IMG/VR virus record: IMGVR_UViG_3300028888_001839
Location: 185,001-249,000 of that record
Direction: 5' to 3' (one strand)
Length of the DNA stretch: 64,000 nucleotides
Origin: a virus
Lineage: Duplodnaviria > Heunggongvirae > Uroviricota > Caudoviricetes
Of this stretch, positions 1 to 64,000 are shown piece by piece. The notes beneath the pieces are model-generated. The model had not been told where the DNA came from, did not search any database, and saw only the letters and a list, made by a program, of their open reading frames with translations. Both the position numbers and the translations under genes were made by a program. How positions within the stretch are numbered: position 1 is the first letter of the stretch; each line of letters starts with the position of its first letter.

Positions 1-2
1 AG

Positions 3-209
3 CATATAGAGAAGTGGTGTGAGAAGAATCTTGGATTCGTGCCAGAAATTACTCATGAGAAGGATTCGTTAATGGAGAAGCTATATGACGACAGAGTTGT
101 ACAGGTGATTCCAGATACTGGTATTACAATTGAAGAGGCGGCAAGGAAAGTCCTATGGGATAAGAAATCACCAGATGTGAAAGCATTAATGGACTATCTG
201 ACGGAATGA
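3..209 (+). CDS. hypothetical protein (C-terminal fragment, 5' end outside window)
   Basis: Open frame from window edge to TGA at 207-209, no internal stops. Confidence 0.4.
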   Translation, partial: HIEKWCEKNLGFVPEITHEKDSLMEKLYDDRVVQVIPDTGITIEEAARKVLWDKKSPDVKALMDYLTE

Positions 210-409
210 AAAACCTTCCTTTTATAGTGCAGACATGCGATGCGGGAAACCATAGGCGTAAAGACCGACCCAATGGTGGGATGTACATTGGAGAAGGGAA
301 GGTTAGCTTAACCATAGCCGCAATGCAGCCACAGGAAACTCTAGTGGTGAGGATGCGGAAAAAGAAAACGATTTCGGATAGACTTCCACCTGCAAGTGTG
401 GTATAATCA

Positions 410-1636
410 ATGTCGCAAATGAGAAGCAAAGAAGGCAAAAGCAAAATGGGTGAAATCATAAGACACAAGTTCGACCTGAACGACAAGCCCGGATGGTTGA
501 AAATTAGAACAGAACTAGCTAACCAAGGAAGACTTGGCGGTTCAGACATAGGAGCGGCCGTAGGTGATAACCCTTACAAGTCGCCTTATGCGCTCTGGTG
601 TGAGATGGTTGGATTATATGAGCCAGAGGATATTTCCGACAAGGAGGCTATCAAGCAGGGGGTGATGTTTGAGGCGGCAGTTGCGGAACGATTTGCAAAA
701 GAGTCGGGAATTGGAGTTGAGGAAGTACCTTACATCTTTACCAACACTGATGCACCGCATCTTTTCGCAACTCCAGACCGTCTTTGCCTTGATGGAGAAT
801 CTGGATTGGAGTGCAAGACGGCTAAAGAGATTGTAATGAAGAAGTTTCCAAGAGGAGACTTCCCGCAGCAGTATTTCGACCAGTGCTGCTGCTATCTCAA
901 GGTGACTGAGCGCAAGCGGTGGTATATCGCAATCCTCATCTACGGAGTAGCCTTCAACATATACATGATGACTACCATCAAGGAAGAGGCAGATAGATTC
1001 AACTATCTAAAGACGAAAGTAGACGGCGGAGAAATCCTTACGCCAGAAGAGAGTGAGGAATGGCAGAAACAGAACTGGCTAGTTGCCGCATACTATATTG
1101 ACAAGGAAGCACTCGATGCAGTAGAACTAGCGGCGGCAAACTTCATTCATAGGGTGAATGAGGGCAAGAAAGGCAACATGGAGGTCTGGCCCATAGAGGA
1201 AATCGACGGCTCGGAATCCACGGCAAGGGCACTCGCTTACTCTAATCCTAGGCCAAAGCCGTCTTCTGTCGTGACGTTTGACAGCGCAGAGATTTATGGT
1301 GTGCAGGACGATGGGAATGCGTTTGTAGATGCGAAAGGTGACGAAGTTTGCCGTCTCGTTGCGCAAAGGCTGGAGTACGACAACACAATCAAGATGCTCG
1401 AGACGGAGAAGGACGAATGCGACAACAAACTTGCTGCCATCATGAAAGATAAGGAGAAGTTTGTTGTTCCAGGTTGTTCCGTAACCTACAAGATGGTCTC
1501 TGGGAGAGAGACGGCGAGCGTCAAGGCGGTGAAGGCTTATTTTGAGGCGAAGGGCGAGAAGATTCCAGATGGGATGATTACGAAGAGTGATGATTATAGA
1601 GGAATTCGCTTCTATCCTTCCCGCAAGAAAGCATAG
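410..1636 (+). CDS. YqaJ/lambda-exonuclease-like recombination exonuclease (PD-(D/E)XK) with C-terminal extension
   Basis: 408 aa ORF; N-terminal region with GSDIGAAVG...SPYALWCEMVG pattern typical of YqaJ viral recombinase exonucleases; sits immediately upstream of a RecT gene. Confidence 0.6.
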   Translation: MSQMRSKEGKSKMGEIIRHKFDLNDKPGWLKIRTELANQGRLGGSDIGAAVGDNPYKSPYALWCEMVGLYEPEDISDKEAIKQGVMFEAAVAERFAKESGIGVEEVPYIFTNTDAPHLFATPDRLCLDGESGLECKTAKEIVMKKFPRGDFPQQYFDQCCCYLKVTERKRWYIAILIYGVAFNIYMMTTIKEEADRFNYLKTKVDGGEILTPEESEEWQKQNWLVAAYYIDKEALDAVELAAANFIHRVNEGKKGNMEVWPIEEIDGSESTARALAYSNPRPKPSSVVTFDSAEIYGVQDDGNAFVDAKGDEVCRLVAQRLEYDNTIKMLETEKDECDNKLAAIMKDKEKFVVPGCSVTYKMVSGRETASVKAVKAYFEAKGEKIPDGMITKSDDYRGIRFYPSRKKA

Positions 1637-1678
1637 GATTTGTTTCAGTAAACAAAGAAAGACGAAAGGAAAAACAAA

Positions 1679-3640
1679 ATGGCAATGGATACAAGTTCAT
1701 TGAAAGCGGCCGCAAAGCCGACAACTGCTGTCGCGACGCAGACACAGCAGAAAGCCCTAACTCCAGCACAGCGAGTGAAGGGGATGCTAGAGAAGAGGAT
1801 TGGAGAAATCGCCAATGCGCTTCCTAAAGGTTGGGACGAAAAGAGATTCGTCAGAATTGCACTGACTGCAATCTCCTCCAACCCGAAGCTCGCACAGGCA
1901 TGTGCTCTGTCGCCAGCAACATTCCTCGGTTCCATGATGAATGCAGCCCAGTTGGGCCTAGAGCCTAACACTCCGATGGGCAAGGCATACCTTCTCCCCT
2001 ACAACAACATCGACAAGAACACCGGGAAGAAAGTCCCGATGGTTCAGTTCCAGATTGGCTATCTGGGATATATCGACCTCGCATTCCGTTCTGGGAAAGT
2101 GAAGTCGATTACGGCGGAAGTCCGCTATGCAAAGGACTTCTGGGAGTATGAGAAGGGCATCAATGAGAAGTTGAAGCACATTCCTTATGACGAGGGTGAC
2201 CCCGGCGAAGCGGTGGGCTATTATGCCGTAATCCACATGAAGGATACAATCAATCCAGACGGAAGCAAGACGGAAGGAGCGGTAATCACCGCATACATGC
2301 CTAAGTTTCGTGTCATAGAGCATGCGAAGAAGTTCTCAAAGTCTTACAACAAGAAGACTGGAACATTCTCAGGCCCTTGGGCTTCGGACTTCGATAGCAT
2401 GGCGAAGAAAGGGCTATCTCTTGATACAGAGATTCCAACAGCAGAGGGTTGGACAACTATGGGTGAGATAGAGAAGGGCATGACTGTTTATGATATGGAC
2501 GGCAATCCTACACGGGTTATTGCGGTATCTGAAGAGAAGAATCTCGATTGCTTTGAGATTGTATTTTCGAATGGAAGGAAAGTTGTTTGCGATGATGAAC
2601 ATCGGTGGGTAGCGAAAATCGGGCTAAATGCTCGGAGAAAAGTTCGCGGGAAAGGATGGAGCACACATACTATCAATGAACTATTTGATGCGAAACAAAG
2701 GGGAGAGCTTATTATTGTCCCATTGATTCCAGGTATAAAGGCAAAGAAAGCAACACTTCCAATAGACCCATGGTTGTTGGGATTCTGGATTGGAGATGGA
2801 AGCCACACGAACGGCTGCGTGTGTTGTAGTGATGAAGACCTTCCTCATATCAAAGCAATGATAGATAAGTCTGGACTTAAGATTGGTGCCATACGGAAGG
2901 ATCCTCGTGCTAATGTCAATCAAGTGATGGTTCGGGGGTTGAAGGCTCTACTCAAACAAAATAAACTTTTTGGGAATAAGCATATTCCTCAAGAGTATCT
3001 AAGGGCGAGTGCCGAACAACGTCTTGCACTACTTCGTGGTCTTATGGATTCCGATGGTTGTATGGAGAAGAGTAGGGGGCGTGCTATATTTACAAATACT
3101 AGCAGTGTCATTGCAGATGGAGTTAGGGAACTTGCTTCCTCTTTAGGAGAAGTTGTGTGTGACTCTACTCATATTTGCAAGGGATTCGGGAAGTCGGTTC
3201 GTTGTCGTTACTTGATGTGGCAACCAATTCTTAACCCATGTACTCTGCCAAGGAAAGCAGACCGCTTTAGAGAGCGTGAGGTTATTCCGTATCGTAGTAT
3301 TAAGTCTATTAAGAGGATTCCTTCTGTGACAACCAAATGTATCGCAGTAGATTCTCCTACAAATACATACCTCTGTACAAGGGACTTCATTCCAACACAT
3401 AACACCGTTCTTCTGCAGGCATTGAAGTATGCTCCGAAGGCTTCTGAGGATGCGATGTTCGCAAATGCCTTTACGATGGACAACACCGTGCGAGACGGCA
3501 TAGAGAAGGATGCCTCTACAATCAAGACGGAGGGAATCTTCGCAACAAATCCAGCGGATGGAGCGATAGAAGCGGATGTCGTTGAAGAGAACGACGGTGG
3601 AGAGGAAGAGGGAACCGAGTCCGAAGGTGGAGAGGATTAA
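1679..3640 (+). CDS. recT: RecT-family single-strand annealing protein interrupted by an intein (Hint + LAGLIDADG endonuclease)
   Basis: RecT-like N-terminal part (KAYLLPYNN, QFQIGYLGYIDLAFRSG); conserved RecT motif MAKK|TVLLQALKYAP is split by ~330 aa carrying LDTEIPTAEG (Hint block A), two LAGLIDADG motifs (LLGFWIGDGS, LALLRGLMDSDGC) and terminal ...IPTHN followed by T. Confidence 0.7.
   Translation: MAMDTSSLKAAAKPTTAVATQTQQKALTPAQRVKGMLEKRIGEIANALPKGWDEKRFVRIALTAISSNPKLAQACALSPATFLGSMMNAAQLGLEPNTPMGKAYLLPYNNIDKNTGKKVPMVQFQIGYLGYIDLAFRSGKVKSITAEVRYAKDFWEYEKGINEKLKHIPYDEGDPGEAVGYYAVIHMKDTINPDGSKTEGAVITAYMPKFRVIEHAKKFSKSYNKKTGTFSGPWASDFDSMAKKGLSLDTEIPTAEGWTTMGEIEKGMTVYDMDGNPTRVIAVSEEKNLDCFEIVFSNGRKVVCDDEHRWVAKIGLNARRKVRGKGWSTHTINELFDAKQRGELIIVPLIPGIKAKKATLPIDPWLLGFWIGDGSHTNGCVCCSDEDLPHIKAMIDKSGLKIGAIRKDPRANVNQVMVRGLKALLKQNKLFGNKHIPQEYLRASAEQRLALLRGLMDSDGCMEKSRGRAIFTNTSSVIADGVRELASSLGEVVCDSTHICKGFGKSVRCRYLMWQPILNPCTLPRKADRFREREVIPYRSIKSIKRIPSVTTKCIAVDSPTNTYLCTRDFIPTHNTVLLQALKYAPKASEDAMFANAFTMDNTVRDGIEKDASTIKTEGIFATNPADGAIEADVVEENDGGEEEGTESEGGED
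2411..3403 (+). mobile_element. Intein (Hint domain with embedded LAGLIDADG homing endonuclease) inside recT
   Basis: Boundaries inferred from restoring the RecT MAKK-TVLL motif; ends in HN with +1 Thr. N-terminal junction residue is non-canonical (Gly/Ser), so the exact start is uncertain by 1-2 codons. Confidence 0.6.
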
Positions 3641-3643
3641 TCC

Positions 3644-3934
3644 TTGTCTATGGCGAATTCGGTACAGATAAAGTACCATGGGGAAGTTCTCTGCTGCCTT
3701 GACCAGACGGAGGTCAAGGCAGTGGAGCCCTATGTGTTCTGCAAGCCTCCTATCAGAAACGTGTTCCAGCGGATAGCCGATTGGACGTATCGGTTTGTGA
3801 CAGGAAAGCGAACAAACGTTATGGTTGGGGATAACGGAAGTTCGTGCGACTCTGGCACGAAAATCCTATTCAAGGACGGTACTTGGATGCGCTTGAAGAT
3901 TCCCTTTATGGAGTTTGTGAATGGCTACTGCTAA
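3644..3934 (+). CDS. hypothetical small protein
   Basis: 96 aa ORF in a co-directional gene string; no recognisable motif. Confidence 0.3.
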   Translation: MSMANSVQIKYHGEVLCCLDQTEVKAVEPYVFCKPPIRNVFQRIADWTYRFVTGKRTNVMVGDNGSSCDSGTKILFKDGTWMRLKIPFMEFVNGYC

Positions 3935-4631
3935 TGAGACAACGCATAAGGAAATCTGGAAATCTCCTCCCTCTCTCAATTGTCAGAGGGTGGAGGTTTC
4001 TAATTTAGGGAGGGTAAGGACACTCCCTTATTATAGGAGTTTCATTCGGCTTGGCGTTCCCGTAACAAATAAGTGTAATGAAAAAATCCTCAAGTGCGGA
4101 AAGGATTCCAGAGGGAGGAGATTCATCTGCGGAGGAACCATAAAGAAGTCTCTATATGGGAAGGGGTTCTTGGTCCATCGGCTAGTAGCCGAATGCTTTG
4201 TTCCAAATCCAAAGCCAAAAGAGTATGACATGGTATTCTTCAAAGATGGGGATGTGGGAAACTGCAAGGCATCAAATCTCGAATGGGGTTGTAGGAGGGA
4301 TAGGAATTTGATGGCAAGGGGCAATCGTGCAATCTATAAGATTCTAGTCATCTCTAACGGGAAAAAGATTGGAGAATATATTGGATGTGGAGAAACAGGT
4401 AGAGCCCTAGGGTGTACAAAACAGTCGGTTCATGCTGCGATAATGAATGGCACTCTATGCAAAGGATATGAACTAGTAGCATTGAAGGGAGATGGAGACA
4501 AGCCATATCATTCGCTCGAAGAGGCAAGAAAAGCTGATAGCTTCAAGCCTATAAGCAATGGGTTCTTGATTCCAGACGAAATATATTCCAAGAAGGATGT
4601 TGAGATACCGATGGAGGCTGTGTTCAAGTGA
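3921..4631 (+). CDS. HNH homing endonuclease (HNH_3-like)
   Basis: 236 aa; NLEWGCRRDRN and HRLVAECFVPNP motifs typical of phage HNH_3 endonucleases. Confidence 0.6.
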   Translation: MATANETTHKEIWKSPPSLNCQRVEVSNLGRVRTLPYYRSFIRLGVPVTNKCNEKILKCGKDSRGRRFICGGTIKKSLYGKGFLVHRLVAECFVPNPKPKEYDMVFFKDGDVGNCKASNLEWGCRRDRNLMARGNRAIYKILVISNGKKIGEYIGCGETGRALGCTKQSVHAAIMNGTLCKGYELVALKGDGDKPYHSLEEARKADSFKPISNGFLIPDEIYSKKDVEIPMEAVFK

Positions 4632-4649
4632 AAGAAAATATTACAAGTT

Positions 4650-4682
4650 GATGCCGTGCGGTTGTCTGCACGGCATTTTTTG
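4650..4682 (+). terminator. rho-independent terminator
   Basis: GATGCCGTGC-GGTTGTCT-GCACGGCAT hairpin followed by TTTTTT. Confidence 0.6.
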
Positions 4683-4710
4683 CATATAGGGCAATAGATT
4701 AAGGTGCATT

Positions 4711-5523
4711 ATGCAAGAGAATACCGAGCAGAAAACGGAAAAGGTGGCGCTTGACCAAGACACGGTCATCGGAGATGCCATGTGCGAGGCGTCGCAGTTG
4801 TTCTATGAAGCGGCGAACCAGATAGCGAGGTGCATCAGCGAAAATGCACAATGCTGCATTGACAATGCATTGTTGAGAAGGGCTGAACTCGCCTTGGCTT
4901 ATATGCAAGGGGTGTCTTTTGGGTTGGCTATGGACGATGCCGTGCAGAAGTGGTATTTGACTGAAATGGAAAAGAGCATGGCTTCCATATTGAACAGTCA
5001 GTCTCTAGCCTTTCAGCCACAGATATACGTTCCGCCAGCACCTGGCCCGATTATGGGTTTTGATAGTCGCAGGTGTTGTTCCCATTTTACATTCCTTCAT
5101 TGTCTCAATAACAACACACCTCCAAATAAGGAGTATGAGAAATCGGTGAAAGAAGACATCGTAAAGGACGATGGGCTCAAGTATCTGTTTGAGAAGGGTT
5201 TGCTCGACCCGACTGAGTTTGAGGGGGTGCTCAAGAAATATCCAGATTTGGCAGGAGAAAAGTCTGAAGAAGCACCAATGCCTGCAGAAGACAAGGCACC
5301 TAAAACTGATGTTAGCACTCCTATTCCTCCCTCTGGGATACTGCAGATTAGGGAAGAGGATGAGAAATCCACCGAAGATGATAATGCGAGTGTTCTCAAT
5401 CTCCGCAACCTATTTCGTGGTGGAAAAATAAACAAGAGCCAATATGTAGGAGGGCTCGCAACCCTTGTAGCGACAGGGCTTATTTCAAAGTCTGAATTTA
5501 CACGACTAAAGGCATCTTGCTAG
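4711..5523 (+). CDS. hypothetical protein
   Basis: 270 aa ORF, acidic C-terminal half, no recognised domain. Confidence 0.45.
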   Translation: MQENTEQKTEKVALDQDTVIGDAMCEASQLFYEAANQIARCISENAQCCIDNALLRRAELALAYMQGVSFGLAMDDAVQKWYLTEMEKSMASILNSQSLAFQPQIYVPPAPGPIMGFDSRRCCSHFTFLHCLNNNTPPNKEYEKSVKEDIVKDDGLKYLFEKGLLDPTEFEGVLKKYPDLAGEKSEEAPMPAEDKAPKTDVSTPIPPSGILQIREEDEKSTEDDNASVLNLRNLFRGGKINKSQYVGGLATLVATGLISKSEFTRLKASC

Positions 5524-5559
5524 TTGTTAGTTTCGGCATAGTTCAAGGAGACGGATAGG

Positions 5560-7662
5560 ATGTTCGGATTATTCCATAAGGGCAGCAAGAAAGACCAGCC
5601 GAAATACAAGAAGCATGGGAGGTCGGAGGGTGAGCCATCTGCTATCCAGAAGATGAGGAAGGCTATCGAGGACGGCATAGGGTTCTCTCCTGATTCTAGT
5701 TCTGGAGAGTTCCCCGTCATGGATGAATCCGCCATGACAGATGAGGAGTACACTGAGGCAATCGACAAGTTGTTTCCAGTTAGACTTACAGACTTCTTCA
5801 AGGCGGTGCAGGATGGGGCTGACCCATTTCCAATAAAAACCGACATGGTTGATATGAGCGTCCCTACAATGGACGATGTTACTGGAGGCAAGGGAGATGG
5901 TGTGCCAACGGGGAAGCCGTCCGTTCTTCCGAGGAACATAAGCGGGAATCTTCCGGGAGCCGTTCCGAGAAGTTCTCAGAGGTGTTATCCGCCACGGCAG
6001 GGGCTTCATGCTGGGTTAGAGGGTGGCGGATTTGCGATGCTTCCCGATCCTCTTCTACGCTTCCCGATAAACCCAAGAGTTCTCAAACACTTCCAATCGC
6101 GTATTTGGATTACATATACGGGATGCGCAATCATAGCAACACATGAGTTTGTGAATCGTGCCTGCATGATTCCAGCAGAAGATGCCATGGCGCATGGTTA
6201 CAAGGTCGTCTGCTCATCTACAAAGCATGAACATAGCAATGAGCATGATGCAGCGGAAGCAGATTTCCTGACGGAGATTAAGAAAGCCGCCGATAGGATG
6301 GGGTTGAACGAAGCATGTATTCGCTTAAATTACAAGAAGAAGGTGTTTGGAGTTGGTGTAGCAATTCCATGGGTAAGGTTTAGGGATGATTATAGATCCC
6401 CATCAGACAAGTCAGGTAAAACCCCATATAGCTATGCAGACCCTTACGACCCTAAAGCCATAAAACCAGGTTCGTTCAAAGGATTTGCTGTCATAGACCC
6501 ACACTGGCTTACTTACCAGTGGGACAAGGACAGCCGAACCAATCCACTCTCCCCGCACTTCCTAGAGCCGACATGGATAAAGGTAGGAGAAGAGAGAGTC
6601 CATCGCTCATGGGTGATAAGGAAAATAAACTCAGAGTTGCCAGACATCTTCAAGCCGGTGTATCTCTATGGCGGGCTGTCTTTGACGCAGATGATTTATG
6701 AAAGAGTGTGGGCCGCAGACAAGCTAGCAAATGAAGCACCGCTTCTAGCAATGACAAAGAGGCTTCTGATTGCAGACGGAAACCTCGAGCAGTTGCAGTC
6801 AGACCCGGCCCGTACAAACAAGTTCTTCAATGCCATAAACTTCTTCCGCGACAACTTCTCCATATTCGTGAAGAAGCCGTCTTCGAACGTGACGCAGTTG
6901 GATACGAACCTGTCGGAACTCACACCTCTTACGATGTCGCAGTATCAGTTGGTTGCTGCCATTGCACAGATTCCTGTCACTAAGTTGCTGAAAAACGTTC
7001 CTTCTGGCCTGCAGGCAACAGGGCAATACGAATGGGACGACTATGCCCAATCTCTAAAGGCTATCCAGAATAACGACTATACTCCTTTGTGCAAGATGTT
7101 CTACGAACTTTATTGTGCGTCGAACTATCCGGACAAGGATGACATGAAGCTAGACATAGAATGGAATCCTATTGACGTGCCGAAGGAGTCCGAAGTGGCA
7201 CAGATGAGTTCGCAGACGGCACAGTATGTTGCTCACCTTATCAATACCGGACTCATTGACATTGCGGAAGGTCGTGCGATGCTCCGCAAGACAAATCTCC
7301 CAGTTTTCCAGACGATTCCGACAGACATTCCAGAAATCCTCACCAAGATAGAGGAAGCAAAAGACCCTTCAGCCCAACAAGGAGGAATGCCTGGAATGCC
7401 GGGAGGGATGGACGGCGGCATGGGAGGCGGAATCCCTGCTCAGGGAGGAGAACAGCCCCCACCAGAACTGCCGCCAGAAGTCCAGAAGAACGACGAAATT
7501 TTCAAGAGCGTGATGAGGGACTTCCTTAAGAAGACTGGGCAGGAAGTACCAGCACCAGCCGAGCAGCAGCCACAGGCACAGCAGGGGCAACAACCTCAAG
7601 CACATGCCCAGCAGCCCCAACAAGCCCCCTCGGCACAACCACAACCTCCACCTAGAGGGTAG
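5560..7662 (+). CDS. putative portal protein with Q/P/G-rich low-complexity C-terminal tail
   Basis: 700 aa; size and position fit a portal protein; C-terminus is GMPGMPGGMDGG then QQPQ repeats. Family assignment is tentative. Confidence 0.35.
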   Translation: MFGLFHKGSKKDQPKYKKHGRSEGEPSAIQKMRKAIEDGIGFSPDSSSGEFPVMDESAMTDEEYTEAIDKLFPVRLTDFFKAVQDGADPFPIKTDMVDMSVPTMDDVTGGKGDGVPTGKPSVLPRNISGNLPGAVPRSSQRCYPPRQGLHAGLEGGGFAMLPDPLLRFPINPRVLKHFQSRIWITYTGCAIIATHEFVNRACMIPAEDAMAHGYKVVCSSTKHEHSNEHDAAEADFLTEIKKAADRMGLNEACIRLNYKKKVFGVGVAIPWVRFRDDYRSPSDKSGKTPYSYADPYDPKAIKPGSFKGFAVIDPHWLTYQWDKDSRTNPLSPHFLEPTWIKVGEERVHRSWVIRKINSELPDIFKPVYLYGGLSLTQMIYERVWAADKLANEAPLLAMTKRLLIADGNLEQLQSDPARTNKFFNAINFFRDNFSIFVKKPSSNVTQLDTNLSELTPLTMSQYQLVAAIAQIPVTKLLKNVPSGLQATGQYEWDDYAQSLKAIQNNDYTPLCKMFYELYCASNYPDKDDMKLDIEWNPIDVPKESEVAQMSSQTAQYVAHLINTGLIDIAEGRAMLRKTNLPVFQTIPTDIPEILTKIEEAKDPSAQQGGMPGMPGGMDGGMGGGIPAQGGEQPPPELPPEVQKNDEIFKSVMRDFLKKTGQEVPAPAEQQPQAQQGQQPQAHAQQPQQAPSAQPQPPPRG

Positions 7663-7664
7663 CG

Positions 7665-7898
7665 ATGGAAGCGGATGAAGTCCTTACTGGCAAAAAGAAG
7701 GATGAGAGCACGATAGAAGATGCTCTCTATTCTTCGTTGGGGAAGCCAGTTTCAGAAGACATAATCAAAGAGGCATTCAAAAGGAAGCCTCTAATTCCAG
7801 AACTCAACCCAGAACCATACATCAAAATAGTGGAGTTGAAGGGCAAGGATAGGAAGTCCCATCAAGGAGTGGAAATAGGATTGAAATTCTCATTCTAA
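7665..7898 (+). CDS. hypothetical small protein
   Basis: 77 aa ORF directly abutting neighbouring genes. Confidence 0.3.
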   Translation: MEADEVLTGKKKDESTIEDALYSSLGKPVSEDIIKEAFKRKPLIPELNPEPYIKIVELKGKDRKSHQGVEIGLKFSF

Positions 7899-7901
7899 AA
7901 T

Positions 7902-8645
7902 ATGGATATTGTTTATGTCATAGGAACGGAAAGCAGACATGGCAACCTTGAACTGAGGATGTCTCTCCGGTCCATAGCAATGTATGGAAATAACATCGGG
8001 AAGGTGATTGTTGTAGGTACTCCCCCGAACTGGCTTTCTGATGAAGTCATAAAAGTACCTGTAGCGGATAAGTATGTCTACAAGCACTCTAATATATTGA
8101 TGTGCATCGAGAAAGTGGTTGACCTTGGATTAGTCGATGGTGATTTTCTATATTCCTCGGACGATCATTTCTATTGTAGGTATGTTGATTTCAATAACTA
8201 TCCATATTATCTAAAGGGGCCACTCCGCAAGAGGGTAAACGAACTAGACCCTTTCTACAACTATCACAAGTCACTCTATGACACGAGAATGCTTTGCGAG
8301 AAGCATGGCTTCCCTACTAGAAACTATTCACAGCACTGCAACACTCATATGCATGCAGACGTGATAAGGCGAATAAAGCCCATACTCCGTGAATCCTATG
8401 GACTTCCATTTGGGGTAGAACCTACTTCGATCGTGATGAATGCTTGGCAGACTTTTCCTAATGCTCCCAAGGTTACAAAAAGAGAAGACGTGAAGATACT
8501 TCAAGCGAAGAGCCTAGCGGACATCTGGGAGCAGATTGGCGACAGGGATTGCTTTAGCATAGGTGATTCTGCTTTCTCTGGAAAGGCAATGATGTCATTC
8601 TTCAAGGAAGAATACGGGATCAAGTCAATTTACGAGAACGACTAA
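7902..8645 (+). CDS. Stealth-family (CR2-like) putative sugar phosphotransferase
   Basis: NLELRMSLRSIAMYGNNIGKVIVVGTPPNWL closely resembles the Stealth conserved region 2 signature (ELRYSLRS...P.WL); CR1 is absent. Confidence 0.4.
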   Translation: MDIVYVIGTESRHGNLELRMSLRSIAMYGNNIGKVIVVGTPPNWLSDEVIKVPVADKYVYKHSNILMCIEKVVDLGLVDGDFLYSSDDHFYCRYVDFNNYPYYLKGPLRKRVNELDPFYNYHKSLYDTRMLCEKHGFPTRNYSQHCNTHMHADVIRRIKPILRESYGLPFGVEPTSIVMNAWQTFPNAPKVTKREDVKILQAKSLADIWEQIGDRDCFSIGDSAFSGKAMMSFFKEEYGIKSIYEND

Positions 8646-8673
8646 AAAATCTTTCTTTTTATTCTACCCCCCA

Positions 8674-8702
8674 TTGAAAGCCGTCTGACTCTATGGTATA
8701 CT
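8674..8702 (+). promoter_or_regulatory. sigma70-type promoter with extended -10 (TTGAAA-17-TGgTATACT), copy 1 of a conserved promoter family
   Basis: TTGAAA at 8674-8679, TG-N-TATACT at 8694-8702; the same motif CCATTGAAAGCCG...TGGTATA recurs at 27901 and 35029. Confidence 0.55.
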
Positions 8703-8793
8703 ATACGGCGTTTCGAGGAACAAGGCCCTGAACCTAGATGGGCAAGAAAGAGATTCCTCCTAATGGTTCTTTGACAATTGGACGTTGAATTTC

Positions 8794-8836
8794 GGTAGCC
8801 GCCGAATGGGGTTGGTTCGAGTCCCCACGGCTACCA
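8794..8836 (+). ncRNA. tRNA-like minihelix (acceptor stem + T-arm only)
   Basis: GGTAGCC ... GGGGTTGGTTCGAGTCCCCAC ... GGCTACC-A: perfect 7-bp acceptor-like stem enclosing a TPsiC-like arm, no D or anticodon arm. Confidence 0.4.
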
Positions 8837-9774
8837 CAAGTTTCTGTGGAGCAATCGGCAGAGTAACATCGGCCGTACCACATAAAGACCTTCCTTCTAT
8901 GTCTTTGAGGGAATTTAACCAGGGGCCAAGAATAGTGGCAAAAGACTTCGATTTCCCAATCTTACATAATCAGTTAGGTTGGGGGAGCGGTGTGTGAAGC
9001 GCAGACTGCCAGAAAAAATTAACAACTAATAAAACGTCTGGTCGTGGAGTGCAGTCGGACGATAAACAAAAAGGCGAGGAGGCGATAGCATTTGCTATGT
9101 CAATGAACCGCTAAAGCATACAACATCTAGTTGTAGGGCTACTCACACTCTGGAAAAGAGCCAATCGTACTACCGCTCTATTCTGTTTGCTGCCCGATTC
9201 CTAATCAGTCTAACGGGTAGAGTGGGTGTGAGTCTGCTGGGGAGTAGCCTTCCATGATTGTTAGGCGAATCTTGGCGGAGGAAGCCCACAAGTGTTGTGA
9301 CAAGGTAGCCGTTGCCAAAAACATCTAAACGGCAGTTAGTCATCTAAGGAGGCTGTTGGAAACAAGGCAAGGATGGATGCTGGCTGGAGTGGCAGCCAAT
9401 ATGTTATCGTCTATGCGTCGGTCACATGAGGTAAGACGATAGCCAAGAGGTGTCAGGCATCTCACCATCTCAATTTCAATGGGTCTAAATCGGTTTCGAC
9501 GTGGTGACGGCAGTTGCATATGCAGGACGGTGATGTATCCTACACCGCAACGACGGATGCGAAACTCAAATGCCAACGATTAAGAACAATCTTCTGGGAG
9601 GGGCATCTTCCAGTTGGTGAGGTTCATGTAAGACCAAGAACTCCATAGAGGGGTTAGTGGCATGAACCGCTTGCAGCCAAGAATCCCGACAGCCTTAGCG
9701 TTGGGAGTATGTCAAAAGCAGCAGGAATGAACATTGCACTCTGCGGTGCCTGTTGCTTTCAATTTCAGCGAAGC

Positions 9775-9850
9775 GGGGATGTAGCTCAGATGGCAGAGCG
9801 ATTCCTTTACACGGAATATGTCGGCGGTTCGATTCCGTCCGTCCCTACCA
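9775..9850 (+). tRNA. tRNA-Val (anticodon TAC)
   Basis: Cloverleaf: acceptor GGGGATG/CGTCCCT, D GCTC/GAGC, anticodon stem ATTCC/GGAAT with loop TTTACAC, T-loop TTCGATT, CCA encoded. Confidence 0.8.
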
Positions 9851-9853
9851 GAA

Positions 9854-9931
9854 GAGGCTATAGCTCAATGGACAGAGCGCTACCCTCCGAAGGTAGGTCT
9901 TGTGTGGGTTCGATTCTCACTAGCCTCACCA
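9854..9931 (+). tRNA. tRNA-Arg (anticodon CCG)
   Basis: Acceptor GAGGCTA/TAGCCTC, anticodon stem CTACC/GGTAG with loop CTCCGAA, T-loop TTCGATT, CCA encoded. Confidence 0.75.
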
Positions 9932-9933
9932 AT

Positions 9934-10010
9934 GCGGGTGTAGCTCAATCGGACAGAGCGGCAGTTTCCTAAACTGTAGGTTGCTGGTTCGATCCCAGTC
10001 TCCCGCACCA
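9934..10010 (+). tRNA. tRNA-Arg (anticodon CCT)
   Basis: Acceptor GCGGGTG/CTCCCGC (one mismatch), anticodon stem GCAGT/ACTGT with loop TTCCTAA, T-loop TTCGATC, CCA encoded. Confidence 0.7.
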
Positions 10011-10019
10011 TTTCCAAGA

Positions 10020-10094
10020 GGGGCTATAGCTCAACGGATAGAGCAGTTGCCTTCTAAGCTACTGATGTGGTTTCGATTACCGCTAGCCCCACCA
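10020..10094 (+). tRNA. tRNA-Arg (anticodon TCT)
   Basis: Acceptor GGGGCTA/TAGCCCC, loop CTTCTAA, T-loop TTCGATT, CCA encoded. Confidence 0.7.
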
Positions 10095-10099
10095 ATTTT

Positions 10100-10187
10100 G
10101 CCAAGGTCGCATAGTCTGGCTGATTGCACGGGTTTTGTAAACCCGCTCCGAAAGGACACAGCGGTTCAAATCCGCTCCTTGGCTCCA
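10100..10187 (+). tRNA. type II (long variable arm) tRNA; anticodon ambiguous: TGT in a 7-nt loop, or GTA (Tyr) if the loop is 9 nt
   Basis: Acceptor GCCAAGG/CCTTGGC, 3-bp D stem with long D loop, variable hairpin TCC-GAAA-GGA, T-arm AGCGG/CCGCT, discriminator T, CCA encoded; anticodon arm CGGGT-TTTGTAA-ACCCG. Confidence 0.6.
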
Positions 10188-10195
10188 TGAGACTT

Positions 10196-10270
10196 GCCTC
10201 CGTAGGTGTAATGGCAAACCGCCACTTTCGTAAAGTGGATTTCCTAGTTCGAGTCTAGGCGGGGGCTCCA
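10196..10270 (+). tRNA. tRNA-Thr (anticodon CGT)
   Basis: Acceptor GCCTCCG/CGGGGGC, anticodon stem CCACT/AGTGG with loop TTCGTAA, CCA encoded. Confidence 0.75.
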
Positions 10271-10273
10271 GAT

Positions 10274-10346
10274 GCCCCCTTAGTTCAGTGGTAGAACGCC
10301 ATCTTGGTAAGATGGAGGTCGTCGGTTCGTTTCCGACAGGGGGCTT
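10274..10346 (+). tRNA. tRNA-Thr (anticodon GGT)
   Basis: Acceptor GCCCCCT/AGGGGGC, anticodon stem CCATC/GATGG with loop TTGGTAA, T-loop TTCGTTT; CCA not encoded. Confidence 0.75.
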
Positions 10347-10349
10347 TAA

Positions 10350-10436
10350 GCGGAGTGTAGACCGTAGCCTGGTACCGGGTCTGCTTTGGGAGCAGATGAG
10401 AAATCCTCGGGGGTTCGAATCCCTCCACTCCGACCA
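10350..10436 (+). tRNA. tRNA-like, type-II-like with variable hairpin; anticodon loop TTTGGGA (TGG?) and irregular D-arm
   Basis: Acceptor CGGAGTG/CACTCCG, T-arm GGGGG-TTCGAAT-CCCTC, CCA encoded, variable hairpin GAG-AAATC-CTC; D region does not fold canonically. Confidence 0.45.
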
Positions 10437-10441
10437 TTTTC

Positions 10442-10518
10442 GGACCCTTAGCTCAATTGGTTAGAGCATCTGGCCCATACCCAGACGGTTGTAGGATCGT
10501 TCCCTACAGGGTCCACCA
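10442..10518 (+). tRNA. tRNA with CAT anticodon (Met/fMet/Ile2), unusual C33
   Basis: Perfect acceptor GGACCCT/AGGGTCC, D GCTC/GAGC, anticodon stem TCTGG/CCAGA with loop CCCATAC (C at position 33), CCA encoded. Confidence 0.7.
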
Positions 10519-10531
10519 AAACGATTTCAAT

Positions 10532-10605
10532 GGGCCGATAGTTCAACGGTAGAATGCTTCTCCGGCAGAGAAGAGATGCAGGTTCAATTTCTGCCGTGTC
10601 CACCA
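10532..10605 (+). tRNA. tRNA-like, possibly Ala (GGC); acceptor stem has 3 mismatches, possible pseudogene
   Basis: D and T arms fold (T-arm GCAGG-TTCAATT-TCTGC), anticodon arm CTTCT-CCGGCAG-AGAAG, but acceptor GGGCCGA versus CGTGTCC pairs at only 4 of 7 positions. Confidence 0.4.
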
Positions 10606-10748
10606 TTTCCAGGGCGGTTGTGACAAAATCAGTGTTTATCATTTCCCAATTCCAATGATTTCGTTGGGGTGAATAATTGGGGAAAGAAAGCGTGATGGGC
10701 ATTAATGGAAATACGATGTCCTTCTTGACAATCGTCCTTTATTTTCAT

Positions 10749-10823
10749 GGGCCGGTAGCACAACAGTAGTGCAACTCCTTTGCAAGGAGTAGGTTGTCCG
10801 TGCGAATCGGATTCGGTCCACCA
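10749..10823 (+). tRNA. tRNA-Ala (anticodon TGC)
   Basis: Acceptor GGGCCGG/TCGGTCC (two G-U pairs), anticodon stem ACTCC/GGAGT with loop TTTGCAA, T-loop TGCGAAT, CCA encoded. Confidence 0.7.
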
Positions 10824-10831
10824 ATTTTAAT

Positions 10832-10910
10832 GAGGCATGTAGCTTAAGATTAATGAGCGGGCGGTGATGAGCCGCCTATGTGTCGGTGCGAATCCGTCCA
10901 TGCTTCACCA
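10832..10910 (+). tRNA. tRNA with non-canonical anticodon loop TGATGAG (no U33; GAT/Ile-like or ATG) and a 3-nt acceptor-D connector
   Basis: Acceptor GAGGCAT/ATGCTTC, anticodon stem GGCGG/CCGCC, T-loop TGCGAAT, CCA encoded. Confidence 0.5.
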
Positions 10911-10918
10911 ATTTTATC

Positions 10919-10992
10919 GCACTGATGATGTAGCGGTAACATAAGGGCTTCCCAAGCCTTTCTCACGGGTTCGAGTCCCGTTCAGTGCTCCA
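10919..10992 (+). tRNA. tRNA-Gly (anticodon CCC)
   Basis: Acceptor GCACTGA/TCAGTGC, D ATGT/ACAT, anticodon loop TTCCCAA, T-arm ACGGG-TTCGAGT-CCCGT, CCA encoded. Confidence 0.75.
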
Positions 10993-11083
10993 TTTAGAAG
11001 CCTCTCCGCCAGAGTCCCGATCTGTCGGTCTGTATAAGGGAACGAGGTAGCCCCCGCTGAAAGCAGTAGGATAAGGGGCAAAT

Positions 11084-11159
11084 GCGGACTTAGTACAGTT
11101 GGTAGTACGTATCCTTGCCAAGGATGAGGTCACGGGTTCGAGTCCCGTAGTTCGCTCCA
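11084..11159 (+). tRNA. tRNA-Gly (anticodon GCC)
   Basis: Acceptor GCGGACT/AGTTCGC, D GTAC/GTAC, anticodon stem TATCC/GGATG with loop TTGCCAA, T-arm ACGGG-TTCGAGT-CCCGT, CCA encoded. Confidence 0.8.
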
Positions 11160-11163
11160 TTTT

Positions 11164-11238
11164 GCAAGATTGGCAGAGAAGTTATGCGCCACCCTTCCAA
11201 GGTGGTTTACGCCGATGCGAGTTCGGCATCTTGCTCCA
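11164..11238 (+). tRNA. tRNA-Gly (anticodon TCC)
   Basis: Acceptor GCAAGAT/ATCTTGC, anticodon stem CCACC/GGTGG with loop CTTCCAA, T-arm GCCGA-TGCGAGT-TCGGC, CCA encoded. Confidence 0.7.
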
Positions 11239-11495
11239 TCTTGAAAAGCGTCCCGAATGCGTCGGCCCAGAAGTACAATGGGTGCAAGGGCTCGCAAGCA
11301 ACGGCAGAAGATTCGGGTGCTCGTTCCGCATAGGACGTGAAGGTCCACCCAAGAAGGGGCGAACTCGGTTGCAAGTGTTATCAAGTTCTGCAACAACGGA
11401 TAGGCGAGAATCTGACTTGCAGGCGCAAGTGCAACCCAAAGGTTCGGTGAGGCGCAACACGGGAAAGGGCGCATGTGATTTTTTAGTGGCATACG
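11239..11495 (+). ncRNA. GC-rich ~250-nt structured element after the tRNA array, ending in a U-tract; candidate small RNA
   Basis: Roughly 55% GC versus ~45% for the window; no credible ORF; ends ...GGGCGCATGTGATTTTTTAG. Confidence 0.3.
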
Positions 11496-11599
11496 AGGTT
11501 CCTATTCAATAACTTGTTTGGGTATAAGTCAAATACCTCCCGCCACTTCTCCATTTGTGAGACATAGAGAGTTCCTATTCAATCGATCATACGACGAAG

Positions 11600-11619
11600 C
11601 ACGGGGCAACAACCCTGTG
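11600..11619 (+). other. acceptor-like hairpin CACGGGG-CAACAA-CCCTGTG inside a repeat unit
   Basis: 7-bp stem with one G-U pair, 6-nt loop; same architecture as the junctions of the permuted tRNA-like elements. Confidence 0.3.
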
Positions 11620-11677
11620 TAGTTTCTACTCTCCGTCTCATTTCCCTTTCAGGGGCAGAGGAAGTTCCTATTGATTT

Positions 11678-11753
11678 GAGAAGCTAGCTCAATGGAAGAG
11701 CGCCTTGGAGGAATCCAAGGAGATTACGGGTTCGAGTCCCGTGCCTTTCACCA
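11678..11753 (+). tRNA. tRNA-like gene with full cloverleaf but non-canonical 6/8-nt anticodon loop (CCTTGG-AGGAAT-CCAAGG)
   Basis: Acceptor GAGAAGC/GCCTTTC (one mismatch), D GCTC-AATGGAA-GAGC, T-arm ACGGG-TTCGAGT-CCCGT, CCA encoded; no U33. Confidence 0.45.
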
Positions 11754-11802
11754 ATACTTTCCGCCCCGCTTTTTTGCGGCACAGAATGTTCCTATAAAAA
11801 TG

Positions 11803-11880
11803 CTTGGTAAGCAGGAGGTCGTGGGTTCAAATCCCACTGCGGAGGGCTTGCACCTCCGTATAGCTCAGTCTGGTAGAGCG
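11803..11880 (+). ncRNA. Permuted/split tRNA-like element: 3' half (anticodon loop 3' side TTGGTAA, T-arm GTGGG-TTCAAAT-CCCAC, acceptor 3' strand) then linker then 5' half (acceptor 5' strand + D-arm TAGCTCAGTCTGGTAGAGC)
   Basis: 3' strand TGCGGAGG is complementary to the downstream CCTCCGTA with one G-U pair, forming an acceptor hairpin closed by a GCTTGCA loop. Confidence 0.45.
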
Positions 11881-12057
11881 CCTAAATAATACATTCCGCC
11901 GCTTTTCCAATTTCAATGTGGCAAAAGACGTTCCTATTACTTTGGTTGGTCTTCTATCCTCCAAAGGGATGGAAGATGGGGTTCAAATCCCCGTTAATAC
12001 GTCTCGCCACTGATTCTTCAGAGGCATATTGAGTTCCTATAAAAAGACACGCAGAGT

Positions 12058-12120
12058 GATTGGGTTCGACTCCCAACGACGGGGCAAAACCCGTTGTAGC
12101 TCAACGGTAGAGCATTTGCC
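12058..12120 (+). ncRNA. Second permuted/split tRNA-like element: T-arm TTGGG-TTCGACT-CCCAA + acceptor 3' CGACGGG, linker GCAAAA, acceptor 5' CCCGTTG + D-arm TAGCTCAACGGTAGAGC
   Basis: 7/7 complementarity (one G-U) between the 3' acceptor strand and the downstream 5' acceptor strand; canonical D-arm follows. Confidence 0.45.
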
Positions 12121-12549
12121 TTACAATACTCATCGCCTCACATTTTTCTGGAGCATTGGAAGTTCCTATTAGCATCTGCGGATGCAATTGACTGTAAATC
12201 AATCCAAATACTTCCCGCTCCTTTCCCTTTTCAGGTTGCATAATGGAGTTCCTATCAAACCCTTGGACCTGGGGACAATCAGGTCCACCATGAAAAATCG
12301 TACTCCCCGCAACCATAACAAAACAAAGTCGCATAGGCGGTTCCTATAATGGCGAAAGCCAACTTGCTGATAACGAGAAAATACTGCCCGCGACAAACTC
12401 TTGACCGCATATGGGGTTCCTATTACGCTTTCTCCACATTTCGGAGGATTCTCCACCTTTCGGGGAATCTAGCAATACCCTTCGCGGAACTTTTCCGTCC
12501 GTGTGGACGGTCTAAACGACAACAAAAACCAACCAAAGGGAAAACGACA

Positions 12550-14436
12550 ATGCAAATGCACACTGCACTGATCGACTACTTCAAGAGGGGGTTCATCGCC
12601 TCCGACAAGGCGGATAACCGTGACTTCGCCGCCATCAACAAGAAGTCCGTTAAGCTCGGGTACATCATCAGTCCCGAATGCTGCAACAAGTTCGTGGACG
12701 AGTGGCTTGACACCCTCACTGCGAATTACAATTCCACTTTCTACAAGGAGTGGAACGATGTGATTTCCAAGTCACGATACGAGATTTTCGTTGACCAGAT
12801 TCGCCACTATGCCTCTACATACGGAAAGGTGCTTGAGGGCAAGGAGGTAGAGGGGAACGGATGGCTTCCGAACGACGGAGGCATCGTCCCTCGCTTTGAA
12901 GACCTCAAGGTCATTGAGCCTATCACGAACGACGAAATGGCCACCAAGTGCTTTGAGGTTCTTAAGGCTGGCATCGCCCTCAAGGATAGCACGATGAAGG
13001 TCATGTGCGATTTCTGGTATGCAATTAGGGTTGACGGAATCAACTGGAAGAAGAATGATTTGTCTGAAGCACTTTCTCTTGTGAAGAACAAGGAGGCTAT
13101 GGCATACCTCTCGCAGAAGATGAAGATTCTTCCTGCAGACGAGTTCGGGATGCTCCGTTGCATTGCCCTTGCTTATGTTGGCAAGCCTGCTCTCATCAAG
13201 AGCCGTGCAACGATTGCGACAATCAAGAAGAAGTCCGAAGAGAGCGGTTTCCGCTCTCCGCTCCTTGACCTTGAGGATGTTCAGATTGAGCGCCTTTCCC
13301 GCATCTTCCTCCGCTTCAAGCCAATCTTCCTCGCTATGAAGGGCGGTGAGAAGAAGGACAGGAAGGTTGCTGGAATCGTGAATCGTCTCCGCCGTCTTGC
13401 GGAGAAGAACCACAAGCCTTTCAAGATTGGGTTCTGGGAGAACATCATAAAGGAAGCACAGCCAGTGGATGAAGTCAAGAAGCGCCTTGGCGAACTTGAC
13501 AACTTCCGCAAGGTTCGTCTTATGATGCTCTGCAAGGAGCGCATGGACTTCCCGACAACTACCGGTGTGTTCAACATTCGGAACGGGAAGCAGTTCGTCC
13601 GCGAGCAGTATTCTCCGAAGTACGACAAGAACTGGATTGCACGTCTTTACTTCCTCCTTGAGGAATCGCTTTGCGAGTCCATCAAGGGCAAGTCCTGCAA
13701 GGTCCGTCTGCCGGAGCATTACGAACTTGTACTTCCGACATCGGAGAAGAATTTCGTTGGAAACTTCCCCTACGGAACATCTTTTGGGATGACGAAGAAC
13801 AATGTCGTTGGCATCTACTGGCGTAACGAATGGGGTACGAGGGACTACGATCTCTCTATGACCGACCTGCGCGGAAATCGTATCGGATGGAACTCGTCAT
13901 GGTACAATGGGACTCGGAACGGAGACAACAACTCTGTAATCTACTCTGGTGACATCACCAATGCGAATCCAGAGGCTGCTGAACTCCTCTTCATGAGGAA
14001 CGATGCTCCTGACGGAATTGTGATGGTGAACCAGTATTGGGGTGAGCCTAAGTCTAAGTTCCGCTTCTTCTTCGCCAATGAGTGCCTTGATGTTAACCAC
14101 ATGAAGAACCATATGGTAGACCCGAACAACATTCGGTTTGATACCATGATGGAACATGAGGCTGATGAGACAGGTCGGCAGATGACTATCGGTATGATGC
14201 TCGATAATCGCTTCTACTTGATGCAGATGGGGACGGGCAATCGCCGTGTTTCAACAGGCAAGTATGCCCCTGTCATCATCGAAGGTCTGAAGAAGAAAGC
14301 CAAGTGCTTCATCGGGCTGAAGGAAATCCTCTATCGTGCGGGGTTTGAGGTTCTTGACAAGGATTCGGAAGAGAAGCCAGATATCGACTTTACGAATCTC
14401 GAGAAGGACACTCTTATCAACCTTCTTGCGAAGTAG
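12550..14436 (+). CDS. hypothetical protein (628 aa) with atypical, C-ending, GC-rich codon usage
   Basis: Long ORF; the first convincing ATG with an upstream AAGGGAAAA is at 12550. The ORF-track start at 12349 would read through the repeat array. Codon usage (AAG, CTC, TTC, GAC, ATC) differs from neighbouring genes. Confidence 0.6.
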   Translation: MQMHTALIDYFKRGFIASDKADNRDFAAINKKSVKLGYIISPECCNKFVDEWLDTLTANYNSTFYKEWNDVISKSRYEIFVDQIRHYASTYGKVLEGKEVEGNGWLPNDGGIVPRFEDLKVIEPITNDEMATKCFEVLKAGIALKDSTMKVMCDFWYAIRVDGINWKKNDLSEALSLVKNKEAMAYLSQKMKILPADEFGMLRCIALAYVGKPALIKSRATIATIKKKSEESGFRSPLLDLEDVQIERLSRIFLRFKPIFLAMKGGEKKDRKVAGIVNRLRRLAEKNHKPFKIGFWENIIKEAQPVDEVKKRLGELDNFRKVRLMMLCKERMDFPTTTGVFNIRNGKQFVREQYSPKYDKNWIARLYFLLEESLCESIKGKSCKVRLPEHYELVLPTSEKNFVGNFPYGTSFGMTKNNVVGIYWRNEWGTRDYDLSMTDLRGNRIGWNSSWYNGTRNGDNNSVIYSGDITNANPEAAELLFMRNDAPDGIVMVNQYWGEPKSKFRFFFANECLDVNHMKNHMVDPNNIRFDTMMEHEADETGRQMTIGMMLDNRFYLMQMGTGNRRVSTGKYAPVIIEGLKKKAKCFIGLKEILYRAGFEVLDKDSEEKPDIDFTNLEKDTLINLLAK

Positions 14437-14450
14437 GGTGACAAAGTTTT

Positions 14451-14528
14451 GCATACAGGGGTGGTAGGTTCCACCGGCCGAGAGGTTGTGCGACGGCACT
14501 TGATTGGGTTCGATTCCCAACGTATGCA
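14451..14528 (+). tRNA. tRNA-like element; canonical T-arm and 6-bp acceptor, non-canonical core
   Basis: GCATACA ... TTGGG-TTCGATT-CCCAA CGTATGC-A; interior has a GGTGG-TAGGTT-CCACC hairpin, a GGCCGAGAGG motif and a GTGC-GACG-GCAC hairpin. Confidence 0.35.
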
Positions 14529-16930
14529 ATTTCATTGTGAATCGACCGAGGCGAAAAAGTCCTCCTCGGAGTAAACTCAGGCTGCGAAGGGTGTTCCGTC
14601 TGTCTTACGGAATGTCGGTGATTGGGAGTCCGTGTTCACAAAGAATCCCATGAGGCAAGAGTTGGTGAAGAGCAGAGTAGCTAATGCGAAAATCTTCATT
14701 GACATAGACTTATTTACTTTGCTAGGTCGTTCCCCTCGACCTCCAATGGCAAATGGGAAAATATGGGGACAACTCAGTTCAGAAGAACCTCCTAAGTCAG
14801 CACACAGGATTGGGAAACCATAAAAGATGCTGATAGCCAAAGGGTAGCCTTGAAAGGCGAAATCATGCGACCCCAAAAGAGGCCACTGTCACTGTCTTTG
14901 ACTGTGAGTAGCAGTACCGAGGCATCGGGAAAATACGGCTGCTAAAGCTCTCCGCAAGAGGGATAGACTTAACAATTTCTTCTGTGCGTAAATTCAACAG
15001 TCAGAATCCCCGCCGATTCCATTTTCGTATGAAGATGCGATAAGCGAGGAGTTGCTGGTGCGAATCCAGCCGCACAGACCATTTCCTTCCGTGCAGAGAG
15101 GGAGTAAAACCTTGACGGCTAGACAATCGAATGACGAGTCTTTTGTGGACAGAACGGGATGATGTCATGACTGACCCTCGTTTCAGTTCGGTTTGAGTTT
15201 CAACGACCAAGGCCGTCCCGAAACAATCAATGTGATAATCTAGGAGAGAGCGCACTTCTAGGAATAGACTGGGGAAGTCCTCGTAGCTATTGGACAGCCC
15301 TGAAACATGGCACCTGTCAGTAGTCCAGTCGGATGCACGGAAGATTTGATGATTTCCGCTCATGAGCACAATTGGCGAACTTCCTTTCCTCTGTCAGCGC
15401 AGTAGGAGGATAAGAGCCTACGATAAGCATGTAAATCGAACAGTAACCCGATTTAGAGCGGGGGCAACCTTCGCATGCGGCGGTCATTGCAAATGTCACG
15501 GCAATAAGGGAGAAGGAAGAGCTCAAATCCTTTCCCCAGTGGCCCTATTTCCGCTATGGCATTTTTTGCTATGGCAACCAATGAAGAGAAAAGCGACCTC
15601 GAGTTGTATCTTGCTGACGAACCGTATATGCCTGACTTGGCTGAAGAAGACTATACTGCTGCCGCAGTCGTGAAGCCTGCAAGTTTTAGCAATGTCAATG
15701 TAACGGAAGAAATGTTCAAAAGCAAAGTAGATGAGGCATTCCGAAAGAGGATGGCTAAGACCTTATCTCCCAAGGCGATTGAGGAATGCATATTAAGTCC
15801 AGTATATGCAAGATGCATACAGAACAAGTTCAAGGAAGTGCAGAATGACAACAACAATCTTTCCCTGTCGCAGGAGAAGGTATTGAGGGGACATATCGCT
15901 TCGTTGATGCACTGTCTCTTTTTGGTGTTTAGTTGATTTAGATTGCGGGCTGGTGTAAAAGCAGCATAATAGGCTCATACCCTTTAGGAAGCCGTGCGAT
16001 TCGGTTGCCCGCTACCAATTTTCGCTAGGATGCGGAGAGAAAAACTCCCAGTCTACACAACTCTACTCTGGTGCTGCAGAGGTTAGGCAGACTAGCGAAA
16101 TCATTTTCCGCCAAGTGAGCGATGGACTATGGAAGATTAAGGTATCGGCCCTTAACTCACTAGTTGAGTCCCGTGTGTCGGTCTGACTAATTGACGTGAA
16201 GCAAGATTCTTGGCGGACACTTTTTCGATGGAGTCCACATGGTTGTGTCATAGGTTGATGGCGATGTTGGCGGAAAAGCCGCTCCTGACGGTTGGGGAAT
16301 GCCTCCTAACGAAACAGCCCCGACCCGAAAAAAGCATACCTTGGAGAGCACGGCAGGCGGTCGAGTATCTTCTGTAACACAAGAAGGGTTAACTTAGTTC
16401 CGTCCGCGAAAGTAAATCCAGTAGTCATCGCATAGAGGTGGGGAAAACACTTTCCGTTGACCTTCGTAGTCCCAGTCCGATTCTGGGAGGACTCCGCAAT
16501 TTAGGAAGGGTCCATGCCTAATGTGCTGAACGACAAAATCGCTCCCGAGAATGTGGAGATGAGAGTAATCAATCGGGCATTTCGCTCCGTATAGAGAGCG
16601 GCTTCCTAATGTGCGAAAGCACAAAACTCTAGTGTTCTTTGCGGGGTTCCGACCTACCCCTCTTCCAGAGGGTTGAGTGTCGGGTTGAGCGAGCTAGAGG
16701 CGGTATTCGGCAAAAAACACTAGCCGACCCTGTCATAGGATGCGGAGGTAGGGGGAGCTCACCCGAAACCGAATCGGCAGCCCCGCTCCATTTCTCTTTC
16801 CATTCATCGGTGCAAACGTTTGAGTTGGTGGATACATATGACAATTCCTTTTCGGAGACGGGTGATTGGTTTTAGGCTTGCTATTGTCTAATTGCACCTA
16901 CGGCGGCCGATTCAATTTATAGGCGGAGAT

Positions 16931-16968
16931 GTGGGTTCGAGCCCCACCATGCTACCCGAAAGGGTAGC
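16931..16968 (+). other. T-arm-like motif GTGGG-TTCGAGC-CCCAC followed by GCTACCC-GAAA-GGGTAGC hairpin
   Basis: Perfect 7-bp stem with GAAA tetraloop; resembles the GGTAGCC/T-arm minihelix at 8794. Lies ~70 bp upstream of a strong promoter. Confidence 0.3.
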
Positions 16969-17034
16969 CTCGTCTAATAGGAAGGATACCGCCTCCCATC
17001 TAAAAAATTCAACGTCCAATTGTTGTCACCCCCC

Positions 17035-17064
17035 TTTACAGCCATGCCAATTCTGTGGTATAAT
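17035..17064 (+). promoter_or_regulatory. sigma70-type promoter TTTACA-18-TGgTATAAT
   Basis: TTTACA 17035-17040, TATAAT 17059-17064 with upstream TG. Confidence 0.5.
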
Positions 17065-17096
17065 TTTCTTTGCTTTCGGACAGGAAGGACAAGACG

Positions 17097-17432
17097 ATGC
17101 AACGAACGAAAAAGACAGCAAAGCCTATATCCCAAAAGGCATATCCATGGCGGAAGAACAAGAAGAAATGGACTGACACTCTCTTTGAAAGCAAGCTTCT
17201 TTCCAATCCATCTTTGATGACTAATGCAGAACTTGCAAAGGCATTAGAAGAGCATCAGGAGTGGCGAAGAGGGGAAGGTAAATACTTCTGGAAAGATGAC
17301 CCCATAAAGGAGAAATCAGAGACTGATGCTCCATTCTCTCCCGCTATCCTATCCAATCTGATTATGGAGACGATTGCTCGTCTTAAGATTGGCGGAGACT
17401 TGGCAATGGGGAGATTCAAGGATCATGTTTGA
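17097..17432 (+). CDS. hypothetical small basic protein
   Basis: ORF 17070-17432; the first ATG with an RBS (GGAAGGA) is at 17097. Confidence 0.4.
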   Translation: MQRTKKTAKPISQKAYPWRKNKKKWTDTLFESKLLSNPSLMTNAELAKALEEHQEWRRGEGKYFWKDDPIKEKSETDAPFSPAILSNLIMETIARLKIGGDLAMGRFKDHV

Positions 17433-18222
17433 AGGAATCAACAACCCATTAATTCTCGCTGCTACTAGCGATATTCATGGACACTTAGAGGGCATACAGG
17501 AAGTATGCTTTTCGAGAAATGTTGACATACTTGTAATAGCAGGAGACATCGAGCCAGCAGACCTCTTTACTAGCAAGCCTTACTGGTTTGAGCGCAAGTT
17601 CTTCCCGCTTATATCGAAACTAAATTGTGAAGTGGTAGCGATTCCTGGCAATCACGACTTCTATCTGTCTAGCAAGTATAAAGCAATCAAGAGAGGCGAA
17701 TACTCACGTGTTCCAAAGAACTTCCATCTTCTGATTGACGAGGAAGTGACGATAAAAGGCATAAGGTTCTATGGCACTCCTTGGGTGCCATACATAAACG
17801 GAAGATGGTGCTTTGAAGCTGATGATGAAGACCTTGCAGACAGGTTTTTGCAGATGCCTGCAAGAGTAGATGTTCTCATAACACATTCTCCGCCTCTAAT
17901 GAAGTATCATGAGGCTGACATGAGTCTAGACTATCCTCCTGAATATCGTCGTCACTTCGGGAGCAATAGTCTTGCTAGAGTGATTGATGCTAAAGCACCT
18001 AGGATGGTTGTCTTTGGCCATATCCATAGCGGCAACCATAGATGCACTACGCTGCATGCGAATCTCGAAAACTCAATAGTCCATATGTGGAACGTATCCC
18101 GAGTGAACGAAGAATACAATATCGCATATAAGATAAAATTGCTAGAACTAAACCCAAACAGTATAAGGGAGATGTCGTTTAATGAGCCATTTCCGACAGG
18201 AAAGGACAAGGTGGTGGGGTAA
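17425..18222 (+). CDS. calcineurin-like metallophosphoesterase
   Basis: DIHGH, GDIEP, GNHD and GHIH motifs; ATG at 17425 overlaps the upstream stop (ATGTTTGA). Confidence 0.65.
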   Translation: MFEGINNPLILAATSDIHGHLEGIQEVCFSRNVDILVIAGDIEPADLFTSKPYWFERKFFPLISKLNCEVVAIPGNHDFYLSSKYKAIKRGEYSRVPKNFHLLIDEEVTIKGIRFYGTPWVPYINGRWCFEADDEDLADRFLQMPARVDVLITHSPPLMKYHEADMSLDYPPEYRRHFGSNSLARVIDAKAPRMVVFGHIHSGNHRCTTLHANLENSIVHMWNVSRVNEEYNIAYKIKLLELNPNSIREMSFNEPFPTGKDKVVG

Positions 18223-20078
18223 TGGCTATTTCTGAAGAACAGAAGGAAGAGGTAAGAGCAAAGGTTGACATAGCCGACCTTATATCCTCTTATGGATTCT
18301 CATTAAAGCCAAGAGGAAGCGAACTTTGGTGCTGCTGCCCATTTCACAACGAAAAGACCCCTAGTTTCAAGGTGGATGTGACACGTGGCACATATCACTG
18401 CTTCGGCTGCGGTGAGAGTGGGGATGTGTTCTCTTTTGTGATGAAGCAGGAGGGGCTTTCTTTTGGAGATGCGATACGGAAGCTCGCAGCATCTGTCGGG
18501 ATAGAACTTCATGCGGCAGAAAATCCAGCAGTGAAGACTAGGAAACGGCTCTATGCAATCATGTCGGAGCTAGCCTTAGACTTTAACAAGATGCTCAAGT
18601 CTACACGATGCAAGGATGCTGACATAGCAAGAGAATATATTAAGGGGAGGGAACTAGATGCAGCCATAGTGGACAAGTTCCTCATAGGGTATGCTCCGAA
18701 AGAGGTGGACAAGATTCTAGCATGGGCTGGGAGACACGGATACTCATATCAAGACCTCGCAGCAGCGGGAATAATAAAGGTTAGCGGTACTGCAAGCCGT
18801 CCACCATATTTCTATTTCGCGAATCGTCTCGTGTTCGCAATCAAGGATAAGAATGGGCAGGTGGTGGCTTTCTCTGGGCGCCAGTTGGTTGAAGACAAGA
18901 AAAGCGGGAAGTACGTCAACTCGCCAGAGACGATGATATTCAAAAAATCAAGAACATTCTTTGCATTCGACGAAGCCCGCAAGAACATCGTGAGGGCTCC
19001 GAACAGAGAAGCGATAATATGCGAGGGGCAGATAGATTGCATACGGCTTCATGCAAATGGGTTCAATACGGCTATAGCTCCATTGGGTACAGCGTTCACG
19101 GAAGACCATGCCGTTATGCTCCATAGGGTTGCCGACAATGCCCTTCTGTGTTTCGACGACGATGGTGCGGGGCACAAGGCAACGATAAAAGCCGCACAGT
19201 TGCTTCTTGCCGAGGGTATGCCAATCAGAGTGCTGGCCCTTCCAGATGGAGACGATCCAGATTCCTATATCTTGAAACATGGGAAGGACTCTTTTTCTAA
19301 CCTCATAGCTTCCAATGCTGAATCTATCGTTCAGTTCCAGATAAGAGCGGCGAGAGCAGCGGAGCAGAATCCAGATGAGACAAATGCAGCAGTGCGGATT
19401 ACTAGAGCCGTACTAGAGACTATAGCGAAATGCAAAGACAAGGTACATCGTTCATTGCTTCTTAAGGAGGCAGCAAAACGATTAGGAGTCGAGTATTCTA
19501 CCTTGGCTAGTGAGATTGCTAAGACAACGAAAGCAGAAGAGGAAGACCAGAGCAAATCGGCGGAACAGCTCATAGAGCCGATTGTTGCTGGTAATGCCGC
19601 CGATGTGAATGCACCTCCTTCCGTAACCGAAGGGGCTTTGATAAACTTTCTTCTCAATAAGAAGGGGGATGTAACCGTCAAGTCTTGCTTGGAAAAATTG
19701 ATTCCAATTGAAATCATCGGTTCCAACACTTCTAGGAAAATTATCAAGAGCATATTGTACTACAAGGAAAGCGAGACAGATAGCATCAGGGAAGCCGTAG
19801 AATCGTTGTCTACAGATGAGTACAAGTCGTTCATAACGATAATGTCTAACTTTGATTCCTCAGACTTCTCTACTGTCTCAGACAAAATACGGATGTTGTA
19901 TTTTGCGAGACAACTCTGGCATGACTATCTTACACGGCTTCTCATAAGAATCGGGAATGGGGGAGAGGATGTAGCTATTGTTGTCAATGCGATAAAGGTT
20001 CTGCATACGGCAACGGCAAAGGGCATAGTGAATCTTATTCGTTCGTTCCCAATAAACAAGTTTGCAAAGGTGGCATAG
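18222..20078 (+). CDS. DnaG-like DNA primase (zinc-binding + TOPRIM domains)
   Basis: CHC2 zinc finger CCCPFHNEKTPSF...HCFGCGESGD; TOPRIM EGQIDCIRL ... DDDGAG. Confidence 0.75.
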   Translation: MAISEEQKEEVRAKVDIADLISSYGFSLKPRGSELWCCCPFHNEKTPSFKVDVTRGTYHCFGCGESGDVFSFVMKQEGLSFGDAIRKLAASVGIELHAAENPAVKTRKRLYAIMSELALDFNKMLKSTRCKDADIAREYIKGRELDAAIVDKFLIGYAPKEVDKILAWAGRHGYSYQDLAAAGIIKVSGTASRPPYFYFANRLVFAIKDKNGQVVAFSGRQLVEDKKSGKYVNSPETMIFKKSRTFFAFDEARKNIVRAPNREAIICEGQIDCIRLHANGFNTAIAPLGTAFTEDHAVMLHRVADNALLCFDDDGAGHKATIKAAQLLLAEGMPIRVLALPDGDDPDSYILKHGKDSFSNLIASNAESIVQFQIRAARAAEQNPDETNAAVRITRAVLETIAKCKDKVHRSLLLKEAAKRLGVEYSTLASEIAKTTKAEEEDQSKSAEQLIEPIVAGNAADVNAPPSVTEGALINFLLNKKGDVTVKSCLEKLIPIEIIGSNTSRKIIKSILYYKESETDSIREAVESLSTDEYKSFITIMSNFDSSDFSTVSDKIRMLYFARQLWHDYLTRLLIRIGNGGEDVAIVVNAIKVLHTATAKGIVNLIRSFPINKFAKVA

Positions 20079-20081
20079 TTT

Positions 20082-21299
20082 ATGAAAAGATTCTTTGCTT
20101 CAGTTCTCCCCGCATTTCTGCTTGCTGTTTCTGTCGGACAGATTTATGCTTTCACTAACTTCTCTTCGGAGATAGCATCTTACATAGGGGAGACGCAGCA
20201 GGCGGTGCAGTTCGCATTCTCATTGGGGATATTCTTTCTAGGGATGGGGGCTGCATTCTTCGGTAAGATTGTGGAGAAGAACATTCATCGTTCCACCATG
20301 ATAGGAATGGCTCTATTCATAACGGGACTAGCCGTAACCTCTGTCGGAATATACTTCAAGTCACTCTGGTCTATCTATCTTGGCTATGGTTTTCTTCTAG
20401 GGCTAGGGACTGGAGTTATCTATATAACCCCAGTGAAGACGATGATGCTATGGTTCCCAGACAATAAGGCCATCGCCGCCGCAGTCCCAATCATTTCATT
20501 TGGGTTGGGTTCTACTCTTTCGACAATCATATACAAAGGGTGTTGCGGAATCGGAGGACTTTATGACTTGTTCAATGTAGCAACCGACAGCAAGGGAATG
20601 TTTTTCGTGATGATGTCTTTTGCCGTCATCTACCTTGTCACGATGGGTATTGCATCTACGATGCTTCGGAAGCCAGATGCAGCCAATAATGCAGACATAG
20701 TTAATCCGAAAATCAGTTCTTTCTCTTATGTTCGCTTGCTAGGTGATAGGTTCTTTCTGCAGTCTTGGCTTTTTATGTTCCTTAACATCTCTGCTGGTCT
20801 CTGTCTAATCCCATTGGCAAAGCAGATGATGGATGCCCCAGACATAGGTTATCGTGCATCTACTATCACCTTGGTGATAGGGCTATGTGGACTAATGAAT
20901 GGCGGAGGTAGGTTCTTCTTTGCATGGTGGAGCGATAGACTGACTATTAGGAAGCATATCCTAATTTATATATCTCTTATCTCATTCTTGACGATGGCGG
21001 TTAGCCTTAAGTTCGCCGTGGTAATAGGCATAGCCCTACTCATCATAAATGCCTGTTATGGTGCGGGATTCTCCGTCATACCGGGTATTTTGGCAGACCA
21101 CTATGGCATGTCGGACATATCTAAGATCCACGGAGCGGTTCTGTCTGCATGGGGAGTGGCAGGCCTTGTCGGGAATCAGGCGGCACTCTATGTTGGAAGC
21201 AATTTTGGAGGGTATAAGGCCGTCATAAGTATGCTTATCATTGTCTATTTGTTGAATATGCTAAACTCTGGGTATATGCTAAAGAAGCACGAAAGATGA
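20082..21299 (+). CDS. MFS-type membrane transporter (oxalate/formate-antiporter-like)
   Basis: 405 aa with about 12 predicted hydrophobic helices; MFS motif-A-like WWSDRLTIRK between helices. Confidence 0.55.
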   Translation: MKRFFASVLPAFLLAVSVGQIYAFTNFSSEIASYIGETQQAVQFAFSLGIFFLGMGAAFFGKIVEKNIHRSTMIGMALFITGLAVTSVGIYFKSLWSIYLGYGFLLGLGTGVIYITPVKTMMLWFPDNKAIAAAVPIISFGLGSTLSTIIYKGCCGIGGLYDLFNVATDSKGMFFVMMSFAVIYLVTMGIASTMLRKPDAANNADIVNPKISSFSYVRLLGDRFFLQSWLFMFLNISAGLCLIPLAKQMMDAPDIGYRASTITLVIGLCGLMNGGGRFFFAWWSDRLTIRKHILIYISLISFLTMAVSLKFAVVIGIALLIINACYGAGFSVIPGILADHYGMSDISKIHGAVLSAWGVAGLVGNQAALYVGSNFGGYKAVISMLIIVYLLNMLNSGYMLKKHER

Positions 21300-21348
21300 G
21301 GTTTAACTGCAAGGCAAATATTGGTAAGGCAAGGAGCGGCAAAAGAGT

Positions 21349-21966
21349 ATGGCGGACAACTACTATAGTTTCGTGTTCGATGAGAGAGCAAGAACTGAGA
21401 AGTTCTACAAAGACCTTTCAGATGACGACATAACATATCTTGAGGCAGCCGCTAGGCATGACTACGAAACTACTTCAACCCTCCTAGACAAGTATTTCAG
21501 GCAGAAGATGCCTGACACAAGGGCTAAAAAGGTAGTATGGCGTAGAGACAACAAAAGGGACATCTGGGTATACCAGATTCACCGAAAGAACAAGTCTGAT
21601 GCAGGTTGGCTTGGAGAGGGAGTCTATTTCTACGGAGCAGAAGAGGAAGCATGGAAGGCCGTGGAATACGGATATTGGATGCAGGGCTTCTACATCAATG
21701 TGACAGCCCCATTCATTATGGACAGAGACCTGCATGATGCAGTCATTCATGCTAATGACGGAAAGGTATCCGCGAGACTTACCGCATACCTAGGTGGAGG
21801 GAAGTTGAAGATGGATGGAGTGTTCTGGGCTGGCGACATGCGAGAAGAGTGGTGCATTTTCGATGCAAAGCAGATGAAGAGGGCAGAAGTAACCAGAGAT
21901 AATGAGGGTAGGGTTATCCCTCTGTCTCGCAGATTCGATTTGGACAACCCAGACAATCGGTATTAA
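21349..21966 (+). CDS. hypothetical protein
   Basis: 205 aa ORF with RBS; weak resemblance to ART-like H...GxYF...E patterns (RHDYET, GEGVYFYG, EEWCIFD), not established. Confidence 0.45.
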   Translation: MADNYYSFVFDERARTEKFYKDLSDDDITYLEAAARHDYETTSTLLDKYFRQKMPDTRAKKVVWRRDNKRDIWVYQIHRKNKSDAGWLGEGVYFYGAEEEAWKAVEYGYWMQGFYINVTAPFIMDRDLHDAVIHANDGKVSARLTAYLGGGKLKMDGVFWAGDMREEWCIFDAKQMKRAEVTRDNEGRVIPLSRRFDLDNPDNRY

Positions 21967-21992
21967 TAGGATTTTCAAACAGGAGAAAGACT

Positions 21993-22280
21993 ATGGCAGA
22001 CAATTACTTTGATTACCTATATGGCGTAAACGGCAAAGAGGAGAAAACCGTGACGGATGAGAAGCCGACTCCCCCCGATACTGTGGCGCAGGATGAGGCT
22101 ATCGGCAAGCCGTGGACGCACCGCATTACTATTTACTGTGCAAATCCATCAAAGGATTTCCTTGATGGGCTGAAGCAGAATGAGTGCGTTGTTGCGGTCT
22201 ATGAGAAAGCAAAGGAAACCGAAAGCGCTCCTGCCGACAAGACCGAATCTAAGGCGGACGACGCCCCTTCCAACGAATAG
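21993..22280 (+). CDS. hypothetical small acidic protein
   Basis: 95 aa ORF with GGAG RBS. Confidence 0.4.
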   Translation: MADNYFDYLYGVNGKEEKTVTDEKPTPPDTVAQDEAIGKPWTHRITIYCANPSKDFLDGLKQNECVVAVYEKAKETESAPADKTESKADDAPSNE

Positions 22281-22376
22281 AATAGGCTCCGGGAACTTTT
22301 AGTCTCGGAGCTTGCCTTTGTCCCGCAAAAGCGGAGCAACGGTGTCCCCCACTATGTCCAGAAAGGTTTTAGACAA

Positions 22377-24623
22377 ATGAACATCATCAAGAGAAACGGC
22401 GAGGAAGCGGCATTCAACAAGGCTAAGATAGTGGCCGCTATATCCAAGGCGAACAAAACCGTAGCGGATAGCGAACGGTTAACGGTGGAACAAATTAACG
22501 GGATAGCGGAGCATATACAGGAATATGCAAAGGAAGTAGGAAGGGCTTTGTCTGTAGAGGAAATCCAGGACTTAGTAGAGACGAAGATACAGCAATGCGG
22601 TGCTTTTAATGTAGCTAAAAACTATATCAAGTATAGGTTCACACGAGAACTCCAAAGGCGGAAAAACACAACGGATGACAATATTCTATCGCTTGTCGGG
22701 AACTCTAACGAAGAGGCGAAACAAGAGAATTCCAACAAAAACCCAACTATAGCATCGACACAACGGGACTACATCGCTGGTGAAGTAAGCAAGGATATTT
22801 CAAGGCGGATTCTTCTCCCAGAGTGCGTGACTAAAGCACACGACGAAGGTATTATCCACTTCCACGACCTCGATTACTACATTGAAAAAATTTTTAACTG
22901 CTGTTTAGTGAATCTGGAGGATATGCTTCAGAACGGGACGGTAATATCTGGGACGATGATAGAGAAGCCGCATTCGTTCTCCACAGCCTGCAACGTGGCA
23001 ACACAGATTATAGCACAGGTTGCCTCTAACCAATATGGTGGACAATCAATTTCTCTTACTCATCTTGCACCCTTTGTAGATGTGTCCCGACAGAGAATTA
23101 GGAAGGAACTTCAGAAGGAATTTGAACTGCTAGGAGTTACAGATGAGGGTAAATTCAATACTATCTTGGAAGATAGGGTTAGAGAGGAAATCAAGAGGGG
23201 AGTACAGACTATCCAGTATCAGGTCATCACTCTGATGACTACCAATGGGCAGGCTCCGTTCATTACAGTTTTCATGTATCTTGGGGAAGCCCGTAATGAG
23301 CAGGAGAAGAAAGACCTTGCGATTATCATAGAGGAAGTCCTAAAACAGAGGATAGAGGGTGTGAAGAATGAGAAGGGCGTCTGGATTACGCCTGCATTCC
23401 CGAAGCTCATATATGTACTTGAAGAACAGAACATTACAAAGGGTGCTCCATACTGGTATCTCACGGAACTTGCCGCCGAATGCACCGCTAAGAGGATGGT
23501 TCCTGACTACATCTCAGAGAAGATAATGAAGCGGCTGAAACTCTCAAAGGGCGAGACTGTAGGCAACGGAGACGTATATACCTGCATGGGTTGCCGTTCG
23601 TTCCTTACGCCAGACAGGTCTGGAAACGGGTTTGACAATGTTTCAAAGGCAAAAAACTATGAGACTGGCAAGCCAAAGTATTATGGGAGATTTAATCAGG
23701 GTGTGGTGACAATCAACCTTCCCGACATTGCACTTTCGGCATGTGCTGAGACTAAGGAAGGCGACAATCCAATGCTTCCGTTCTGGAACATCTTTGATGA
23801 GCGGATGGAACTTTGCCATGTTGCATTGCAGTGTAGGCATGAACGCCTTAAGGGGACGCTTTCCGATACGTCGCCTATCCATTGGCAGTACGGAGCACTT
23901 GCAAGACTGAAGAAAGGCGAGAAGATTGACAAGCTCCTTTATGGCGGATATTCTACAATTTCTCTTGGGTATGCAGGACTTTGGGAGTGCGTGTATGCCC
24001 TTATAGGAAAGAAACTTACTGAACCAGAGGGCGAGGAACTTGGCTTAGAGATTATGAGGAAGCTCAATGAGTACACGGCAAAGTGGAAAGCAGCAGAAGA
24101 TATTGACTACTCGCTCTACGGGACTCCTTTGGAATCGACAACCTACAAGTTTGCAAAGGCATTGCAGAAGAGGTTCGGAATCGTGAAGGGCGTCTCCGAC
24201 AAGGGTTACATTACGAATAGTTACCATATTCATGTGACTGAGAAGATAGATGCATTTAGGAAACTCGCATTGGAGGCAAAGTTCCAGCAGTTGTCTCCAG
24301 GCGGGGCTATTTCGTATGTTGAAGTGCCGAATATGCAGAACAATGTTGCTGCCATACTTTCCATGATGCAGTTCATGTACGACACGATTCTGTATAGTGA
24401 AATAAACTCAAAGCATGACTACTGCCAGAAGTGCGGATATGATGGAGAAATTGAAATCAAGGAGGATACAAACGGCAAACTCATTTGGAAGTGTCCGAAC
24501 TGCGGGAACGAAGATCAGAACACGATGAATGTTGCAAGGCGTACATGCGGATACATTGGTACTCAATACTGGAATCAGGGAAGAACGCAGGAAATAAGAG
24601 AACGAGTGATCCATGTGGATTGA
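22377..24623 (+). CDS. nrdD: anaerobic ribonucleoside-triphosphate reductase NrdD
   Basis: N-terminal ATP cone; C-terminal Cys4 zinc ribbon CQKCGY...CPNCGN; glycyl-radical motif RTCGYIGT at the C-terminus. Confidence 0.85.
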   Translation: MNIIKRNGEEAAFNKAKIVAAISKANKTVADSERLTVEQINGIAEHIQEYAKEVGRALSVEEIQDLVETKIQQCGAFNVAKNYIKYRFTRELQRRKNTTDDNILSLVGNSNEEAKQENSNKNPTIASTQRDYIAGEVSKDISRRILLPECVTKAHDEGIIHFHDLDYYIEKIFNCCLVNLEDMLQNGTVISGTMIEKPHSFSTACNVATQIIAQVASNQYGGQSISLTHLAPFVDVSRQRIRKELQKEFELLGVTDEGKFNTILEDRVREEIKRGVQTIQYQVITLMTTNGQAPFITVFMYLGEARNEQEKKDLAIIIEEVLKQRIEGVKNEKGVWITPAFPKLIYVLEEQNITKGAPYWYLTELAAECTAKRMVPDYISEKIMKRLKLSKGETVGNGDVYTCMGCRSFLTPDRSGNGFDNVSKAKNYETGKPKYYGRFNQGVVTINLPDIALSACAETKEGDNPMLPFWNIFDERMELCHVALQCRHERLKGTLSDTSPIHWQYGALARLKKGEKIDKLLYGGYSTISLGYAGLWECVYALIGKKLTEPEGEELGLEIMRKLNEYTAKWKAAEDIDYSLYGTPLESTTYKFAKALQKRFGIVKGVSDKGYITNSYHIHVTEKIDAFRKLALEAKFQQLSPGGAISYVEVPNMQNNVAAILSMMQFMYDTILYSEINSKHDYCQKCGYDGEIEIKEDTNGKLIWKCPNCGNEDQNTMNVARRTCGYIGTQYWNQGRTQEIRERVIHVD

Positions 24624-24668
24624 CAGAAAGAATCTTAATTAGTATTATATCAATGTCCCTAAAGATTA

Positions 24669-24718
24669 GCTACCTTTAGGATGGCTAACGGCAAGTTCCG
24701 CAACTGTCTTGCCGTTGG
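24669..24718 (+). terminator. long hairpin downstream of nrdD (possible terminator or processing site)
   Basis: GGCTAACGGCAAG-ttccgcaactgt-CTTGCCGTTGGCC, 12 of 13 bp stem, weak T-run. Confidence 0.3.
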
Positions 24719-24756
24719 CCTAAATCAAAGTTCAGTTGCTCAAAGGAACAGTTGCA

Positions 24757-25452
24757 ATGGAAGAAGTTTTTTTAGAAGATGAAGAAACTGGATATTTAGT
24801 CTCTAATATAGGAAGGGTTGTAAGCAAGAGAGGTAAGATACTTAATTGCAGGCCCTATGATAATGGATATGTAGTAGTAGGCTACTGGGATAGTATAAGA
24901 CATGTACATTCTAGTATAGGTCTCCATAGGTTAGTTGCACGTAATTTTATATCTAATCCATGCGGATTACAACAGATCAATCATAAGGATGAGAATAAGG
25001 CGAATAATAGACTAGATAATTTGGAATGGTGTGATTCTTGCTATAATCAGAGGTATGGCACAACTAATAGTAGAAGACTGAAAACGCGGACAGATAAAGG
25101 CTGTAAGAATGCATGCAAGCACATTATATTGGTGAAAGGTGAAGAAACCAGAGTATTTAGTTCAATCCATGAAGCAGCTTCTGTATTGGGATTACGACAG
25201 GCACATCTTAGTAGCATGGTATCAAAGAAAAAAGGACATCGGTCAGTCAATGGGTGGAAATTACCAGAAGATAGATTCTTTTCTAAAGAGAAGCCAATTA
25301 CGATTATAGATATTTCAACAGGAAATAAAAAAGAATTTCCTTCATGTACTGATGCGGCGCGATTCTTACAATGTGATAGTTCTAATCTAATCCGTATCCT
25401 TAAAAAGGATAATGGGACTAGAAGTTATAAAGGATGGAGGTTAGCACAATGA
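24757..25452 (+). CDS. HNH homing endonuclease (HNH_3/NUMOD-like) inserted between nrdD and nrdG
   Basis: NGYVVVGY...HRLVARNFISNP...NHKDENKANNRLDNLEWCD motifs. Confidence 0.6.
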   Translation: MEEVFLEDEETGYLVSNIGRVVSKRGKILNCRPYDNGYVVVGYWDSIRHVHSSIGLHRLVARNFISNPCGLQQINHKDENKANNRLDNLEWCDSCYNQRYGTTNSRRLKTRTDKGCKNACKHIILVKGEETRVFSSIHEAASVLGLRQAHLSSMVSKKKGHRSVNGWKLPEDRFFSKEKPITIIDISTGNKKEFPSCTDAARFLQCDSSNLIRILKKDNGTRSYKGWRLAQ

Positions 25453-25943
25453 AAGTGGCAGAAATAAAAGGATGTGACATAGCAGATGGATATGGCGTAC
25501 GTGTTGGATTGTATGTAAGCGGATGTTCCAGGAAGTGCCGTGGCTGTCACAATATGCAAGCTCAGTCTTTTGACTACGGGAAGCCTTTTAATAGAGCAGT
25601 CAAAGAAGAGATTCTTTCCTTAGTAGGGAAACCATACTGTGCAGGATTATCGGTGTTGGGTGGCGAGCCAATGGAAGGAGATAACCGCAAGACGGTAATA
25701 TCGCTCTGCAAAGAGGTGAAAGAGAAGTTCCCCGACAAGGATATCTGGATGTGGACTGGGTACAGATATGAGGAGCTTCTCGCAGATGAAACGGCAAGGG
25801 AGATATTTGACTACATAGACTATGTAGTAGATGGGCCTTTTGTAGAGGAGATGAAGGACTTGTCGCTACGGTTTTGCGGGAGTAGCAACCAGAGGATTTT
25901 GAAGTTGCACCCTATGGTGGAAGAACTTCCAAACCATAATTAG
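25449..25943 (+). CDS. nrdG: anaerobic ribonucleotide reductase activating protein NrdG (radical SAM)
   Basis: CxxxCxxC cluster GCSRKCRGCHN, about 165 aa, adjacent to nrdD. Confidence 0.75.
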   Translation: MKVAEIKGCDIADGYGVRVGLYVSGCSRKCRGCHNMQAQSFDYGKPFNRAVKEEILSLVGKPYCAGLSVLGGEPMEGDNRKTVISLCKEVKEKFPDKDIWMWTGYRYEELLADETAREIFDYIDYVVDGPFVEEMKDLSLRFCGSSNQRILKLHPMVEELPNHN

Positions 25944-25992
25944 CATCAATGTGTCCCCTCGGCATTTCCTAGAGATTGAAGAGGAAATGTAG

Positions 25993-27882
25993 ATGAAGAA
26001 GAAATGGTTTCGAACTGTACTGATGGCTGGCGGAGTTGCTGCTCTTGCCGCTGGCACAGCAGTTACTGTCGCAGTATTGAGGGGAAGAGATACTGGCATC
26101 ATTACTGTTAGCAATGTGTTAGAACTAATAGATGCGGTTGCTACTGGACGGCAGGGTGATACTATAATTGTAAGTGAGGTAGGTTCGCCTTATCATCTCG
26201 ATGAGCAACCTTGCATGAGTAGGGTTGGACATTTATATATTACAAAAGGACTAAGCCTTAGAGGGAGGACGGGGAGACCGGAAGATGTTGTATTAGTAGG
26301 TTCCACGAATAGGCTCATATACATAAATGCCCCCGGATGCAAGATTAGTAGCATGATGCTTATTGGTGGGAACTGCATCAATAACATAAATACAACAAAC
26401 AAGCCCAAGGATTCTCTATGGGGAGGAGGAATATATTTAGGACTAGCATCAAACGAATGTAGGATTGCCAACTGCATATTTACTAACAACACTGCTTTTA
26501 GAGGCGGAGCAATTGCAGCGCTCAAATCTTCTGACAGCACTTCTACTATAGTAGGGTGCAAGTTCTTTGGGAACAAAGCCATGTCTCATGGTGGAGCTAT
26601 CTACAATGGGAGCAGAGTCTATAGCGCCCTATTCGCAGGGAATGTGGCCCAGACAAACGGCGGTGCTATTGCAAACGGATATGTAGAAGATAGTGTTAGC
26701 AAGGGGAATAAGGCCAGAAAAGGGAGCGACCTGTCTGAATGTAAAGCATATAGATATGTATTATCTGATATTGGAGAACCGAATATCAGCAGGTTCTACA
26801 ATTGTGAGATTGACAGAGGTCGGATTATATCCACGAATGGAATAGTGTTTACGGGTTTTTTCGATGTAAGGAATTCACTAGTAGCGGACGGGAAAGATAT
26901 AATCTTGGCCAAAAACTTGGAATACAAAGGAGAAGAAGAACCAAGGATCTTATGCTCTACTATAGTAAGCAATATCGGATATAGATTAATATCACCTCCT
27001 ATAAACTATGATCCAGGGATGTCGGCTAGTCTCATCATCTCAAACTGCCTATTCTATGGCAATAGCATTGAGGGGATGAAGGTCAACAAGGAGGCTGCTA
27101 CGAATGGGACATATAAGACGATGCAATTGACAAAAGGGCAGCGGCTTGTAGCATTTGGGTGGGACGGGTATTTCCCAGAAAGAGGAACAAAAAACTATTA
27201 TAAATCATATAATCAAGAGGAATACCCAGACGGCTATAGCATCTCTCTTGACATAGAAGCATTGGATGAAAACTATAGAAGTGTAACAACTCAAGTTTCG
27301 GATGGGTATCAACCGGCAACATACTCTTTGACATGGAGGGAATATTATTATGCGCTAGGATGGGATGGAGTTAATAAGATGACATTTCAAGTTAAGTATC
27401 GTGAGGCCGCCCTATCACCATTGTCTGCCGGCTCTTTAAGTTCCTTGAACGATTACATAAGTAGCAGTCTAACGTGGGATCAGTTTTATAGGGATAACGG
27501 ATGGGATGGAATAGGAGACTTTATTGGGACTCTCAATTATGACATAAGCAAGAAAGACCTACAATATCTGAAACTATCAAATAGCATAGCAGGAATAGAG
27601 GATGGAGGTGATTCGACTTTGGTCAACACCTATGTGTATGATAGGGCAATCTTCAATCCGAAGTTCGCATTGAGCCTTGATGCTAGCAATCCCTATGCAA
27701 TCGACAAGTCTTCTCCTGCTTGCCACTTGAGTTTTGGCAGCTTAATAGAGCAGATACCAATTGATAATTGGATGCTCAACTCAAAAGATTTACGTGGTTC
27801 TCCAAGGACATATGGTGGCGGACTTGACATAGGAGCCTATCAGGCAGCAGTGTTCTACCCCTTCGTGATGTTTATTCGCTAA
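25993..27882 (+). CDS. secreted right-handed beta-helix protein with Pmp-like GGAI repeats (possible tail spike or adhesin)
   Basis: N-terminal hydrophobic signal; repeats FRGGAIAAL, SHGGAIYNG, TNGGAIANG, WGGGIYLG. Confidence 0.5.
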   Translation: MKKKWFRTVLMAGGVAALAAGTAVTVAVLRGRDTGIITVSNVLELIDAVATGRQGDTIIVSEVGSPYHLDEQPCMSRVGHLYITKGLSLRGRTGRPEDVVLVGSTNRLIYINAPGCKISSMMLIGGNCINNINTTNKPKDSLWGGGIYLGLASNECRIANCIFTNNTAFRGGAIAALKSSDSTSTIVGCKFFGNKAMSHGGAIYNGSRVYSALFAGNVAQTNGGAIANGYVEDSVSKGNKARKGSDLSECKAYRYVLSDIGEPNISRFYNCEIDRGRIISTNGIVFTGFFDVRNSLVADGKDIILAKNLEYKGEEEPRILCSTIVSNIGYRLISPPINYDPGMSASLIISNCLFYGNSIEGMKVNKEAATNGTYKTMQLTKGQRLVAFGWDGYFPERGTKNYYKSYNQEEYPDGYSISLDIEALDENYRSVTTQVSDGYQPATYSLTWREYYYALGWDGVNKMTFQVKYREAALSPLSAGSLSSLNDYISSSLTWDQFYRDNGWDGIGDFIGTLNYDISKKDLQYLKLSNSIAGIEDGGDSTLVNTYVYDRAIFNPKFALSLDASNPYAIDKSSPACHLSFGSLIEQIPIDNWMLNSKDLRGSPRTYGGGLDIGAYQAAVFYPFVMFIR

Positions 27883-27900
27883 AATTTTTTCTATCCCCTA

Positions 27901-27930
27901 TTGAAACCCGGAACGAGGGTGTGGTATAAT
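27901..27930 (+). promoter_or_regulatory. sigma70-type promoter TTGAAA-18-TGgTATAAT (conserved family copy 2)
   Basis: TTGAAA 27901-27906, TATAAT 27925-27930; shares CTATTGAAACCCG...GTGTGGTATAAT with the copies at 8674 and 35029. Confidence 0.55.
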
Positions 27931-27954
27931 ATCCCGCGTCAAGGACAATAGGCG

Positions 27955-28302
27955 ATGAGAAGAAAAAGCAGACACAAAAGGCATATTGAACTTCTAAACA
28001 AGTTAGTTAAGAAGACTGACTACTATATTGCCCATGTTTGGAATGGGCAAGGGATATCGTTACATGGTAAGATTGACAATCTTGGCCGACAAAGGTTTGT
28101 TCGGTTTGGAGATTGCACACAAGAGTGGCATACCCCTTGGCTTAGACATTATTCTGTTGCTGGAAAGGTTTATTTTGCTTTAATGCCTAGAACAAAGGTT
28201 CGTTTTGGGATTGTCCTCACAGGGTGGAACGAACTGAAATGGTTTGTTCAAGAAGAGATTGCAAAGAAGGAGCGCAATGAGACGGACAAAGGATCTTTGT
28301 GA
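27955..28302 (+). CDS. hypothetical protein
   Basis: 115 aa, first gene after the promoter. Confidence 0.4.
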   Translation: MRRKSRHKRHIELLNKLVKKTDYYIAHVWNGQGISLHGKIDNLGRQRFVRFGDCTQEWHTPWLRHYSVAGKVYFALMPRTKVRFGIVLTGWNELKWFVQEEIAKKERNETDKGSL

Positions 28303-28603
28303 CAACAACTGCAATGAATGCGAGGCAATCCAGAACAAGCAAGTTGCTTTGCTTCTTAATGTGTTGGCATTGCGGTTTGGTGGTGAGGTGTGGGGTATAA
28401 CAAACAGAATCTGCCCAAATCTGACTTGCTGCCCGATATGTCACATAGATGACTTCTGCCACGATAGCCCAGATGCTAAAAGCGGAATAATCTGCATAGA
28501 TGCATTGGGGCTGGAGAATGAGACTTGCGAAGTGGCGACAGAGGCTTTGAAGGTTTTTGAGGCTATCAAGAAGGAAAAAGCGGAATGCGAATCCAAGGGC
28601 TAA
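28277..28603 (+). CDS. hypothetical Cys-rich small protein
   Basis: Start chosen at the ATG after AAGGAG; multiple CxxC pairs. Confidence 0.35.
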   Translation: MRRTKDLCDNNCNECEAIQNKQVALLLNVLALRFGGEVWGITNRICPNLTCCPICHIDDFCHDSPDAKSGIICIDALGLENETCEVATEALKVFEAIKKEKAECESKG

Positions 28604-28770
28604 TCAGAAAGCTTCGGGAAATCAAGGAAAAGTATGGCAATGTTGAAGTAGTCACATTGCAGCAAGGTGAGTTTGCACCACCTAATCCCTCATGGCTAAT
28701 TGATGGGGGACGATGGAGCCTAGAAGGATTTTCAAACGATTTCGGGGAACAAAAGAGAATTGTACTATAA
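28585..28770 (+). CDS. hypothetical small protein
   Basis: 61 aa ORF. Confidence 0.25.
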   Translation: MRIQGLIRKLREIKEKYGNVEVVTLQQGEFAPPNPSWLIDGGRWSLEGFSNDFGEQKRIVL

Positions 28771-28782
28771 AGGAGAAGAAAA

Positions 28783-30039
28783 ATGGCTAGAAAACTAGCG
28801 AGCATAGTAGAGATTGAATCGTGCGACCCGATTCCAGACACGGAACGTCTTTCAGTCGCAACGATGAAGGGCAAGGGATGGAAGGTAGTCACTGGGCGTG
28901 ATGAGTTCCATCGCGGCGACTTAGCCGTGTACTTCGAGATTGACAGTTACCTCCCAAGTGAAGATGAGCGGTATGCTTTTCTCAAAGATCGTTGCTTGAA
29001 GCGGTTTGTTTCGAAGAGCGGAAATGTCCTCCGTGAGGGAATCCGCATCAAGACGATTAAACTCCGTGGAGTCATATCGCAGGGGCTTCTGATGCCGCTT
29101 TCCGCTTTCGTTGGCAAGGAAATCCTCGTCAAGAATCATCTTGCAAAACCAGAAGATGTTATTGCAGAGGATGGGAAGCCAGTATCGCAGGAAGAGTTGG
29201 CGGATGTATATATCAGCACTCTCTACTACCTCAAGGACATAACAGAAGAGGGTGGAGCCCCTACTATCAAGGAGGTAGAGGTCGGAGTTGACTCCGATTT
29301 GACTGAACTTCTTCATGTTGAGCACTATGATGAAGTGAAGGAGTCTTTGCAGCCGCAGATGGGGTGTGCAATCTCTGCGGATGCGCTGGGCAACTTCCCT
29401 TCCGCTTTCGTGCCGAAGACAGATGAGGAGCGTATCCAGAACCTTGGAGACTGGTTCGAGACCATGAAGGGGCGCAAGTGGCAGGTGACTGTCAAGGCAG
29501 ACGGAACGAGTTGCACAATTGCTTTCTCCCCGAAGATTGACTTTGATAATCCTCAAATCGTGTGCTCGAGGAATCTTCGCCTTAAGAGTGTAACTGCCGC
29601 AGGAGAGGTGCCTGTTTACTGGCAGGTTGCTGAAAAGTATAAAATTCTCGAAAAACTTTCAGAGGCTCTTGTTGGAGGCATGGAATATGCTCTACAGGGA
29701 GAGGTTGTCGGCCCCGGAATCCAGAAGGACAGGAACAAGGAAAGCGAGTACATGTTCAAGTGCTTCCGCATCTATGACATCGCAAACCAGAAGTTCCTCA
29801 ATCCGAATGAGACGGTTGCTTTCTGCAAGGAGTTCGATATTCCGCATGTAGAAGTCCTCAAGACGGATTTTCCGTTCTTCGATGAGATTACGACGATGGA
29901 GGATGCCTTGAAGTTTGCGGAGGGCAAGACAAAGGAAGGGAATGAGCGTAAGGGAGTAGTCTGCAAGACATGCGACGATGGCCTGTATGCGAGCTTCAAG
30001 ATTGTGAGCAACAAGTACCTGATGAAACAGGAAGACTAA
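28783..30039 (+). CDS. ATP-dependent RNA ligase (Rnl-like nucleotidyltransferase)
   Basis: AGGAGA RBS; motif I KADGTS (lysine nucleotidyltransferase), downstream EGVV and K-x-K motifs; typical phage tRNA-repair function. Confidence 0.55.
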   Translation: MARKLASIVEIESCDPIPDTERLSVATMKGKGWKVVTGRDEFHRGDLAVYFEIDSYLPSEDERYAFLKDRCLKRFVSKSGNVLREGIRIKTIKLRGVISQGLLMPLSAFVGKEILVKNHLAKPEDVIAEDGKPVSQEELADVYISTLYYLKDITEEGGAPTIKEVEVGVDSDLTELLHVEHYDEVKESLQPQMGCAISADALGNFPSAFVPKTDEERIQNLGDWFETMKGRKWQVTVKADGTSCTIAFSPKIDFDNPQIVCSRNLRLKSVTAAGEVPVYWQVAEKYKILEKLSEALVGGMEYALQGEVVGPGIQKDRNKESEYMFKCFRIYDIANQKFLNPNETVAFCKEFDIPHVEVLKTDFPFFDEITTMEDALKFAEGKTKEGNERKGVVCKTCDDGLYASFKIVSNKYLMKQED

Positions 30040-30056
30040 CCTATAGGAGACTACGG

Positions 30057-30839
30057 ATGAAGAAGAAGCAAAATAATTCTCCGCTGACGGAGCCCCAGAT
30101 AGCCAAACTTGGCGAGACTCTTGCGAAAGGAATTTTCAAAGGGATTTCGCAGGACACATTCAAGTCGTTTGAAGTGAAGGATGCTATAGATACCATCTCC
30201 ACTCTGATTTCAGAGAGGGAGAAGTATCACGGCTACCTTGACGAGTTGAGGGCGAAGCATAAGAAAGATTATGAGTACAGCAAGCGATACTTCAATGCGA
30301 AGACTAAGGCTAGCAACAAGTCAGTAAAGGGAATCGTGAAGATTCTCAATGCCTATGATTCGGATAGTCTGATTTCCCTATATCTGTTCTTGAAGGAACT
30401 TCCTACCCGAAGCAATTGCATTGCAATCTACAGGCGGATAATAGCGGAGGCGAACAAAGACTGGGGTTCTCCCTCTTACATCGTCAGGAATGTCCTTAAT
30501 GGAACTAAGCAGGAACTCGTTTCTAAGAGGTCCAAGGCTTACCAGAAGATTGCGGCTGCCGTAGAGAAGACAAAGGAGAAGTTCGGGAAGGGCAATAGGC
30601 ATCTGCATCTGTCTGGGGTTGTAAGCGTCCGTGACGGAGACCATTACATAGCATTCGTGAGCGGAGGGAACAACGGTCATAGCAACTGGCGAGCTTACTT
30701 CGAGAGCATGATGATGATACTTGAAGAGTGCAAGCATGCCTGGATCATTGACATAGACAATGACTGCTGCGATGATGTACATTATGCGCTCATAGGATTT
30801 CGCATTAGCAACAAAACAAAAACAAGAAAGGAAAACTAA
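30057..30839 (+). CDS. hypothetical protein
   Basis: 260 aa; ATG at 30057 in the 29970 ORF. Confidence 0.45.
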   Translation: MKKKQNNSPLTEPQIAKLGETLAKGIFKGISQDTFKSFEVKDAIDTISTLISEREKYHGYLDELRAKHKKDYEYSKRYFNAKTKASNKSVKGIVKILNAYDSDSLISLYLFLKELPTRSNCIAIYRRIIAEANKDWGSPSYIVRNVLNGTKQELVSKRSKAYQKIAAAVEKTKEKFGKGNRHLHLSGVVSVRDGDHYIAFVSGGNNGHSNWRAYFESMMMILEECKHAWIIDIDNDCCDDVHYALIGFRISNKTKTRKEN

Positions 30840-31147
30840 TGTTCGAGAAGACAATGGACTTTTCCGAAGCCTTGAAGAACCTCAAGGCGGGGAAGAAGCT
30901 AACAAGGAAGGGATGGAACGGAAACATCGTTTCTTTCGACCCTAACATGTACATCTGGCTTGAACCTTCATGCAAGATTCCGAGGATGGATGCGATGAGC
31001 GAAAACCTCAAGTCCGCATTCGGGCGCAATGCCTCTATGGAGAAGTTGGGGACATTCATCATGAAGACCCGCGACAACAAGTTGATGGTTGGATGGCTTG
31101 CCACGAACACGGACCTTTTGGCCGAAGACTGGGTTGTGGTAGAATAG
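30839..31147 (+). CDS. DUF2829 / Tad2-like (Thoeris anti-defence 2-like) small protein
   Basis: 102 aa with the characteristic EALKNLKAGKKLTRKGWNG N-terminal motif of DUF2829 proteins. Confidence 0.5.
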   Translation: MFEKTMDFSEALKNLKAGKKLTRKGWNGNIVSFDPNMYIWLEPSCKIPRMDAMSENLKSAFGRNASMEKLGTFIMKTRDNKLMVGWLATNTDLLAEDWVVVE

Positions 31148-31192
31148 CTATTTCTGGTTGAACAAATCAAACAAGAAAGGTAAAAAACAAAA

Positions 31193-32821
31193 ATGCACAC
31201 ACTAGTATTCGCTGCTGCAGATGCGGCATCGTCAACAGGCGGTTTCCCTTGGGGAATCGTTGGTATCGCTATTGGGGTTCTGTTCCTCATTGGCGTGTTC
31301 GCGCTCGGGTATTGCAAGGCACCGCCCGATAAAGCCTATATTATATCCGGTCTCCGAAAGCGGACTCTCATCGGGAGGGCTGGTTTTAGGATTCCGTTCT
31401 TCGAGCGCCTTGACGTGGTGACGCTCGAACTCATTCAGGTTGACGTGAAGACGAAGCAGAAGGTCCCCAACAAGGACTTCATCAACGTCAATGTGGATGC
31501 AGTCGTGAACATCAAGGTGAGCCGTGAAGAGCAGATGCTCGCACTTGCGGCGATGAACTTCCTCAATGCCTCACCAGAATACATTAGCGAAAATGCCAAA
31601 GAAGTTCTCGAAGGCAATATGCGTGAGATTGTTGGTGAAATGACAACCAAGGAGATGGTTCTCAATCGCCAGCAGTTTGCAGAGGCGGTAAAGAAGAATG
31701 CCGCACCCGACTTGGAGAGGATGGGTTTGGAAATCGTCTCGTTCAATGTCCAGAACTTCACGGACGATGACAAGGCGATCGAGAACCTTGGTATCGACAA
31801 CATTGCAACCATCTCCAAGGATGCGGCAATCGCTCGTGCGAATGCGGAGGCGCAGGTGGAGCAGGCCAAGGCAAAGGCTGCAAAGGAAGCCAATGATGCC
31901 CGCGTAGCGGCCGAGACGGAGATTGCGATTCGCAACAACGAACTCGAAATCAAGAAAGCCGACCTCAAGAAGCAGGCCGACATTCAGATTGCGATAGCAG
32001 AGGCCGCCAAGGGAATCCAGGCGGAAGAACAGCGTAAGATTCTCGAAGCAACGAAGGGTGATGCGAGCATCATAGAACTCGAGAAGAAGACCGAACTCTC
32101 GCAGAGGAAGGTGGCAATCACCGAAAAGGAACTCGATGCCGAAATCCGCAAGAAGGCGGAAGCGGAGAAGTTCGCCGCACAGCAGGAGGCCGATGCTCGT
32201 CTCTACACCACACAGAAGAATGCGGAGGCGGAACTTGCTGAGCGAACCCGCAAGGCTGAAGCCGTCCAGATAGAGGCGGAGCGCGAGGCTGATGCTACAA
32301 AGGCCGCTGCGGATGCCGCACTTTTCCAGCAGGCGAAGGAAGCAGAGGCGAAGCAGATTGCAGCAGAGCGCGAAGCCGCCGCAATCAAGGCAATCGCAGA
32401 CGCCAACAAGGTGCAGGGTGAGAATGAGGCTTATGTCATCAAGGCGAAGGGCGATGCGGAGGCAGAGGCTATCCGCGCCAAGGCAATCGCAGAGGCAGAG
32501 GGTCTGGAAAAGAAAGCCGATGCCATGGCGAAGTACGGAGAAGCGGCAAAGATGGACTTGCAGTTGCAGGTAGCAAAGGAGTTCGTCAAGGTTCTCCCCG
32601 CAATCGCAACTGGAGTGGCTTCCGCTTACACGAAGGTCGGAAACATCACGATGTATGGCGATCAGTCAGGGAAGATTGCCGCAGGGGTTATCGACCACAC
32701 CACGCAGTTGTTCGATGGACTTTCCAAGTCTCTTGGCTTTGATGTGAAATCCGCAATCGGAGGAGCACTCGCAACCAAGTTGCTTGGGAGCAACGGCGGC
32801 GATTCCAAGAAGAAGGCTTAA
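31193..32821 (+). CDS. SPFH/band-7 (flotillin-like) membrane protein with long Ala/Glu/Lys-rich coiled coil
   Basis: N-terminal TM helix, PHB-like domain, then about 250 aa of AEAEA/KAKA coiled coil. Confidence 0.65.
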   Translation: MHTLVFAAADAASSTGGFPWGIVGIAIGVLFLIGVFALGYCKAPPDKAYIISGLRKRTLIGRAGFRIPFFERLDVVTLELIQVDVKTKQKVPNKDFINVNVDAVVNIKVSREEQMLALAAMNFLNASPEYISENAKEVLEGNMREIVGEMTTKEMVLNRQQFAEAVKKNAAPDLERMGLEIVSFNVQNFTDDDKAIENLGIDNIATISKDAAIARANAEAQVEQAKAKAAKEANDARVAAETEIAIRNNELEIKKADLKKQADIQIAIAEAAKGIQAEEQRKILEATKGDASIIELEKKTELSQRKVAITEKELDAEIRKKAEAEKFAAQQEADARLYTTQKNAEAELAERTRKAEAVQIEAEREADATKAAADAALFQQAKEAEAKQIAAEREAAAIKAIADANKVQGENEAYVIKAKGDAEAEAIRAKAIAEAEGLEKKADAMAKYGEAAKMDLQLQVAKEFVKVLPAIATGVASAYTKVGNITMYGDQSGKIAAGVIDHTTQLFDGLSKSLGFDVKSAIGGALATKLLGSNGGDSKKKA

Positions 32822-32830
32822 CCGCCCCAG

Positions 32831-32869
32831 CCCCTATCGGTTGAGAATGAGGAGAGCGACCGATAGGGG
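32831..32869 (+). terminator. hairpin after the flotillin gene (terminator and/or IS left-end structure)
   Basis: CCCCTATCGG ... CCGATAGGGG perfect 10-bp stem followed by CTTTCTCTC. Confidence 0.4.
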
Positions 32870-32889
32870 CTTTCTCTCACAATAGAAAA

Positions 32890-34440
32890 CACGAGGAAGA
32901 TGCCGAATCTTCATTCGGCATAAGAATCGGGCAGTAGAAATAAAAAAATGAAGAAATTCTGTCATTCTTTTTATCCGCAGGCATATCATAGAGTGTTCGC
33001 TTAATAGTGAAGCGTTATCATGCTAACCTACAAGACAAAACTGATTTTCGAGTCTCAGAAGGTTAAAGACTTCTGGAAGGAGCAGATGTGTTTTGTTCGG
33101 GACTGCTACAACTTTGTATCAAAGATAGCCTTTGAAGAGAAAATCCCATTAAACATCAAACTCTATCATGCAAGGCTCTATAGGGCTGAAAGGGAAGCAT
33201 TTCCCGCTCTTCCGGCCCAGATGTGCATCAAGGTTTATAAGCAGGTGCTGGCGAACTATCGCACGGCAAGAGAGAACAATGTGGAACTAGTGAAGCCGTT
33301 GGAGATGAAGAGACCTTCAATCGGGCTTGACAAGCGACTTTATTCCAGAATGACAAGGGAATCGTTCTGCCTATCCAATGGGGACGGAAACAGAAGATCG
33401 GAAGTCAAGTTCGTTCTCTATCCAAAGTTCAACGAGATGGCGGCGAAATACAGAATGTGCGATCCTATTCTTCAATACGATGAGAGGACTGATACCTTCT
33501 ATGCCTGCATACCATTCTTGGCTATAGAAACCACTCCTTGCCCTGAAGAATACCTTGGAGTGGATTTGGGCATCAAGAGGATTGCGACACTTTCAGATGG
33601 AACGGCGATAACAGACAAAGCATATCTAGCAAGACGGCGCAGAATCCGCCACAACAAGCGGATATTCCAGAGGCACAAGTCCCATTCCCATTCCGCAAGG
33701 AGGAAACTGAAAAGACTTAGGCGGAAGGAGTTCAACTACTCAAAGGAGTTCTGCCACAAGGTAGCCAATGAGATTCTTTCCCACCACGGTTCTGTCATCG
33801 TGATGGAGGACTTGTCTAAAATCAAGCAGACGACATCGAAAACGAAGGAAGGGTTCAAAAAGAAGCGGCACAACAACATGATGTCGCAAGTTCCCTTCTC
33901 CCACTTGAAGCAAATTTTAACCTACAAGGCACCACTCCTGGGCAAGAGAGTGGAAACAGTTTCGCCCCAGTACACGAGCCAGATTGATTGCAGAACAAAA
34001 TCCAAGGAAGGGTGTATTAGAAAGGGGTGTAGGTTGTACACGGCGGACGGCAAGGTGTTTGATGCGGACTGGAATGCCGCAATCAACATCGCCAACCGCA
34101 AACACCCGACTCCGTTCGGCTTGCCGCTAGACGGCACGCTGAACTTTGTCGGCAGGCATCGTCAACAGGTCGATAGTAGGAAGGGGCAACCCGACCTGCA
34201 AGCCGCCATGTCTTCAGCATGGAGGTAGTTGACAATGAACAACCCAAAGTACAAGAAGCTGGCGAAGTCAGAAACCGATGCGATGAATCGGTTTCGGAGA
34301 CTAAATCCTAACAAATACCATAATGCGCCCAATGTATATTGGTCGGTTATTTGGATATCCATTGGCATTATTTTCATCACAAAAGGGATTGTAAGAATCA
34401 TCTGGAGACTATTACATTGAACCTATTCGATTTAGCAAGA
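32890..34440 (+). mobile_element. IS605-family (IS1341-like) element carrying solo tnpB; approximate ends
   Basis: TnpB ORF with no adjacent tnpA; flanking noncoding segments of ~130 bp and ~210 bp between phage genes; ends not determined. Confidence 0.45.
33020..34228 (+). CDS. tnpB: TnpB (OrfB) RuvC-like RNA-guided nuclease of IS200/IS605 family
   Basis: 402 aa; RuvC motifs and C-terminal zinc finger CRTKSKEGCIRKGCRLYTADGKVFDADWNAAINIANR. Confidence 0.75.
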   Translation: MLTYKTKLIFESQKVKDFWKEQMCFVRDCYNFVSKIAFEEKIPLNIKLYHARLYRAEREAFPALPAQMCIKVYKQVLANYRTARENNVELVKPLEMKRPSIGLDKRLYSRMTRESFCLSNGDGNRRSEVKFVLYPKFNEMAAKYRMCDPILQYDERTDTFYACIPFLAIETTPCPEEYLGVDLGIKRIATLSDGTAITDKAYLARRRRIRHNKRIFQRHKSHSHSARRKLKRLRRKEFNYSKEFCHKVANEILSHHGSVIVMEDLSKIKQTTSKTKEGFKKKRHNNMMSQVPFSHLKQILTYKAPLLGKRVETVSPQYTSQIDCRTKSKEGCIRKGCRLYTADGKVFDADWNAAINIANRKHPTPFGLPLDGTLNFVGRHRQQVDSRKGQPDLQAAMSSAWR

Positions 34441-34458
34441 GTGCCGCTTTATTCGGTT

Positions 34459-35010
34459 ATGGCTGACAATGGCACTGTCATTGTGTTTGACACAGAGACT
34501 ACGGGATTAACCGACAACGACGACGTGGTGCAGTTGGCGGTTGTGGCAATGAGGAAGAGGAAAGAACTCTTTTCCAAGGCAGTTTACCTAAAAAATCAAG
34601 TGCCGATTGATGGGACTGAGGCGCAGAAGGTTAATGGTATAACTGATGAACTTTTACGGAAGTCTGGTCTTGATCCAGTAGATGTGCTTTCGGACTTCCT
34701 CGCACTCATAGAGAAGACAATATCCGAAGAGGGTATGGCATTGCTTGTTGCTCACAATATGTCTTTCGACTATCGGATGATTGTGAACATGATGAGGAAG
34801 TACGGCATTGCAGACGATTTGCCTGAAAGGGCGATGGGATGTTGCACAAAGGAATTCGTGAAATCTCTTCAATTGCCTAAGTCGATTCTCCCCGGCAATC
34901 ATCTTCGCAACTGCATTAGGGTGTTTCAGTTGGATGCGAAGAATTCACATGATGCCCTTGACGATGCAAAGGCCTGTTGGGAGCTTTTCAACTTCCTCAC
35001 CAAAGAGTGA
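34459..35010 (+). CDS. DnaQ-like 3'-5' exonuclease (DEDDh)
   Basis: Exo motifs VFDTETTGL, HNMSFD, HDALDDA. Confidence 0.7.
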   Translation: MADNGTVIVFDTETTGLTDNDDVVQLAVVAMRKRKELFSKAVYLKNQVPIDGTEAQKVNGITDELLRKSGLDPVDVLSDFLALIEKTISEEGMALLVAHNMSFDYRMIVNMMRKYGIADDLPERAMGCCTKEFVKSLQLPKSILPGNHLRNCIRVFQLDAKNSHDALDDAKACWELFNFLTKE

Positions 35011-35028
35011 GAAAAAAACTACACCCTC

Positions 35029-35058
35029 TTGAAAGCCGAGTCAAGAGTGTGGTATAAT
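35029..35058 (+). promoter_or_regulatory. sigma70-type promoter TTGAAA-18-TGgTATAAT (conserved family copy 3)
   Basis: TTGAAA 35029-35034, TATAAT 35053-35058. Confidence 0.55.
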
Positions 35059-35109
35059 ACACTCCGCAAGGACAAAACAAGACAACAAAGACAACAAGCG
35101 GAGAAAACC

Positions 35110-35295
35110 ATGAGAAAGTTATTACTGTCAATCTCGAAGATTACGGCACTAGAGGTGCCGCTGTCGCCGATTCTTCTTTGCGGAGCGGTAGCATCATCTA
35201 ATGTTAGCACTTACTACCACAACCTTATGGTCTTGACGGTAGCATGTGCGATAATATCGTTCGTCACGTTCTTGGCTGCACAGGTTATGGATTGA
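35110..35295 (+). CDS. small membrane protein
   Basis: 61 aa, one hydrophobic helix, GGAGAAAA RBS; the upstream part of ORF 35029 overlaps the promoter. Confidence 0.4.
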   Translation: MRKLLLSISKITALEVPLSPILLCGAVASSNVSTYYHNLMVLTVACAIISFVTFLAAQVMD

Positions 35296-35296
35296 C

Positions 35297-35860
35297 ATGA
35301 GTGTGGATGAGAACAAGAAGGACTTGCCGTTGGTAGAGGATACGGCTATAGACCTTCCTCTTGTCAATATCGACAAGACGGATGTTCTAGGAGCCTTGTT
35401 TGTCCATACGGACAACATGGATGAACTCTACCACGATGCGCTTCTCAAACTCCAGACTTGGATAATCAATTTCGCAGAAGAGCAGATTGCGCCATTGCGG
35501 GATTCTGGATGCTTCTCAGATGAGGAATTGGAACAGATAAAGAGGCAAACTTGCGTCATATCACCGATAACGCTTACCTTGTATCTACATTGGCTTCAGA
35601 TGGAGGAGTTCTCTAGGCTGACAGATTCTGAGAAGGAGAAGCGGCTATTAGAGAAACTTCCAGACCAGTTCAAGGCAAGATATAAAGGGAATGCAGCCTG
35701 CAGAAATGCCAGAGAGGTTTCACCAGAAGAGGAACTAGCGAAGGAAGAGAATCCTGACAGTGCGGAGAGCAAAGAGAAGAGACTGCATATGTCATTTGCG
35801 GAGTTCATAGAGGATTTCGGGAAGAGGTTGCAGGCAGAATTGGAGGAGAGAGGGAAATAG
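35297..35860 (+). CDS. hypothetical protein
   Basis: 187 aa acidic protein. Confidence 0.45.
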   Translation: MSVDENKKDLPLVEDTAIDLPLVNIDKTDVLGALFVHTDNMDELYHDALLKLQTWIINFAEEQIAPLRDSGCFSDEELEQIKRQTCVISPITLTLYLHWLQMEEFSRLTDSEKEKRLLEKLPDQFKARYKGNAACRNAREVSPEEELAKEENPDSAESKEKRLHMSFAEFIEDFGKRLQAELEERGK

Positions 35861-35864
35861 GCTT

Positions 35865-36182
35865 ATGGGTGAGAACGACAATACGAACAAGAAGTTTCTT
35901 CTAAAGAACGGACGGCAGGTAATAGACTACATCTTCGATGCAGGGTTCGGGCTAGGCGGATGCATCTTTGCCGCTGTGAAGTGCAGATACAAGGCAAGGT
36001 TAGAGATAGACCCTGCTAAGCAGGAGCAGTTGATGAAAGCATGCAACTGGTATATAGACAGCCTTGCACGAAGGGGAAACATCGTCCGTGAAGAGATTGT
36101 AACGATAGTAAGGACGATTGTTTCAAAGATAGAGGCGGATATGATTGTCAAGGAAGTCGTTCCAGATGGGAGTGTCGTGTAA
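35865..36182 (+). CDS. hypothetical protein
   Basis: 105 aa. Confidence 0.4.
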   Translation: MGENDNTNKKFLLKNGRQVIDYIFDAGFGLGGCIFAAVKCRYKARLEIDPAKQEQLMKACNWYIDSLARRGNIVREEIVTIVRTIVSKIEADMIVKEVVPDGSVV

Positions 36183-36964
36183 TGGATTACCCGATAGACA
36201 ATTTTAATGAAGTAAAAGACAACATTCTTCGTTTCGAAGGATACGGAGAATTCTATATGGTTCTTGTCCTTAAGCGTAGAAAGGACACGAAAGGTAAGAT
36301 GGCCGAGGAGGTGAATGAGGACAATCGGCTAATCAAGCACTACTTTGTATACGATAAAGAGTATCTTGACAAGAAAACGAATGCTATTATGACCCTTTGT
36401 GAGCAGAACAATGCTAGGGCATACATAATTCCGCAGAGGCGTTCTTGTCGGCTTGTGCTATGGTCTTTACATGACAAGGTTTCGGATACATTGAAAGATG
36501 GGGCGATGAATGTTCATTTTGATCATCTGATTCGCACCTGTGTGGCTGGAATTCATGAGACTGAAGAAAAATGGCATAAGCGGTGGGTAATAGATATTGA
36601 TGAAGATAATGATGCAACATTCAAGAAAGCTATCGCTTGGAGAGAACAACATTTCAATACAACATCAGATAACTTTGTCGTAAGGGAGTATACTTCTTGG
36701 ATTGCCTACAAGATTCGACGTGCTCTAGTGTTGAAGTTTGGAAATAGAACAGATGAAGAAAAGGAATTCATGCAGAAGGTCAGTACGAAGTATGTGCCAG
36801 AGGATGTGACTTTTCTTAAGACTCCGCATGGATTCCATATCGTTACCCCTCCGTTCAATCGTGAACCAAAGGCGATGGAAAAGTATTTTGGGGTAGGATG
36901 CCCATCAACCGACTGGATAAAGCCTGATGCAATGGCTTTGCTATATGCACCCGCAACAATTTAG
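36182..36964 (+). CDS. hypothetical protein
   Basis: 260 aa, no recognised domain. Confidence 0.45.
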   Translation: MDYPIDNFNEVKDNILRFEGYGEFYMVLVLKRRKDTKGKMAEEVNEDNRLIKHYFVYDKEYLDKKTNAIMTLCEQNNARAYIIPQRRSCRLVLWSLHDKVSDTLKDGAMNVHFDHLIRTCVAGIHETEEKWHKRWVIDIDEDNDATFKKAIAWREQHFNTTSDNFVVREYTSWIAYKIRRALVLKFGNRTDEEKEFMQKVSTKYVPEDVTFLKTPHGFHIVTPPFNREPKAMEKYFGVGCPSTDWIKPDAMALLYAPATI

Positions 36965-36982
36965 AAAAGGAGGAAATAACAA

Positions 36983-37339
36983 ATGCTAGTAAATCTTGGA
37001 CGGGCTATTGACAACTTATTGAAAAACAATGGGCATTCTAGAGAAGAAATAGTTTGTGTCCTATGGGGAGATGATGACATTGGGAATGAGCCTGATACTG
37101 CGCTCTCCATTGATGTGCAGTCTTTTTGGAAATATGCAGATGCTACGGAATGGGATAATGATGTATGGGTATCTGGGCCACACTATCCTATGTGGCTACT
37201 AAGCGGGGGAGAATGGTGGCTTGAGGCTACGGAATACGACTGTCGGACTGGAATTAGATTCATGTCAAAGCCAAAAGAAAAGCAGGCTAGAATTGGCATA
37301 AACGAAAGAGGTTGTTTTTTTCAGTTGGAGGAGAAGTGA
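36983..37339 (+). CDS. hypothetical protein
   Basis: 118 aa, strong RBS AAGGAGG. Confidence 0.45.
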   Translation: MLVNLGRAIDNLLKNNGHSREEIVCVLWGDDDIGNEPDTALSIDVQSFWKYADATEWDNDVWVSGPHYPMWLLSGGEWWLEATEYDCRTGIRFMSKPKEKQARIGINERGCFFQLEEK

Positions 37340-37342
37340 GTC

Positions 37343-37840
37343 ATGAAAGCATTCAATGTTATACTTATTACGAGGAACCCCAATAGCAGCATGAGAGTCA
37401 AGCAGACGCTGCAAGACATGGGGAAGATGGTGGAAGAGGATTCTGGAATACCTTATGTGTCAGTGATGAAGGTTCTGCCAGACAATCAGAACAACACATG
37501 TGCTACAATAAGGAATTTGCTTAGAGCCGATGTGGATGTGTTTTCGGACAAGGTGATGGTGTCGCTCATATCCCGCGACTATGTGAGCTACATCAATTGG
37601 GATGATGGTGAGAAACTGCTAAAAGACAATGATTCTGGTGAAAGTCCGATGAGGAACTTCCAGCGGTTTGAGAATCGTCATGAGGCTTCTTTGGCTTTCG
37701 AACTAGAGAAGCCAAGATGGGTGTACGATGATGGTGTGAACATGTCCATCAAGATGGAACTAGACGATTGGTGCTGGTTGCCGATAAAGGGAGACGGCAT
37801 CTATGAACGTAGCAAGTACGAAAAGTATCTTTTGGGTTAA
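37343..37840 (+). CDS. hypothetical protein
   Basis: 165 aa. Confidence 0.45.
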   Translation: MKAFNVILITRNPNSSMRVKQTLQDMGKMVEEDSGIPYVSVMKVLPDNQNNTCATIRNLLRADVDVFSDKVMVSLISRDYVSYINWDDGEKLLKDNDSGESPMRNFQRFENRHEASLAFELEKPRWVYDDGVNMSIKMELDDWCWLPIKGDGIYERSKYEKYLLG

Positions 37841-37864
37841 ACACACAAAGAAAGGAAAAAGACA

Positions 37865-38068
37865 ATGCCACACAAGGTAGAAGGCGGATGGAAGTGGGGG
37901 AACATAGAGCGAGACACGAAGGGTGAACTCGTGAAAGTTGTTTACGGCATCTGGCAGAAGAACGGAGCGAAGGGTAAGTTCGAGGATTTTTGGGAGACTG
38001 GGAAGACTACAGGATCGGCAAAGGACACGGCAGATGAATTGAGGGCTTATCTGGAGAAGGAGGATTGA
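37865..38068 (+). CDS. hypothetical small protein
   Basis: 67 aa. Confidence 0.35.
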   Translation: MPHKVEGGWKWGNIERDTKGELVKVVYGIWQKNGAKGKFEDFWETGKTTGSAKDTADELRAYLEKED

Positions 38069-38307
38069 TACCTATGAAGGTTTTGTTAGTGCTGCTGCTA
38101 GGGGGCTTCCTAACTGGATGTAGCGAAGGGCGGAAAGTAGAAGAGCAACCAGAAGTTCCTATTATAAACTGGACATGGGTTCACTATAGTGGGAGACTTT
38201 CAACTTGTGAATTTGAAGGACACAAGTATGTACTCTATTCGTATGATAGAGGTTGTGGAATCGTCCACCACCCAGATTGCAAATGCAAAGAAAGGAAAGC
38301 AAAATGA
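38065..38307 (+). CDS. small lipoprotein
   Basis: Lipobox LLGGFLTGC after a hydrophobic N-terminus. Confidence 0.4.
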   Translation: MIPMKVLLVLLLGGFLTGCSEGRKVEEQPEVPIINWTWVHYSGRLSTCEFEGHKYVLYSYDRGCGIVHHPDCKCKERKAK

Positions 38308-38789
38308 AACTCGGATTCAAGAAAATCCACCCCGATGCTAAACTCCCATCTTATGCACATGAGGGAGATGCGGGGATGGATGTGTATGCGGTAGAAAATG
38401 TTGAACTTAATCCTTTTACTCCAACACTTGTAAAGACAGGACTAATCGCTGAAATCCCAACTGGATACGAGATTCAAGTTCGCCCACGGAGCGGTCTTGC
38501 TTTGAAGCAGGGCATTACAGTTTTTAACTCACCAGGCACGGTAGATGCTGGGTATCGAAATGAGATAGGGGTCATTCTTATTTGGGAACCGAAATGTTTG
38601 TATAGGCCGGTGGAAGGATATGGGGTGCTCGAAATAGATAGTACAGAGTTTGCTTCAAAGATGATTCATAAAGGAGACCGCATAGCACAATTAGTGCTTA
38701 CACCTGTTACACGGTGTGAGCCAGTTGAAATCAGCGAAGTGTCTGACACGGAGCGTGGAACTGGTGGGTTCGGTAGCACAGGCATTTAA
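38304..38789 (+). CDS. dut: dUTP diphosphatase
   Basis: Motifs AGMDVYA, RPRSGLA, GTVDAGYRNEIGV; ATG overlaps the upstream stop (AATGA). Confidence 0.8.
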   Translation: MKLGFKKIHPDAKLPSYAHEGDAGMDVYAVENVELNPFTPTLVKTGLIAEIPTGYEIQVRPRSGLALKQGITVFNSPGTVDAGYRNEIGVILIWEPKCLYRPVEGYGVLEIDSTEFASKMIHKGDRIAQLVLTPVTRCEPVEISEVSDTERGTGGFGSTGI

Positions 38790-38820
38790 CAAACTCGCAG
38801 AACAAAATTAGGAGAATAAA

Positions 38821-39120
38821 ATGAAATCATTCATCATAGTTTACAAAGGAGTAGAAGAAGCAGATGCAAAGGTAGCATTTAAGTGGCTTAAATTAAAACG
38901 AGAATGGGAAACAAATAGTATATTACAAGATGGAACTAACTTAGTAGCTTTTGTGGATGTCAAAGGGAACGACAAAACGTCAGCAGACGACATCTGCTTT
39001 TGGATGGACTCTATCATAGAGGAGGGGCACAAGGTTTTCGTTTCAGAGATTAGTCATTCAGGGCATGCAAATCGGGGGACCTTGGTTAGTCGCAAGCCTA
39101 AGAACTCTGAACACAGATAA
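38821..39120 (+). CDS. hypothetical protein
   Basis: 99 aa, AGGAGA RBS. Confidence 0.4.
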   Translation: MKSFIIVYKGVEEADAKVAFKWLKLKREWETNSILQDGTNLVAFVDVKGNDKTSADDICFWMDSIIEEGHKVFVSEISHSGHANRGTLVSRKPKNSEHR

Positions 39121-39139
39121 AAGTAAGTAGGAAGAAGAA

Positions 39140-39685
39140 ATGAAAAAGGAAACAACAAAGAAAACGAAAAAGGTCGCACTTCAAGTAGATTCCAAGAAGA
39201 AGCGCTCATACGTTAGCGACATGATGCGCCGTGATATGGAATCCTGCATCGAGAAGGACAAGGAACTCACCAAGGCAGGAGTACAGAAGCCGAAGAAAGA
39301 CATCATCAAGGACGACCCATGCTACGGGTGTAAGTTCTCCTTGGAGAACAAGGATATTTCCGGGCCGTTCGACAGGAGGTTCAAGTGCAACGGCTTTCCT
39401 CGGATTGTCAACGAGCTCAAACAGGCAATTGATATTGTCTGGAAATGCGGAATCGGTAATCAGAAGTTCATTTCGTCAATGTCGAGTTGTCCGATTTCAA
39501 AGTATGGTCATGTTACGGAGGCGGAAGTTGTCAAGCATCTCCTCCATGCGCAGAATTCAATGCTCTGTGCGGCATCGCTCATAGGAGAAAGGGTGGCGAA
39601 CGGACATCTTGAATGTGTCAACACTACTGGGAAGCCCTCATGTTTTGTCGGTGCTGACCTAGACGAATACCTTAATGCGAAGTAG
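39140..39685 (+). CDS. hypothetical Cys-rich protein
   Basis: 181 aa, basic N-terminus, several Cys pairs. Confidence 0.4.
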   Translation: MKKETTKKTKKVALQVDSKKKRSYVSDMMRRDMESCIEKDKELTKAGVQKPKKDIIKDDPCYGCKFSLENKDISGPFDRRFKCNGFPRIVNELKQAIDIVWKCGIGNQKFISSMSSCPISKYGHVTEAEVVKHLLHAQNSMLCAASLIGERVANGHLECVNTTGKPSCFVGADLDEYLNAK

Positions 39686-39691
39686 CATAGG

Positions 39692-39895
39692 ATGGAAGAA
39701 GAGAAAAGGAAGCCCGCTAATGTCACCTGCGGATGTAGTTGCTTCGGCTGCTTAACCGCAGTAGTGTCATTCATACTTTTGTGCTACATCTTGAACTGCC
39801 AGTGGGCGAAGGATGTTGTGCATAGGTGCATAAGGGATGTGACGGCAGCGATCCAAGAAGGAGAACAGAACGATGGCATCAAACCAGCAAATTAA
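39692..39895 (+). CDS. small membrane protein
   Basis: 67 aa with a hydrophobic segment. Confidence 0.3.
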   Translation: MEEEKRKPANVTCGCSCFGCLTAVVSFILLCYILNCQWAKDVVHRCIRDVTAAIQEGEQNDGIKPAN

Positions 39896-40187
39896 CCAGA
39901 CCTCATATTACTTGCTCCCTTGCGGGAAGTACCTGGAGGACTTCATCTATGAGAAGAAGTTGAACTTCAACATGGGTTCGGCTCTTAAGTACCTCTGGCG
40001 AGCAGGATACAAGGACGGAGAATCCGAAGAGAAGGATTTGAAGAAAGCAGAGCACTACATCAAGTTTGAGGCTAAATGCCGTGGAGTTGATGAGGCAATT
40101 GTTGATGATGAGGTGAAGTCTCTTCTTGAGGAAGCCTATGCTTGGCGGCAGCATGAAGAACTCGAGGACGGAGAGCCTGCAAAGTGA
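39873..40187 (+). CDS. hypothetical protein
   Basis: 104 aa. Confidence 0.35.
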   Translation: MASNQQINQTSYYLLPCGKYLEDFIYEKKLNFNMGSALKYLWRAGYKDGESEEKDLKKAEHYIKFEAKCRGVDEAIVDDEVKSLLEEAYAWRQHEELEDGEPAK

Positions 40188-40975
40188 AGACGGCTGTTTT
40201 CAGCGACATTCATGCAAACCCTGCCGCCTTTCGGAGAGCAATCAACTCCGCTAGGCGGCTAGGGTGCAAGAACATCATCTGCTGCGGTGACATCGTTGGG
40301 TACGGATACGACCCGAACGAGTGCATTGAAATCTGCAAGCGGTACAACATAGAGTGCGTCAAGGGGAACCACGATGCGGCTCTTGTAGGAGAGTTGTCTC
40401 TTGACTGGTTCAACTACACGGCCGCACAGGGTATCATCTCTAATCGGCAGTTGGTGACGGAGGAAAACAAGAAATGGCTAGCTAACCTTCCGTACAAGAT
40501 CGAGAAGCAGTTCGGAGATACAAAGGTTGCATTTAGCCACGGAACCTATGCCCTACCGGAGCAGTTCAGGTATATTGACGGCATGTACTCTGCAATTGTG
40601 GAGATGGACTTGATTCGCAAGAACGGGATAGATGCTCTCTTCATAGGGCATACTCACAATGCGGAGTTGTATGCTAGGAACACATCTGATGACCGCAATC
40701 TTACCTACGGGACATTACCTAAAAGTATTAGGAAAAGACTTGCACAACCTCTAAACGGATGGAGTGAGGCGATATTCAATGTAGGTAGCGTTGGTTATCC
40801 GAGACGGTGCAGGTATAGCACTTATGCAATCATAGACGATTCCATACCAAGGGTGACGTGGAGACAGTCGCCTTTTGATTATGTTGGGTACACGGAGAAG
40901 ATAGTGGCTATGGGAAGGGAGATCCCAGTTTGGCTGCAGGCACGGCTAGTTTTTCTTAAAGGGAATGAGGAATGA
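40184..40975 (+). CDS. calcineurin-like metallophosphoesterase
   Basis: Motifs FSDIHAN, GDIVGYG, GNHD, GHTH. Confidence 0.65.
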   Translation: MKTAVFSDIHANPAAFRRAINSARRLGCKNIICCGDIVGYGYDPNECIEICKRYNIECVKGNHDAALVGELSLDWFNYTAAQGIISNRQLVTEENKKWLANLPYKIEKQFGDTKVAFSHGTYALPEQFRYIDGMYSAIVEMDLIRKNGIDALFIGHTHNAELYARNTSDDRNLTYGTLPKSIRKRLAQPLNGWSEAIFNVGSVGYPRRCRYSTYAIIDDSIPRVTWRQSPFDYVGYTEKIVAMGREIPVWLQARLVFLKGNEE

Positions 40976-41379
40976 AAATCGGGACTGGATATTTCGCAAA
41001 AGCGAAAGCATATTCTGATAAGGGATATGCTCTTGTAAGCATTGCGAGAACTAGGCCATGGTTTCTTTCCAAAGACCTTCTTGTATGGTATCTTTCCGAC
41101 CTTGCGCCAACAGGAGAAATCATTGGAGCGAAGAACAATCCAGGTGTGTACGAAGAGAAGTACAACAAGGAGATTCTTTCAAGGGCTTCTGCACCCGAAA
41201 TCATGCTCAAATTGGGGAGGTATGCAGAGAGGAGTGCAACAGACAAAGTGGCGCTTATGTGTTATGAGTCCCCAGACAAATTCTGTCATCGTCATATCGT
41301 TGCTAGATGGCTTGGTGACAAGATAGGGCAGACGATAGAGGAGATTGATGTCAATCCCAAAGAGGAGACATTGTTTTGA
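40972..41379 (+). CDS. DUF488-family protein
   Basis: 135 aa; GYF...CYESPDKFCHRHIVARWL C-terminal signature of DUF488. Confidence 0.45.
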   Translation: MKIGTGYFAKAKAYSDKGYALVSIARTRPWFLSKDLLVWYLSDLAPTGEIIGAKNNPGVYEEKYNKEILSRASAPEIMLKLGRYAERSATDKVALMCYESPDKFCHRHIVARWLGDKIGQTIEEIDVNPKEETLF

Positions 41380-42197
41380 GGAAGAGTCAGCAGAATGGGG
41401 TGACGGTCCGCAAGGTAGATGAGCCTACAACTTGGGACGGATACTTTAAGGCATTCCTAAAACTTCTGCCTTCCGTCTCGCAGTCTATAGACCAGCGGAC
41501 TATTTTCTGCGACACCTGCAGGATATTCTCTCTTTCCATTCGCGGGGCGGTGACACTAGACGAAAAAGAAAAGGGAGAGATCGAAAAGCAGTATATGTCT
41601 TTCGTGTCTAAATACGGCAATGATGGAATGGGAAAGATTGCCGTGTTGCTATCCTATGTGGTACAGGCGCTAGAATTGAGGAGAAGCGATTTTCTAGGGC
41701 ATGTGTATGAAGCATTGAGTGCGACAAACAAGCATTTTGGCCAGTATCTAACCCCCGATTGCGTTGCTAGGATGATGGCGAGAATGTCCATGTCTAGTGA
41801 ATCTCCAAAGGCGGGAAAGATAATAAGGATGAACGACTGCTCTTGCGGAGCAGGCGCATTGCTCATCGAAGCGGCGGAGGCTTTCATTGATAGTGGCGGT
41901 CGGCAATGCGACTTGATTCTGTATGGGGAAGACTTAGACCCTACGGCGAGCTACATTTCGTATGTCCAGTTCTCTCTTTTAGGATATGCTGCGGTAGTGA
42001 CTCATCAGGATTCTCTATCAAGGGAGGTGTATGAGGGGCCGTGGTATACTCCGTGCTACTTTGCGCATGGGATGCCGATAAGGTTGATGGCGGAAGAGAT
42101 GGCGGAGAAGAGCGCCGAGACAAAGGGAGAAGTCGTGCCGAGAGATGACAAGCCGATAGATGTTAGGGGGCTTGTCCAAGGGGAGTTCGCTTTCTAA
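41376..42197 (+). CDS. putative SAM-dependent DNA N6-adenine methyltransferase
   Basis: GQYLTPD (motif-X-like) and DCSCGAGALL (SAM motif I-like); catalytic motif IV not clearly identified. Confidence 0.4.
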   Translation: MRKSQQNGVTVRKVDEPTTWDGYFKAFLKLLPSVSQSIDQRTIFCDTCRIFSLSIRGAVTLDEKEKGEIEKQYMSFVSKYGNDGMGKIAVLLSYVVQALELRRSDFLGHVYEALSATNKHFGQYLTPDCVARMMARMSMSSESPKAGKIIRMNDCSCGAGALLIEAAEAFIDSGGRQCDLILYGEDLDPTASYISYVQFSLLGYAAVVTHQDSLSREVYEGPWYTPCYFAHGMPIRLMAEEMAEKSAETKGEVVPRDDKPIDVRGLVQGEFAF

Positions 42198-43078
42198 TGC
42201 TACTCGAGCCGATAGTCAAATGGAGTGGCAGCAAGCGAAGCCAGGCGGCTGAAATCGTTGCTAGGATGCCTAGGGAGATTGCCACATATTATGAGCCGTT
42301 CTGTGGTGGATGCTCCGTACTATACAGGCTTCTTAATACACCTTCTATGAAGGTTTCTAGGTATGTTGCATCAGATGTAAACAGAGACCTTATCGGGTTG
42401 TGGAACATGATAAGGGACTATCCAGAACACCTATGTGAAGGGTATGCAAGGTTGTGGGAAGAATTTAATTCAGACCCTTATAAAGACGAACGTCTCTATC
42501 AGTGGTCGACTTCTGAATGTTATGATCATAGGAAGAAATACTTTGCTAACGTGAGAGCTAGATACAACAAGTTTCCTTCACCAATAGATTTCCTATTTAT
42601 TATGCGAACTGTAATGAATGGAATGCCGCGCTATAATAAGAATGGTAAATTTAACAGTTCCTGTCATTTCACACGTTCCGGCATCAATCCTGATAGACTA
42701 AAACAGATATGTATGGAATGGAGTAGGTTGCTAAAAGAAAAAAAAGTCGAGTTCCGCATATGCTCATATGAGGAGTTGAGCACTAGTTGTCAAGACTTTA
42801 TATATCTCGACCCGCCATATATCAACACGAAAGGGATGTACTATGGGGGGATTGACATAGATAACTTCTTTGCATGGTTGCGAAAGCAGAAGTGCAAGTG
42901 GCTGATGTCTTTTGATGGGAAGGCGGGAGGACAGGACATGACTTACGATGTCCCAAACGATGTCTTTTCATACCACGAATATATCCATAGTGGGCATTCC
43001 TCTTTTAGAAGGATTGTAAGTAAAAACGGGCATGTAGATGTCATGGAATCCTTGTACGGAAACTATATGCCTTTTTGA
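42197..43078 (+). CDS. dam: Dam-family DNA adenine methyltransferase
   Basis: N-terminal KWSGSKR...YYEPFCGG and DPPY motif (YLDPPYINT). Confidence 0.7.
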   Translation: MLLEPIVKWSGSKRSQAAEIVARMPREIATYYEPFCGGCSVLYRLLNTPSMKVSRYVASDVNRDLIGLWNMIRDYPEHLCEGYARLWEEFNSDPYKDERLYQWSTSECYDHRKKYFANVRARYNKFPSPIDFLFIMRTVMNGMPRYNKNGKFNSSCHFTRSGINPDRLKQICMEWSRLLKEKKVEFRICSYEELSTSCQDFIYLDPPYINTKGMYYGGIDIDNFFAWLRKQKCKWLMSFDGKAGGQDMTYDVPNDVFSYHEYIHSGHSSFRRIVSKNGHVDVMESLYGNYMPF

Positions 43079-43173
43079 GCAGCAACAATTGACGGTTTTA
43101 TAGTTCGATCTCCTCATCAACTATCTCCTTCTGTTTCCGTATCGGCATTTGGTGAAAATGACGATTTCGGAAT

Positions 43174-43632
43174 ATGCAGGAGAGCCTATCTATGGGTGAG
43201 ACGAATTTCTACTCATATCTGTATGCTCAATCGGGGGTTGTGGCATTCGACGAACTTGCAGAAGTGGTCGAACTATGGAATCCCGATAGCATACAGAGGG
43301 CATTCGTATCTTACTTGGATGATTATGCTCCTCCGCTGGACATAAAGGAAGACCTTCTCGAAGAGAAGTTCTATAGAAGTCCAGACGAGGGGAAGATGGG
43401 GGATGAAACATACATTCGCTACGACATGGCGATACCGGGGATGCAGGAAGAGGTTTCGGCGGAAGACCTTCAGACTTACTTCGAGGACTTCTTGGAGAAG
43501 ATTGGGGCCGAAAACAATTCCGCTAATGGGTATGGGGTAGAGGTTGACACGAGGGATAATGAGAGGGGCGGGACGGACTTAGACATCTACATTTACTTGA
43601 AGGGAAACCAGATAGTAGAGCCAAAGGAATAA
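43174..43632 (+). CDS. hypothetical acidic protein
   Basis: 152 aa; an alternative start at 43192 has a better RBS. Confidence 0.4.
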   Translation: MQESLSMGETNFYSYLYAQSGVVAFDELAEVVELWNPDSIQRAFVSYLDDYAPPLDIKEDLLEEKFYRSPDEGKMGDETYIRYDMAIPGMQEEVSAEDLQTYFEDFLEKIGAENNSANGYGVEVDTRDNERGGTDLDIYIYLKGNQIVEPKE

Positions 43633-43654
43633 CGAAGGCAAGGAGACCAGAAAG

Positions 43655-44440
43655 ATGAAGAAGCATGTAATGGCATTTCTAGTTGCGCTTGGAATGTGTC
43701 TAGGATTCGGCGGATGCAAGTCCGATGGAACTATACAGCCAGAAGCGAAATCAACCAACACCTATGTTGTTGTTGTTGGAATGGAGAACTCTAAGTTTGC
43801 AGGTGCTTGTCCTGGCGCAGGATACGATGCTGATAGGATGTATAAATTGCTTGCCGCATATACCCCTAACATTGTCCTGTATAAAGATGCTAATGCAACA
43901 AAAGCAAATGTGACGGCTGCATTGAACAAGGCCGTTGCAAGCACAACGGATGGGCTTGTGATATTCTGCTATTCCGGACACGGAGGAAGCGAGCCGTTCC
44001 CAAATACTGGCATTGAAGAAGTGGATGGGAAGGATGAGTTTCTATGTCTATGGGATACTTACTTGAAGGACAATGAAATATGGGACATCATAAGCAAGAG
44101 TAGTGGACGTATTATGTTTATAGTGGATGCATGTCATAGCCAAAGCATTATGAGAAATAGCGGATTCAGATTGAAAGTCCCTTTGTCGTGGGATCATGAA
44201 ATGTCAAGCGATTGTATGTTTTCGCTTCTCTGTTGGTCTGGGTGTCCTGATAATGCTTATTCGTATGGGTCAGTTTCAGGAGGTCAGTTGACTAATGCTT
44301 TGTTGCGTCATTATAATCATCAAGAGACATATCAAGACCTTTGGAATAAAATAAAGAATGACAAAACATTGAGAACTTATGAAAATCCACAAAGCACAAA
44401 CCTAGGCAAAGGTTTTATAAATAAATTGGTTTTTAAGTAA
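43655..44440 (+). CDS. secreted lipoprotein with caspase-like (peptidase C14) domain
   Basis: Lipobox LGFGGC; His/Cys dyad context YSGHGG ... VDACHSQS typical of caspase/HetF folds. Confidence 0.55.
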   Translation: MKKHVMAFLVALGMCLGFGGCKSDGTIQPEAKSTNTYVVVVGMENSKFAGACPGAGYDADRMYKLLAAYTPNIVLYKDANATKANVTAALNKAVASTTDGLVIFCYSGHGGSEPFPNTGIEEVDGKDEFLCLWDTYLKDNEIWDIISKSSGRIMFIVDACHSQSIMRNSGFRLKVPLSWDHEMSSDCMFSLLCWSGCPDNAYSYGSVSGGQLTNALLRHYNHQETYQDLWNKIKNDKTLRTYENPQSTNLGKGFINKLVFK

Positions 44441-45654
44441 TGAGTAAATGGCCAGAAACATACGAAGAGGTCAAAGCACTATTTCTTCGGAGGGGGTGTG
44501 TCCTTCTTTCAACTAATTACCAGGGATTGCACTCAAAGTTGGAGTATATAGCCTCTTGTGGTCATAAATGTACAGTAATAGCCTACAACTTTTTCAGGGG
44601 GGCTGGAACTTTATGTAGAAGATGTAACCCTAGTTGGAAAAGGAGACATAAATGTATTCCAATAGAGAAATTACAAGAAGAATATGAGTTGGCTGGGTGT
44701 AAATTATTATCAAGTTCATATTGCGGTAGTCTCGGATATCTAGTTTATATTGCACAATGTGGACACCAACACAAGATGCCGTATTATTGTTTCCATAGAG
44801 GTCAAGGGCGAAAATGTCCCAGATGTGCAGGTGGGGTGCGAAAAACTTTAGATGAAGTAAGGGAATTATTTCTGCGAGAAGGGTGTCAACTACTATCAAC
44901 AGAATACAAGTGGAATAGACAAAAGGTAGATTACATTGCTCAGTGTGGTCATCGTCATACTATCAAAGCCTTAGCTTTCTTTGAAGGAGAGGGGCGGTTA
45001 TGCCCAAAGTGCCAGAAAAAAGAAGATAGTGATAAGCGAATTAAATACACAGAAAAAGATCAGCAAGATTTATTGAATAGTTTTGGATGTAAGTTGATTC
45101 TTCCAGCGAGAACTACAAATGACAAAATGTTGTATGTGGCAAAATGTGGGCATCAAGTATCAATGCGTATTGAATTTTTCAAGCAGGGATATGGCCACGT
45201 ATGTAAAAAGTGTTACCAGAAATGCATATCTCTTGGTGAAAGAGCGGTTAAGATAGTATTGGACAAACTTAATATAGACTATGCACCTCAATATGTAATA
45301 CACACGGCACCAGGTAAAAGGCAACGCCTAGATTTCTATATCCCATCTGAAAGAATTGCAATAGAATTTAATGGACGGCAACACTATGAAGAAGTCCATT
45401 TCTTTCACAGACATAGAAACGGCAAGAATACATATGATTTTGAATATTCAAAGAAACAAGATGAGAGAAAAAGGGAATGGTGCATAAATAACGCCGTGCA
45501 TCTAATCGAAATAGACGGAAGAATATGGACTCACGATAAGACAAACAAAGACGAGTTTGAGAATTATCTGAAAAAGGAGATTTGCAATGGGAGATTCAAA
45601 AACCTACATTCCCTACGGTCATGTCCGCATTCAGTGCAAGGGATGCGGTGCTAA
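44440..45654 (+). CDS. protein with four tandem CGH-type zinc-ribbon repeats and a C-terminal DUF559 (Vsr/PD-(D/E)XK-like) endonuclease domain
   Basis: Repeats of about 60 aa each containing (A)xCGHxxxx...CxxC; C-terminal RLDFYIPSERIAIEFNGRQHYE matches DUF559. Confidence 0.5.
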   Translation: MSKWPETYEEVKALFLRRGCVLLSTNYQGLHSKLEYIASCGHKCTVIAYNFFRGAGTLCRRCNPSWKRRHKCIPIEKLQEEYELAGCKLLSSSYCGSLGYLVYIAQCGHQHKMPYYCFHRGQGRKCPRCAGGVRKTLDEVRELFLREGCQLLSTEYKWNRQKVDYIAQCGHRHTIKALAFFEGEGRLCPKCQKKEDSDKRIKYTEKDQQDLLNSFGCKLILPARTTNDKMLYVAKCGHQVSMRIEFFKQGYGHVCKKCYQKCISLGERAVKIVLDKLNIDYAPQYVIHTAPGKRQRLDFYIPSERIAIEFNGRQHYEEVHFFHRHRNGKNTYDFEYSKKQDERKREWCINNAVHLIEIDGRIWTHDKTNKDEFENYLKKEICNGRFKNLHSLRSCPHSVQGMRC

Positions 45655-45772
45655 CTACTTGGTCGGGCAGAGAGACTTGAAGTACAAATCCGTAGCCAAC
45701 AACGGATACTACCCATGCGACAAATGCGGGTCGCATGACACGACATGGGATTTCCGCAAGATTGATGATTAA
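45587..45772 (+). CDS. small zinc-ribbon protein (overlaps 3' end of previous gene in another frame)
   Basis: 61 aa, CKGCG...CDKCG, AAGGAG RBS. Confidence 0.35.
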   Translation: MGDSKTYIPYGHVRIQCKGCGANYLVGQRDLKYKSVANNGYYPCDKCGSHDTTWDFRKIDD

Positions 45773-45783
45773 GGAGGTTTCCA

Positions 45784-46626
45784 ATGAAATCATATTACCA
45801 GTTCTGCGAAGACGAACAGGTTAGGCTCAAGGTGGAAGGGATGCCTGTCCATAGGTTCTTTGCACCTGAAGGATTTATGCTATGGGGGCTAGAGCCAAAG
45901 AGCGGAAACTACAAGGGCTATGCGCAGATAGTTGATATGCCGATAGATGAGTTCTTAGGTTTGGCAGAGCCTATACCCGAAGACGATGAGAAACGTCATG
46001 CACCGCAGGAAGAGTTCAAGAAGGATGTTCTTGCAGGCAAGCCGACAAAGTGGGACATTCCATATCTCTTATGCAAAGAGAATGAGGACGGAATCTGGAA
46101 GGTGATAGGACATGATGGACGGCATCGCGGAATGCTGCTTAAGTCTCTCGGCTTCTCATCTATGCCAGTTCTACTGCAGATGCCCGATGCAGAGTTAAAC
46201 GAAGAATTGCTGCCAGAGATTCTATGGAGCCAGAACGACAAGGCGGTTGATAGGGAGAAGGACTACTATCCTTTCCCCGTCACGGAAGACAACTTCATGC
46301 AGCCGTATGTTGCCGTAGGTGATGGAGTTGTTGTTGTAGGAAGTAAGGATAACGGAATGACCATCGCTATGGACGCCATTGAGTATGGGCAGCAATGCGA
46401 CAGCAAGAAGTTTCTTAAAGACTACATGGGGGAAGTGGCACAAGAAGTTGAAACGGAAGACAGGTTAGACGGAAGAACTTTCTCTTCTCTCGGCAAGGCA
46501 CCGGATTCTTGCATAAAAGCAAAAAAGAACTTTGCTAAGAACTTTGTGCCGAATGTCCCATACCGTAATGATAACACGATGCCTGCTAGCACACTTAAGG
46601 AATATCTCGCAAAGAAAGGGAAATAA
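45784..46626 (+). CDS. hypothetical protein
   Basis: 280 aa, AAGGAGG RBS. Confidence 0.5.
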   Translation: MKSYYQFCEDEQVRLKVEGMPVHRFFAPEGFMLWGLEPKSGNYKGYAQIVDMPIDEFLGLAEPIPEDDEKRHAPQEEFKKDVLAGKPTKWDIPYLLCKENEDGIWKVIGHDGRHRGMLLKSLGFSSMPVLLQMPDAELNEELLPEILWSQNDKAVDREKDYYPFPVTEDNFMQPYVAVGDGVVVVGSKDNGMTIAMDAIEYGQQCDSKKFLKDYMGEVAQEVETEDRLDGRTFSSLGKAPDSCIKAKKNFAKNFVPNVPYRNDNTMPASTLKEYLAKKGK

Positions 46627-46694
46627 GAAATCAGAATCTCGAATCAATGCAAGTTGGCATATATTGGAAGAAGAGAAAGCAAACGGAGGATTCT

Positions 46695-47045
46695 ATGATT
46701 CGCTTCATCGAAGGACAGCCGGCTACGATAAAGGTGACAGTTTCTAGTTCTATCGACACTACTGGATTTTCGGTCTCACTTATCATCGGAGCAGAGACCA
46801 AGTCCATCAGTTCTATCAAGGATGGTGGTATATATTTTGTGGATTTCTCTGCGTCTGACATAGAGGAAGTCCCTCAAAAACCAATATACGGGACTATTCA
46901 AGTTCTCGATTCGAATGGTGATTTGTACCAGAAGATGCTAGTAGAGGTCGTGAAGGTGGGTGCAGAGACACAGACCTTGCAGCAGACGTCAGACACATTG
47001 CCAATAGTCATTGCGGCTAATTGGGTAGGGAAAAACAGCGTATGA
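46695..47045 (+). CDS. hypothetical virion-associated protein
   Basis: 116 aa, GGAGGA RBS; precedes fibre-like genes. Confidence 0.4.
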   Translation: MIRFIEGQPATIKVTVSSSIDTTGFSVSLIIGAETKSISSIKDGGIYFVDFSASDIEEVPQKPIYGTIQVLDSNGDLYQKMLVEVVKVGAETQTLQQTSDTLPIVIAANWVGKNSV

Positions 47046-47107
47046 GTGTGTAGAGAGTTTCCATTCTGATTAAGGCATGTTGAACAATTAAAATTACGGG
47101 AGGCATT

Positions 47108-47974
47108 ATGGCTTTTGTTAATCCAGATTCAGGTCCATATCTGTCGCATCTCACGATGAAGAACACCACTTATACAATTAAGGATAAGTGGGCAAGGGAA
47201 GAAATCGCTGAAATAGAGGCTGCGATTGCAGGAGGGGTCAGGTTTAGAGGTGTATTGGCTTCAGGGGCTTCAATCACAGAGGGAGAATCAGTAAAAGACC
47301 TTGATGTGGTAGATGGCTCTTCTACAAAGACCATAACAGCCGCCCAACAGACGGACGGAGATTTATTCATATACAATAACGGCACGAGCAATCTTGAATT
47401 CATAGTCAGCAATGGAACTTATTCTGAGCTTGGTTCGACAGGAAGCCTAGGGACATTCGCATTTGCAGATTCAGGTTCTGGTTCGTGTGAAGTCCCCATC
47501 TCGTCTGCGATTACTTTTAATCCATTAACTCCAAACGTTACAAAGGGTACTCTTGACATAACATATCAGTCTGGCTCTACCTCTATTACGACAACACCGA
47601 CAACGGCTTCTGGGTCTTTTTCACCTGCGGCGATAACGATAGCAGCCTCGTCAGTGACGATAACTCCAACGAAAGCTTCATTTACAGCCCTAACGGGAGT
47701 AACTTATAATTCTGAGACAGCCACTTTAACAATAACGGATGGAACATCTGATGAATACTGGACTGGATATTCGGCTGCTCAGGCGGCTTCTCAAATGGTA
47801 ACTCCAGCAGCAAACCAGACAATTAGCGTGACATACGACAAAGTGAACTCGGCTTCTATTTCTACTATAACTGGAGTTAGTCTGATAGGGGACATATCTG
47901 TTACCGCATCTACTCCGACTGCGACGATAACTAACCCAACAATAACGGTCACGGTTTCGCCTGTGTCTAGCTAG
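47108..47974 (+). CDS. Ser/Thr-rich fibre-like structural protein
   Basis: 288 aa, very T/S-rich C-terminal two thirds (TPTTASGSFSPAAITIAASSVTITPT...). Confidence 0.45.
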   Translation: MAFVNPDSGPYLSHLTMKNTTYTIKDKWAREEIAEIEAAIAGGVRFRGVLASGASITEGESVKDLDVVDGSSTKTITAAQQTDGDLFIYNNGTSNLEFIVSNGTYSELGSTGSLGTFAFADSGSGSCEVPISSAITFNPLTPNVTKGTLDITYQSGSTSITTTPTTASGSFSPAAITIAASSVTITPTKASFTALTGVTYNSETATLTITDGTSDEYWTGYSAAQAASQMVTPAANQTISVTYDKVNSASISTITGVSLIGDISVTASTPTATITNPTITVTVSPVSS

Positions 47975-48220
47975 TGGAAGAATAAAACCAAAGAAAGGAC
48001 ATTTTCGGAATGGCTAGGAAGATAGTCAGGCGGGAAGCATCTAAGAGAGATACTATCCCTAATGTCAATTTTCTTACAATAGGAGGATTGACTGTATCTT
48101 TAGGTGATATTAGGAAATCAGACTTTTCTTCCATAAGGAACCCAAAGGCATCTGTCAAGAGCTGCCAAGACACATTGATTGCGATACTGGACGTGCTTAG
48201 AGGATTTTCGGAGACGTAAG

Positions 48221-49558
48221 ATGTCAAAGTTTTTAGTAAAATCTATATTCTTGGTAGTATTGTTTTCGAAGGGCACCACAATGCTTTTTGGTGGACTTGT
48301 AGATACGGAAGGGAATGTGGCAACGAACCAGACTCTCCTTGGGGACATAGACATGGGGGTCGGGACTTTAGGTGACTTGTCAACGTTTATCGCTCCTTAC
48401 TATTGGAATGTGTCTAATGCCGCAATGACAGCGGAATCGAAGATTTCGACGGAATCTCAGAACAGCACCAACTTCACTATGTTTGTAATAGGGAAGTTTG
48501 CAGAGACGGGAACTGTAGCAAATGCTACTTATGCAACAGAAGCAGGAAGTGCTAGGGATGCATCTACTGCGGGGACGGCAAATTTTCTTGCAAGTAAAGA
48601 CGATGGGGCTGAGCAATACGATGCAACAGACCTGATTAGAGAATCGACAAATGCGGCAAACCATTCTGTATCGGAATTTGCAAGGACCAACTCGGTTCTT
48701 TCGGGAGGACCCTATCTGACGGAGCATCAGTCTTTAGAGCCGTCTACAAACTATACTGACTATGCGGTTATAGAACTTGCACGGACAAATTCTGTTCTTG
48801 CTAACGGTCCGTATGTGCAGTCTGCCAGCATGACCAATACGGTCAGGGACATCGTTACCAATACGGTGACAATCGGCTATACGGATTGGGTATATAGCGG
48901 AAACACGACTGTAGGAGTTACCTATACGATAAACGTGACTGAAAGCGGTTCTGACTATGTGTTTACGCTATACAATCCTTCCGAGATTGGGTCTGTGACT
49001 ACTAATATCCTCCACCCTACAAGGCTAGAATTTACTGGAGTTGGAATCATTGCAGAATGTACACCAATTATACGAAACGTCAATGGGCTTGCAATGTATT
49101 CTGATGTACAGGCTTTGGAGACTAAGATAGACACGATGGATACGTCTTACTATCGTGTTGTCGGGATAACAAACAAGAACCAGTCCGTGCAGTTCGTAGA
49201 GACGGATGCCAATACAACCTCCCTTCAAATTCTTATGCCTGAAAGCGGCATGACAAAAGACTGGCTTGTTTATGTTAAGGCACTGACAAATCTGACGCTA
49301 GTTCTGCCGCCAGCGGACTATTGGGTTGTCAACGAATCAGTCACCAACGAGATTCCTCCGCTAGTTCCTACCGCATTGTACTTCTCGCAGATTTCAGACA
49401 ACACGTATAGCATCGGCAGACAGGAACTGATACCAATAACGGTTCTCTCACAGAGGGAAATAGAGAATCAATTAATAAGGGCGAAGATGAGGAAGGCGGG
49501 GTTGGCTTCTAGGAATGCAAAGAGAACAGTCACGACTTCAAAAGGCATAGTGAAGTAA
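48221..49558 (+). CDS. putative tail fibre / structural protein
   Basis: 445 aa, N-terminal hydrophobic segment, T/N/S-rich. Confidence 0.45.
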   Translation: MSKFLVKSIFLVVLFSKGTTMLFGGLVDTEGNVATNQTLLGDIDMGVGTLGDLSTFIAPYYWNVSNAAMTAESKISTESQNSTNFTMFVIGKFAETGTVANATYATEAGSARDASTAGTANFLASKDDGAEQYDATDLIRESTNAANHSVSEFARTNSVLSGGPYLTEHQSLEPSTNYTDYAVIELARTNSVLANGPYVQSASMTNTVRDIVTNTVTIGYTDWVYSGNTTVGVTYTINVTESGSDYVFTLYNPSEIGSVTTNILHPTRLEFTGVGIIAECTPIIRNVNGLAMYSDVQALETKIDTMDTSYYRVVGITNKNQSVQFVETDANTTSLQILMPESGMTKDWLVYVKALTNLTLVLPPADYWVVNESVTNEIPPLVPTALYFSQISDNTYSIGRQELIPITVLSQREIENQLIRAKMRKAGLASRNAKRTVTTSKGIVK

Positions 49559-50340
49559 TGGCAAATGAAAGTTGCACAAGACGGCAGATGATGACTGGAT
49601 GTATGGCGGCGGTAGGATATGGTCTTGCCGCAAAGGCATCTTTAATACATTCTAACATTGGGGCAAGGCATCTTTTACATGAGTATGTTCCAATGGATGA
49701 GATGGTAGAGGTAGATTGGATAGCTTCTGATGGAGAGGCTTGGATAGATACTGGTTTTGTCCCTTATAACGGGTTCTATCCGTTCTCTATGGAGTGTGTA
49801 CTGGGTACTAGGTTTGTTAACACTCCTTTCTTTGGATGCAGTAGTTCAAGCGAAATTAGTAATTGGATTGATTCAAAAACGTTGATTTTTGGGTTTGGGA
49901 TGGCTCGCAATGACCGCAGGTATGCATGCAAGTCAAAGGTTCAGAGAAATTGGGTGTGCTGGGGAACGTCTTATACTGGAAACGAGTATTATGATGGTGA
50001 GATGCATGAGGTGGATGTCAATGCGGACAGCGGGGCTGGATCCTCTGATGGGTATAGTCTTTATGTGGATGATGTCAAGATTCCACTGCAAGTGATATAT
50101 TTGGGGTCTCAAGTCACCACTAATTCTGAATCTCTAGGTTTGTTTTGTACTAAAGCTGATGGTAAAGCATGTCAAGTGACAGACCCCTCTGTGGGATTCA
50201 AATTGCGCACTTTTGCCATAGGGAATGTTTTATTGAAGGCTGTCCGCATTGGAGATTTCGGGTTCATGTACGATGTCAACAGCGGCAATCTCTTTGGAAA
50301 TAACGGAGGTGGACGAATTCTTTTTGGTCCAGACTTGTGA
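49558..50340 (+). CDS. hypothetical secreted protein
   Basis: 260 aa, N-terminal hydrophobic segment; lacks the LamG C-terminal motif of the downstream family. Confidence 0.45.
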   Translation: MANESCTRRQMMTGCMAAVGYGLAAKASLIHSNIGARHLLHEYVPMDEMVEVDWIASDGEAWIDTGFVPYNGFYPFSMECVLGTRFVNTPFFGCSSSSEISNWIDSKTLIFGFGMARNDRRYACKSKVQRNWVCWGTSYTGNEYYDGEMHEVDVNADSGAGSSDGYSLYVDDVKIPLQVIYLGSQVTTNSESLGLFCTKADGKACQVTDPSVGFKLRTFAIGNVLLKAVRIGDFGFMYDVNSGNLFGNNGGGRILFGPDL

Positions 50341-50348
50341 GGGACGAT

Positions 50349-51173
50349 ATGCGGATAACCATAGCCATATTTGCGGCACTTGTGCTGACATGCTTCTCCA
50401 AGCCAATCTCATCTTCTGTTGGGGCACGTCATGTGTTCGCGGCAGAAGCGAATGAGAAGACCTATACTGCGGCGGACTATGTGCAAGATGGACTCATATG
50501 CATGTGGGATGCCATAGAGAATGCAGGATGGAAGACGCATAGTCCAGATGCATCAGCATGGATGAACTTAGCCGATGGCAGGCAGTTCAACATTATCAAG
50601 AATACTGATTCAGACTATGCTTGGACAGATGTCTCATTCGTAAGGACAGCTGTATCGTATGGATATTTTCTTGCAGACTACACAGATGAGCTGCAGCAAC
50701 CAGTAAGAGACGGAACATTTACTTTTGAGATTGTGACATCATCGCCAGTACAGTCTTCGAATTGGCAGACTCAAGTCATCAACATTTGCCAAGCCAAAGA
50801 TGTATCATTATATAGCAGAGCAATATGTTGTCTATATAGGAGAGAAGACAATGGGCGAATTGATTGTCCATCACTCTCTACATACTGGGCCTCTAATATG
50901 TTTGCTGGCTATTATGCTCCAACACGTGAAGCTCTAGTTACTGCTGCCATCAGCCTTGATGGCAAGAACATGTACTGCTATGCAAATGGAGAACTGATTC
51001 GGCCTCCTTCGTTTACTCCAAACCAGGATTTGGAAGGAATAATAGTAAGGCTTGGATCTACGGCATATGGGTTTAGAGGCTCTTACCACTGTCTGAGAGT
51101 CTACAACAGGCCATTGAGCGCAAGCGAGATAAAGAAGAACTACAAGATTGACAAAGAAAGGTTCGGGCTATGA
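50349..51173 (+). CDS. secreted LamG/ConA-like jellyroll protein, family member 1
   Basis: Signal peptide; N-motif DYVQDGLICMWDAIENAGW; C-motif CLRVYNRPLSASEIKKNYKIDKERFGL (LamG_3-type signature). Confidence 0.6.
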   Translation: MRITIAIFAALVLTCFSKPISSSVGARHVFAAEANEKTYTAADYVQDGLICMWDAIENAGWKTHSPDASAWMNLADGRQFNIIKNTDSDYAWTDVSFVRTAVSYGYFLADYTDELQQPVRDGTFTFEIVTSSPVQSSNWQTQVINICQAKDVSLYSRAICCLYRREDNGRIDCPSLSTYWASNMFAGYYAPTREALVTAAISLDGKNMYCYANGELIRPPSFTPNQDLEGIIVRLGSTAYGFRGSYHCLRVYNRPLSASEIKKNYKIDKERFGL

Positions 51174-51838
51174 GGAACGGATTCGCATTCTCTATCTTGT
51201 TTTCTTCTTTAGCAATCATCGGCGGATGTTGCAATTGTAAGGGGAAAATAGAATACAAGTATTTTCATGATGCAAACCTCGTGGCATTTTATGATACAAC
51301 TGGAAAGCAAGTAGGAGTAGCAAGAATGTTAAAGAACAAAAATTACTGTAAGCCTACAGAAGACCATCGGGGCATAGAGTATGCGCCTGTGATTCTTCCC
51401 AAAACAATGGGTGCGCCTACGGAAGACGATTATAACGAGGGGGGATGGTTCCGCAATGCGATACAGCCGCCTTCCCCGCCAGAGGGGCAGTATGTCGCAT
51501 CTACGTCGTATTGGTATGACGAAGAAGAGAATGCCATTGTTGCCAGATACGACTATGACGACATACAGTATGGGATAGATGACTTTGATGCCGCCATGGA
51601 AGAACATCTGAGGGTGGAAAGGGAAGCACGAGGATATACGACTAGAGAGCCTGATTCTTATTTGACTTCTAATCACCCAAGATGGAAGAGAGATGCGGAA
51701 GACTGGGTGGCTCACCGTGATGCGGTCATGGAGTATGCGTTGCAGCTGATAAACGACGTGCAGCAAGGGCTTAGACCTCCGCCCACGATGGATGAGTTCA
51801 AGGCGGGGCTTCCTGTTATACATTGGAGCATTGAATAG
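51170..51838 (+). CDS. hypothetical lipoprotein-like protein
   Basis: N-terminal SILFSSLAIIGGCC. Confidence 0.4.
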   Translation: MRNGFAFSILFSSLAIIGGCCNCKGKIEYKYFHDANLVAFYDTTGKQVGVARMLKNKNYCKPTEDHRGIEYAPVILPKTMGAPTEDDYNEGGWFRNAIQPPSPPEGQYVASTSYWYDEEENAIVARYDYDDIQYGIDDFDAAMEEHLRVEREARGYTTREPDSYLTSNHPRWKRDAEDWVAHRDAVMEYALQLINDVQQGLRPPPTMDEFKAGLPVIHWSIE

Positions 51839-51851
51839 ACGGAGAACAGAA

Positions 51852-52562
51852 GCCATGCATAGGAGAGAGTTTATTGCTGGAATGATTTCCTCCTTGGCGG
51901 GGACGGCGGCAGTTGCAGATGCCGCTCGGTCTGCCATAGGTGCGAGGAACGTGTCATTGTCTGGAGGAAGCGGAGCTGATGCGGAAGCCAAGCTCCAGAA
52001 CTGGTTGGATTTCTTTGCGAACGGGTATTTGATGACACAGTTTGAGGATGATTCTATTGTAGAACTTGGCGTGCCTCTGTTCCAAGCAAATGCAGGTATG
52101 TCTCATATTTCTATTCTATTTTCCAGTCTCAAGAGGGTTCTGGCTAGAAACGTGTTTTATGGTAGCAGAATAGTAAGTTTGTCATGTCCGATGCTGACGG
52201 AAGTATATGGAATGCAACAATTTCAGGGATCGTCGTACTTAGAAACCTTAGATTTCCCATCTTTAGCCTACATAGAAAATTTTAGTTGGTGGTTTTGGAA
52301 TTGTCCAAGACTAAAAGCCATTAATTTAGGGCAAGTAACAGAAATTCATGGTGCATCGAATGTCTCTTTTGGGCAAGTTGATTCTGCTTTAGAGGATGTA
52401 TATCTTCTCGCAATGAATACTTCAACATTACTCTCTTATACGGGGATGCTAACTCCCGCGACAACGGGCAATTATACACCGCATCAGATAGTGTTCCATT
52501 GCGCCGATGGGAACGTTGTGTGGAGCGACGATGCTAACAACTGGGTTAAGATACAAGTTTAA
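51852..52562 (+). CDS. hypothetical secreted protein (possible Tat signal)
   Basis: MHRREFIAGMISSLAGTAAVADA N-terminus. Confidence 0.4.
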   Translation, partial: AMHRREFIAGMISSLAGTAAVADAARSAIGARNVSLSGGSGADAEAKLQNWLDFFANGYLMTQFEDDSIVELGVPLFQANAGMSHISILFSSLKRVLARNVFYGSRIVSLSCPMLTEVYGMQQFQGSSYLETLDFPSLAYIENFSWWFWNCPRLKAINLGQVTEIHGASNVSFGQVDSALEDVYLLAMNTSTLLSYTGMLTPATTGNYTPHQIVFHCADGNVVWSDDANNWVKIQV

Positions 52563-52581
52563 CTAGAAGGAGAGTTTAGGC

Positions 52582-53358
52582 ATGAGGCTTTCCATATCTC
52601 TCATGATCGCATGTGTTGCCCTATTTGCAATGGGATATGTAGAGAGGGCAATCGTTGCCGCAAGGCAGGCTTCATTCTGGAACCATTCAAATGAATACAT
52701 ACCTGCTAGTGAATATGTTCGGGACGGGTTGCATACGATGTTCGACGCTATAGAGAACGTAGGTGCGGGCGTTCACGATTCTTCTTCTCTATTATGGGTA
52801 GACCTTATAGGCGGTCTTGAAATGGAGATGTCGGCTGCGGCATGGACAGATTCCTCGTATTCGTGTGCAGGAGTAAATAGTGGACACGTCTATTGGAAGA
52901 CGATGCCAGAGTATCCATACTATCCAAAATACATGACTATAGAAGTAGTGTTCAAAAATTGCTCTGGGAATGTGTTTGGAAGAAATTCTCTTGCCTTTGG
53001 AGGACGGGAGTATCAGCGAATGAATATCGTCAGAAGTACCATTGGCAATGTCTGGGCCATGTCTTACCAAAAAGACGGATTCATTTTCGAGGATGCAGGA
53101 ACGATTTCTGCCTTGTTTCAAGATACTTCTTCTGCTTCGGAGAGGATTATATTCGTAAATGGAACACTAGCAGAGACAACAGATGCTTACAAGGAGGGTT
53201 TCGGTATCTCTGGTGTTCAGGCAATTTCTGTTAATCCTAGAGGTGATTACCCGTTCAACGGCGAAATCTGCTGCATAAGGCTATATACGAGGAGACTGGA
53301 TGCGGAAGAGGTCGTCAGAAATGCTGAAATAGACAAGGCGAGGTTTTCGTTGCCATGA
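52582..53358 (+). CDS. secreted LamG-like protein, family member 2
   Basis: SEYVRDGLHTMFDAIENVG ... CCIRLYTRRLDAEEVVRNAEIDKARFSLP. Confidence 0.6.
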   Translation: MRLSISLMIACVALFAMGYVERAIVAARQASFWNHSNEYIPASEYVRDGLHTMFDAIENVGAGVHDSSSLLWVDLIGGLEMEMSAAAWTDSSYSCAGVNSGHVYWKTMPEYPYYPKYMTIEVVFKNCSGNVFGRNSLAFGGREYQRMNIVRSTIGNVWAMSYQKDGFIFEDAGTISALFQDTSSASERIIFVNGTLAETTDAYKEGFGISGVQAISVNPRGDYPFNGEICCIRLYTRRLDAEEVVRNAEIDKARFSLP

Positions 53359-54086
53359 AACAAGCAGTAATTTTTATTCTATCTGTAATCTGCATGGCTT
53401 CCGTTGCTAGACAGATAAAGTCAGCATCGGCGGCCAGGAAGGCTATTTCAGCCATCGATTGTGAAAGAGATGAGATTCCCTATGTCACGTCTGGACTAAT
53501 TGCGATGTGGGATGGCGAATGGAATGCTGGAATTGGGCAACACGATTCAGATGCAATAATTTGGAAAGACCTTGTTGGAGATTTCGACTTGGTAATATAT
53601 GGGTCTGTGTTTCATAATTTCATAAGGAACTCTAACACCTCAGCAGCTGAAGCTACTGGAACGATTGAAGGGATAGGCACGATAGAGGTATGTTATCGGT
53701 ATTCAGGTTCAAAGAATTCATCTTATGGACTATTGTTCTATTCAGGACCGATAAATGCCACGCGCCTTGGGCTGGTTTTATATCTAGATGGATTCCAGAC
53801 TTTCTCAAATGTATATTGGAAATACTCAGATGTGCGGTCTCATTCTTTGATGACGATATCAGCCACCAAAGAATTGTGTTATGTAGATGGTACTCCTCTA
53901 GATCCAATATCACGTGCAACAGACCAGTGGAACAACTACGGGCATGTCGGAATTGGAGGAAGAGCATGGCAAAACACATGGCAGACATACGGTGATTGGC
54001 ATTGCATTAGGATATACAATCGTACTCTTTCAGAAGAAGAGATAGCTTTTAATTCTTCTATAGACAAAGAAAGGTTCGGTCCATGA
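53355..54086 (+). CDS. secreted LamG-like protein, family member 3
   Basis: PYVTSGLIAMWDGEWNAG ... CIRIYNRTLSEEEIAFNSSIDKERFGP. Confidence 0.6.
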   Translation: MKQAVIFILSVICMASVARQIKSASAARKAISAIDCERDEIPYVTSGLIAMWDGEWNAGIGQHDSDAIIWKDLVGDFDLVIYGSVFHNFIRNSNTSAAEATGTIEGIGTIEVCYRYSGSKNSSYGLLFYSGPINATRLGLVLYLDGFQTFSNVYWKYSDVRSHSLMTISATKELCYVDGTPLDPISRATDQWNNYGHVGIGGRAWQNTWQTYGDWHCIRIYNRTLSEEEIAFNSSIDKERFGP

Positions 54087-54913
54087 GAATGGAATTTTTT
54101 ATAGCCTCATTCCTTTTGATGGGGATATGTTTTGGTAGTCCGACCCGCTCTTCTATAGGAGCAGTTCATTCAAGGTTCTCTTCTGTTGCCGAAGAAAGTG
54201 TTTCTGCTAAGGATTACGTTCAAGACGGGTTAGTTGCAATGTGGGACGGCATCTGGAACGCCGGATGGGGTCGGCATAACGATCATGCAAAAATCTGGAA
54301 GAACTTGATGGAGGATTCAAGACTAGATTTTATCATTGATGGAATGGTTGTAGGAGATAATTTTGTCAACTCGAATCGTTTGGCAAGTGAAACTGATGCA
54401 ATACTTCCACAGACTGACTTCACAATAGAAGTCGTTGGTTGCAACTCTGATGTGATCGGCGCGAATAACCAGAACACGCCATTGTTAGCATATGGCGCCG
54501 CTGGCAACAACCAATTTGGGTTTGGCTTCACACGTTCATGGGCAATGATGCTCTTCTACTCCTATGGGACGACTGACGGAAAAAATGATGCTTGGGCATA
54601 TGGACAAGCATATGAAGAAGATTCTTTCAGTATTCCACGTAGTTGGAGTGGTCAAAGCGCTATGTCTGGCGGGCGCCTATTCTACAAGAATGGTGTTAGA
54701 TTTGTGAATGATTCTTGGCGTCCTCGTCAAGGAACATACTATCCATCTGATGCTAATTCTTTGAAAATTGGATATGGTGAAGAAGCTGACATGTCGCGAG
54801 CAGGTGCTAGTGGAAAACGAACTTACTATTGCATCAGGTTCTACAACAGGTGTCTTTTGGATGACGAAGTGAAGTACAATTGCAGCATAGATGAAGAAAG
54901 GTTTGGGCTGTAA
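54083..54913 (+). CDS. secreted LamG-like protein, family member 4
   Basis: DYVQDGLVAMWDGIWNAGWG ... CIRFYNRCLLDDEVKYNCSIDEERFGL. Confidence 0.6.
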   Translation: MRMEFFIASFLLMGICFGSPTRSSIGAVHSRFSSVAEESVSAKDYVQDGLVAMWDGIWNAGWGRHNDHAKIWKNLMEDSRLDFIIDGMVVGDNFVNSNRLASETDAILPQTDFTIEVVGCNSDVIGANNQNTPLLAYGAAGNNQFGFGFTRSWAMMLFYSYGTTDGKNDAWAYGQAYEEDSFSIPRSWSGQSAMSGGRLFYKNGVRFVNDSWRPRQGTYYPSDANSLKIGYGEEADMSRAGASGKRTYYCIRFYNRCLLDDEVKYNCSIDEERFGL

Positions 54914-54915
54914 GG

Positions 54916-55683
54916 ATGACGAGACGAGACTTCATAAAATTGAGCATTCCCTTCGCCTTGCCAAGCGGGACGGCAGACGGGGCATTAACACGGTCGCTGA
55001 TAGGCGGCAACTTGATAGGCAGGGGTGCGGCTTATGTCCCTTCCGAATATTCGGCGATAGACTATGTGCAGGACGGGCTCATCGCAATGTGGGATGGCAT
55101 CGAGAACGCAGGGTGGGGGACTCACGACCCGAACGCGACGACGTGGAAGAATTTAGTAGGGAAAAATTACGATATAAACTGCGGCAACACGGGCTACTTT
55201 TCGGGCGATGCTTTTATTTTTACCGGAGCCGCAGGAACTATTCAAAATTGGGAAATTGGCAGCGAAAGCATTGGGAATTTGTCCGTCTGTGGACTTTCTG
55301 AACTCAATTCGTTTTTCGCTTTTACATCGAGTCGGTATTGCGGCAGAATGTTTGCAATTCTTCCGACGAGTAATAGAGGTTTCCAATTCCAGACAGGTCA
55401 TGCCGCTATGTTCCAGGACTGGTACTCTGATCCGTGGAGTGTCGCGGCGAATTACGACACAAGACTGTCAGACACGTTCTACAACGGCGAGCTGAAACCC
55501 CATACAGCCGGAACTTCCACATGGGCTTCTTCGTCTTATGGCGCATATATTGGTCATTATGGCGCCAGCCAATATCCATACAGAGGCAGAATCTACAACC
55601 TCCGCCTCTACTCCCGCGCCCTCACCGCCGCCGAAATCGCGGCCAACTACGCAATCGACAAAGCGAGGTTCAATTTACCATGA
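54916..55683 (+). CDS. secreted LamG-like protein, family member 5
   Basis: DYVQDGLIAMWDGIENAGWG ... NLRLYSRALTAAEIAANYAIDKARFNLP. Confidence 0.6.
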   Translation: MTRRDFIKLSIPFALPSGTADGALTRSLIGGNLIGRGAAYVPSEYSAIDYVQDGLIAMWDGIENAGWGTHDPNATTWKNLVGKNYDINCGNTGYFSGDAFIFTGAAGTIQNWEIGSESIGNLSVCGLSELNSFFAFTSSRYCGRMFAILPTSNRGFQFQTGHAAMFQDWYSDPWSVAANYDTRLSDTFYNGELKPHTAGTSTWASSSYGAYIGHYGASQYPYRGRIYNLRLYSRALTAAEIAANYAIDKARFNLP

Positions 55684-56435
55684 AATACAAACTCATTGCT
55701 ATATCGTTCATGATGCTAATCCTTTCATGCCTTGCCAACGTTGTAAGGTCTGTCAATGGCGCGGTTCATTCAAGGTTCTCTTCTGTTGTCGAGGAAAGCG
55801 TGACAGCGAAGGACTACATACAGAACGGTCTGATTGGACATTGGGATGGCATTGAAAATGTTGGATACGGAAGACATGACAGTGATTCAAGTGAATGGAT
55901 AGACCTAACTGGGTCTGGAAACAACATGACGCTAACTAAAGGCGCTTATTTTTTAGAAAACCGTTTTGAGACGGGCACGGCAAATTCCCCATTTGCAAAG
56001 GTAAATGAACTCGTCAGGCTACCAATATATTCCGTTGAGTTCATTGTTGACGCATCTCGGACGTCAGGTTTTCAACTGTTCGGGAAGTGTTCTTCTTCTA
56101 AAACGAAAATATTTTGGTTTGGCATAAGGGCTAATGATACAATAAATTTTTGGAGCAATGGAGATTGCATGCAGGGAACTAGAAAAGGTATAAATAGTTA
56201 TGCTGTGTCAATCGAAGGAAATTTTGTTAGGTTATTCATGAATGGGGAAGAGATGCCTAATCTCGGGCCAGGACTGACTGGAGTAAACGAAGCAAATATA
56301 ACGATTGGAATTGGTTCAGGAGTATCATATCGTGATTATTCAATCTATTCGATTAGGTTATACTCTCGTCCTTTGTCACCAGATGAGATTGCACTTAATC
56401 ACTCAATTGATCAAATAAGGTTCAATGTGCCATGA
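55680..56435 (+). CDS. secreted LamG-like protein, family member 6
   Basis: ATG overlapping the upstream stop; DYIQNGLIGHWDGIENVGYG ... SIRLYSRPLSPDEIALNHSIDQIRFNVP. Confidence 0.6.
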   Translation: MKYKLIAISFMMLILSCLANVVRSVNGAVHSRFSSVVEESVTAKDYIQNGLIGHWDGIENVGYGRHDSDSSEWIDLTGSGNNMTLTKGAYFLENRFETGTANSPFAKVNELVRLPIYSVEFIVDASRTSGFQLFGKCSSSKTKIFWFGIRANDTINFWSNGDCMQGTRKGINSYAVSIEGNFVRLFMNGEEMPNLGPGLTGVNEANITIGIGSGVSYRDYSIYSIRLYSRPLSPDEIALNHSIDQIRFNVP

Positions 56436-57238
56436 GAAACATTCTAGCACTAGTTTTCATCGGAGCATCGATAAGCATTTTTGGTTCTCCCGTTCGCTCT
56501 GTTGTTGGGTACAAGCATATTTCAATGTCTAATGGCAGAGGTGAAGTTTCCTATTCCGCGAAGGACTATGTTCAAGACGGTCTGGTAGCCATGTGGGATG
56601 GTATAGAGAATGTGGGATGGGGAATACATGATGCAAATACAACGACATGGATAGACCTTGTAGGGGGAAGGACTTTCTTGCTCACACATGGAGTCGTGAC
56701 GCCGAATGCCGTGTCTGTGTTGGGGCAGATGTCATCGTCTAAAATTTCATACGATACTACGAAAACCTATTCCGTGTTCCATACATGCAAATTTTCCAAC
56801 CCGACACACATGCGAGCAAACGTATTCATGTTATTGACGACATCTACGGCATTTTCCGTTGGGGCGTATTCATTCGATGCGAATGTTCCTGTTAGGTTGT
56901 TTCGCGCTGTCAATTGGAAGAATGTCGTAACTGCTTCAACATGGCCTGACAATGATATTTATGCAGGGCAGTTCGGCATCACCTATTCCGTATTGAAAAG
57001 TGGGGAGTCCCCTAAGAATATAGTTGTGCTATATCTTGATGGAGTGGAAGTGTATAGGCTGGAAGGGGCGGCATCTTCTTTCGGATATGCGCTTGGGGAC
57101 AGCGGCAACTATTATATCGATGTGTCAAGCTCACAACTTGAACAAGAGGTATACAATATCAGGCTGTACGACAGGGAACTTACGTCCGACGAGATTGCGG
57201 CGAACTATGAAATAGACAAAGTGAGGTTCGGGCTATGA
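56432..57238 (+). CDS. secreted LamG-like protein, family member 7
   Basis: DYVQDGLVAMWDGIENVGWG ... NIRLYDRELTSDEIAANYEIDKVRFGL. Confidence 0.6.
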   Translation: MRNILALVFIGASISIFGSPVRSVVGYKHISMSNGRGEVSYSAKDYVQDGLVAMWDGIENVGWGIHDANTTTWIDLVGGRTFLLTHGVVTPNAVSVLGQMSSSKISYDTTKTYSVFHTCKFSNPTHMRANVFMLLTTSTAFSVGAYSFDANVPVRLFRAVNWKNVVTASTWPDNDIYAGQFGITYSVLKSGESPKNIVVLYLDGVEVYRLEGAASSFGYALGDSGNYYIDVSSSQLEQEVYNIRLYDRELTSDEIAANYEIDKVRFGL

Positions 57239-58011
57239 AGAGAGTAATATTTATAGTAGTATCCTCGATTTGGGTTATGGGCATTGGCTATCCAACAAGA
57301 AGCAATGTAGGTGGAGCTCATATCTTACATGGAGCAACAGAAGATGAGCAAAAGTTCACTGTTTCTGACTATGTTCAAGATGGCCTTGTGGCGGTATGGG
57401 ACGGCATTGAAAATGCTGGGTGGGGTGTACATGACAGACAAGCAACAGAATGGAGAGAACTGATAAATGGGACTTATACTGTTCTTGGAAGGAAAGGATA
57501 TTTTGACGGAAATGCAATGTGTGTTCCATTAAGAAGTCAGATACCCCTTGTTTCCGTCCAATTTGATAATCTAACGGCAAGAACAATAGAATATTGTTTT
57601 GGCGATTTCGGTAACAACCTAAATATTGAGAGGAATTTCGTATACTTGGAAGATAACCGAAACAATAGTAGTTTCTCAATGCAACTGAATTGGGAGCGGA
57701 AATGGCGAATAACCACGAATGTGGCAGGTACGCATACCAAGGATATTTCTATGGAAGAGATTGGACCATTAGAACTTATAGACATGATGACTTATTCTTT
57801 TTCTCAAGGGCTTACCTCCAAAACCTATGTTAATGGTGTTTTTTCAAAAGAGCTCCTTAAAAGGCCATTTACTTCGTTCACAAGCATTGGACTTGGTTTG
57901 CGCACAGGAATGTCACAAAAGGCATATTGCATTAGAGTGTATGATAGAGTATTGACAGATGAGGAAATCGCCTTCAACCATGATATAGACGTAGAAAGGT
58001 TTGGCAATTAA
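57235..58011 (+). CDS. secreted LamG-like protein, family member 8
   Basis: DYVQDGLVAVWDGIENAGWG ... CIRVYDRVLTDEEIAFNHDIDVERFGN. Confidence 0.6.
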   Translation: MKRVIFIVVSSIWVMGIGYPTRSNVGGAHILHGATEDEQKFTVSDYVQDGLVAVWDGIENAGWGVHDRQATEWRELINGTYTVLGRKGYFDGNAMCVPLRSQIPLVSVQFDNLTARTIEYCFGDFGNNLNIERNFVYLEDNRNNSSFSMQLNWERKWRITTNVAGTHTKDISMEEIGPLELIDMMTYSFSQGLTSKTYVNGVFSKELLKRPFTSFTSIGLGLRTGMSQKAYCIRVYDRVLTDEEIAFNHDIDVERFGN

Positions 58012-58025
58012 GCCTGCTGCTTCCT

Positions 58026-58652
58026 TTAATTCTCGAAATCTATCTTACGTTTCGGGTTGTATTCAAACACCCTTTGGAAGGCATCAGATTTCAAAAAAGA
58101 TTCCGCAAGGTAAACCTTTTTCTTTATCAGTCCAAACATGGCAGTCTTTCTAATTATCTTCACATTGAGTTCTTTGTAGCATTCCGCACATAGTTCAAAA
58201 CAATATAAAGCACTCGTGTCTCTCTTAAACCCAAAGTCATAAGGGACATCATTCTCTACGAACTCCAAGGCTCGTTTAATAGCGAGAGTTTGTCCTCCAC
58301 TTGGGCGGAGGATGCAAATTCTGTCACATTCGCAGAAGTCAACAACGTTGATTTTGGAAACTCCTTTTGCGACTGCATGCACTATGGTATCGTCACCCAC
58401 ATAGATTGCTCCGTGAGAATAGTCGCCGGGGACGAACATTCCGTCGAGATACATGGAGAACCCTCTTAATATGACATCTCCCGGCTGGAGCAAGTTTCTA
58501 ACTTCAAGAATCTTTTCCCCAGGCATTGAGAAAACTGTAGGGTCATAAATAATAAAGAGCGGCCATTTGAATACCTTGATATTACCAAACCATGTTAGAA
58601 AGGTAGCCTGTAGCCGATAAAAGAACTTTTTCATGTCAATTATTTCCCTCAT
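58026..58652 (-). CDS. NlpC/P60-like (permuted papain fold) peptidase, candidate cell-wall hydrolase
   Basis: Only substantial minus-strand gene; GDVILRG...GDYSHGAIYVGDDTIVHA and a downstream Cys (CFELC) consistent with a permuted His/Cys papain-like fold. Confidence 0.5.
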   Translation of the reverse strand: MREIIDMKKFFYRLQATFLTWFGNIKVFKWPLFIIYDPTVFSMPGEKILEVRNLLQPGDVILRGFSMYLDGMFVPGDYSHGAIYVGDDTIVHAVAKGVSKINVVDFCECDRICILRPSGGQTLAIKRALEFVENDVPYDFGFKRDTSALYCFELCAECYKELNVKIIRKTAMFGLIKKKVYLAESFLKSDAFQRVFEYNPKRKIDFEN

Positions 58653-58723
58653 TGTGCCTAGTCATTGCCAAAACATTTCTTATGCAAAGGAAAAATAAAA
58701 ACAAAAAAATGTGAATACCCACT

Positions 58724-58752
58724 TGCCATGGCACAGTATTCGTGATATTATA
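58724..58752 (+). promoter_or_regulatory. candidate sigma70 promoter TTGCCA-17-TATTAT in the divergent intergenic region
   Basis: Position upstream of 58788 gene; weaker match than the conserved family. Confidence 0.3.
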
Positions 58753-58787
58753 GTATCTGTTCTGGGAAAAATAGGAAAGAAAAGCAA

Positions 58788-59336
58788 GTGGAAACTAAAG
58801 AATCTGAGAGTTTGGTAGATGTGTTCTCCTGCGAAAGGGTGACTCCGTGGTCTCTTGTTTATGATGCGGCAAGAGCTACGCAGGGCAAGCATATATCTCA
58901 TAAGGAGCCGACGGACGAATGGAAGCGTAAGGCGATGCTATCTCCTCATTCACCGATAAGATGTCTACAGTTCTTCATACAGATGAGAATACCATATTTT
59001 GTGTCAACCCATCTTGTGAGGCACAAGATAGGAATAGAAAACTTTGTAGGGTCACAAAGGAATGATAGGCAGGACAATTACGATAGAAGAGCAGCACGAC
59101 AGGACACTCCAGTTCTACATTCTATGCTAGTAAATGCAGATGAGCTTCGCTTTATATCTCGTAGAAGACTATGTATGCAAGCGGCAAAAGAAACCAGAAC
59201 AGTGTGGAAAGCCGTTGTGGATTCGATAGGAAAGATCGACCCTATAGTAGCAGAGTTCTGTCAGCCTGAGTGCTGGTGGACTGGCGAAAGATGCCCAGAA
59301 TTCAGACCTTGCGGTAAGTGCAAAGCGATGATGTGA
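58788..59336 (+). CDS. ThyX-like (FAD-dependent thymidylate synthase family) protein, short form
   Basis: SPHSPIRCLQFF...STHLVRHKIGIENFVGSQR resembles the ThyX RHRx7SxR signature region; only 182 aa. Confidence 0.45.
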   Translation: METKESESLVDVFSCERVTPWSLVYDAARATQGKHISHKEPTDEWKRKAMLSPHSPIRCLQFFIQMRIPYFVSTHLVRHKIGIENFVGSQRNDRQDNYDRRAARQDTPVLHSMLVNADELRFISRRRLCMQAAKETRTVWKAVVDSIGKIDPIVAEFCQPECWWTGERCPEFRPCGKCKAMM

Positions 59337-59354
59337 TTGTAAAGGAGAAACACG

Positions 59355-59981
59355 ATGGAAGAGACAACGGAGAAAAATCAAGAAACTGTAGCGGCGGATG
59401 CAAATGCAAATGATGCTGCAGGACGGCTTCGCGACGAGAAGGGACACTTCCTCCCTAATCCTGACAAGAAGCCGAAGAGAACACGCAAGCAGAAAGACGA
59501 TGCGAACACCGTGAAGATTCGCATAGTGAAGGATGAAGTTCCTGCACCAGACAAGGATTACGAGGGGCGGCTAGAGGACATGAAGGAACGGACCGCAACG
59601 AACTTCATTAAGTCTGTCTGTTATCACAAGCCTCGTGTCATCAACATAGATGGGCTTCGCTACTACTCGCAGGCTGTTGTAGAGAACCTGAAACAGAAAC
59701 TTACAGATGAGCGGCTAGATGGAATAAGAGGGTTGGAAACATTGAACAAGACAATGGAAGCTCTCAAGAAAACAAGTAAGACGCTGGAAGACTGTTTTGA
59801 TTCAGCGCAGAAAGTTCGCAGGTCTCGCTTCATATGGAGGTGCATAGCTATTGCATCTTTGGCAACATTGATTTCGTTTTGCATCACTAAAGCAATAGAT
59901 AAGCGCAATGCGGAAAGGGCAATCGCAAAAGCGCCAGTTATACAGATGCCCGAAATCGGGACTCAGGTCATATCGAAGTAG
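59355..59981 (+). CDS. hypothetical protein with C-terminal transmembrane helix
   Basis: 208 aa, basic/acidic N-terminal region, hydrophobic IAIASLATLISFCI near the C-terminus. Confidence 0.45.
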   Translation: MEETTEKNQETVAADANANDAAGRLRDEKGHFLPNPDKKPKRTRKQKDDANTVKIRIVKDEVPAPDKDYEGRLEDMKERTATNFIKSVCYHKPRVINIDGLRYYSQAVVENLKQKLTDERLDGIRGLETLNKTMEALKKTSKTLEDCFDSAQKVRRSRFIWRCIAIASLATLISFCITKAIDKRNAERAIAKAPVIQMPEIGTQVISK

Positions 59982-59988
59982 AAGGAAT

Positions 59989-60765
59989 ATGTCCGCCCCG
60001 CGAATAAATCCCCTGCTTATGTCGGCAGCGACTAGGGCCAATCTGGAGAGGGCTAAATCCCAGATTGGCAACCTAGTTGTCTGTCATGACAATCCACCAT
60101 CGAAGACCACTCCGAAACAAAGGGCGAAGAAGAAGACCCTCACTCCAGACATGGCAGCAAGTCTCGTGAAGTCAGTTAGGGTGTCGGAAGATGGGAATGA
60201 GGTTAAAATCATTCTGTCCGTCAATCCAGGTGCTATTCCTACTGCACAGGGCAAAGGTGCATTTGTAGACAAAGGTGGGCATGTACATTTCTTTACAAAG
60301 CCAAAGCAAAGAAAAGCAGAACAGACATTCCAAGCGGCACTCGAACCTTATGCTATTAAATCAGGGCGATGGGGAGAAGTGCCGATAGATCTTGATTTCA
60401 GGCTTTTCTTTCCATATCCAGAGAGCATGCCCAAGAAGTTCCGTCATAAGATTGGGCCTCATTGCAAGAAGCCAGATGGAGACAATGTATGCAAAGGCCT
60501 GATAGATAGCATGACCAGAGCCGGTTTCTGGAAGGACGATAGTTTCATCAATACCTATCACATTTACAAGAGATACACTACCGGCCCTTCTTGCATAGTA
60601 GTAAAGATCACAAATCTCCAGCCCAAATTCGATGCCCTGTATCGTGAAACGGAGGAACACGATGCACCAACTCTTTTCAATGCTTCAGCCGCCAAACCAG
60701 AAGAGACGAACCCTCTCTCTGACCTGATGGCTGACGGAGGCGAAACAATCTCACAGAAAGGTTAA
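59989..60765 (+). CDS. rusA: RusA-like Holliday junction resolvase with N-terminal extension
   Basis: C-terminal about 120 aa carry RusA-like acidic motifs (IDLDFRLFFPYP ... KKPDGDNVCKGLIDSMTRAGFWKDDSFI). Confidence 0.55.
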   Translation: MSAPRINPLLMSAATRANLERAKSQIGNLVVCHDNPPSKTTPKQRAKKKTLTPDMAASLVKSVRVSEDGNEVKIILSVNPGAIPTAQGKGAFVDKGGHVHFFTKPKQRKAEQTFQAALEPYAIKSGRWGEVPIDLDFRLFFPYPESMPKKFRHKIGPHCKKPDGDNVCKGLIDSMTRAGFWKDDSFINTYHIYKRYTTGPSCIVVKITNLQPKFDALYRETEEHDAPTLFNASAAKPEETNPLSDLMADGGETISQKG

Positions 60766-60848
60766 TCAACTTGGAGTGTTCAAGATGCTGCCTGCAGCCC
60801 GTAATATTTGCCTTCACCCAGGCGAACCTAGACAATTCGCTTGGGAGA

Positions 60849-61940
60849 ATGAAGACAAAGGAAATCATAGCCGCCGTTAACAATCTTAAGGTTGTTTTTA
60901 AGAGCGTCTGTGAGAAATGCCAAGGGCTTGACCTCAAGTCGCCAGACTTAATCGACAGGCTAAACAAAGAATGGGCGACTAGAATAGACGACCTTATCAA
61001 AGCCGCAGATAGCGATGCGGACAAGATGGAAGCGGTTATTGACGAACTACGTCAGGCATTTCAGGTCGTGTGCCTGACATGTTCTAGCGTCTCCAACGAC
61101 GATAATCCGTCGAATCATGGGCAGACTTTCGTTTCTCTCGATAGCGGGAACTGCCAAGCCAATTCTGGAAGGGCGAAGTCAACGCATACAGACGATAACG
61201 TTGTACTCTCTCGCGCAGACTGGATAGGGATGCATAGAGCGCCCGAAGTTGATGAGAAGGCCTATGGACATGCTCCAGACGTTAGTCTTATGATGAAGGA
61301 GGAGCCAGAGGCTTTTGAGAACAGCGAACACAAGACCTCTACAATGCTCCCCCCAGAGGTAGAGGATAGGCTGCGCAAGGAGTTCGCCAACTTCGTGTCG
61401 CTAGACATCATAGACAAACTGCTGTTGTCTTGCCTCATGTCTGGAATGAACATAGCGGAGTTCGCCAAGATGCTCTGGTTCCCATATTCGATTGTAGACC
61501 CAAAGACAAGAAAGGTCAAGTCGATTACCAAGCAGGCTGCCCATGCACGATGGATCAACATCTGCAAGAAGTTTCCCGTGTTCATGGCAATTGCGGTGTC
61601 TTCCAATCGTGACAAGAAATCTCTGGAGAAGTTCAAGAAGTTCATTCTGAATCCTAATTCTGAAGAGCCTTGCGACAAGTTCCAGAACGGCAAGCTATCG
61701 CCTGCCTACATCAAGGCGGAGAAACGAGCGGCGGCGAATGCGGAGAAAAAGAAGGATGAGCGGATTCGCAGGCTAGAGAATGAGGCCATGGCACTTCGCA
61801 AGGCGAACGAGACGCTTAAGGAGAAGCTTCACAAGGCAAAGGGAACGCAAGGGTTGAACATTACCGACGAAAGGCTTGTTGGTGGAATGCCTAAGAAGTC
61901 CAAGAAGGTAGACAACACGGGGATTCTCCCTGGGTTCTAA
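60849..61940 (+). CDS. hypothetical protein with C-terminal coiled coil
   Basis: ATG with GGGAGA RBS within ORF 60771-61940. Confidence 0.45.
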   Translation: MKTKEIIAAVNNLKVVFKSVCEKCQGLDLKSPDLIDRLNKEWATRIDDLIKAADSDADKMEAVIDELRQAFQVVCLTCSSVSNDDNPSNHGQTFVSLDSGNCQANSGRAKSTHTDDNVVLSRADWIGMHRAPEVDEKAYGHAPDVSLMMKEEPEAFENSEHKTSTMLPPEVEDRLRKEFANFVSLDIIDKLLLSCLMSGMNIAEFAKMLWFPYSIVDPKTRKVKSITKQAAHARWINICKKFPVFMAIAVSSNRDKKSLEKFKKFILNPNSEEPCDKFQNGKLSPAYIKAEKRAAANAEKKKDERIRRLENEAMALRKANETLKEKLHKAKGTQGLNITDERLVGGMPKKSKKVDNTGILPGF

Positions 61941-61977
61941 TGATTCCGCTTTCACAAACAAAACAAGGAGGCCAGGC

Positions 61978-62472
61978 ATGGCAAAAGTTAAGGACAAGAA
62001 GAAAGACGACATCAAGCTGGCGGTGCGGTATGCCGTATCCGTTCCAGAGAAGGACTTGATGACGCTCATCAAGGATAATGGGGCTATGGCATTGAGGATG
62101 TTCTGTTCAACTGTCAAGTCTATCAAGAAGAGCGGAAGAATACCGCAGGGGTTCTTCGACGACATCGGCAAGTTCACTGACATTCTCGAAAGCATGGCAA
62201 ACATTGCTTGGGATGTGCAGATGGAATGGGGAGAAGCATTGAAGAAGTATGCGGATGAGGGCAAGTCTCCTTCGGATGACTTGAACAAATGGAACCCGCC
62301 GAAGGTGACAACAAAGAAGCCGAGCCTTTCGTTGGAAGAGAAAGCCAAGGTTGAACGTCTGCGCAGGAAGGGCTTTACCATCAAGGACATTGGGAAGGAA
62401 CTTCACCGTGCGGAAAAGGTTGTTTCGGACTATGTGCATCTTCTGGAGAAGAAAACCAAGAAGCGGAGATAG
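61978..62472 (+). CDS. hypothetical protein with C-terminal HTH-like segment (possible small terminase or regulator)
   Basis: 164 aa; RRKGFTIKDIGKELHRAEKVVSDYV resembles an HTH. Confidence 0.4.
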   Translation: MAKVKDKKKDDIKLAVRYAVSVPEKDLMTLIKDNGAMALRMFCSTVKSIKKSGRIPQGFFDDIGKFTDILESMANIAWDVQMEWGEALKKYADEGKSPSDDLNKWNPPKVTTKKPSLSLEEKAKVERLRRKGFTIKDIGKELHRAEKVVSDYVHLLEKKTKKRR

Positions 62473-62563
62473 CATTTGGTCTCTTCCAAACCTACTAGGC
62501 GGCCGCTCCTTTCCAAAAGGGGCGGCTTTTGTTCGTCTTGGCATTTGCTAGGAGACTATCTCG

Positions 62564-63517
62564 ATGGAGACAATGGAAGAATTGAAAGCCCGGTTGAATA
62601 GGGTAATCGCCCAAAAGGACAGATATGGGGAAGCCCTTGGTAGCATTCTCGATGCAATAAGGCATGGGAGGTATAACGGTCTCTTTGAATCTGGGTATCG
62701 CTATGAGGAGAAAGACAAGACCGAATGTCCGCTTGGGATGAAGTACAAGGACATTAGGTGGAGCGGATGCCGCAAGGTGCTTTCCTGTCCAACCTACAGA
62801 TGCCCGATGACTTTCGAGATGAGACACCTCACGGAAGCATACCAGAAGGGGATGGAGGTTTGCGAGGAACAGGATGCGGCCAAGATTCCGTTCAATACGG
62901 ATGAGATTCCACCATATGAGCCCAAGAAGTATTACTACAAGGTCTCTAAAAGGTGGTTCGCAAAGGAGATGGTGCGGATTATACAGGCCATGAGACTAGG
63001 CACGGACAACAAGGATGTTGGAGGAAGTGTTGCACTCGGAAAGGCATATAAGAGGCTTGTAGGTTTCGGGATGGAATCCATAGGGATGAGAAAGGCATGG
63101 CTCGCTTTTCTTGCGATAGAGCATGAGGCAATAGATAAGGAGAAGAAAGGGAATACCTCGAGAGAGATTGAAGAATGGTTTGAGAAGAAGTGCGAAGAAC
63201 AAAAGCACTTCATGGCGGCTGCTTATGCGACACACAAGTTGTTCGAGAAGCGAGATAAGGTGAGTACGATGATTCGGAAATCTCCTTCAAGGGCATTGAG
63301 GTATCTGGTTCTATTCGCCCTTCTTACGATGACCGAATTTGATTTCTCGCACGAATATTCTGGTGCTGACTTGGGGGTGTATTCGGATGCTTTTAGTTTC
63401 ATGGGAAGGCTATGTCTGATTGCGGTTAAGGTCAAGCCTGAAGATAGGCTTGCAATCTTGGAGTTTGGAAACTCTGACGATGACGTAGACGATTTTAAGA
63501 TGATGCCTATCGAATAG
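62564..63517 (+). CDS. hypothetical protein
   Basis: 317 aa. Confidence 0.45.
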   Translation: METMEELKARLNRVIAQKDRYGEALGSILDAIRHGRYNGLFESGYRYEEKDKTECPLGMKYKDIRWSGCRKVLSCPTYRCPMTFEMRHLTEAYQKGMEVCEEQDAAKIPFNTDEIPPYEPKKYYYKVSKRWFAKEMVRIIQAMRLGTDNKDVGGSVALGKAYKRLVGFGMESIGMRKAWLAFLAIEHEAIDKEKKGNTSREIEEWFEKKCEEQKHFMAAAYATHKLFEKRDKVSTMIRKSPSRALRYLVLFALLTMTEFDFSHEYSGADLGVYSDAFSFMGRLCLIAVKVKPEDRLAILEFGNSDDDVDDFKMMPIE

Positions 63518-63537
63518 GAATTAACCAATGAGCTTTG

Positions 63538-64000
63538 CGAACCACAACATTCTCGACATAGCATTAAGCCTCATTCCGCCTACCCTCGTGCAGATTCGGA
63601 AGAATCTTGGAACAAAGGTAAACAAGTATGGTCAGATGGAGGCAACCTATGGGGAGTGGGTTGAAGTGTACGGCATCGTGCAGCCCGGAAGTGAGCAGAA
63701 CGAGCATACGGAAGGAGTTGACTTCTCCAAGAAGCATGTTACTATCTGGCTGCGTGGCATAGCCCTAGACGGCACTCATATCCAGTGGGCACCAGACCAG
63801 ATTAGGTATGTCGGCAAGATTTTCAACGTGATTGGGGTGAAGGACTGGTATCCTTACGACAACTACAAGGAGTGCGAGTGCGTAGAGGTTCTAAACCTAG
63901 ACGAGAGCCAGCGCGGACGGCTTGCCTCTATCGCACAGAAAGCAAAGAGACAGGCGAGGAAGCCCAAGGTGGACAAGGCACAGGATTCCGCCCAGCAGAT
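63538..64000 (+). CDS. hypothetical protein (N-terminal fragment, continues beyond window)
   Basis: Open frame from ATG 63538 to the window edge. Confidence 0.4.

Follow-up and report, generated by a model that had tools for sequence, protein, structure and literature searches.

The recT gene of a phage carries an in-frame insert that is very probably a mobile class 3 intein: a HINT domain that encloses a two-motif LAGLIDADG endonuclease. The insertion itself, its exact borders, the empty alleles, the conserved catalytic residues, the relatives in other hosts and the predicted fold together identify the element as an intein, and from them we infer that it splices and that its endonuclease is active. 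A preliminary description of this DNA had proposed an intein with a LAGLIDADG endonuclease within RecT; that proposal is borne out by the empty alleles, by the presence of related inserts in unrelated hosts, and by similarity to solved inteins in both sequence and fold.

The interrupted recT gene and its intein-free alleles

The window, the whole stretch of DNA that we analyzed, comprises 64,000 nucleotides and is part of a 213-kb JGI metagenome contig; the source phage is uncultured. We found that the 653-aa ORF noted in the preliminary description is present at positions 1679..3640 of the plus strand (as are the parts of this ORF given below) and matches the RecT profile, consistent with a RecT recombinase that carries an in-frame insert. 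The identical, intact precursor ORF occurs on 5 contigs from independent samples. Directly upstream of recT lies the gene for its YqaJ exonuclease partner. When we compared positions 1-12000 of the window with 50,697 GenBank phages by megablast, we obtained no match.

The N-extein (aa 1-244; 1679..2410) ends in DFDSMAKK, with Lys244 as the -1 residue, and profile searches matched it to Pfam RecT (aa 56-244) and to TIGR00616 (aa 8-245). The C-extein (aa 576-653; 3404..3640) extends from TVLLQALKYAP through the stop codon and was assigned by alignment to helix α3 of LiRecT (AMAKKTVLRNMLS). Its first residue, Thr576 (3404-3406), is the predicted +1 nucleophile. In the unspliced ORF, the Pfam RecT match ends at profile position 163 of 198, with a score of 125.8 bits. 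In silico removal of aa 245-575 (nt 2411-3403) produced a 322-aa RecT for which the PF03837 score increased from 125.8 to 148.6 bits, and which covers positions 2-189 of the 198 in that profile in a colinear manner. This spliced RecT could be aligned with LiRecT (7ub2) across the splice junction; a phmmer search of the PDB with the same sequence returned nothing useful.

Alleles that lack the insert define its borders. We found intein-free recT alleles on four syntenic metagenome contigs, with flanks that are ~94-95% identical. The DNA of these empty alleles aligns to the window up to position 2410 and again from position 3404, with a clean 993-bp gap between and without nucleotide ambiguity at either junction; the empty site reads GATAGCATGGCGAAGAAA followed directly by ACTGTTCTTCTGCAGGCA. 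The insert thus spans exactly 993 bp, or 331 codons, in frame (2411-3403). It is AT-richer than the host gene (GC 0.435, versus 0.51/0.52 in the exteins), and the extein DNA is ~94% identical to that of the intein-free alleles. Similarly, two intein-free RecTs of 322 aa match the predicted spliced product across the junction and are 97-98% identical to it overall. In silico splicing restores MAKK followed by TVLLQALKYAPK, the arrangement seen in 11 of the 14 closest intein-free RecTs listed, and MA(K/R/L)K precedes Thr in 113/120.

The preliminary description had reported a MAKK/TVLL motif split by about 330 aa that start with LDTEIPT and end in IPTHN followed by Thr. The insert indeed contains 331 aa (GLSLDTEIPT...FIPTHN, then Thr), and the motif is restored by in silico splicing and intact in the intein-free alleles. 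The alignment to intein-free RecT homologues that had been suggested as a check fixed the junctions and showed the motif uninterrupted, and the 993-bp presence/absence alleles establish the junctions MAKK/G and HN/T exactly as they had been read. From these results, we conclude that the in-frame insertion is real and that its borders are exact.

Class 3 signature, fold and predicted splicing

The 331-aa insert (2411..3403; 37.0 kDa), which extends from Gly1 to Thr329-His330-Asn331, was identified as a class 3 intein from its presence/absence, its homologues and its fold. Searches with the insert recovered 557 homologues (best E=4.7e-107, far above chance), spread over at least 7 unrelated families of host proteins. 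Full-length homologues are 34-52% identical to the insert, the nearest being 52% identical, and reside in RecT, Rad52/22, ERF, PD-(D/E)XK/Cas4 nucleases, dCTP deaminase, DnaB and TerL, always between a preceding Lys and a following Thr, Ser or Cys. An AlphaFold model of the insert has a mean pLDDT of 97.1. In Foldseek searches with this model, PI-SceI was the best fold match (TM 0.77-0.79), TliVMA and PI-PfuI were also recovered, and class 3 DnaB mini-inteins matched the splicing lobes (TMt 0.79-0.87).

Both splicing lobes align with solved class 3 DnaB inteins. The N-terminal HINT lobe (intein aa 1-100; 2411..2710) aligns to aa 2-80 of 6rix, 6riy and 6bs8 (domain E ~1e-13) and contains block A (GLSLDTEIPTAEG; 2411-2449), Cys47 (2549-2551) and block B (GRKVVCDDEHRWVA; 2573-2614), the last with His64 (B:10) and Trp66 (B:12). 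The C-terminal lobe (aa 291-331; 3281..3403) aligns to aa 100-145 of the DnaB inteins, such that Cys310 falls on the catalytic Cys and THN on THN. It contains block F (VTTKCIAVDSPTNTYLC; 3326-3376), with Cys310 (F:4) at 3338-3340, and block G (FIPTHN; 3386-3403), with Thr329 (G:5), His330 and Asn331.

The Pfam Hint and Intein_splicing models and the NCBIfam intein-terminus models TIGR01443/01445 gave no match to the insert, even at E<=1-10. Thus, of the Pfam check proposed in the preliminary description, the LAGLIDADG part yielded a match (see below) and the Hint part did not. We rejected the empty searches as evidence against an intein, since solved class 3 inteins match at 1e-21, and attribute them to the limited sensitivity of the curated models for the class 3 lineage; the splicing domain was recognized instead through solved class 3 intein sequences and by fold. 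An intein-family HMM run against all six frames of the window detected no second copy, and a Pfam search of 10 other long ORFs in the window revealed no other intein.

The residues at the active site carry the class assignment. His64, Trp66, Cys310, Thr329, His330 and Asn331 are invariant in all 114 full-length homologues, Asp61 is present in 112 and Cys47 in 107 of them, and position 320 is always aromatic. Block B has the form DxxH-x-W, in which Trp66 of H64-R-W66 aligns to Trp67 of the Msm and Mch DnaB inteins, and Cys310, at block F position 4, aligns to the catalytic Cys of 6bs8 and 6rix. The terminal THN is likewise found in 114/114 homologues, and the residue that follows it, here Thr576, is Thr in 70, Ser in 41 and Cys in 2. 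Consistent with this signature, the best matches among solved sequences are the class 3 inteins 6rix, 6riy and 6bs8 (E=3e-21 to 3e-20), whereas the class 1 gp41-1 intein matches only at E=1e-3, and the nearest relatives in cultured phages occupy known class 3 hosts: TerL, RecB/Cas4 and DnaB. Placement in class 3 is based on these signature residues and nearest matches; descent within the monophyletic class 3 clade is putative.

Class 3 inteins use the cysteine of block F as their first nucleophile and can begin with a residue other than Cys or Ser (Tori et al. 2010, PMC2807308). The preliminary description had flagged the Gly-Leu-Ser start as odd. Residue 1 is indeed Gly, not Cys, Ser or Thr (Gly in 72, Ala in 40 and Pro in 2 of the 114 homologues), but the Trp-Cys-Thr signature (W66, C310, T329) accounts for it, and Gly1 is therefore no anomaly. 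Because of the Ser two residues into the insert, within the flagged Gly-Leu-Ser, one could instead propose a class 1 intein whose N-terminal junction is shifted, such that Ser247 would be the first residue and nucleophile and Gly-Leu would remain in RecT. This is extremely improbable. The empty alleles lack exactly 993 bp and show MAKK/TVLL without an additional Gly-Leu; Leu2 aligns to residue 2 of the solved class 3 inteins; and among the 114 homologues, 76 have Ala at intein position 3, 19 have Pro and just 4 have Ser. In addition, Cys occupies block F position 4, where class 1 inteins have Asp, with the Trp and Thr alongside it in 114/114. We thus rejected Ser247 (intein residue 3) as the nucleophile: a junction there adds two residues relative to the empty allele.

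Mutational data from a class 3 intein can be mapped onto the RecT intein. In the DnaB intein of Mycobacteriophage Bethlehem (MP-Be), mutation of His65, Trp67, Lys319, Cys320, Ile321, Asp324 or the aromatic residue 330 impaired or abolished splicing (PMC2807308); these residues correspond to H64, W66, K309, C310, I311, D314 and Y320. One point against the class 3 intein reading is block F position 13, which is His in MP-Be and Asn318 in the RecT intein; the H328A substitution, however, was without effect in MP-Be (PMC2807308).

By homology to characterized class 3 inteins, splicing would begin once the 72-kDa precursor had folded. Cys310, placed by His64, Trp66 and Thr329, would attack the Lys244-Gly245 peptide bond and generate a branched (block F) thioester that holds the N-extein on Cys310. 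Gly1 would need no side chain, since residue 1 is not a nucleophile in class 3. Cyclization of Asn331 would free the 37-kDa intein, and an O-to-N acyl shift would produce the native Lys-Thr bond of a 35-kDa RecT.

We consider it very unlikely that the insert has lost the ability to splice, whether as a dead or decaying intein or as a domesticated insertion domain, and leaves RecT either inactive or working with a permanent 37-kDa insertion. Class 3 intein pseudogenes exist, such as Arth_1007 of Arthrobacter FB24 (PMC3196547), but His B:10 and Cys F:4, both lost in that pseudogene, are intact here, as are W66, T329, H330, N331 and Thr+1. A phage RecT may be dispensable and the curated intein HMMs give no match; yet 5 contigs carry the same uninterrupted precursor ORF, and both exteins have remained 94% (DNA) and 97-98% (protein) identical to the intein-free alleles. 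Furthermore, the insert splits helix α3 beside the equivalent of LiRecT K206, so that an unspliced RecT would be unlikely to anneal DNA.

The endonuclease domain and predicted mobility

Intein aa about 101-290 (2711..3280) form a LAGLIDADG homing-endonuclease domain, as recognized by Pfam, phmmer and Foldseek. Its two LAGLIDADG motifs, which the preliminary description had also seen in the insert, each end in a catalytic acidic residue: LLGFWIGDG, in motif 1 (PWLLGFWIGDGS; 2768-2803), ends in Asp129, and LLRGLMDSDG, in motif 2 (RLALLRGLMDSDG; 3020-3058), contributes Asp215. Between them lies block D (LFGNKHIPQEYL; 2966-3001) with Lys190. The Pfam matches were LAGLIDADG_3 (E=2e-8; 34.6 bits against a cut-off of 22.5) and Hom_end (E=8e-4). 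By phmmer, intein aa 188-252 align to PI-SceI 299-364, with K190 on K301 and D215 on D326. Among the 114 homologues, D215 is present in all, K190 in 112 and D129 in 99. The domain was modeled by AlphaFold with pLDDT above 94 throughout and has an αββαββα pseudo-dimeric fold that Foldseek matched to the endonuclease domain of PI-SceI and to I-DmoI (E ~3e-6, TMt 0.51-0.58).

These features suggest an active endonuclease. We predict that, during co-infection, the endonuclease of the released intein would cut intein-free recT across AAGAAA/ACT, and that repair from the occupied copy would spread the element (homing).

It is possible, although doubtful, that the intein splices but carries an inactive endonuclease, and is thus a vertically inherited passenger without active homing. 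Degenerate endonucleases are common among inteins, and the nearest relative of this intein is just 52% identical. Between -39 and +76, we found one synonymous difference (ACC versus ACT, in the Thr+1 codon), but no significant co-conversion or low-divergence tract around the site, since equal or longer mismatch-free stretches occur elsewhere in the locus; this lack of reduced divergence relative to the rest of the locus is in keeping with a passenger. In contrast, both LAGLIDADG motifs, with D129, D215 and Lys190, are intact and conserved, the domain is modeled with the high pLDDT given above, and close phage relatives are polymorphic for the intein. In addition, the same site is occupied in RecTs that are 29-43% identical to the present one, a pattern that needs lateral spread. 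We favor an endonuclease that would support homing.

The insertion site and comparison with known inteins

By alignment, the insertion lies in DNA-binding helix α3, between the equivalents of LiRecT K206 and T207; Lys244 is the residue that aligns to K206. In LiRecT, K206 contacts the inner DNA strand, K206E abolished DNA binding, and the residue corresponds to RAD52 T148 (PMC9772228). We considered, and rejected, a split of the Rad52-type hosts after the equivalent of RAD52 K152: BLASTP to human RAD52 places that split between K144 and E145, which lies about one turn upstream of the RecT site within one and the same helix; the two sites are thus not strictly homologous.

We found no RecT intein in the 50,697 GenBank phage records, and when the entire precursor was used in a tblastn search of GenBank phages, no record covered 80% or more of it. 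In the searchable literature, coverage of which is incomplete, we found no intein in RecT or another annealase. The host and the site therefore appear new for class 3 inteins. The type of splicing mechanism itself is ordinary, belonging to a class already known, and the RecT intein leaves the current understanding of inteins unchanged.

The closest solved relatives are the M. smegmatis DnaBi1 and M. chimaera DnaB1 mini-inteins (6bs8, 6rix and 6riy; E ~1e-21 to 1e-20). They share with the RecT intein the LxLDTxxPTPxGWTTMG start, the DxxH-x-W block B, Cys F:4, the THN end, Lys at -1 and Ser or Thr at +1. The mini-inteins, however, lack an endonuclease, start with Ala and are bacterial, residing in the DnaB P-loop, whereas the RecT intein begins with Gly, has a complete LAGLIDADG domain and resides in a phage RecT. 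The Mycobacteriophage Bethlehem DnaB intein, which is the prototype of class 3 (Tori et al. 2010, PMC2807308), is likewise phage-borne and about 340 aa long. Like the RecT intein, it has a LAGLIDADG endonuclease, Thr+1 and the WCT triplet but no nucleophile at its N terminus, and each of its residues defined by mutation has a counterpart in the RecT intein. It differs in having Pro1, Gln at -1 and a helicase host, in place of Gly1, Lys at -1 and an ATP-independent annealase, and in having His328 in block F where the RecT intein has Asn318.

Class 3 inteins that start with Gly1 are already present in cultured phages, where they reside in Cas4/RecB-like PD-(D/E)XK exonucleases. Such inteins, for example those of Mycobacterium phage Traft412 gp72 and Pseudomonas phage Rollin WNV50632.1, are 37-38% identical to the RecT intein over the whole 331 aa and share its Gly1, Lys-1, Thr+1 and THN end; inteins of RecB-like nucleases have been described (Kelley et al. 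2016, PMC5050341). Their host, too, is a phage recombination protein, and the Lys that immediately precedes them is catalytic or contacts DNA. The host fold is different (nuclease rather than annealase), and the homing DNA target site is therefore unrelated.

Outside class 3, PI-SceI, the yeast VMA1 intein, has the same architecture of a HINT domain plus a monomeric double-LAGLIDADG endonuclease, but belongs to class 1 (Cys1, Cys+1), has an additional DNA-recognition region and shares only about 17-18% sequence identity. The Mycobacterium tuberculosis RecA intein is likewise inserted at a functional site of a recombination protein; it is, however, class 1 (Cys1), and its host is a bacterial chromosomal, ATP-dependent recombinase.

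The first class 3 inteins to be described were mainly in the P-loops of helicases and ATPases. RecT now joins the list of intein hosts, as do, via relatives of this intein, the Rad52-type and ERF annealases, and insertion beside a DNA-contacting lysine extends the functional-site rule for inteins to ATP-independent recombinases. Standard intein HMMs overlook this lineage, so that genes of this kind carry only the annotation "RecT" or "LAGLIDADG endonuclease"; further inteins may be concealed among the RecT length outliers of phage metagenomes. RecT proteins serve in recombineering and class 3 inteins in protein engineering; the natural RecT::intein, together with its matched empty allele, offers a ready system for tests of conditional annealase control and provides a new LAGLIDADG specificity.

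We also considered two related readings that we regard as unlikely: that the intein, beyond being a parasite, is a redox-gated switch on phage recombination, and that one class 3 lineage has systematically colonized the recombination module. In DnaBi1, the class 3 intein of M. smegmatis, splicing requires Cys48, which pairs with the catalytic Cys in a redox-sensitive disulfide; this redox trap was shown experimentally, and Cys48 was called non-conserved (PMC6195587). Both "redox trap" cysteines are kept in the RecT intein: the catalytic Cys310, and Cys47, which aligns to Cys48 and is retained in 107/114 relatives. The host phage encodes NrdD and for that reason looks anaerobic; given both cysteines, oxidation could keep RecT in its inactive precursor form until the surroundings become reducing again. 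The hosts involved in the colonization reading are the RecT, Rad52-type and ERF annealases, with insertions in or near the shared helix α3, and their partner PD-(D/E)XK exonucleases. If that reading is correct, the colonizing lineage targets the very machinery that would repair its own break.

A discrete 993-bp element within recT

The RecT ORF (1679..3640, + strand; 653 aa) had been described as interrupted at its MAKK|TVLL motif by about 330 aa. We found that the interruption spans exactly 331 codons (nt 2411-3403, aa 245-575), and the preliminary description proved accurate to the base when ORF, motifs and borders were re-derived. On the 653-aa ORF, the match to the Pfam RecT profile (PF03837) is confined to aa 56-244, ending at profile position 163 of 198, and the NCBIfam RecT models end at aa 245. 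In-silico removal of the 331 codons yields a 322-aa RecT whose Pfam match reaches position 189 and whose score rises from 125.8 to 148.6 bits. The insert begins with GLSLDTEIPT and ends with FIPTHN, followed by Thr. It contains the two LAGLIDADG motifs noted previously (LLGFWIGDG and LLRGLMDSDG). Pfam models had been proposed as a check: LAGLIDADG_3 matches the insert and clears its curated cut-off (E=2e-8), whereas the standard intein HMMs, in Pfam and NCBIfam profile searches of ORF and insert, did not detect the splicing domain.

A search with the in-silico spliced RecT retrieved 322-aa proteins that are 97-98% identical to it, the closest of which read without interruption ...DFDSMAKK|TVLLQALKYAPK...; the motif MA(K/R/L)K|T is present in 113 of the 120 RecTs among the matches listed. 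Such empty alleles lie on four metagenome contigs (L001-L004), upstream of the same genes as in the window (94-, 236- and about 270-aa ORFs), except that L004 is too short to display them. The empty alleles match the window at 94-95% DNA identity through nt 2410, and the match resumes at nt 3404; they are shorter by exactly 993 bp, with no repeated junction base to shift the borders. Comparison with intein-free homologues, as earlier suggested, thus fixes the junctions at 2410|2411 and 3403|3404. Five contigs carry the identical 653-aa ORF, among them the 213-kb JGI contig that the window is part of, and the GC content of the insert is 43.5%, against 51-52% in both extein parts. Closely related phages are therefore polymorphic for a discrete 993-bp element, a pattern expected of a mobile intein. 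A native RecT domain would not be expected to show it.

When the 331 aa alone were used as query, 557 proteins were found (best E=4.7e-107 at 52% identity), and nearly all matches among the best 120 of these cover the entire query. The host proteins include RecT, Rad52/22, ERF, PD-(D/E)XK nucleases, dCTP deaminase, DnaB-like helicases and large terminase; the Rad52 and ERF hosts were verified by Pfam after their inserts were spliced out. GenBank phages contribute 669 records with relatives at 33-38% identity, in Cas4/RecB-like exonucleases, TerL and DnaB. Because the recurrence of one module in unrelated proteins is an intein hallmark, this distribution argues that the insert is an intein. The AlphaFold model (mean pLDDT 97.1, pTM 0.93; alignment of 67 sequences) matched, by Foldseek against the PDB, PI-SceI, the archetypal intein carrying a LAGLIDADG endonuclease (TM 0.77-0.79), as well as the endonuclease-bearing inteins TliVMA, PhoVMA and PI-PfuI; class 3 DnaB mini-inteins matched the two splicing lobes (TMt 0.79-0.87), and I-DmoI the endonuclease core. 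Together, empty alleles, homologues and fold bear out the original reading of an intein with a LAGLIDADG endonuclease within RecT.

Class 3 signature and predicted splicing

The closest solved structures by sequence are three class 3 inteins (E=3e-21 to 3e-20), from M. chimaera DnaB1 (6rix, 6riy) and M. smegmatis DnaBi1 (6bs8). They align to insert residues 2-80 and 291-331, indicating that the endonuclease is inserted between two splicing lobes. Class 3 inteins lack an N-terminal nucleophile, usually have Ser/Thr at +1, and carry a WCT triplet (Trp B:12, Cys F:4, Thr G:5) (PMC2807308; PMC3196547; PMC4031507); a DxxH-type block B is also typical (PMC12245125). The insert, numbered from Gly1 (ORF residue 245), has block B D61-D-E-H64-R-W66, block F K309-C310-I311-A-V-D314...Y320, and block G T329-H330-N331, then Thr576. 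Across 114 aligned full-length homologues, H64, W66, C310, T329, H330 and N331 are invariant and position 320 is always Phe/Tyr. Residue 1 is Gly in 72, Ala in 40 and Pro in 2, and never Cys/Ser/Thr; at +1 the homologues have Thr (70), Ser (41) or Cys (2). In the Bethlehem DnaB intein, mutagenesis showed that His65, Trp67, Lys319, Cys320, Ile321, Asp324 and aromatic 330 matter for splicing (PMC2807308), and H64, W66, K309, C310, I311, D314 and Y320 are their exact counterparts. By every sequence criterion tested, then, the insert is a class 3 intein. Gly1 indeed offers no nucleophile, as the description of Gly-Leu-Ser as non-canonical implied, but this is normal within an established mechanistic class and not an anomaly. 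A start at Ser3 is ruled out by the empty allele, which has no extra Gly-Leu, and is further disfavoured by Ala at position 3 in most relatives.

A Gly1 start is not in itself new: Mycobacterium phage Traft412 gp72, a Cas4 exonuclease (DYK|GLDLDT...PTHN|TG), and Pseudomonas phage Rollin WNV50632.1 (DLK|GLPLGT...PTHN|TGK) share it. Lys immediately precedes the intein in 113 of 113 nearest homologues across unrelated hosts, in P-loop GK|T, D.K|TGK (PD-(D/E)XK), EGK|SS (dCTP deaminase) and MAKK|T (RecT) contexts; in the more distant TerL intein of Mycobacterium phage Nebkiss (L010), Glu takes its place. The constant Lys may be an extein residue that splicing requires, or may go back to lineage ancestry in GK|T/S P-loops.

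By homology, Cys310 would attack the Lys244-Gly245 bond, the N-extein would be transferred to the Thr576 side chain, Asn331 would cyclise, and an O-N shift would yield native RecT. Precursor, RecT and intein have calculated masses of 72.0, 35.0 and 37.0 kDa, respectively. Cys47, kept in 107 of 114 relatives, aligns with Cys48 of DnaBi1. Splicing of DnaBi1 requires Cys48, and H2O2 induces a reversible disulfide between it and the catalytic Cys, which makes that intein a redox sensor (PMC6195587). By this analogy, redox-conditional RecT maturation is possible, if speculative.

Insertion site, hosts and possible homing

Inteins generally lodge in functional sites. In Listeria phage LiRecT (7ub2), the aligned sequence is AMAKK|TVLRNML, which puts the junction between the equivalents of K206 and T207, where helix α3 begins. 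LiRecT K206 touches the inner strand of the DNA, and DNA binding was lost in the K206E mutant (PMC9772228); the RecT site fits the functional-site rule, and the unspliced precursor should, by analogy, be inactive. Since a YqaJ-type exonuclease gene (410-1636) lies directly upstream of recT, the intein splits the annealase of a classical phage exonuclease/annealase pair.

The same lineage was observed in all three annealase superfamilies, namely RecT, Rad52-type (proteins P0010, P0014) and ERF (P0017, P0021), and in partner PD-(D/E)XK nucleases (P0019-P0059 and others). In the annealase hosts the inteins are 38-45% identical. In Rad52-type hosts the intein interrupts ...AIK|TAESDALKRA, a point that BLASTP places at human RAD52 K144|E145, on the helix α3 that also holds the RecT site but about one turn upstream of it; ERF hosts are split at TGDK|C/S. 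Such a host range suggests that the lineage favours the phage recombination module as a whole.

The apparent novelty lies in the host, RecT, and the insertion site. No record among 50,697 GenBank phages covered ≥80% of the precursor, and full-text searches, in which literature coverage was incomplete, turned up no account of an intein within RecT or any other single-strand annealing protein. In metagenomes, intein-bearing RecT forms at least a dozen clusters at 90% identity; at least one is labelled only "phage RecT family recombinase" and most are unnamed. RecT inteins have probably been overlooked because their splicing domain escapes standard intein HMMs.

Inteins 44-52% identical to the insert occupy the same MA(K/L)K|T site in RecTs that are only 29-43% identical to that of the window (29-51% including short partial alignments), while the nearest RecT relatives (97-98%) are empty; this supports lateral spread. 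Both LAGLIDADG motifs retain the terminal Asp (D129, D215), block D K190 aligns with PI-SceI K301 and D215 with D326, and these residues are conserved (D129 in 99, K190 in 112 and D215 in all of the 114 relatives). From these residues, it is plausible that the homing endonuclease is active and cuts AAGAAA|ACT, the empty site. A co-conversion footprint around the insertion site was looked for between occupied and empty alleles, and none was found. The sole difference within -39..+76 nt is the synonymous Thr+1 codon (3404-3406), ACC in the occupied allele and ACT in all four empty ones, which could affect endonuclease recognition; the near-absence of differences here is statistically unremarkable.

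Other features of the window

Two genes 3' of recT, a 236-aa ORF (3921-4631, +) with sub-threshold HNH_3 (E=1e-4) and NUMOD4 (E=4e-3) matches probably encodes a free-standing homing endonuclease; it is also present on the intein-free L001-L003 and is thus independent of the intein. A TnpB-type element (402-aa ORF, 33020-34228, +) with OrfB_IS605 and Cas12f1-like TNB domains lies within this phage-like contig. Genes for DnaG primase (18222-20078), anaerobic RNR NrdD (22377-24623) and RNA ligase (28783-30039) are present, and NrdD suggests an anaerobic host. An MFS transporter (20082-21299, +) and an SPFH/flotillin-like protein (31193-32821, +), encoded amid these phage replication genes, are unusual phage cargo. 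A dense array of 15 tRNA genes (9775-11753, +) comprises Val, three Arg, three Thr, Pro, Met, Ala, His, three Gly and one without amino-acid assignment; the latter, last in the array (11678-11753), was called with a 4-base anticodon, 'ggaa', and may be either a frameshift-suppressor-like tRNA or an artefact of ARAGORN.

Follow-up and report, generated by a model that had tools for sequence, protein, structure and literature searches.

Introduction

Ribosomal RNA operons use boxA antitermination against Rho. The boxB of phage lambda, which accompanies boxA in the nut site, is a 5-bp stem with a GNRA-like pentaloop that is bound by an N-type arginine-rich peptide. GOLLD and ROOL are large, covariation-supported multi-helix RNAs of unassigned function that lie beside phage tRNA genes, and mascRNA, a eukaryotic tRNA-like RNase P/Z processing element at the 3' end of MALAT1, keeps an anticodon-like arm. 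In tmRNA, the tRNA-like domain is closed by the 3' T-arm, the acceptor 3' strand with the partner of the G3:U70 pair and the CCA, which are required for charging. To our knowledge, how the untranslated tRNA and stable-RNA operons of huge phages escape Rho has not so far been addressed. The gamma-proteobacterial boxA consensus has been published as GYTCTTTAANA (PMC5725501), boxA has been shown to protect long untranslated CRISPR arrays from Rho (Stringer et al., 2020; PMC7665894), and tmRNA is known from huge phages (Al-Shayeb et al., 2020; PMC7162821). In the literature that we searched, we found no report of boxA heading phage tRNA arrays.

Here we describe the 1.1 kb that precedes a tRNA array in a 64-kb stretch of phage DNA, hereafter the window. 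Our main conclusion, to which we assign a probability of roughly 0.6, is that positions 8650–9774 form the 5' part of a phage stable-RNA operon and are not a simple leader. As in rrn operons, the same boxA 16-mer stands early in what is predicted to be a long, untranslated and structured stable-RNA transcript behind a strong promoter; in contrast to rrn operons, the window boxA is phage-borne and heads a tRNA/tmRNA operon, and no boxC, RNase III stem or rRNA follows. The arrangement likewise resembles that of CRISPR arrays, where boxA is placed behind the promoter and ahead of a long series of short RNAs that are processed and not translated (PMC7665894), but the array here consists of tRNAs, tmRNA and other structured RNAs and is found in a virus.

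Organization of the region

The region begins behind a 247-aa gene with its stop at 8645 and is a mosaic, in which promoter, boxA, minihelix, B1-C domain with an IS605 remnant, module D, tmRNA fragment and module F follow one another before a short spacer and the array:

9718–9774, + strand: pre-tRNA-Val spacer with a small hairpin, conserved with relatives L077 and L074 (97.6% identity to L077 10266–10349)
9775–9850, + strand: tRNA-Val(UAC), first gene of the array of 14 or more tRNAs (ARAGORN, Rfam)

The relatives used for comparison are related jumbo-phage contigs whose loci were reached through flanking proteins (portal homologs); across the phages used for covariation of the minihelix, the 245-nt domain and modules D and F, these flanking proteins are only 60–80% identical. 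A preliminary description of the region had treated it as a leader of about 1.1 kb without credible ORFs. That it is non-coding holds, the longest ORF between 8645 and 9775 having 77–79 codons; that it is one leader does not, because its modules have been gained and lost among close relatives. Relative L001, with flanking proteins 97–99% identical, is without 9014–9146 and without 9297–9770. Modules D, tmRNA and F are missing in L001 and in L072 and are therefore dispensable. The suggestion that the region encodes additional structured RNA is upheld by three modules with compensatory base changes and by relatives that have a full tmRNA gene at this place. The boxA, the 5' tmRNA fragment and the IS605 right-end remnant had been overlooked.

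Similar DNA was not found in known phages by blastn against INPHARED, a pattern search of IMG/VR with the core of module C matched only a contig that was already known, and a metagenome scan for further homologs gave one short locus. Rfam searches of the whole window at the gathering threshold, and of 8500–12500, 8640–9780 and L077 9072–9775 at E≤10, returned only tRNAs and a sub-threshold mascRNA match.

A different account would be that the region codes for at least one small protein, or for a protein hidden by an alternative genetic code, and the array does contain unusual tRNAs, one of them with a 4-nt anticodon (11678–11753), while an AAGGAGG motif at 9341–9347 is conserved. We nevertheless rejected this account as extremely improbable. 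There are 14–20 stops in each of the six frames, no frame exceeds 152 codons when any one stop is recoded, the neighbouring genes read normally in code 11, each candidate start codon behind AAGGAGG either lies 26 nt off or lacks conservation, and the substitution patterns are those of paired RNA.

Promoter and boxA

The first two elements of the region are as follows:

8674–8702, + strand: sigma-70-type promoter with extended -10 (TTGAAA-17-TGgTATACT; scan score 10/12 plus TG)
8766–8781, + strand: boxA-like element GTTCTTTGACAATTGG, 16 nt, a candidate Nus-factor antitermination signal (conservation, consensus, rrn identity)

The promoter had been recognized previously; its coordinates are borne out, and it proves to be conserved. 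It comprises TTGAAA (8674–8679), a 17-nt spacer and TGgTATACT (8694–8702), is the only strong sigma-70-like site on the + strand within 7800–12500, and has an equivalent (TTGACA/TTTACA-17-TGnTATAAT/TATACT) at the same position in 11 related contigs. Transcription is predicted to start near 8709, and the promoter would drive the array of 14 or more tRNAs. A second promoter, starting from the TTGACA inside boxA, was considered and rejected; there is no -10 at 16–18 nt, and the scan does not flag it.

The boxA lies on the sense strand about 65 nt past the -10, as it does in the 11 relatives, and the exact 16-mer occurs once in the 64-kb window. Across the 11 phages no other 5' block of the leader is as well conserved as its near-invariant core, and the approximately 60 nt upstream of boxA cannot be aligned; in that non-alignable region between start site and boxA, RNAalifold finds no conserved boxB-like hairpin. 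Each phage does have some hairpin there. Between boxA and the minihelix lies the spacer GUUGA(A)UUU (8782–8793), which is likewise conserved. For boxA itself RNAalifold gives only a 5-bp pairing without covariation, with variable flanks, and by this modelling the element appears to be conserved as sequence and not as a covarying helix.

The stretch GTTCTTTGACA matches the gamma-proteobacterial consensus GYTCTTTAANA at 10 of 11 positions. Identical copies of the 16-mer lie 65–200 nt upstream of 23S rRNA, after spacer tRNAs, in genomes L112, L122 and L115, which is the canonical position of the 16S–23S spacer boxA; the genomes belong to Bacteroidota and Nitrospinota, and the 23S genes were confirmed by Rfam. 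No 16S rRNA start was found within 1.2–1.5 kb downstream of the genomic boxA matches, those linked to rRNA being spacer boxA before 23S. The same 16-mer also stands directly 5' of tmRNA genes in nine bacterial genomes. Among viruses, the 16-mer recurs on three other IMG/VR contigs, all of them outside the loci found through flanking proteins and two of them longer than 400 kb; on L027 and L048 it stands at the head of a tRNA array, and on L057 at that of a tmRNA gene. Host prediction may also profit from the phage copy, because the variants of boxA differ from phylum to phylum.

In the window, boxA is downstream of the promoter and has more than 3.5 kb without ORFs ahead of it, a location that corresponds to the 5' region of a long untranslated operon if the predicted transcript is made. 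By analogy with the bacterial element, it would bind NusB–NusE and suppress Rho-dependent termination.

The minihelix

Two hairpins follow boxA:

8794–8836, + strand: acceptor/T-arm-like minihelix without encoded CCA (fold z-score, 11-phage covariation)
8845–8882, + strand: hairpin (UG...CA stem, then UAAAG), conserved in position and variable in sequence (read by eye in the window, L002, L076, L077 and L079)

A tRNA-like minihelix at exactly 8794–8836 had been noted before, and it proves slightly better than described, with an outer stem of 8 bp (8794–8801 with 8828–8835). This is followed by a 5' bulge, CCGAA, and an inner stem of 5 bp (8807–8811 with 8823–8827) that carries an 11-nt, T-loop-like loop, UUGGUUCGAGU, containing GGUUCGAGUCC; A8836 comes after the stem. 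The minihelix thus has 8 + 5 = 13 stacked bp and an uninterrupted 3' strand, CCCCACGGCUACC, as in a tRNA acceptor/T-arm, and it possesses what defines an acceptor/T-arm minihelix, namely a T-loop-like loop on roughly 12 bp that can stack coaxially along an unbroken 3' strand. Its minimum free energy is -22.6 kcal/mol (z = -3.27), and 1 of 200 shuffled sequences folds as well. In the 11-phage alignment 93% of cells pair, compared with 37–55% when the partners are slid, and 6 of 12 pairs have changes on both sides; covariation is seen in the outer as well as the inner stem. Its stability and conservation together indicate that the minihelix is more than chance; the absence of conservation, by which the preliminary description would have dismissed it, is contradicted by the covariation in 11 related jumbo phages. 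In the 8845–8882 hairpin, as read by eye, the stems of the five leaders differ in sequence with complementarity kept.

At 43 nt, with only acceptor-like and T-like stems and neither a D-arm nor an anticodon arm, the minihelix is not a full tRNA and is not called by ARAGORN or by the Rfam tRNA model. Among Rfam models, only that of the mascRNA-menRNA family (RF01684) gives it a score, 20.6 bits against a gathering score of 42.5 (E 0.17–0.9). With mascRNA it shares an acceptor stem and T-arm within a long non-coding transcript, but the score is sub-threshold and cleavage of the minihelix is a proposal. The minihelix is followed by ACAAG and no CCA, whereas the real tRNAs of the array do encode CCA. 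Position -1 is C; RNase P of Escherichia coli prefers U at this position. The element at 16931–16968, which had been put forward for comparison, has a permuted topology (T-arm, then an acceptor hairpin closed by a loop) and is not a second copy.

The order boxA, 10–12-nt spacer, hairpin is constant in the 11 phages, the spacer being 12 nt here. We read the hairpin as a processing signal, but a hairpin right after boxA would suit a nut-like site of boxA plus boxB equally well, in which the pair would be a bipartite, lambda-nut-like element and the hairpin a boxB analogue for an N-like phage or host antiterminator. The fixed order agrees with such a site, and so does the conservation pattern, since covariation is seen in the stems and sequence conservation in the bulge (GCCGAAU) and in portions of the loop, as for a protein-binding hairpin; lambda likewise has a phage-borne boxA with a conserved hairpin at a short fixed distance. 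However, the window boxA is rrn-type and not the weaker lambda variant, and the hairpin does not have the form of boxB, being a 13-bp acceptor/T-arm mimic with a 5-nt bulge and, across the phages, a T-loop-like loop of 7–13 nt instead of a GNRA-like pentaloop. Moreover, L070, L082 and L005 have no minihelix and still carry boxA (a one-mismatch variant in L082) between the promoter and the first tRNA, and bacterial boxA beside tmRNA and 23S works without such a hairpin. On balance a nut-like site seems unlikely.

Alternatively, the minihelix might be a tRNA-like decoy or mimic, a stable small RNA that titrates a host factor recognizing the acceptor/T-arm; a toxin that modifies the acceptor end, the CCA-adding enzyme, EF-Tu and an anti-phage nuclease would be examples. 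Its acceptor/T-arm geometry is indeed kept with covariation, and other tRNA-like pieces lie nearby in the form of permuted or YrlA-like modules (11803–11885, 12055–12113 and 16900–16990). Against a decoy stand the missing CCA and the lack of an aminoacylation identity element, the 3:70 pair being U-A or C-G and not G-U; in addition, the loop is degenerate in three relatives (L073, L074 and L075), which weakens a strict tRNA-mimic reading. We therefore regard a decoy as very unlikely and retain the processing signal as our working interpretation.

The B1-C domain and modules D and F

Downstream of the minihelix lie three modules whose predicted structures are supported by covariation:

8922–9013, + strand: B1-C domain, 5' half (RNAalifold, seven phages)
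9147–9296, + strand: B1-C domain, 3' half (highly conserved in six to seven phages)
9297–9467, + strand: module D, ending in a 7-bp hairpin plus ACCA (RNAalifold, four phages)
9592–9717, + strand: module F, about 125 nt (RNAalifold, homologs in relatives)

The B1-C domain measures approximately 245 nt in all. Two hairpins lie in its 5' half, the GCCA/UGGC hairpin and one whose loop is UAAUCAG, together with GAGCGGUGUGUG, which forms the 5' strand of a long-range helix; the 3' half contains the 3' strand of that helix, CGUACUACCGCUC, a second hairpin with a UAAUCAG loop and a closing helix around a hairpin with a (G)UGAUUG loop. RNAalifold predicts 61 pairs from seven phages, 20 of them with compensatory changes, and 96.6% of cells pair against 37–44% in slid controls. 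L077 keeps the UGAUU loop motif though its stem sequence differs. By analogy with further large RNAs associated with phages, the two UAAUCAG loops and the complementary UGAUUG loop could allow kissing-loop folding or self-assembly. The domain resembles GOLLD (RF01998) and ROOL (RF03087) in being a covariation-supported multi-helix RNA beside phage tRNAs, but it is smaller, and neither model matches at E≤10 in 8500–12500, 8640–9780 or L077 9072–9775; indeed, no Rfam family matches the domain at that cut-off.

Module D has 45 predicted pairs, 12 of them compensatory, in four phages, and is absent from L001, L072, L076 and L079. Its terminal ACCA is followed by a UUUCAAU motif, as between tRNAs, within a spacer of the tRNA-array type, UCUCAAUUUCAAU (9468–9480), which resembles the inter-tRNA spacer at 10514–10534. 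Module F, made up of a hairpin, a UUGG/CCAA helix and AGCCAAGAAUCCC...GGGAGUAUGYCA, has 26 predicted pairs, six of them compensatory, and a z-score of -3.24. It stands in the window in place of the 3' part of the tmRNA gene, and its homologs lie inside tRNA arrays (L079 11990–12109, L080 11257–11372) and upstream of tRNA-Asn in L005.

Remnants of an IS605-type element and of a tmRNA gene

Two further segments derive from known kinds of element:

9014–9146, + strand: IS200/IS605-family TnpB right-end remnant (reRNA/omega-RNA scaffold region), 133 nt (comparison with the L075 element)
9481–9582, + strand: 5' fragment of a tmRNA gene, nt 1–102 (near-identity to nt 1–102 of the L077 tmRNA, then divergence)

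The first sits in the loop of the B1-C hairpin CCAGAG-UGAU-ACUCUGG as an insertion that L072 shares and that L001, L074, L077 and L079 lack. Its collinearity with the element in L075 covers the last approximately 60 nt of tnpB and the downstream right end; a significant BLAST match covers 9036–9084 (88% to L075 1648–1696), and the rest, through the terminal hairpin to the ...CTCAC boundary, was aligned by eye. No TnpB was found by tblastn of the window with the L075 protein, there is no tnpB or iscB gene in the window, and the left part of the element and the GTGAT target motif, which is present in the empty site of L001, are likewise missing from it. The segment is a remnant or an orphan guide-RNA scaffold. 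In L073, a HEARO RNA (RF02033, 106 bits) lies about 14 nt downstream of the same CCAGAG stem.

Full tmRNA genes are present at the locus in L074, L076, L077 and L079, as called by ARAGORN and Rfam at 96–115 bits, and 9481–9582 aligns with nt 1–102 of these complete one-piece tmRNAs (RF00023), including the resume region AAAUGCCAACGAU; homology breaks at 9582. The fragment keeps the 5' acceptor strand GGGUCUA, GGUUUCGAC, the PK1 region, the resume codon and GCC AAC GAT TAA ('AND-stop'). It lacks the 3' 293 nt, with pseudoknots 2–4, the T-arm, the 3' acceptor strand and CCA, and its tag frame stops after three codons. ARAGORN and Rfam call no tmRNA in the window. A two-piece, permuted or split tmRNA was sought in the window through a 3' domain, through a strand complementary to GGGUCUA and followed by NCCA, and through T-loop-like motifs; neither of the first two is present and none of the candidates fits. 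Because it has no 3' domain or CCA, we class 9481–9582 as a gene fragment and not as a tmRNA, and without these 3' parts the window copy cannot be charged. No record in IMG/VR contains the conserved 23-mer from the 3' domain of the tmRNA, from which it follows that the 223-kb close relative also has no intact copy.

The truncated tmRNA and the TnpB-less IS end are clearly debris, and it could be asked whether most of the stretch is the same, that is, a spacer of decayed tRNA and tmRNA genes and transposon scars without a function of its own. Module content varies between near-identical genomes, and since boxA abuts tmRNA in some bacteria and one phage, even the minihelix could be a tRNA-like domain of a tmRNA that has suffered an internal deletion within that domain. 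Yet the minihelix, the 245-nt domain and modules D and F are all kept by compensatory changes, and neutral debris would not pair at 93–97%. We consider this explanation distinctly unlikely and favour a stable-RNA operon in which some components have decayed.

Discussion

Our working hypothesis is that the conserved sigma-70-type promoter starts a long untranslated transcript and that boxA, about 65 nt into it, recruits host NusB/NusE(S10)–NusA–NusG(–SuhB) to RNA polymerase. With these factors recruited, the polymerase would resist Rho termination across the leader and the more than 2.5 kb of tRNA array, and might thereby cross over 3.7 kb of untranslated RNA. With its surplus of G and shortage of C (GC skew +0.09 to +0.20), the leader does not have the composition favoured by Rho, and the need for antitermination may consequently be modest or lie further downstream. 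The minihelix would then act as the first tRNA-like processing signal, RNase P cutting on its 5' side and a 3' end-trimming activity acting afterwards, which would separate the boxA leader from the RNAs behind it. The precursor that yields the tRNAs would also release the 245-nt domain, modules D and F and, in relatives, the intact tmRNA. In the window genome, the tmRNA contribution is a dead 102-nt 5' fragment, and one hairpin loop of the 245-nt domain holds the TnpB-less IS605 remnant.

Comparing close relatives makes the plasticity of such operons apparent: one tmRNA gene has decayed, and the same hairpin has, in separate lineages, received IS605-type elements into it or next to it. Three or more RNA modules supported by covariation have no Rfam family and are candidate new phage non-coding RNAs. 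We tentatively suggest, at somewhat less than even odds, that the B1-C domain, perhaps with D and F, represents an undescribed class of phage structured RNA that a boxA-protected operon expresses together with tRNAs and tmRNA and that has its own role in translation takeover or RNA processing and, with the same reserve, that huge phages may more generally make routine use of a borrowed host rRNA antitermination signal for their tRNA/tmRNA arrays. The occurrence of the 16-mer abutting tmRNA genes in several bacterial phyla hints at an unrecognized link between Nus factors and tmRNA. An rrn-type boxA behind the promoter offers a concrete, testable answer to the question of how phage stable-RNA operons escape Rho, and its presence in 11 relatives and on three further IMG/VR contigs would extend the logic of rRNA operons and CRISPR arrays to viral tRNA/tmRNA operons.

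The locus in related phages

The window is part of a jumbo phage. Its portal-like protein (5560-7662) and 247-aa Stealth_CR2-like protein (7902-8645) share 97-99 % identity with a 223-kb IMG/VR contig (L001/L003), and the known isolates are distant kin only (35 % identity, Pbunavirus-type minor head proteins). Portal protein homologues at E <= 1e-50 numbered 415, many on contigs of 130-300 kb and one bearing the label Prevotella sp. MAG. Twelve portal-homologue contigs (L071-L082) were fetched for comparison, and in all 12 the synteny was identical, running from the portal gene through a small ORF, the 247-aa gene and a non-coding stretch to a tRNA array. In the window this array starts with tRNA-Val at 9775, and the leader ahead of it was divided as follows.

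Features of the leader, in window coordinates
8674-8702, + strand: promoter, TTGAAA-17-TGgTATACT
8766-8781: putative boxA, GTTCTTTGACAATTGG, 12 nt upstream of the minihelix
8794-8836: minihelix; 8-bp outer stem, CCGAA bulge, 5-bp inner stem, 11-nt loop UUGGUUCGAGU
8845-8882: hairpin, conserved in position and variable in sequence, read by eye only
8922-9013 and 9147-9296: B1-C domain, ~245 nt, from RNAalifold on seven phages
9014-9146: insertion in the loop of hairpin CCAGAG-UGAU-ACUCUGG; among relatives, only in the window and L072
9297-9467: module D; 45 predicted pairs, 12 compensatory, four phages
9481-9582: tmRNA gene fragment, first 102 nt, by homology to relatives' complete tmRNA
9592-9717: module F; 26 predicted pairs, 6 compensatory, z = -3.24

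The near-consensus sigma-70 promoter of the preliminary description is the only strong site of this kind on the + strand of 7800-12500, and the absence of credible ORFs was likewise upheld: none in 8646-9774 exceeds 77-79 codons, and recoding any single stop opens no long frame. The tRNA-like minihelix described there folds with an MFE of -22.6 kcal/mol (z = -3.27) and is kept in related phages, 93 % of cells in an 11-phage alignment being paired, against 37-55 % with the partners slid. Both sides have changed in six of 12 pairs, as in the replacement of GGUAGCC/GGCUACC by GGCGGCU/AGCCGCC and of UGGGG/CCCCA by UGAGA/UCUCA. What that description overlooked is the motif lying 12 nt 5' of the minihelix.

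An rrn-type boxA ahead of stable-RNA genes

We identify this motif, from its sequence and placement, as a probable rrn-type boxA, because it shares 10 of 11 positions with the published consensus GYTCTTTAANA (PMC5725501), occupies the rrn spacer position in bacteria and stands before stable-RNA genes. Across relatives the order is fixed: promoter, about 65 nt, TCTTTGACAATTGG, 10-12 nt, minihelix. The motif is near-invariant, whereas the ~60 nt between start site and boxA cannot be aligned, and no covarying pairing spans the motif in the alignment of relatives. Where a relative lacks the minihelix, boxA still separates the promoter from the first tRNA; L070 and L005 have the exact motif, L082 the variant TTCTTTGAAAA.

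A scan with the 16-mer, one genome per bacterial species, gave at least 120 loci, several of which were placed with Rfam and ARAGORN. Among the matches listed, those in L112 and L122 (Bacteroidota) and L115 (Nitrospinota) are 16S-23S spacer sites, 65-200 nt 5' of 23S rRNA and beyond the spacer tRNAs, with motif-level evidence for the same position in L133 and L188. In at least nine bacterial genomes (among the matches listed, L088, L089, L109, L154, L158, L161, L184, L186 and L202) the motif adjoins the 5' end of a tmRNA gene exactly, the tmRNA beginning at +14; the loci whose taxonomy was checked belong to Planctomycetota MAGs and one Deltaproteobacteria MAG. In L097, a Terriglobales MAG contig, at least 13 tRNA genes are packed closely in an array (3961-5016), two of them flanking the 16-mer. 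IMG/VR holds 64 occurrences, with three further contigs carrying the 16-mer ahead of stable-RNA genes; it precedes tRNA arrays in L027 (414 kb) and L048 and abuts a tmRNA gene in L057 (467 kb), where, as in the nine bacterial loci, its last positions are the first two nucleotides of that gene. This arrangement suggests a link between Nus factors and tmRNA expression, of which we found no description in the literature searched.

A mosaic of RNA modules

The expectation of further structured RNA in the leader was borne out, not as a single simple leader but as what comparison with relatives resolves into a mosaic of modules. The closest relative, L001, entirely lacks 9014-9146 and 9297-9770, which points to a conserved core of promoter, boxA, minihelix and B1-C, the remaining modules being optional. 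Covariation support for some modules rests on four to seven sequences. B1-C has 61 predicted pairs in 10 helices, one a 12-bp long-range helix, with compensatory changes in 20 of the 61; 96.6 % of cells are paired, against 37-44 % in slid controls, and the observed values were reached in none of 500 shuffles. Two of its hairpins have UAAUCAG loops and a third the complementary (G)UGAUUG, retained in L077 despite a different stem sequence, and a kissing interaction between them is possible. The Rfam/Infernal scan proposed for the leader gave no family match to B1-C at E <= 10. Module D ends in a 7-bp hairpin and ACCA, followed by a UUUCAAU-type spacer like those between tRNAs.

At the equivalent position, L074 (9854-10247), L076 (9427-9821), L077 (9760-10154) and L079 (9636-10029) have complete one-piece tmRNAs (ARAGORN; Rfam, 96-115 bits). 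The window stays near the L077 tmRNA as far as GCCAACGATTA and diverges beyond, giving Ala-Asn-Asp-stop. We regard 9481-9582 as a gene fragment because the 3' 293 nt are absent throughout the window, where the 5' acceptor strand has no partner. Module F stands in place of the tmRNA 3' part, and its homologues occur within the L079 and L080 tRNA arrays and, in L005, 5' of tRNA-Asn. The four complete tmRNAs retain G3:U70 in their acceptor stems. The phage tags given by ARAGORN (ANDEVEYKAAA, ANDNVEWKAAA and ANDYVDYKAAA) end in KAAA instead of the usual ...ALAA, a difference that might change how ClpXP-type proteases recognise them.

The insertion at 9014-9146 runs collinear with the final ~60 nt of a tnpB gene and with the right end of an L075 element of the IS605 family; no TnpB was found in the 64-kb window. 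In the L073 leader a HEARO RNA, the omega-RNA of IscB-type elements, lies at 9481-9729 (106 bits), about 14 nt 3' of the same CCAGAG stem. It would seem that this hairpin has served repeatedly as a landing site. PDDEXK and HNH endonuclease genes inserted within relatives' tRNA arrays (L073 11380-12309, L074 11324-12391, L076 10780-11634), along with an HNH/NUMOD4 ORF at 3921-4631 of the window, add to the evidence of a mobile-element hotspot at this locus. L071, L075 and L082 carry TnpB genes at other places.

Other non-coding features of the window

The element at 16931-16968, which was to be compared with the minihelix, proved to be of another, circularly permuted tRNA-like type. Modules of this type at 11803-11885, 12055-12113 and 16900-16990 run from a partial anticodon stem through T-arm and loop-closed acceptor stem to D-arm, the topology of YrlA (bacterial Y-RNA-like); at 11813-11885 the Rfam YrlA model reaches 37 bits (E 1e-5), short of its gathering score of 69. 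In the non-coding 11478-12424 after the tRNA array, the motif GGCAnA-N4-5-GTTCCTAT(A/T), also present in L002 (4300-4650), recurs eight to ten times at irregular intervals; its copies could serve as promoters specific to the phage or as processing sites. An ARAGORN tRNA at 11678-11753, conserved in L071, L072 and L077, has an 8-nt anticodon loop with the 4-base anticodon GGAA and could be of frameshift-suppressor type. The ARAGORN tRNA-His at 10832-10910, also in L073, has the unusual anticodon ATG (A34) and is unlisted by the Rfam tRNA model at gathering threshold. A second mostly non-coding island (14437-17373, ~2.9 kb) contains T-arm-like pieces at 14501-14522, 15051-15086 and 15992-16022 and is closed by a promoter, CCCCTTTACA-17-TGGTATAAT (17032-17063), resembling that at 8674.

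Proposed working of the leader

In our working model, the transcript would begin at the strong promoter, boxA would load Nus factors, polymerase would pass the structured modules and tRNA array without Rho termination, and the tRNAs, any tmRNA, the minihelix and the hairpin with ACCA that ends module D would provide tRNA-type processing sites. Within this model we favour the minihelix as an RNase P-type processing signal (probability about 35-40 %), given its 13 stackable bp, uninterrupted 3' strand, T-loop motif and position at the array head, and since the only known element that it resembles is the mascRNA processing element. Against this, it encodes no CCA, three relatives have a degenerate T-loop, and the minihelix could be read equally well as a boxB-like partner of boxA.

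BoxA antitermination, phage tmRNAs (PMC7162821), tRNA-like processing signals and IS605 ends are already known. Three features appear new: an rrn-type boxA heading phage tRNA/tmRNA operons, of which the literature searched gave no report; the fixed arrangement of boxA and minihelix; and a set of three RNA modules that are supported by covariation and belong to no family. On untranslated rRNA, boxA-dependent Nus complexes render RNA polymerase Rho-resistant, an effect also demonstrated on CRISPR arrays (PMC7665894). It is natural to suppose that the phage would rely on boxA when transcribing its own long untranslated operon of tRNAs and tmRNA.

Follow-up and report, generated by a model that had tools for sequence, protein, structure and literature searches.

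A tandem array of small structured RNAs with a common scaffold and variable, partly tRNA-like heads beside an unannotated phage protein gene

The 64,000-nt stretch of phage DNA analysed here (the window) raises a specific question just downstream of its tRNA genes: are the box-flanked, tRNA-like segments found there permuted or split tRNA genes, debris of tRNA genes, or members of some other class of RNA? The preliminary description had reported ten boxes at irregular spacing, and the + strand between 11498 and 12423 does carry ten copies of GTTCCTAT, 73-142 nt apart; the whole window contains 12 copies against 1.9 expected, a number reached in 0 of 100 shuffles. The boxes had been taken for repeats punctuating tRNA fragments, but each of them pairs with the box that ends the same unit. 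The GTTCCTAT box forms the 5' strand and the next AATAC..CGC box the 3' strand of a covarying two-helix stem that closes each unit. Since the array is made of ten such stem-closed units, the window carries ten tandem small-RNA genes: region 11485-12487 consists of structured RNA genes of 63-127 nt that have a common scaffold and a variable head.

The scaffold comprises an outer helix of 4-7 bp whose last pair is C-G, an asymmetric internal loop in which A-W-A on the 5' strand faces a lone C on the 3' strand, an inner helix of 6 bp with a GU/AC end, and a conserved junction with UCCUAU on the 5' strand and A-A-W-U on the 3' strand. The conserved 5'-strand sequence of the units is GUUCCUAU, with a UCC bulge. 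The 3' box takes the form (A)AUAC-N4-C-G(C/U) and was found in 10/10 units, being degenerate in unit 2 (UCUAC) and unit 8 (CGUAC). Linkers of 8-15 nt, pyrimidine-rich and without ORFs, separate one unit from the next. Minimum-free-energy folding recovered this one scaffold in all ten units, and every unit folded better than shuffled sequence (z from -2.4 to -4.9).

The heads differ from unit to unit. Unit 1 (11485-11547; all units lie on the + strand), with outer helix AGUGGC/GCCACU and inner helix GAGGU/ACCUC, both recovered by minimum-free-energy folding (z = -2.47), encloses a short head that includes UUUGGGU. In unit 2 (11557-11641, z = -3.93), the head is formed by a small hairpin and a 7-8-bp hairpin at 11600-11619; the latter, already noticed in the preliminary description, is real and is maintained by compensatory changes in the orthologue at locus L058. 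The scaffold of unit 3 (11652-11767, z = -3.05) surrounds a normal-order tRNA-like cloverleaf (11678-11753), for which an abnormal anticodon loop had been correctly reported: the loop is 8 nt long, ARAGORN calls an undetermined tRNA with the 4-base anticodon 'ggaa', and the Rfam tRNA model scores 46.4 bits. This cloverleaf also has a G3:U70 pair and an ACCA that continues into the AAUAC box. Unit 5 (11918-12010, z = -4.94) carries, besides a long hairpin, one that resembles a T-arm (GGGG UUCAAAU CCCC), and unit 7 (12150-12221, z = -3.74) a hairpin followed by an anticodon-arm-like hairpin (AUUGA CUGUAAA UCAAU) whose loop reads CUGUUAA in the L058 orthologue. A 7-9-bp minihelix and then ACCAUGAAA make up the head of unit 8 (12234-12314, z = -3.55); in L058 the stem is changed and ACCAUGAAA is unchanged. 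Unit 9 (12328-12394, z = -2.80) contains a hairpin with a GAAA loop and another similar to an anticodon arm (CUUG CUGAUAA CGAG), and unit 10 (12405-12487, z = -2.59), with a short outer helix (CCGC/GCGG), ends the array with two hairpins whose 7-nt loops are ACAUUUC and ACCUUUC.

The remaining two units, 4 (11776-11902, z = -2.40) and 6 (12021-12139, z = -2.94), hold permuted tRNA mimics within the scaffold, in agreement with the 3'-half/5'-half order first described for these segments: a T-arm is followed by a closed acceptor hairpin and a D-arm. In unit 4, these elements are preceded by a small anticodon-like hairpin (loop UUGGUAA), the acceptor hairpin has 8 bp, and the scaffold is joined via a residual anticodon stem (AGG/CCU); its orthologue in L058 is 85% identical. 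Unit 6 runs from the 3' strand of an anticodon stem through T-arm, closed acceptor hairpin and D-arm to the 5' strand of the anticodon stem, from which CUUACAA leads into the AAUAC box. The covariance-model check proposed in the preliminary description returned a tRNA match in unit 3 and sub-threshold, partial matches to the Rfam YrlA model in units 4 (11813-11885 against model positions 23-87, 37.0 bits) and 6 (12060-12113 against positions 31-81, 24.9 bits).

Another important question is whether the closing stem exists as RNA structure beyond this one array. Homologous units were collected from 44 loci by their conserved boxes only, which yielded 92 units, of which 88 were used for pair counting. 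The four variable inner base pairs were all paired in 89% of the 92 units compared with 14% when partners were swapped between units, and the outer helix was paired in 70% compared with 11%. Among the 88 units, 91.9% of the cells in the structure were paired versus 69.0% in shuffles, a value that 0/500 shuffles reached, and 271 cells had changed on both sides versus 78 in shuffles; slid registers paired at 33-47% only. Both scaffold helices therefore covary strongly, and the boxes are, as had been suspected, functional and conserved elsewhere. G.U pairs outnumber A.C mismatches in the stems (27 versus 11), in keeping with a + strand RNA. Pairing inside the conserved junction (UAU with AWU) was also considered, but mutual information gives no covariation there, and the junction is for this reason treated as sequence-conserved.

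The heads show selection of their own. RNAalifold was given nine permuted units, representing at least six phage lineages, with no structure as input; it returned the two helices of the scaffold together with T-arm, closed acceptor hairpin and D-arm, and 21/26 pairs showed compensatory change. Hairpins with 7-nt loops, resembling anticodon or T-arms, occur in 37 of 132 heads compared with 14.3 ± 3.4 in shuffles, and identical head sequences recur among unrelated phages. Such retention of head types across phages with compensatory changes indicates that the heads themselves are selected. The repertoire in the window extends from a tRNA-like cloverleaf and permuted YrlA-like mimics to a T-arm, hairpins resembling anticodon arms and a minihelix with ACCA behind it; where a tRNA-like head has the normal order, its anticodon arm is defective, with a loop of 8 nt or 3 nt. 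Across the family, the majority of heads are ~20 nt long, A/U-rich and unstructured, with no tRNA body, and the median unit is 56 nt. Thus, tRNA mimicry is an elaboration in some lineages, not the defining feature. The permuted heads may plausibly have evolved by tandem tRNA duplication.

The tRNA genes upstream form an array at 9775-11238 (+ strand), for which the earlier count of 15 genes holds: ARAGORN predicts 14, while 13 genes pass the gathering threshold of the Rfam tRNA model and 2 have an ARAGORN call only, with one gene (10532-10602) found by the Rfam model and missed by ARAGORN. The 246 nt from the last tRNA to unit 1 are not unusual in structure (z = -0.58). A scan for promoter and terminator consensus sequences was uninformative, revealing none that separates the array from the downstream gene, and stop-codon recoding as the cause of the ORF-poor flanks was not supported. 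Clusters of tRNA genes accompany the units in the window, in phages S-CRM01 and S-CBWM1 and at some further loci; close tRNA-cluster linkage was dropped as a general rule, given a tRNA gene within 4 kb in only 26/133 loci. The window also encodes a metallophosphoesterase and an Rnl-type RNA ligase, the latter 16 kb from the array.

Directly downstream of the array lies a gene (12550-14436, + strand) for a protein of 628 aa without family annotation, in which an all-helical N-terminal domain (~1-380) is followed by a beta-sandwich of the TerD fold (~384-560). It belongs to a conserved, unannotated family of ~620-aa proteins that comprises at least 1398 clusters. Comparisons with Pfam, PHROGs, NCBIfam, PADLOC and PDB sequences gave no real match, the only matches being weak ones, to SspC and, locally in the TerD-like region, to the RING_SCO0854 model; eight diverse members had no Pfam match at E <= 1, the Pfam TerD model included. 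We found in the protein neither similarity to any known RNA-binding domain nor a nuclease-like motif or fold. To our knowledge, TerD domains neither bind RNA nor have a reported link to RNA. The TerD fold is common to this protein and the TerD proteins of tellurite-resistance (Ter) clusters, but the domain is here joined to a novel helical domain of ~380 aa, and there is no Ter operon around the gene.

Are the RNA and the protein gene associated beyond the window? Wherever a locus retrieved through the RNA has a real array, a homologue of the 628-aa ORF lies next to it. In the reverse direction, 64 non-redundant, independently retrieved phage loci were surveyed starting from the protein: the 900 nt upstream of the gene contain 1.43 units per kb on the same strand versus 0.04 per kb on the opposite strand, and one or more strict units precede the gene in 43 of the 64 loci, degenerate units being visible by eye in more; a few loci have no unit at all. 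No third gene is conserved, the next-best co-located protein family occurring in at most 13 of 130 loci. Large phages with the pair infect Bacteroidota of gut and rumen, Fibrobacter, cyanobacteria and other hosts, and the RNA family extends to numerous metagenomic lineages. The pair is also present in the cultured Synechococcus phages S-CRM01 and S-CBWM1; the former has five units upstream and one downstream of g174, within its tRNA cluster, at ~132120-132570 and ~134425-134485 of HQ615693. The largest arrays contain 10-11 units. In a relative whose protein is 94% identical, the flanking DNA is 90-96% identical, but only 3/10 units can be aligned (77-85%) and their order differs; turnover is far quicker in the array than in the DNA on either side.

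With which known systems can this family be compared? Rfam 15 contains no family matching the scaffold: at gathering thresholds and at permissive E-values, the window array, minimal-unit loci and cyanophage loci matched solely tRNA and, below threshold, YrlA, and BLAST of the array against GenBank phages returned matches to tRNA pieces only. Small ribozymes (hammerhead, twister, pistol, hatchet, HDV-like) were considered since the CCA of unit 3 is directly followed by the 3' box; none gave an Rfam match, and the scaffold is a simple nested two-helix stem. HDV-like folds require a double pseudoknot. Literature searches for the RNA-protein pair found nothing; the pair may be among the 8,495 unnamed candidate RNAs from IMG/VR in PMC10690425.

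The closest likeness is to the YrlA Y RNAs (RF02553; PMC4201824), bacterial and phage RNAs with a permuted tRNA-like topology; the permuted organisation, which had been thought undescribed in phages, is therefore already known from them. Like the RNAs of the YrlA/Ro60-Rsr system (PMC4201824), the present units are modular, with a two-helix stem formed by the 5' and 3' ends and containing asymmetric loops, conserved nucleotides on the 5' strand and a variable head; in units 4 and 6 and related units, the head consists of a residual anticodon stem, T-arm, closed acceptor hairpin and D-arm, exactly the YrlA order; and tandem paralogous RNAs lie beside the gene of the presumed partner, both systems occurring in phages. 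However, the differences are substantial. The scores of 37.0 and 24.9 bits, and of 35.9 bits for a unit of S-CRM01 that matches the YrlA model over its full length, remain below the Rfam gathering threshold of 69 and are contributed largely by the tRNA-like part. The 5' strand lacks the Ro60-binding motif GNCGAAN0-1G and has GUUCCUAU with the UCC bulge instead; the motif occurs in the array only twice, inside the heads of units 2 and 9; GGUCCGA, the form contacted by metazoan Ro60, is absent from the array. The YrlA-type tRNA-like domain is present in units 4 and 6 and relatives (at least six lineages) and lacking in the other eight units, as in most family members, and arrays reach 10-11 units. 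Neither the window in general nor the few kb around the array contain a Ro60/TROVE gene, and the adjacent protein is not TROVE/vWA by sequence profile or fold, having a novel helical domain and a TerD fold instead.

The 3' half before the 5' half, a short linker between them (units 4 and 6) and base pairing of leader and trailer are also features of permuted and split tRNA genes such as those of Cyanidioschyzon merolae and Nanoarchaeum. A bulge-helix-bulge motif has 3-nt bulges on opposite strands with 4 bp between them. In contrast, AWA and UCC of the scaffold are both on the 5' strand with a 6-bp helix between them, and the 3' strand has a single C; moreover, the position of the junction is not fixed, anticodon arms lack a part or have the scaffold inserted into them, the bacterial host has no splicing endonuclease, and most units carry non-tRNA heads on the same scaffold. 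Functional permuted or split tRNA genes are thus unlikely, as the scaffold enters the tRNA body at positions that vary by unit (26/27, 29/30, 38/39). What stands of the preliminary description is the tRNA-like segments, their permuted order and the conserved boxes; repeats between units do not stand, and permuted or split tRNA genes that function are unlikely. The array is not a member of the YrlA/Ro60 system and probably not a set of functional permuted tRNA genes.

More distant parallels can be drawn. The tRNA-like domain of tmRNA, the 3' tRNA-like structures of plant viruses and mascRNA are likewise tRNA-shaped modules without a decoding function, and unit 3 resembles the alanine-accepting domain of tmRNA in its G3:U70 pair and ACCA, but the mimics described here sit within a scaffold of their own, form arrays and have a genetic link to one particular protein. 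CRISPR arrays and the ToxI repeats of type III toxin-antitoxin systems are also tandem, with conserved flanks and variable inserts whose content differs among close relatives. Here, however, the flanks pair across the insert and not within a repeat, the parts flanking the boxes differ by unit and covary with the far side of the insert rather than being identical, and the inserts are structured mimics; there are no toxN-like genes, and no cas domains were found in the window ORFs scanned.

The reading to which we incline, with modest confidence, is that of a ribonucleoprotein resembling those of Y RNAs: the protein from the neighbouring gene would bind to the scaffold, and the heads would serve as mimics of tRNA; the proposed binding is suggested by conserved adjacency and by analogy. 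The tRNA array, being on the same strand, probably shares a transcript with the RNA array, and this long transcript would continue into the downstream gene. Unit RNAs would probably be cut out at the pyrimidine-rich linkers. The conserved, non-covarying nucleotides of the scaffold are the putative binding site of the downstream-encoded protein, and the particle would be built like that of Ro60 and Y RNA, the end-to-end stem holding the protein and the head giving specificity. Most heads in this phage imitate tRNA or parts of it, and the particles would therefore engage tRNA-recognising factors. Plausible roles would be those of decoys or adaptors in a conflict over tRNA, or a part in tRNA surveillance and repair.

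Several other explanations deserve weighing. The units could be a cis-acting leader whose scaffold hairpins serve as 5'-UTR operators, through which the encoded protein or a host factor autoregulates translation or mRNA stability, the heads being passengers. The same-strand clustering in the 900 nt upstream, the lack of a promoter or terminator consensus between array and gene and, in some phages, a single unit 20-60 nt ahead of the start codon, which fits a cis-regulatory role equally well, speak for it. However, arrays located just downstream of the gene (L086, L099, L109, L115, L009, L142 and L185) argue against a pure 5'-leader role, and up to 10-11 units with covarying tRNA-like heads, conserved across phages through compensatory changes, are hard to explain as operators; we regard this possibility as unlikely. 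Slightly less credence is given to the idea, raised in the preliminary description, of processing or ligation cassettes in which the closing stem is the site of an endonuclease and a ligase and the heads are excised and circularised into functional permuted tRNAs or small circular RNAs. The stem does juxtapose the 5' and 3' ends in every unit, the window encodes an RNA ligase, and ligation could formally restore a tRNA in units 4 and 6: joining ...CUUACAA to GCAGA... recreates the complete anticodon arm of tRNA-Val(UAC) in unit 6, and joining CCU to GC a Thr(GGU) arm in unit 4. Yet the cuts would be needed at differing distances from the conserved boxes, both unpaired elements lie on one strand without a bulge-helix-bulge, normal-order heads have defective anticodon loops, the ~20-nt heads of most units are unable to form tRNAs, and the distant ligase gene is not conserved near the locus in relatives.

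T-box leaders and RNase P RNA pair with the NCCA 3' end of tRNAs, and the units might similarly be guide-like RNAs, with a protein-loading scaffold and a single-stranded head that pairs with a target such as this end, here through a central UGG. Short heads are enriched in a central UGG (25/83 versus 5.6 expected, z = 8.9), and the array is hypervariable among close relatives. Nevertheless, the same head sequences occur in unrelated phages, unlike strain-specific guides, many heads are fully structured mimics in the tRNA sense rather than antisense, UGG could equally be D-loop mimicry, and the protein has no recognisable nuclease; such a function seems improbable. Elements acting at the DNA level, either folded single-strand recombination sites of the attC type or miniature transposable elements with the stems as terminal inverted repeats, are very improbable. 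Conserved structure with varying stem sequence, extrahelical bases, and a central part of variable length are formally reminiscent of attC sites, and the order of units is shuffled between relatives. However, attC sites flank ORF cassettes next to intI and have R boxes GTTRRRY/RYYYAAC, whereas here the linkers hold no cassette ORFs, the locus lacks a conserved integrase or transposase, GTTCCTA departs from GTTRRRY, the units occur only beside one gene and on its strand, and the heads are tRNA-like on the + strand only, where G.U exceeds A.C. GAAGTTCCTATT resembles an FLP recognition half-site, which would point to a recombinase; the resemblance to FRT is ascribed to chance because the 4-6 nt upstream vary and covary. 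Finally, decayed tRNA pseudogenes or duplication debris with chance complementarity could be suspected from the position directly after the tRNA genes and from the likeness of the heads of units 4 and 6 to phage tRNA-Thr and tRNA-Val, but this view, allowed for in the preliminary description, is refuted by the strong covariation and by conservation of the family across distant phages of Bacteroidota and cyanobacteria and many metagenomic lineages, linked to one protein family, and is almost certainly wrong.

The Y-RNA-like reading can be carried one speculative step further, to which we attach only tentative belief: a two-component system of large phages in which the protein would be loaded, via a universal ~35-nt scaffold, with fast-evolving RNA "display heads" that imitate tRNA elements (anticodon arm, T-arm, acceptor-CCA, elbow or whole body) and whose role would be to trap, titrate or redirect the host's tRNA-modifying enzymes and those of its immune nucleases that target tRNA. 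The fast turnover of the array and the display of separate tRNA recognition elements make the units good candidates for a role in the conflict between phages and hosts over tRNA. The phage countermeasures known to us in this conflict are phage tRNAs and repair enzymes; we know of no RNA decoys. The presence of the module in the cultured phages S-CRM01 and S-CBWM1 makes these proposals directly testable.

The family described here is a new, strongly covarying class of structured RNA, absent from Rfam 15 and with a likely protein partner, and it accounts for the "pseudo-tRNA" and odd tRNA calls near phage tRNA clusters. It would extend the Y-RNA principle, a protein-binding stem with a tRNA-mimicking head, to a partner unrelated to Ro60, which suggests that RNA scaffolds displaying tRNA mimics evolved more than once. 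If the tentative decoy function is true, the array would be a programmable set of RNA decoys, with a logic like that of anti-CRISPR RNAs but aimed at tRNA-directed defence.

The motif GTTCCTAT occurs in ten plus-strand copies at 11498-12423, spaced 73-142 nt apart, and the whole 64-kb window contains 12 copies versus 1.9 expected by chance. The 4-6 nt directly 5' of each copy are complementary to the 4-6 nt directly 3' of the next AATAC box (e.g., GAGGT/ACCTC, GAGAGT/ACTCTC, GAATGT/ACATTC, AGACGT/ACGTCT, GGAAGT/ACTTCC and GGCGGT/ACTGCC), and outward of these, the nucleotides preceding GCAWA pair with those following CGC. Minimum-free-energy folding of each unit alone yielded the same architecture in 10 of 10 cases (z-scores -2.4 to -4.9): a closing scaffold in which a 4-7-bp outer helix is followed by an asymmetric internal loop (AWA(N) on the 5' strand facing C on the 3' strand), a 5-6-bp inner helix with GU/AC at its end and a conserved junction (5' UCCUAU(U/A), 3' (A)AAU), topped by a variable head. 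The boxes of the bipartite repeat noted in the preliminary description are real, although they do not form a single repeat between tRNA-like fragments: they are the two stem strands of neighbouring units, namely the 3' strand of unit n, a pyrimidine-rich linker of 8-15 nt and the 5' strand of unit n+1.

All ten units lie on the plus strand. The head of unit 3 (11652-11767) is a tRNA-like cloverleaf in normal order, with an anticodon loop of 8 nt, G3:U70 and ACCA; it includes an ARAGORN tRNA at 11678-11753, to which the Rfam tRNA model assigns 46.4 bits. Units 4 (11776-11902) and 6 (12021-12139) carry permuted tRNA mimics. Unit 5 (11918-12010) contains a long hairpin and a T-arm, and units 7 (12150-12221) and 9 (12328-12394) combine a hairpin with an anticodon-arm-like hairpin (loops CUGUAAA and CUGAUAA, respectively). 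Unit 8 (12234-12314) has a 7-9-bp minihelix followed by ACCAUGAAA, while units 1 (11485-11547), 2 (11557-11641) and 10 (12405-12487) bear hairpins of other types. The Rfam model of YrlA, a bacterial and phage type of Y RNA, aligns through its central part with both permuted segments, scoring 37 bits at 11813-11885 and 24.9 bits at 12060-12113 (gathering score, 69); the part matched comprises the T-arm, the closed acceptor hairpin and the D-arm within the stem equivalent to the anticodon stem. Since the box count and the ARAGORN, Rfam tRNA and YrlA matches agree, what the preliminary description had noted, i.e., ten boxes with their spacing, a cloverleaf with an 8-nt anticodon loop and two permuted segments, was correct in every particular.

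Is this architecture peculiar to one phage? A pattern scan of IMG/VR, together with searches using the protein encoded downstream, gathered dozens of loci with the same units. In the first loci, a strict scanner detected 52 units, whereas shuffled sequence gave none; its overall yield was 132 non-redundant units (median length, 56 nt). To avoid circularity, units were redefined by the boxes alone (GTTCCTA...WTAC-N4-CG), with no pairing required, which gave 92 units from 44 loci. In this set, each of the four variable inner base pairs was formed in 93-96% of units versus 48-69% when partners were swapped between units; all four were formed in 89% versus 14%, and all four pairs of the outer helix in 70% versus 11%. 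In trimmed scaffolds, 91.9% of cells were paired versus 69.0% in shuffles, a value reached by 0 of 500 shuffles, with 271 double-change cells versus 78; sliding the register reduced pairing to only 33-47%. G.U pairs outnumber A.C mismatches (27 versus 11) and the 5' strands are purine-rich; therefore, the structure belongs to plus-strand RNA. At the junction, UUCCUA, UAC and the single C preceding CG are nearly invariant and do not covary, as expected for a site of protein or tertiary contact. Even at permissive thresholds, the scaffold had no match in Rfam 15, whether the loci searched carried minimal units or came from cyanophages. Together, the units form a structured-RNA family that is new and widespread, in which the scaffold is conserved and the heads are interchangeable.

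The ORF at 12550-14436 begins 63 nt past unit 10 and encodes a protein of 628 aa, homologues of which (27-94% identity over the full length) are encoded directly beside the array in every locus retrieved through the RNA. In the reverse test, strict units were counted in 64 non-redundant loci retrieved by the protein alone. Their density was 1.43 per kb in the 900 nt upstream on the same strand, 0.24 just downstream, 0.08 elsewhere on the same strand and 0.04 on the opposite strand. At least one strict upstream unit was present in 43 of the 64 loci; several of those scoring zero contain degenerate single units discernible by eye, a few have none, and in some loci the array lies downstream of the gene. 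No other protein family was consistently found near these loci. The tandem RNA arrays are genetically coupled to one uncharacterised protein family. At 90% identity this family forms at least 1398 clusters, none of them named, and many members lie on contigs of 100-670 kb. The protein from the window falls in the same 90%-identity cluster as an identical or nearly identical "hypothetical protein" of a Prevotella MAG (contigs of ~250-285 kb), and 50 of 50 matches in the genome collection were on MAG contigs. Homologues occur in gut phage Phass-1 and, inside tRNA clusters, in the Synechococcus phages S-CRM01 (g174) and S-CBWM1 (gp22); in S-CRM01, g174 is preceded by five units and followed by one, and a permuted tRNA mimic is among them. 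Such a tRNA-cluster setting is not general, since a tRNA was found within 4 kb at only 26 of 133 loci.

Another important question is whether the heads are genuine tRNA-like structures. RNAalifold, supplied with no structure, was applied to nine permuted units, which represent at least six phage lineages (the window, its relative L058, loci L006 and L057, S-CRM01 and two Fibrobacter-associated contigs). Its consensus contained the two scaffold helices as well as the T-arm, closed acceptor hairpin and D-arm, with compensatory change in 21 of 26 pairs. The scaffold enters the tRNA body at varying points (26/27 in L057, 29/30 in unit 4 and 38/39 in unit 6), and in another lineage a normal-order head has its anticodon arm cut down to a 3-nt loop. 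Because the entry point varies and the anticodon arms are defective, the tRNA-like heads appear to be mimics rather than decoders. Most heads across the family are only 17-27 nt long, A/U-rich and unstructured. Hairpins with a 7-nt loop, resembling anticodon arms or T-arms, were found in 37 of 132 heads versus 14.3 +/- 3.4 in shuffles, and the loop CUGUUAA recurs in at least five lineages. In short (~20-nt) heads from many loci, a central UGG was present in 25 of 83 versus 5.6 expected (z = 8.9), usually inside WUUGGR or AUGGM (e.g., L006 10544, L033 2920, L042 406 and L104 3639); it could mimic the D-loop GG or pair with tRNA NCCA 3' ends. Mimicry of tRNA, including the YrlA topology, is present in many heads. 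In addition, a permuted-tRNA unit in L026 has an insertion of >200 nt in or after the acceptor loop.

Comparison with L058, whose partner protein is 94% identical, revealed that the array turns over rapidly. DNA identity is 90-96% in the tRNA array, the gene and the flanks, whereas between window 11286-12518 and L058 2910-3970 only three of the ten units align (77-85%), in a different order. Compensatory substitutions preserve the structure of recognisable orthologous heads, such as the unit 8 minihelix, followed by an invariant ACCAUGAAA, and the hairpins of units 2 and 7; in the loop of the unit 7 hairpin, GUU replaces GUA.

The surrounding DNA has features of its own. In the upstream tRNA array (9775-11238), ARAGORN predicted 14 genes and the Rfam tRNA model 13 at gathering score; one of the latter, at 10532-10602 (38.7 bits, acceptor mismatches), has no ARAGORN call. 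The ARAGORN tRNA-Pro (10351-10436, 86 nt) and tRNA-His "atg" (10832-10910, 79 nt) have no Rfam tRNA support; the array may hold further aberrant tRNA-like genes. A weak tRNA-like element lacking the scaffold (14450-14528, +) begins 14 nt past the partner-gene stop codon, with acceptor stem GCAUAC/GUAUGC and T-arm UUGGG-UUCGAUU-CCCAA; ARAGORN makes no call, and its sole Rfam match is tRNA-Sec (23 bits). The stretches flanking the whole block, 14437-17373 (~2.9 kb) and 8646-9774 (~1.1 kb), contain no plus-strand ORF longer than ~140 aa in the standard code and no convincing one under single stop-codon reassignment (longest, 159 aa). They are 83-96% conserved in L058, Rfam finds nothing in them, and they may contain further non-coding RNAs or small genes. 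Long ORF-free, structured-looking stretches also lie in tRNA clusters near the module in S-CRM01 (L137; 1780-2460 and 6110-6500) and in L026 (minus strand, ~4160-4530).

Elsewhere in the window, a YqaJ exonuclease gene (410-1636) adjoins a RecT-family recombinase ORF (1679-3640, +; 653 aa), in which a LAGLIDADG homing-endonuclease domain at residues ~436-490 suggests an intein or inserted homing endonuclease. A calcineurin-like metallophosphoesterase (17374-18222) and an Rnl-type RNA ligase with a PHA02142 OB-fold domain (28783-30039) may plausibly act as a set that heals and seals RNA ends, and neither is conserved near the module in other phages. An SPFH/flotillin protein (31193-32821) and a TnpB-like gene (33020-34228, +; OrfB_IS605 and Cas12f-like TNB domain) are also encoded. 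The Major Facilitator Superfamily transporter (20082-21299) and anaerobic ribonucleotide reductase NrdD (22377-24623) genes fit a large phage infecting an anaerobe of the gut or rumen (cf. the Prevotella MAG association).

How might the module act? The units would be cut out of a polycistronic transcript at the linkers, the adjacent protein would bind the invariant scaffold nucleotides, and the particles would engage factors that recognise tRNA, serving as decoys, adaptors or surveillance particles. Rival readings are a cis-acting leader or operator, guide-like RNAs, and the processing or circularisation cassettes implied by the permuted-tRNA idea of the preliminary description. Pseudogene debris is effectively excluded, as are DNA-level recombination sites. 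GAAGTTCCTATT (11661-11673 and 12159-12171) shares 12 of 13 nt with a FLP/FRT half-site; this likeness was judged to be chance, since the nucleotides further upstream are variable and show covariation with the 3' strand.

For such RNA-protein particles, the nearest known counterpart, both in design and in genomic logic, is Ro60/Y-RNA, in which a stem formed from the two ends of the RNA, with conserved 5'-strand nucleotides and bulges, bears a variable head, and paralogous RNAs are encoded beside the protein gene (PMC4201824). The module shares the end-formed stem, the conserved 5'-strand nucleotides and bulges, and several paralogous RNAs beside a protein gene, and with YrlA a permuted tRNA mimic of the same topology in the variable head (PMC4201824). 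Nevertheless, it is not a Y-RNA system, because the Rfam score of the permuted segments is below the gathering threshold, the GNCGAA motif is misplaced in the window array and there is no TROVE protein; among the testable features of Y-RNA membership, only the head topology agrees. The module would thus work like a Y-RNA system without being one. No description of the RNA-protein pair was found in Rfam 15, protein family libraries or searchable literature, and the RNA family may be one of the candidates left unnamed by a large screen for structured RNAs in IMG/VR (PMC10690425). What we rate as new is that Y-RNA-like, scaffolded tRNA mimics occur here with a scaffold and a partner that are both unrelated to those of Y RNAs. 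The array is a turnover hot spot, a behaviour typical of loci under conflict-driven selection. There is a substantial chance that the RNA-protein pair represents a distinct system of RNA decoys.
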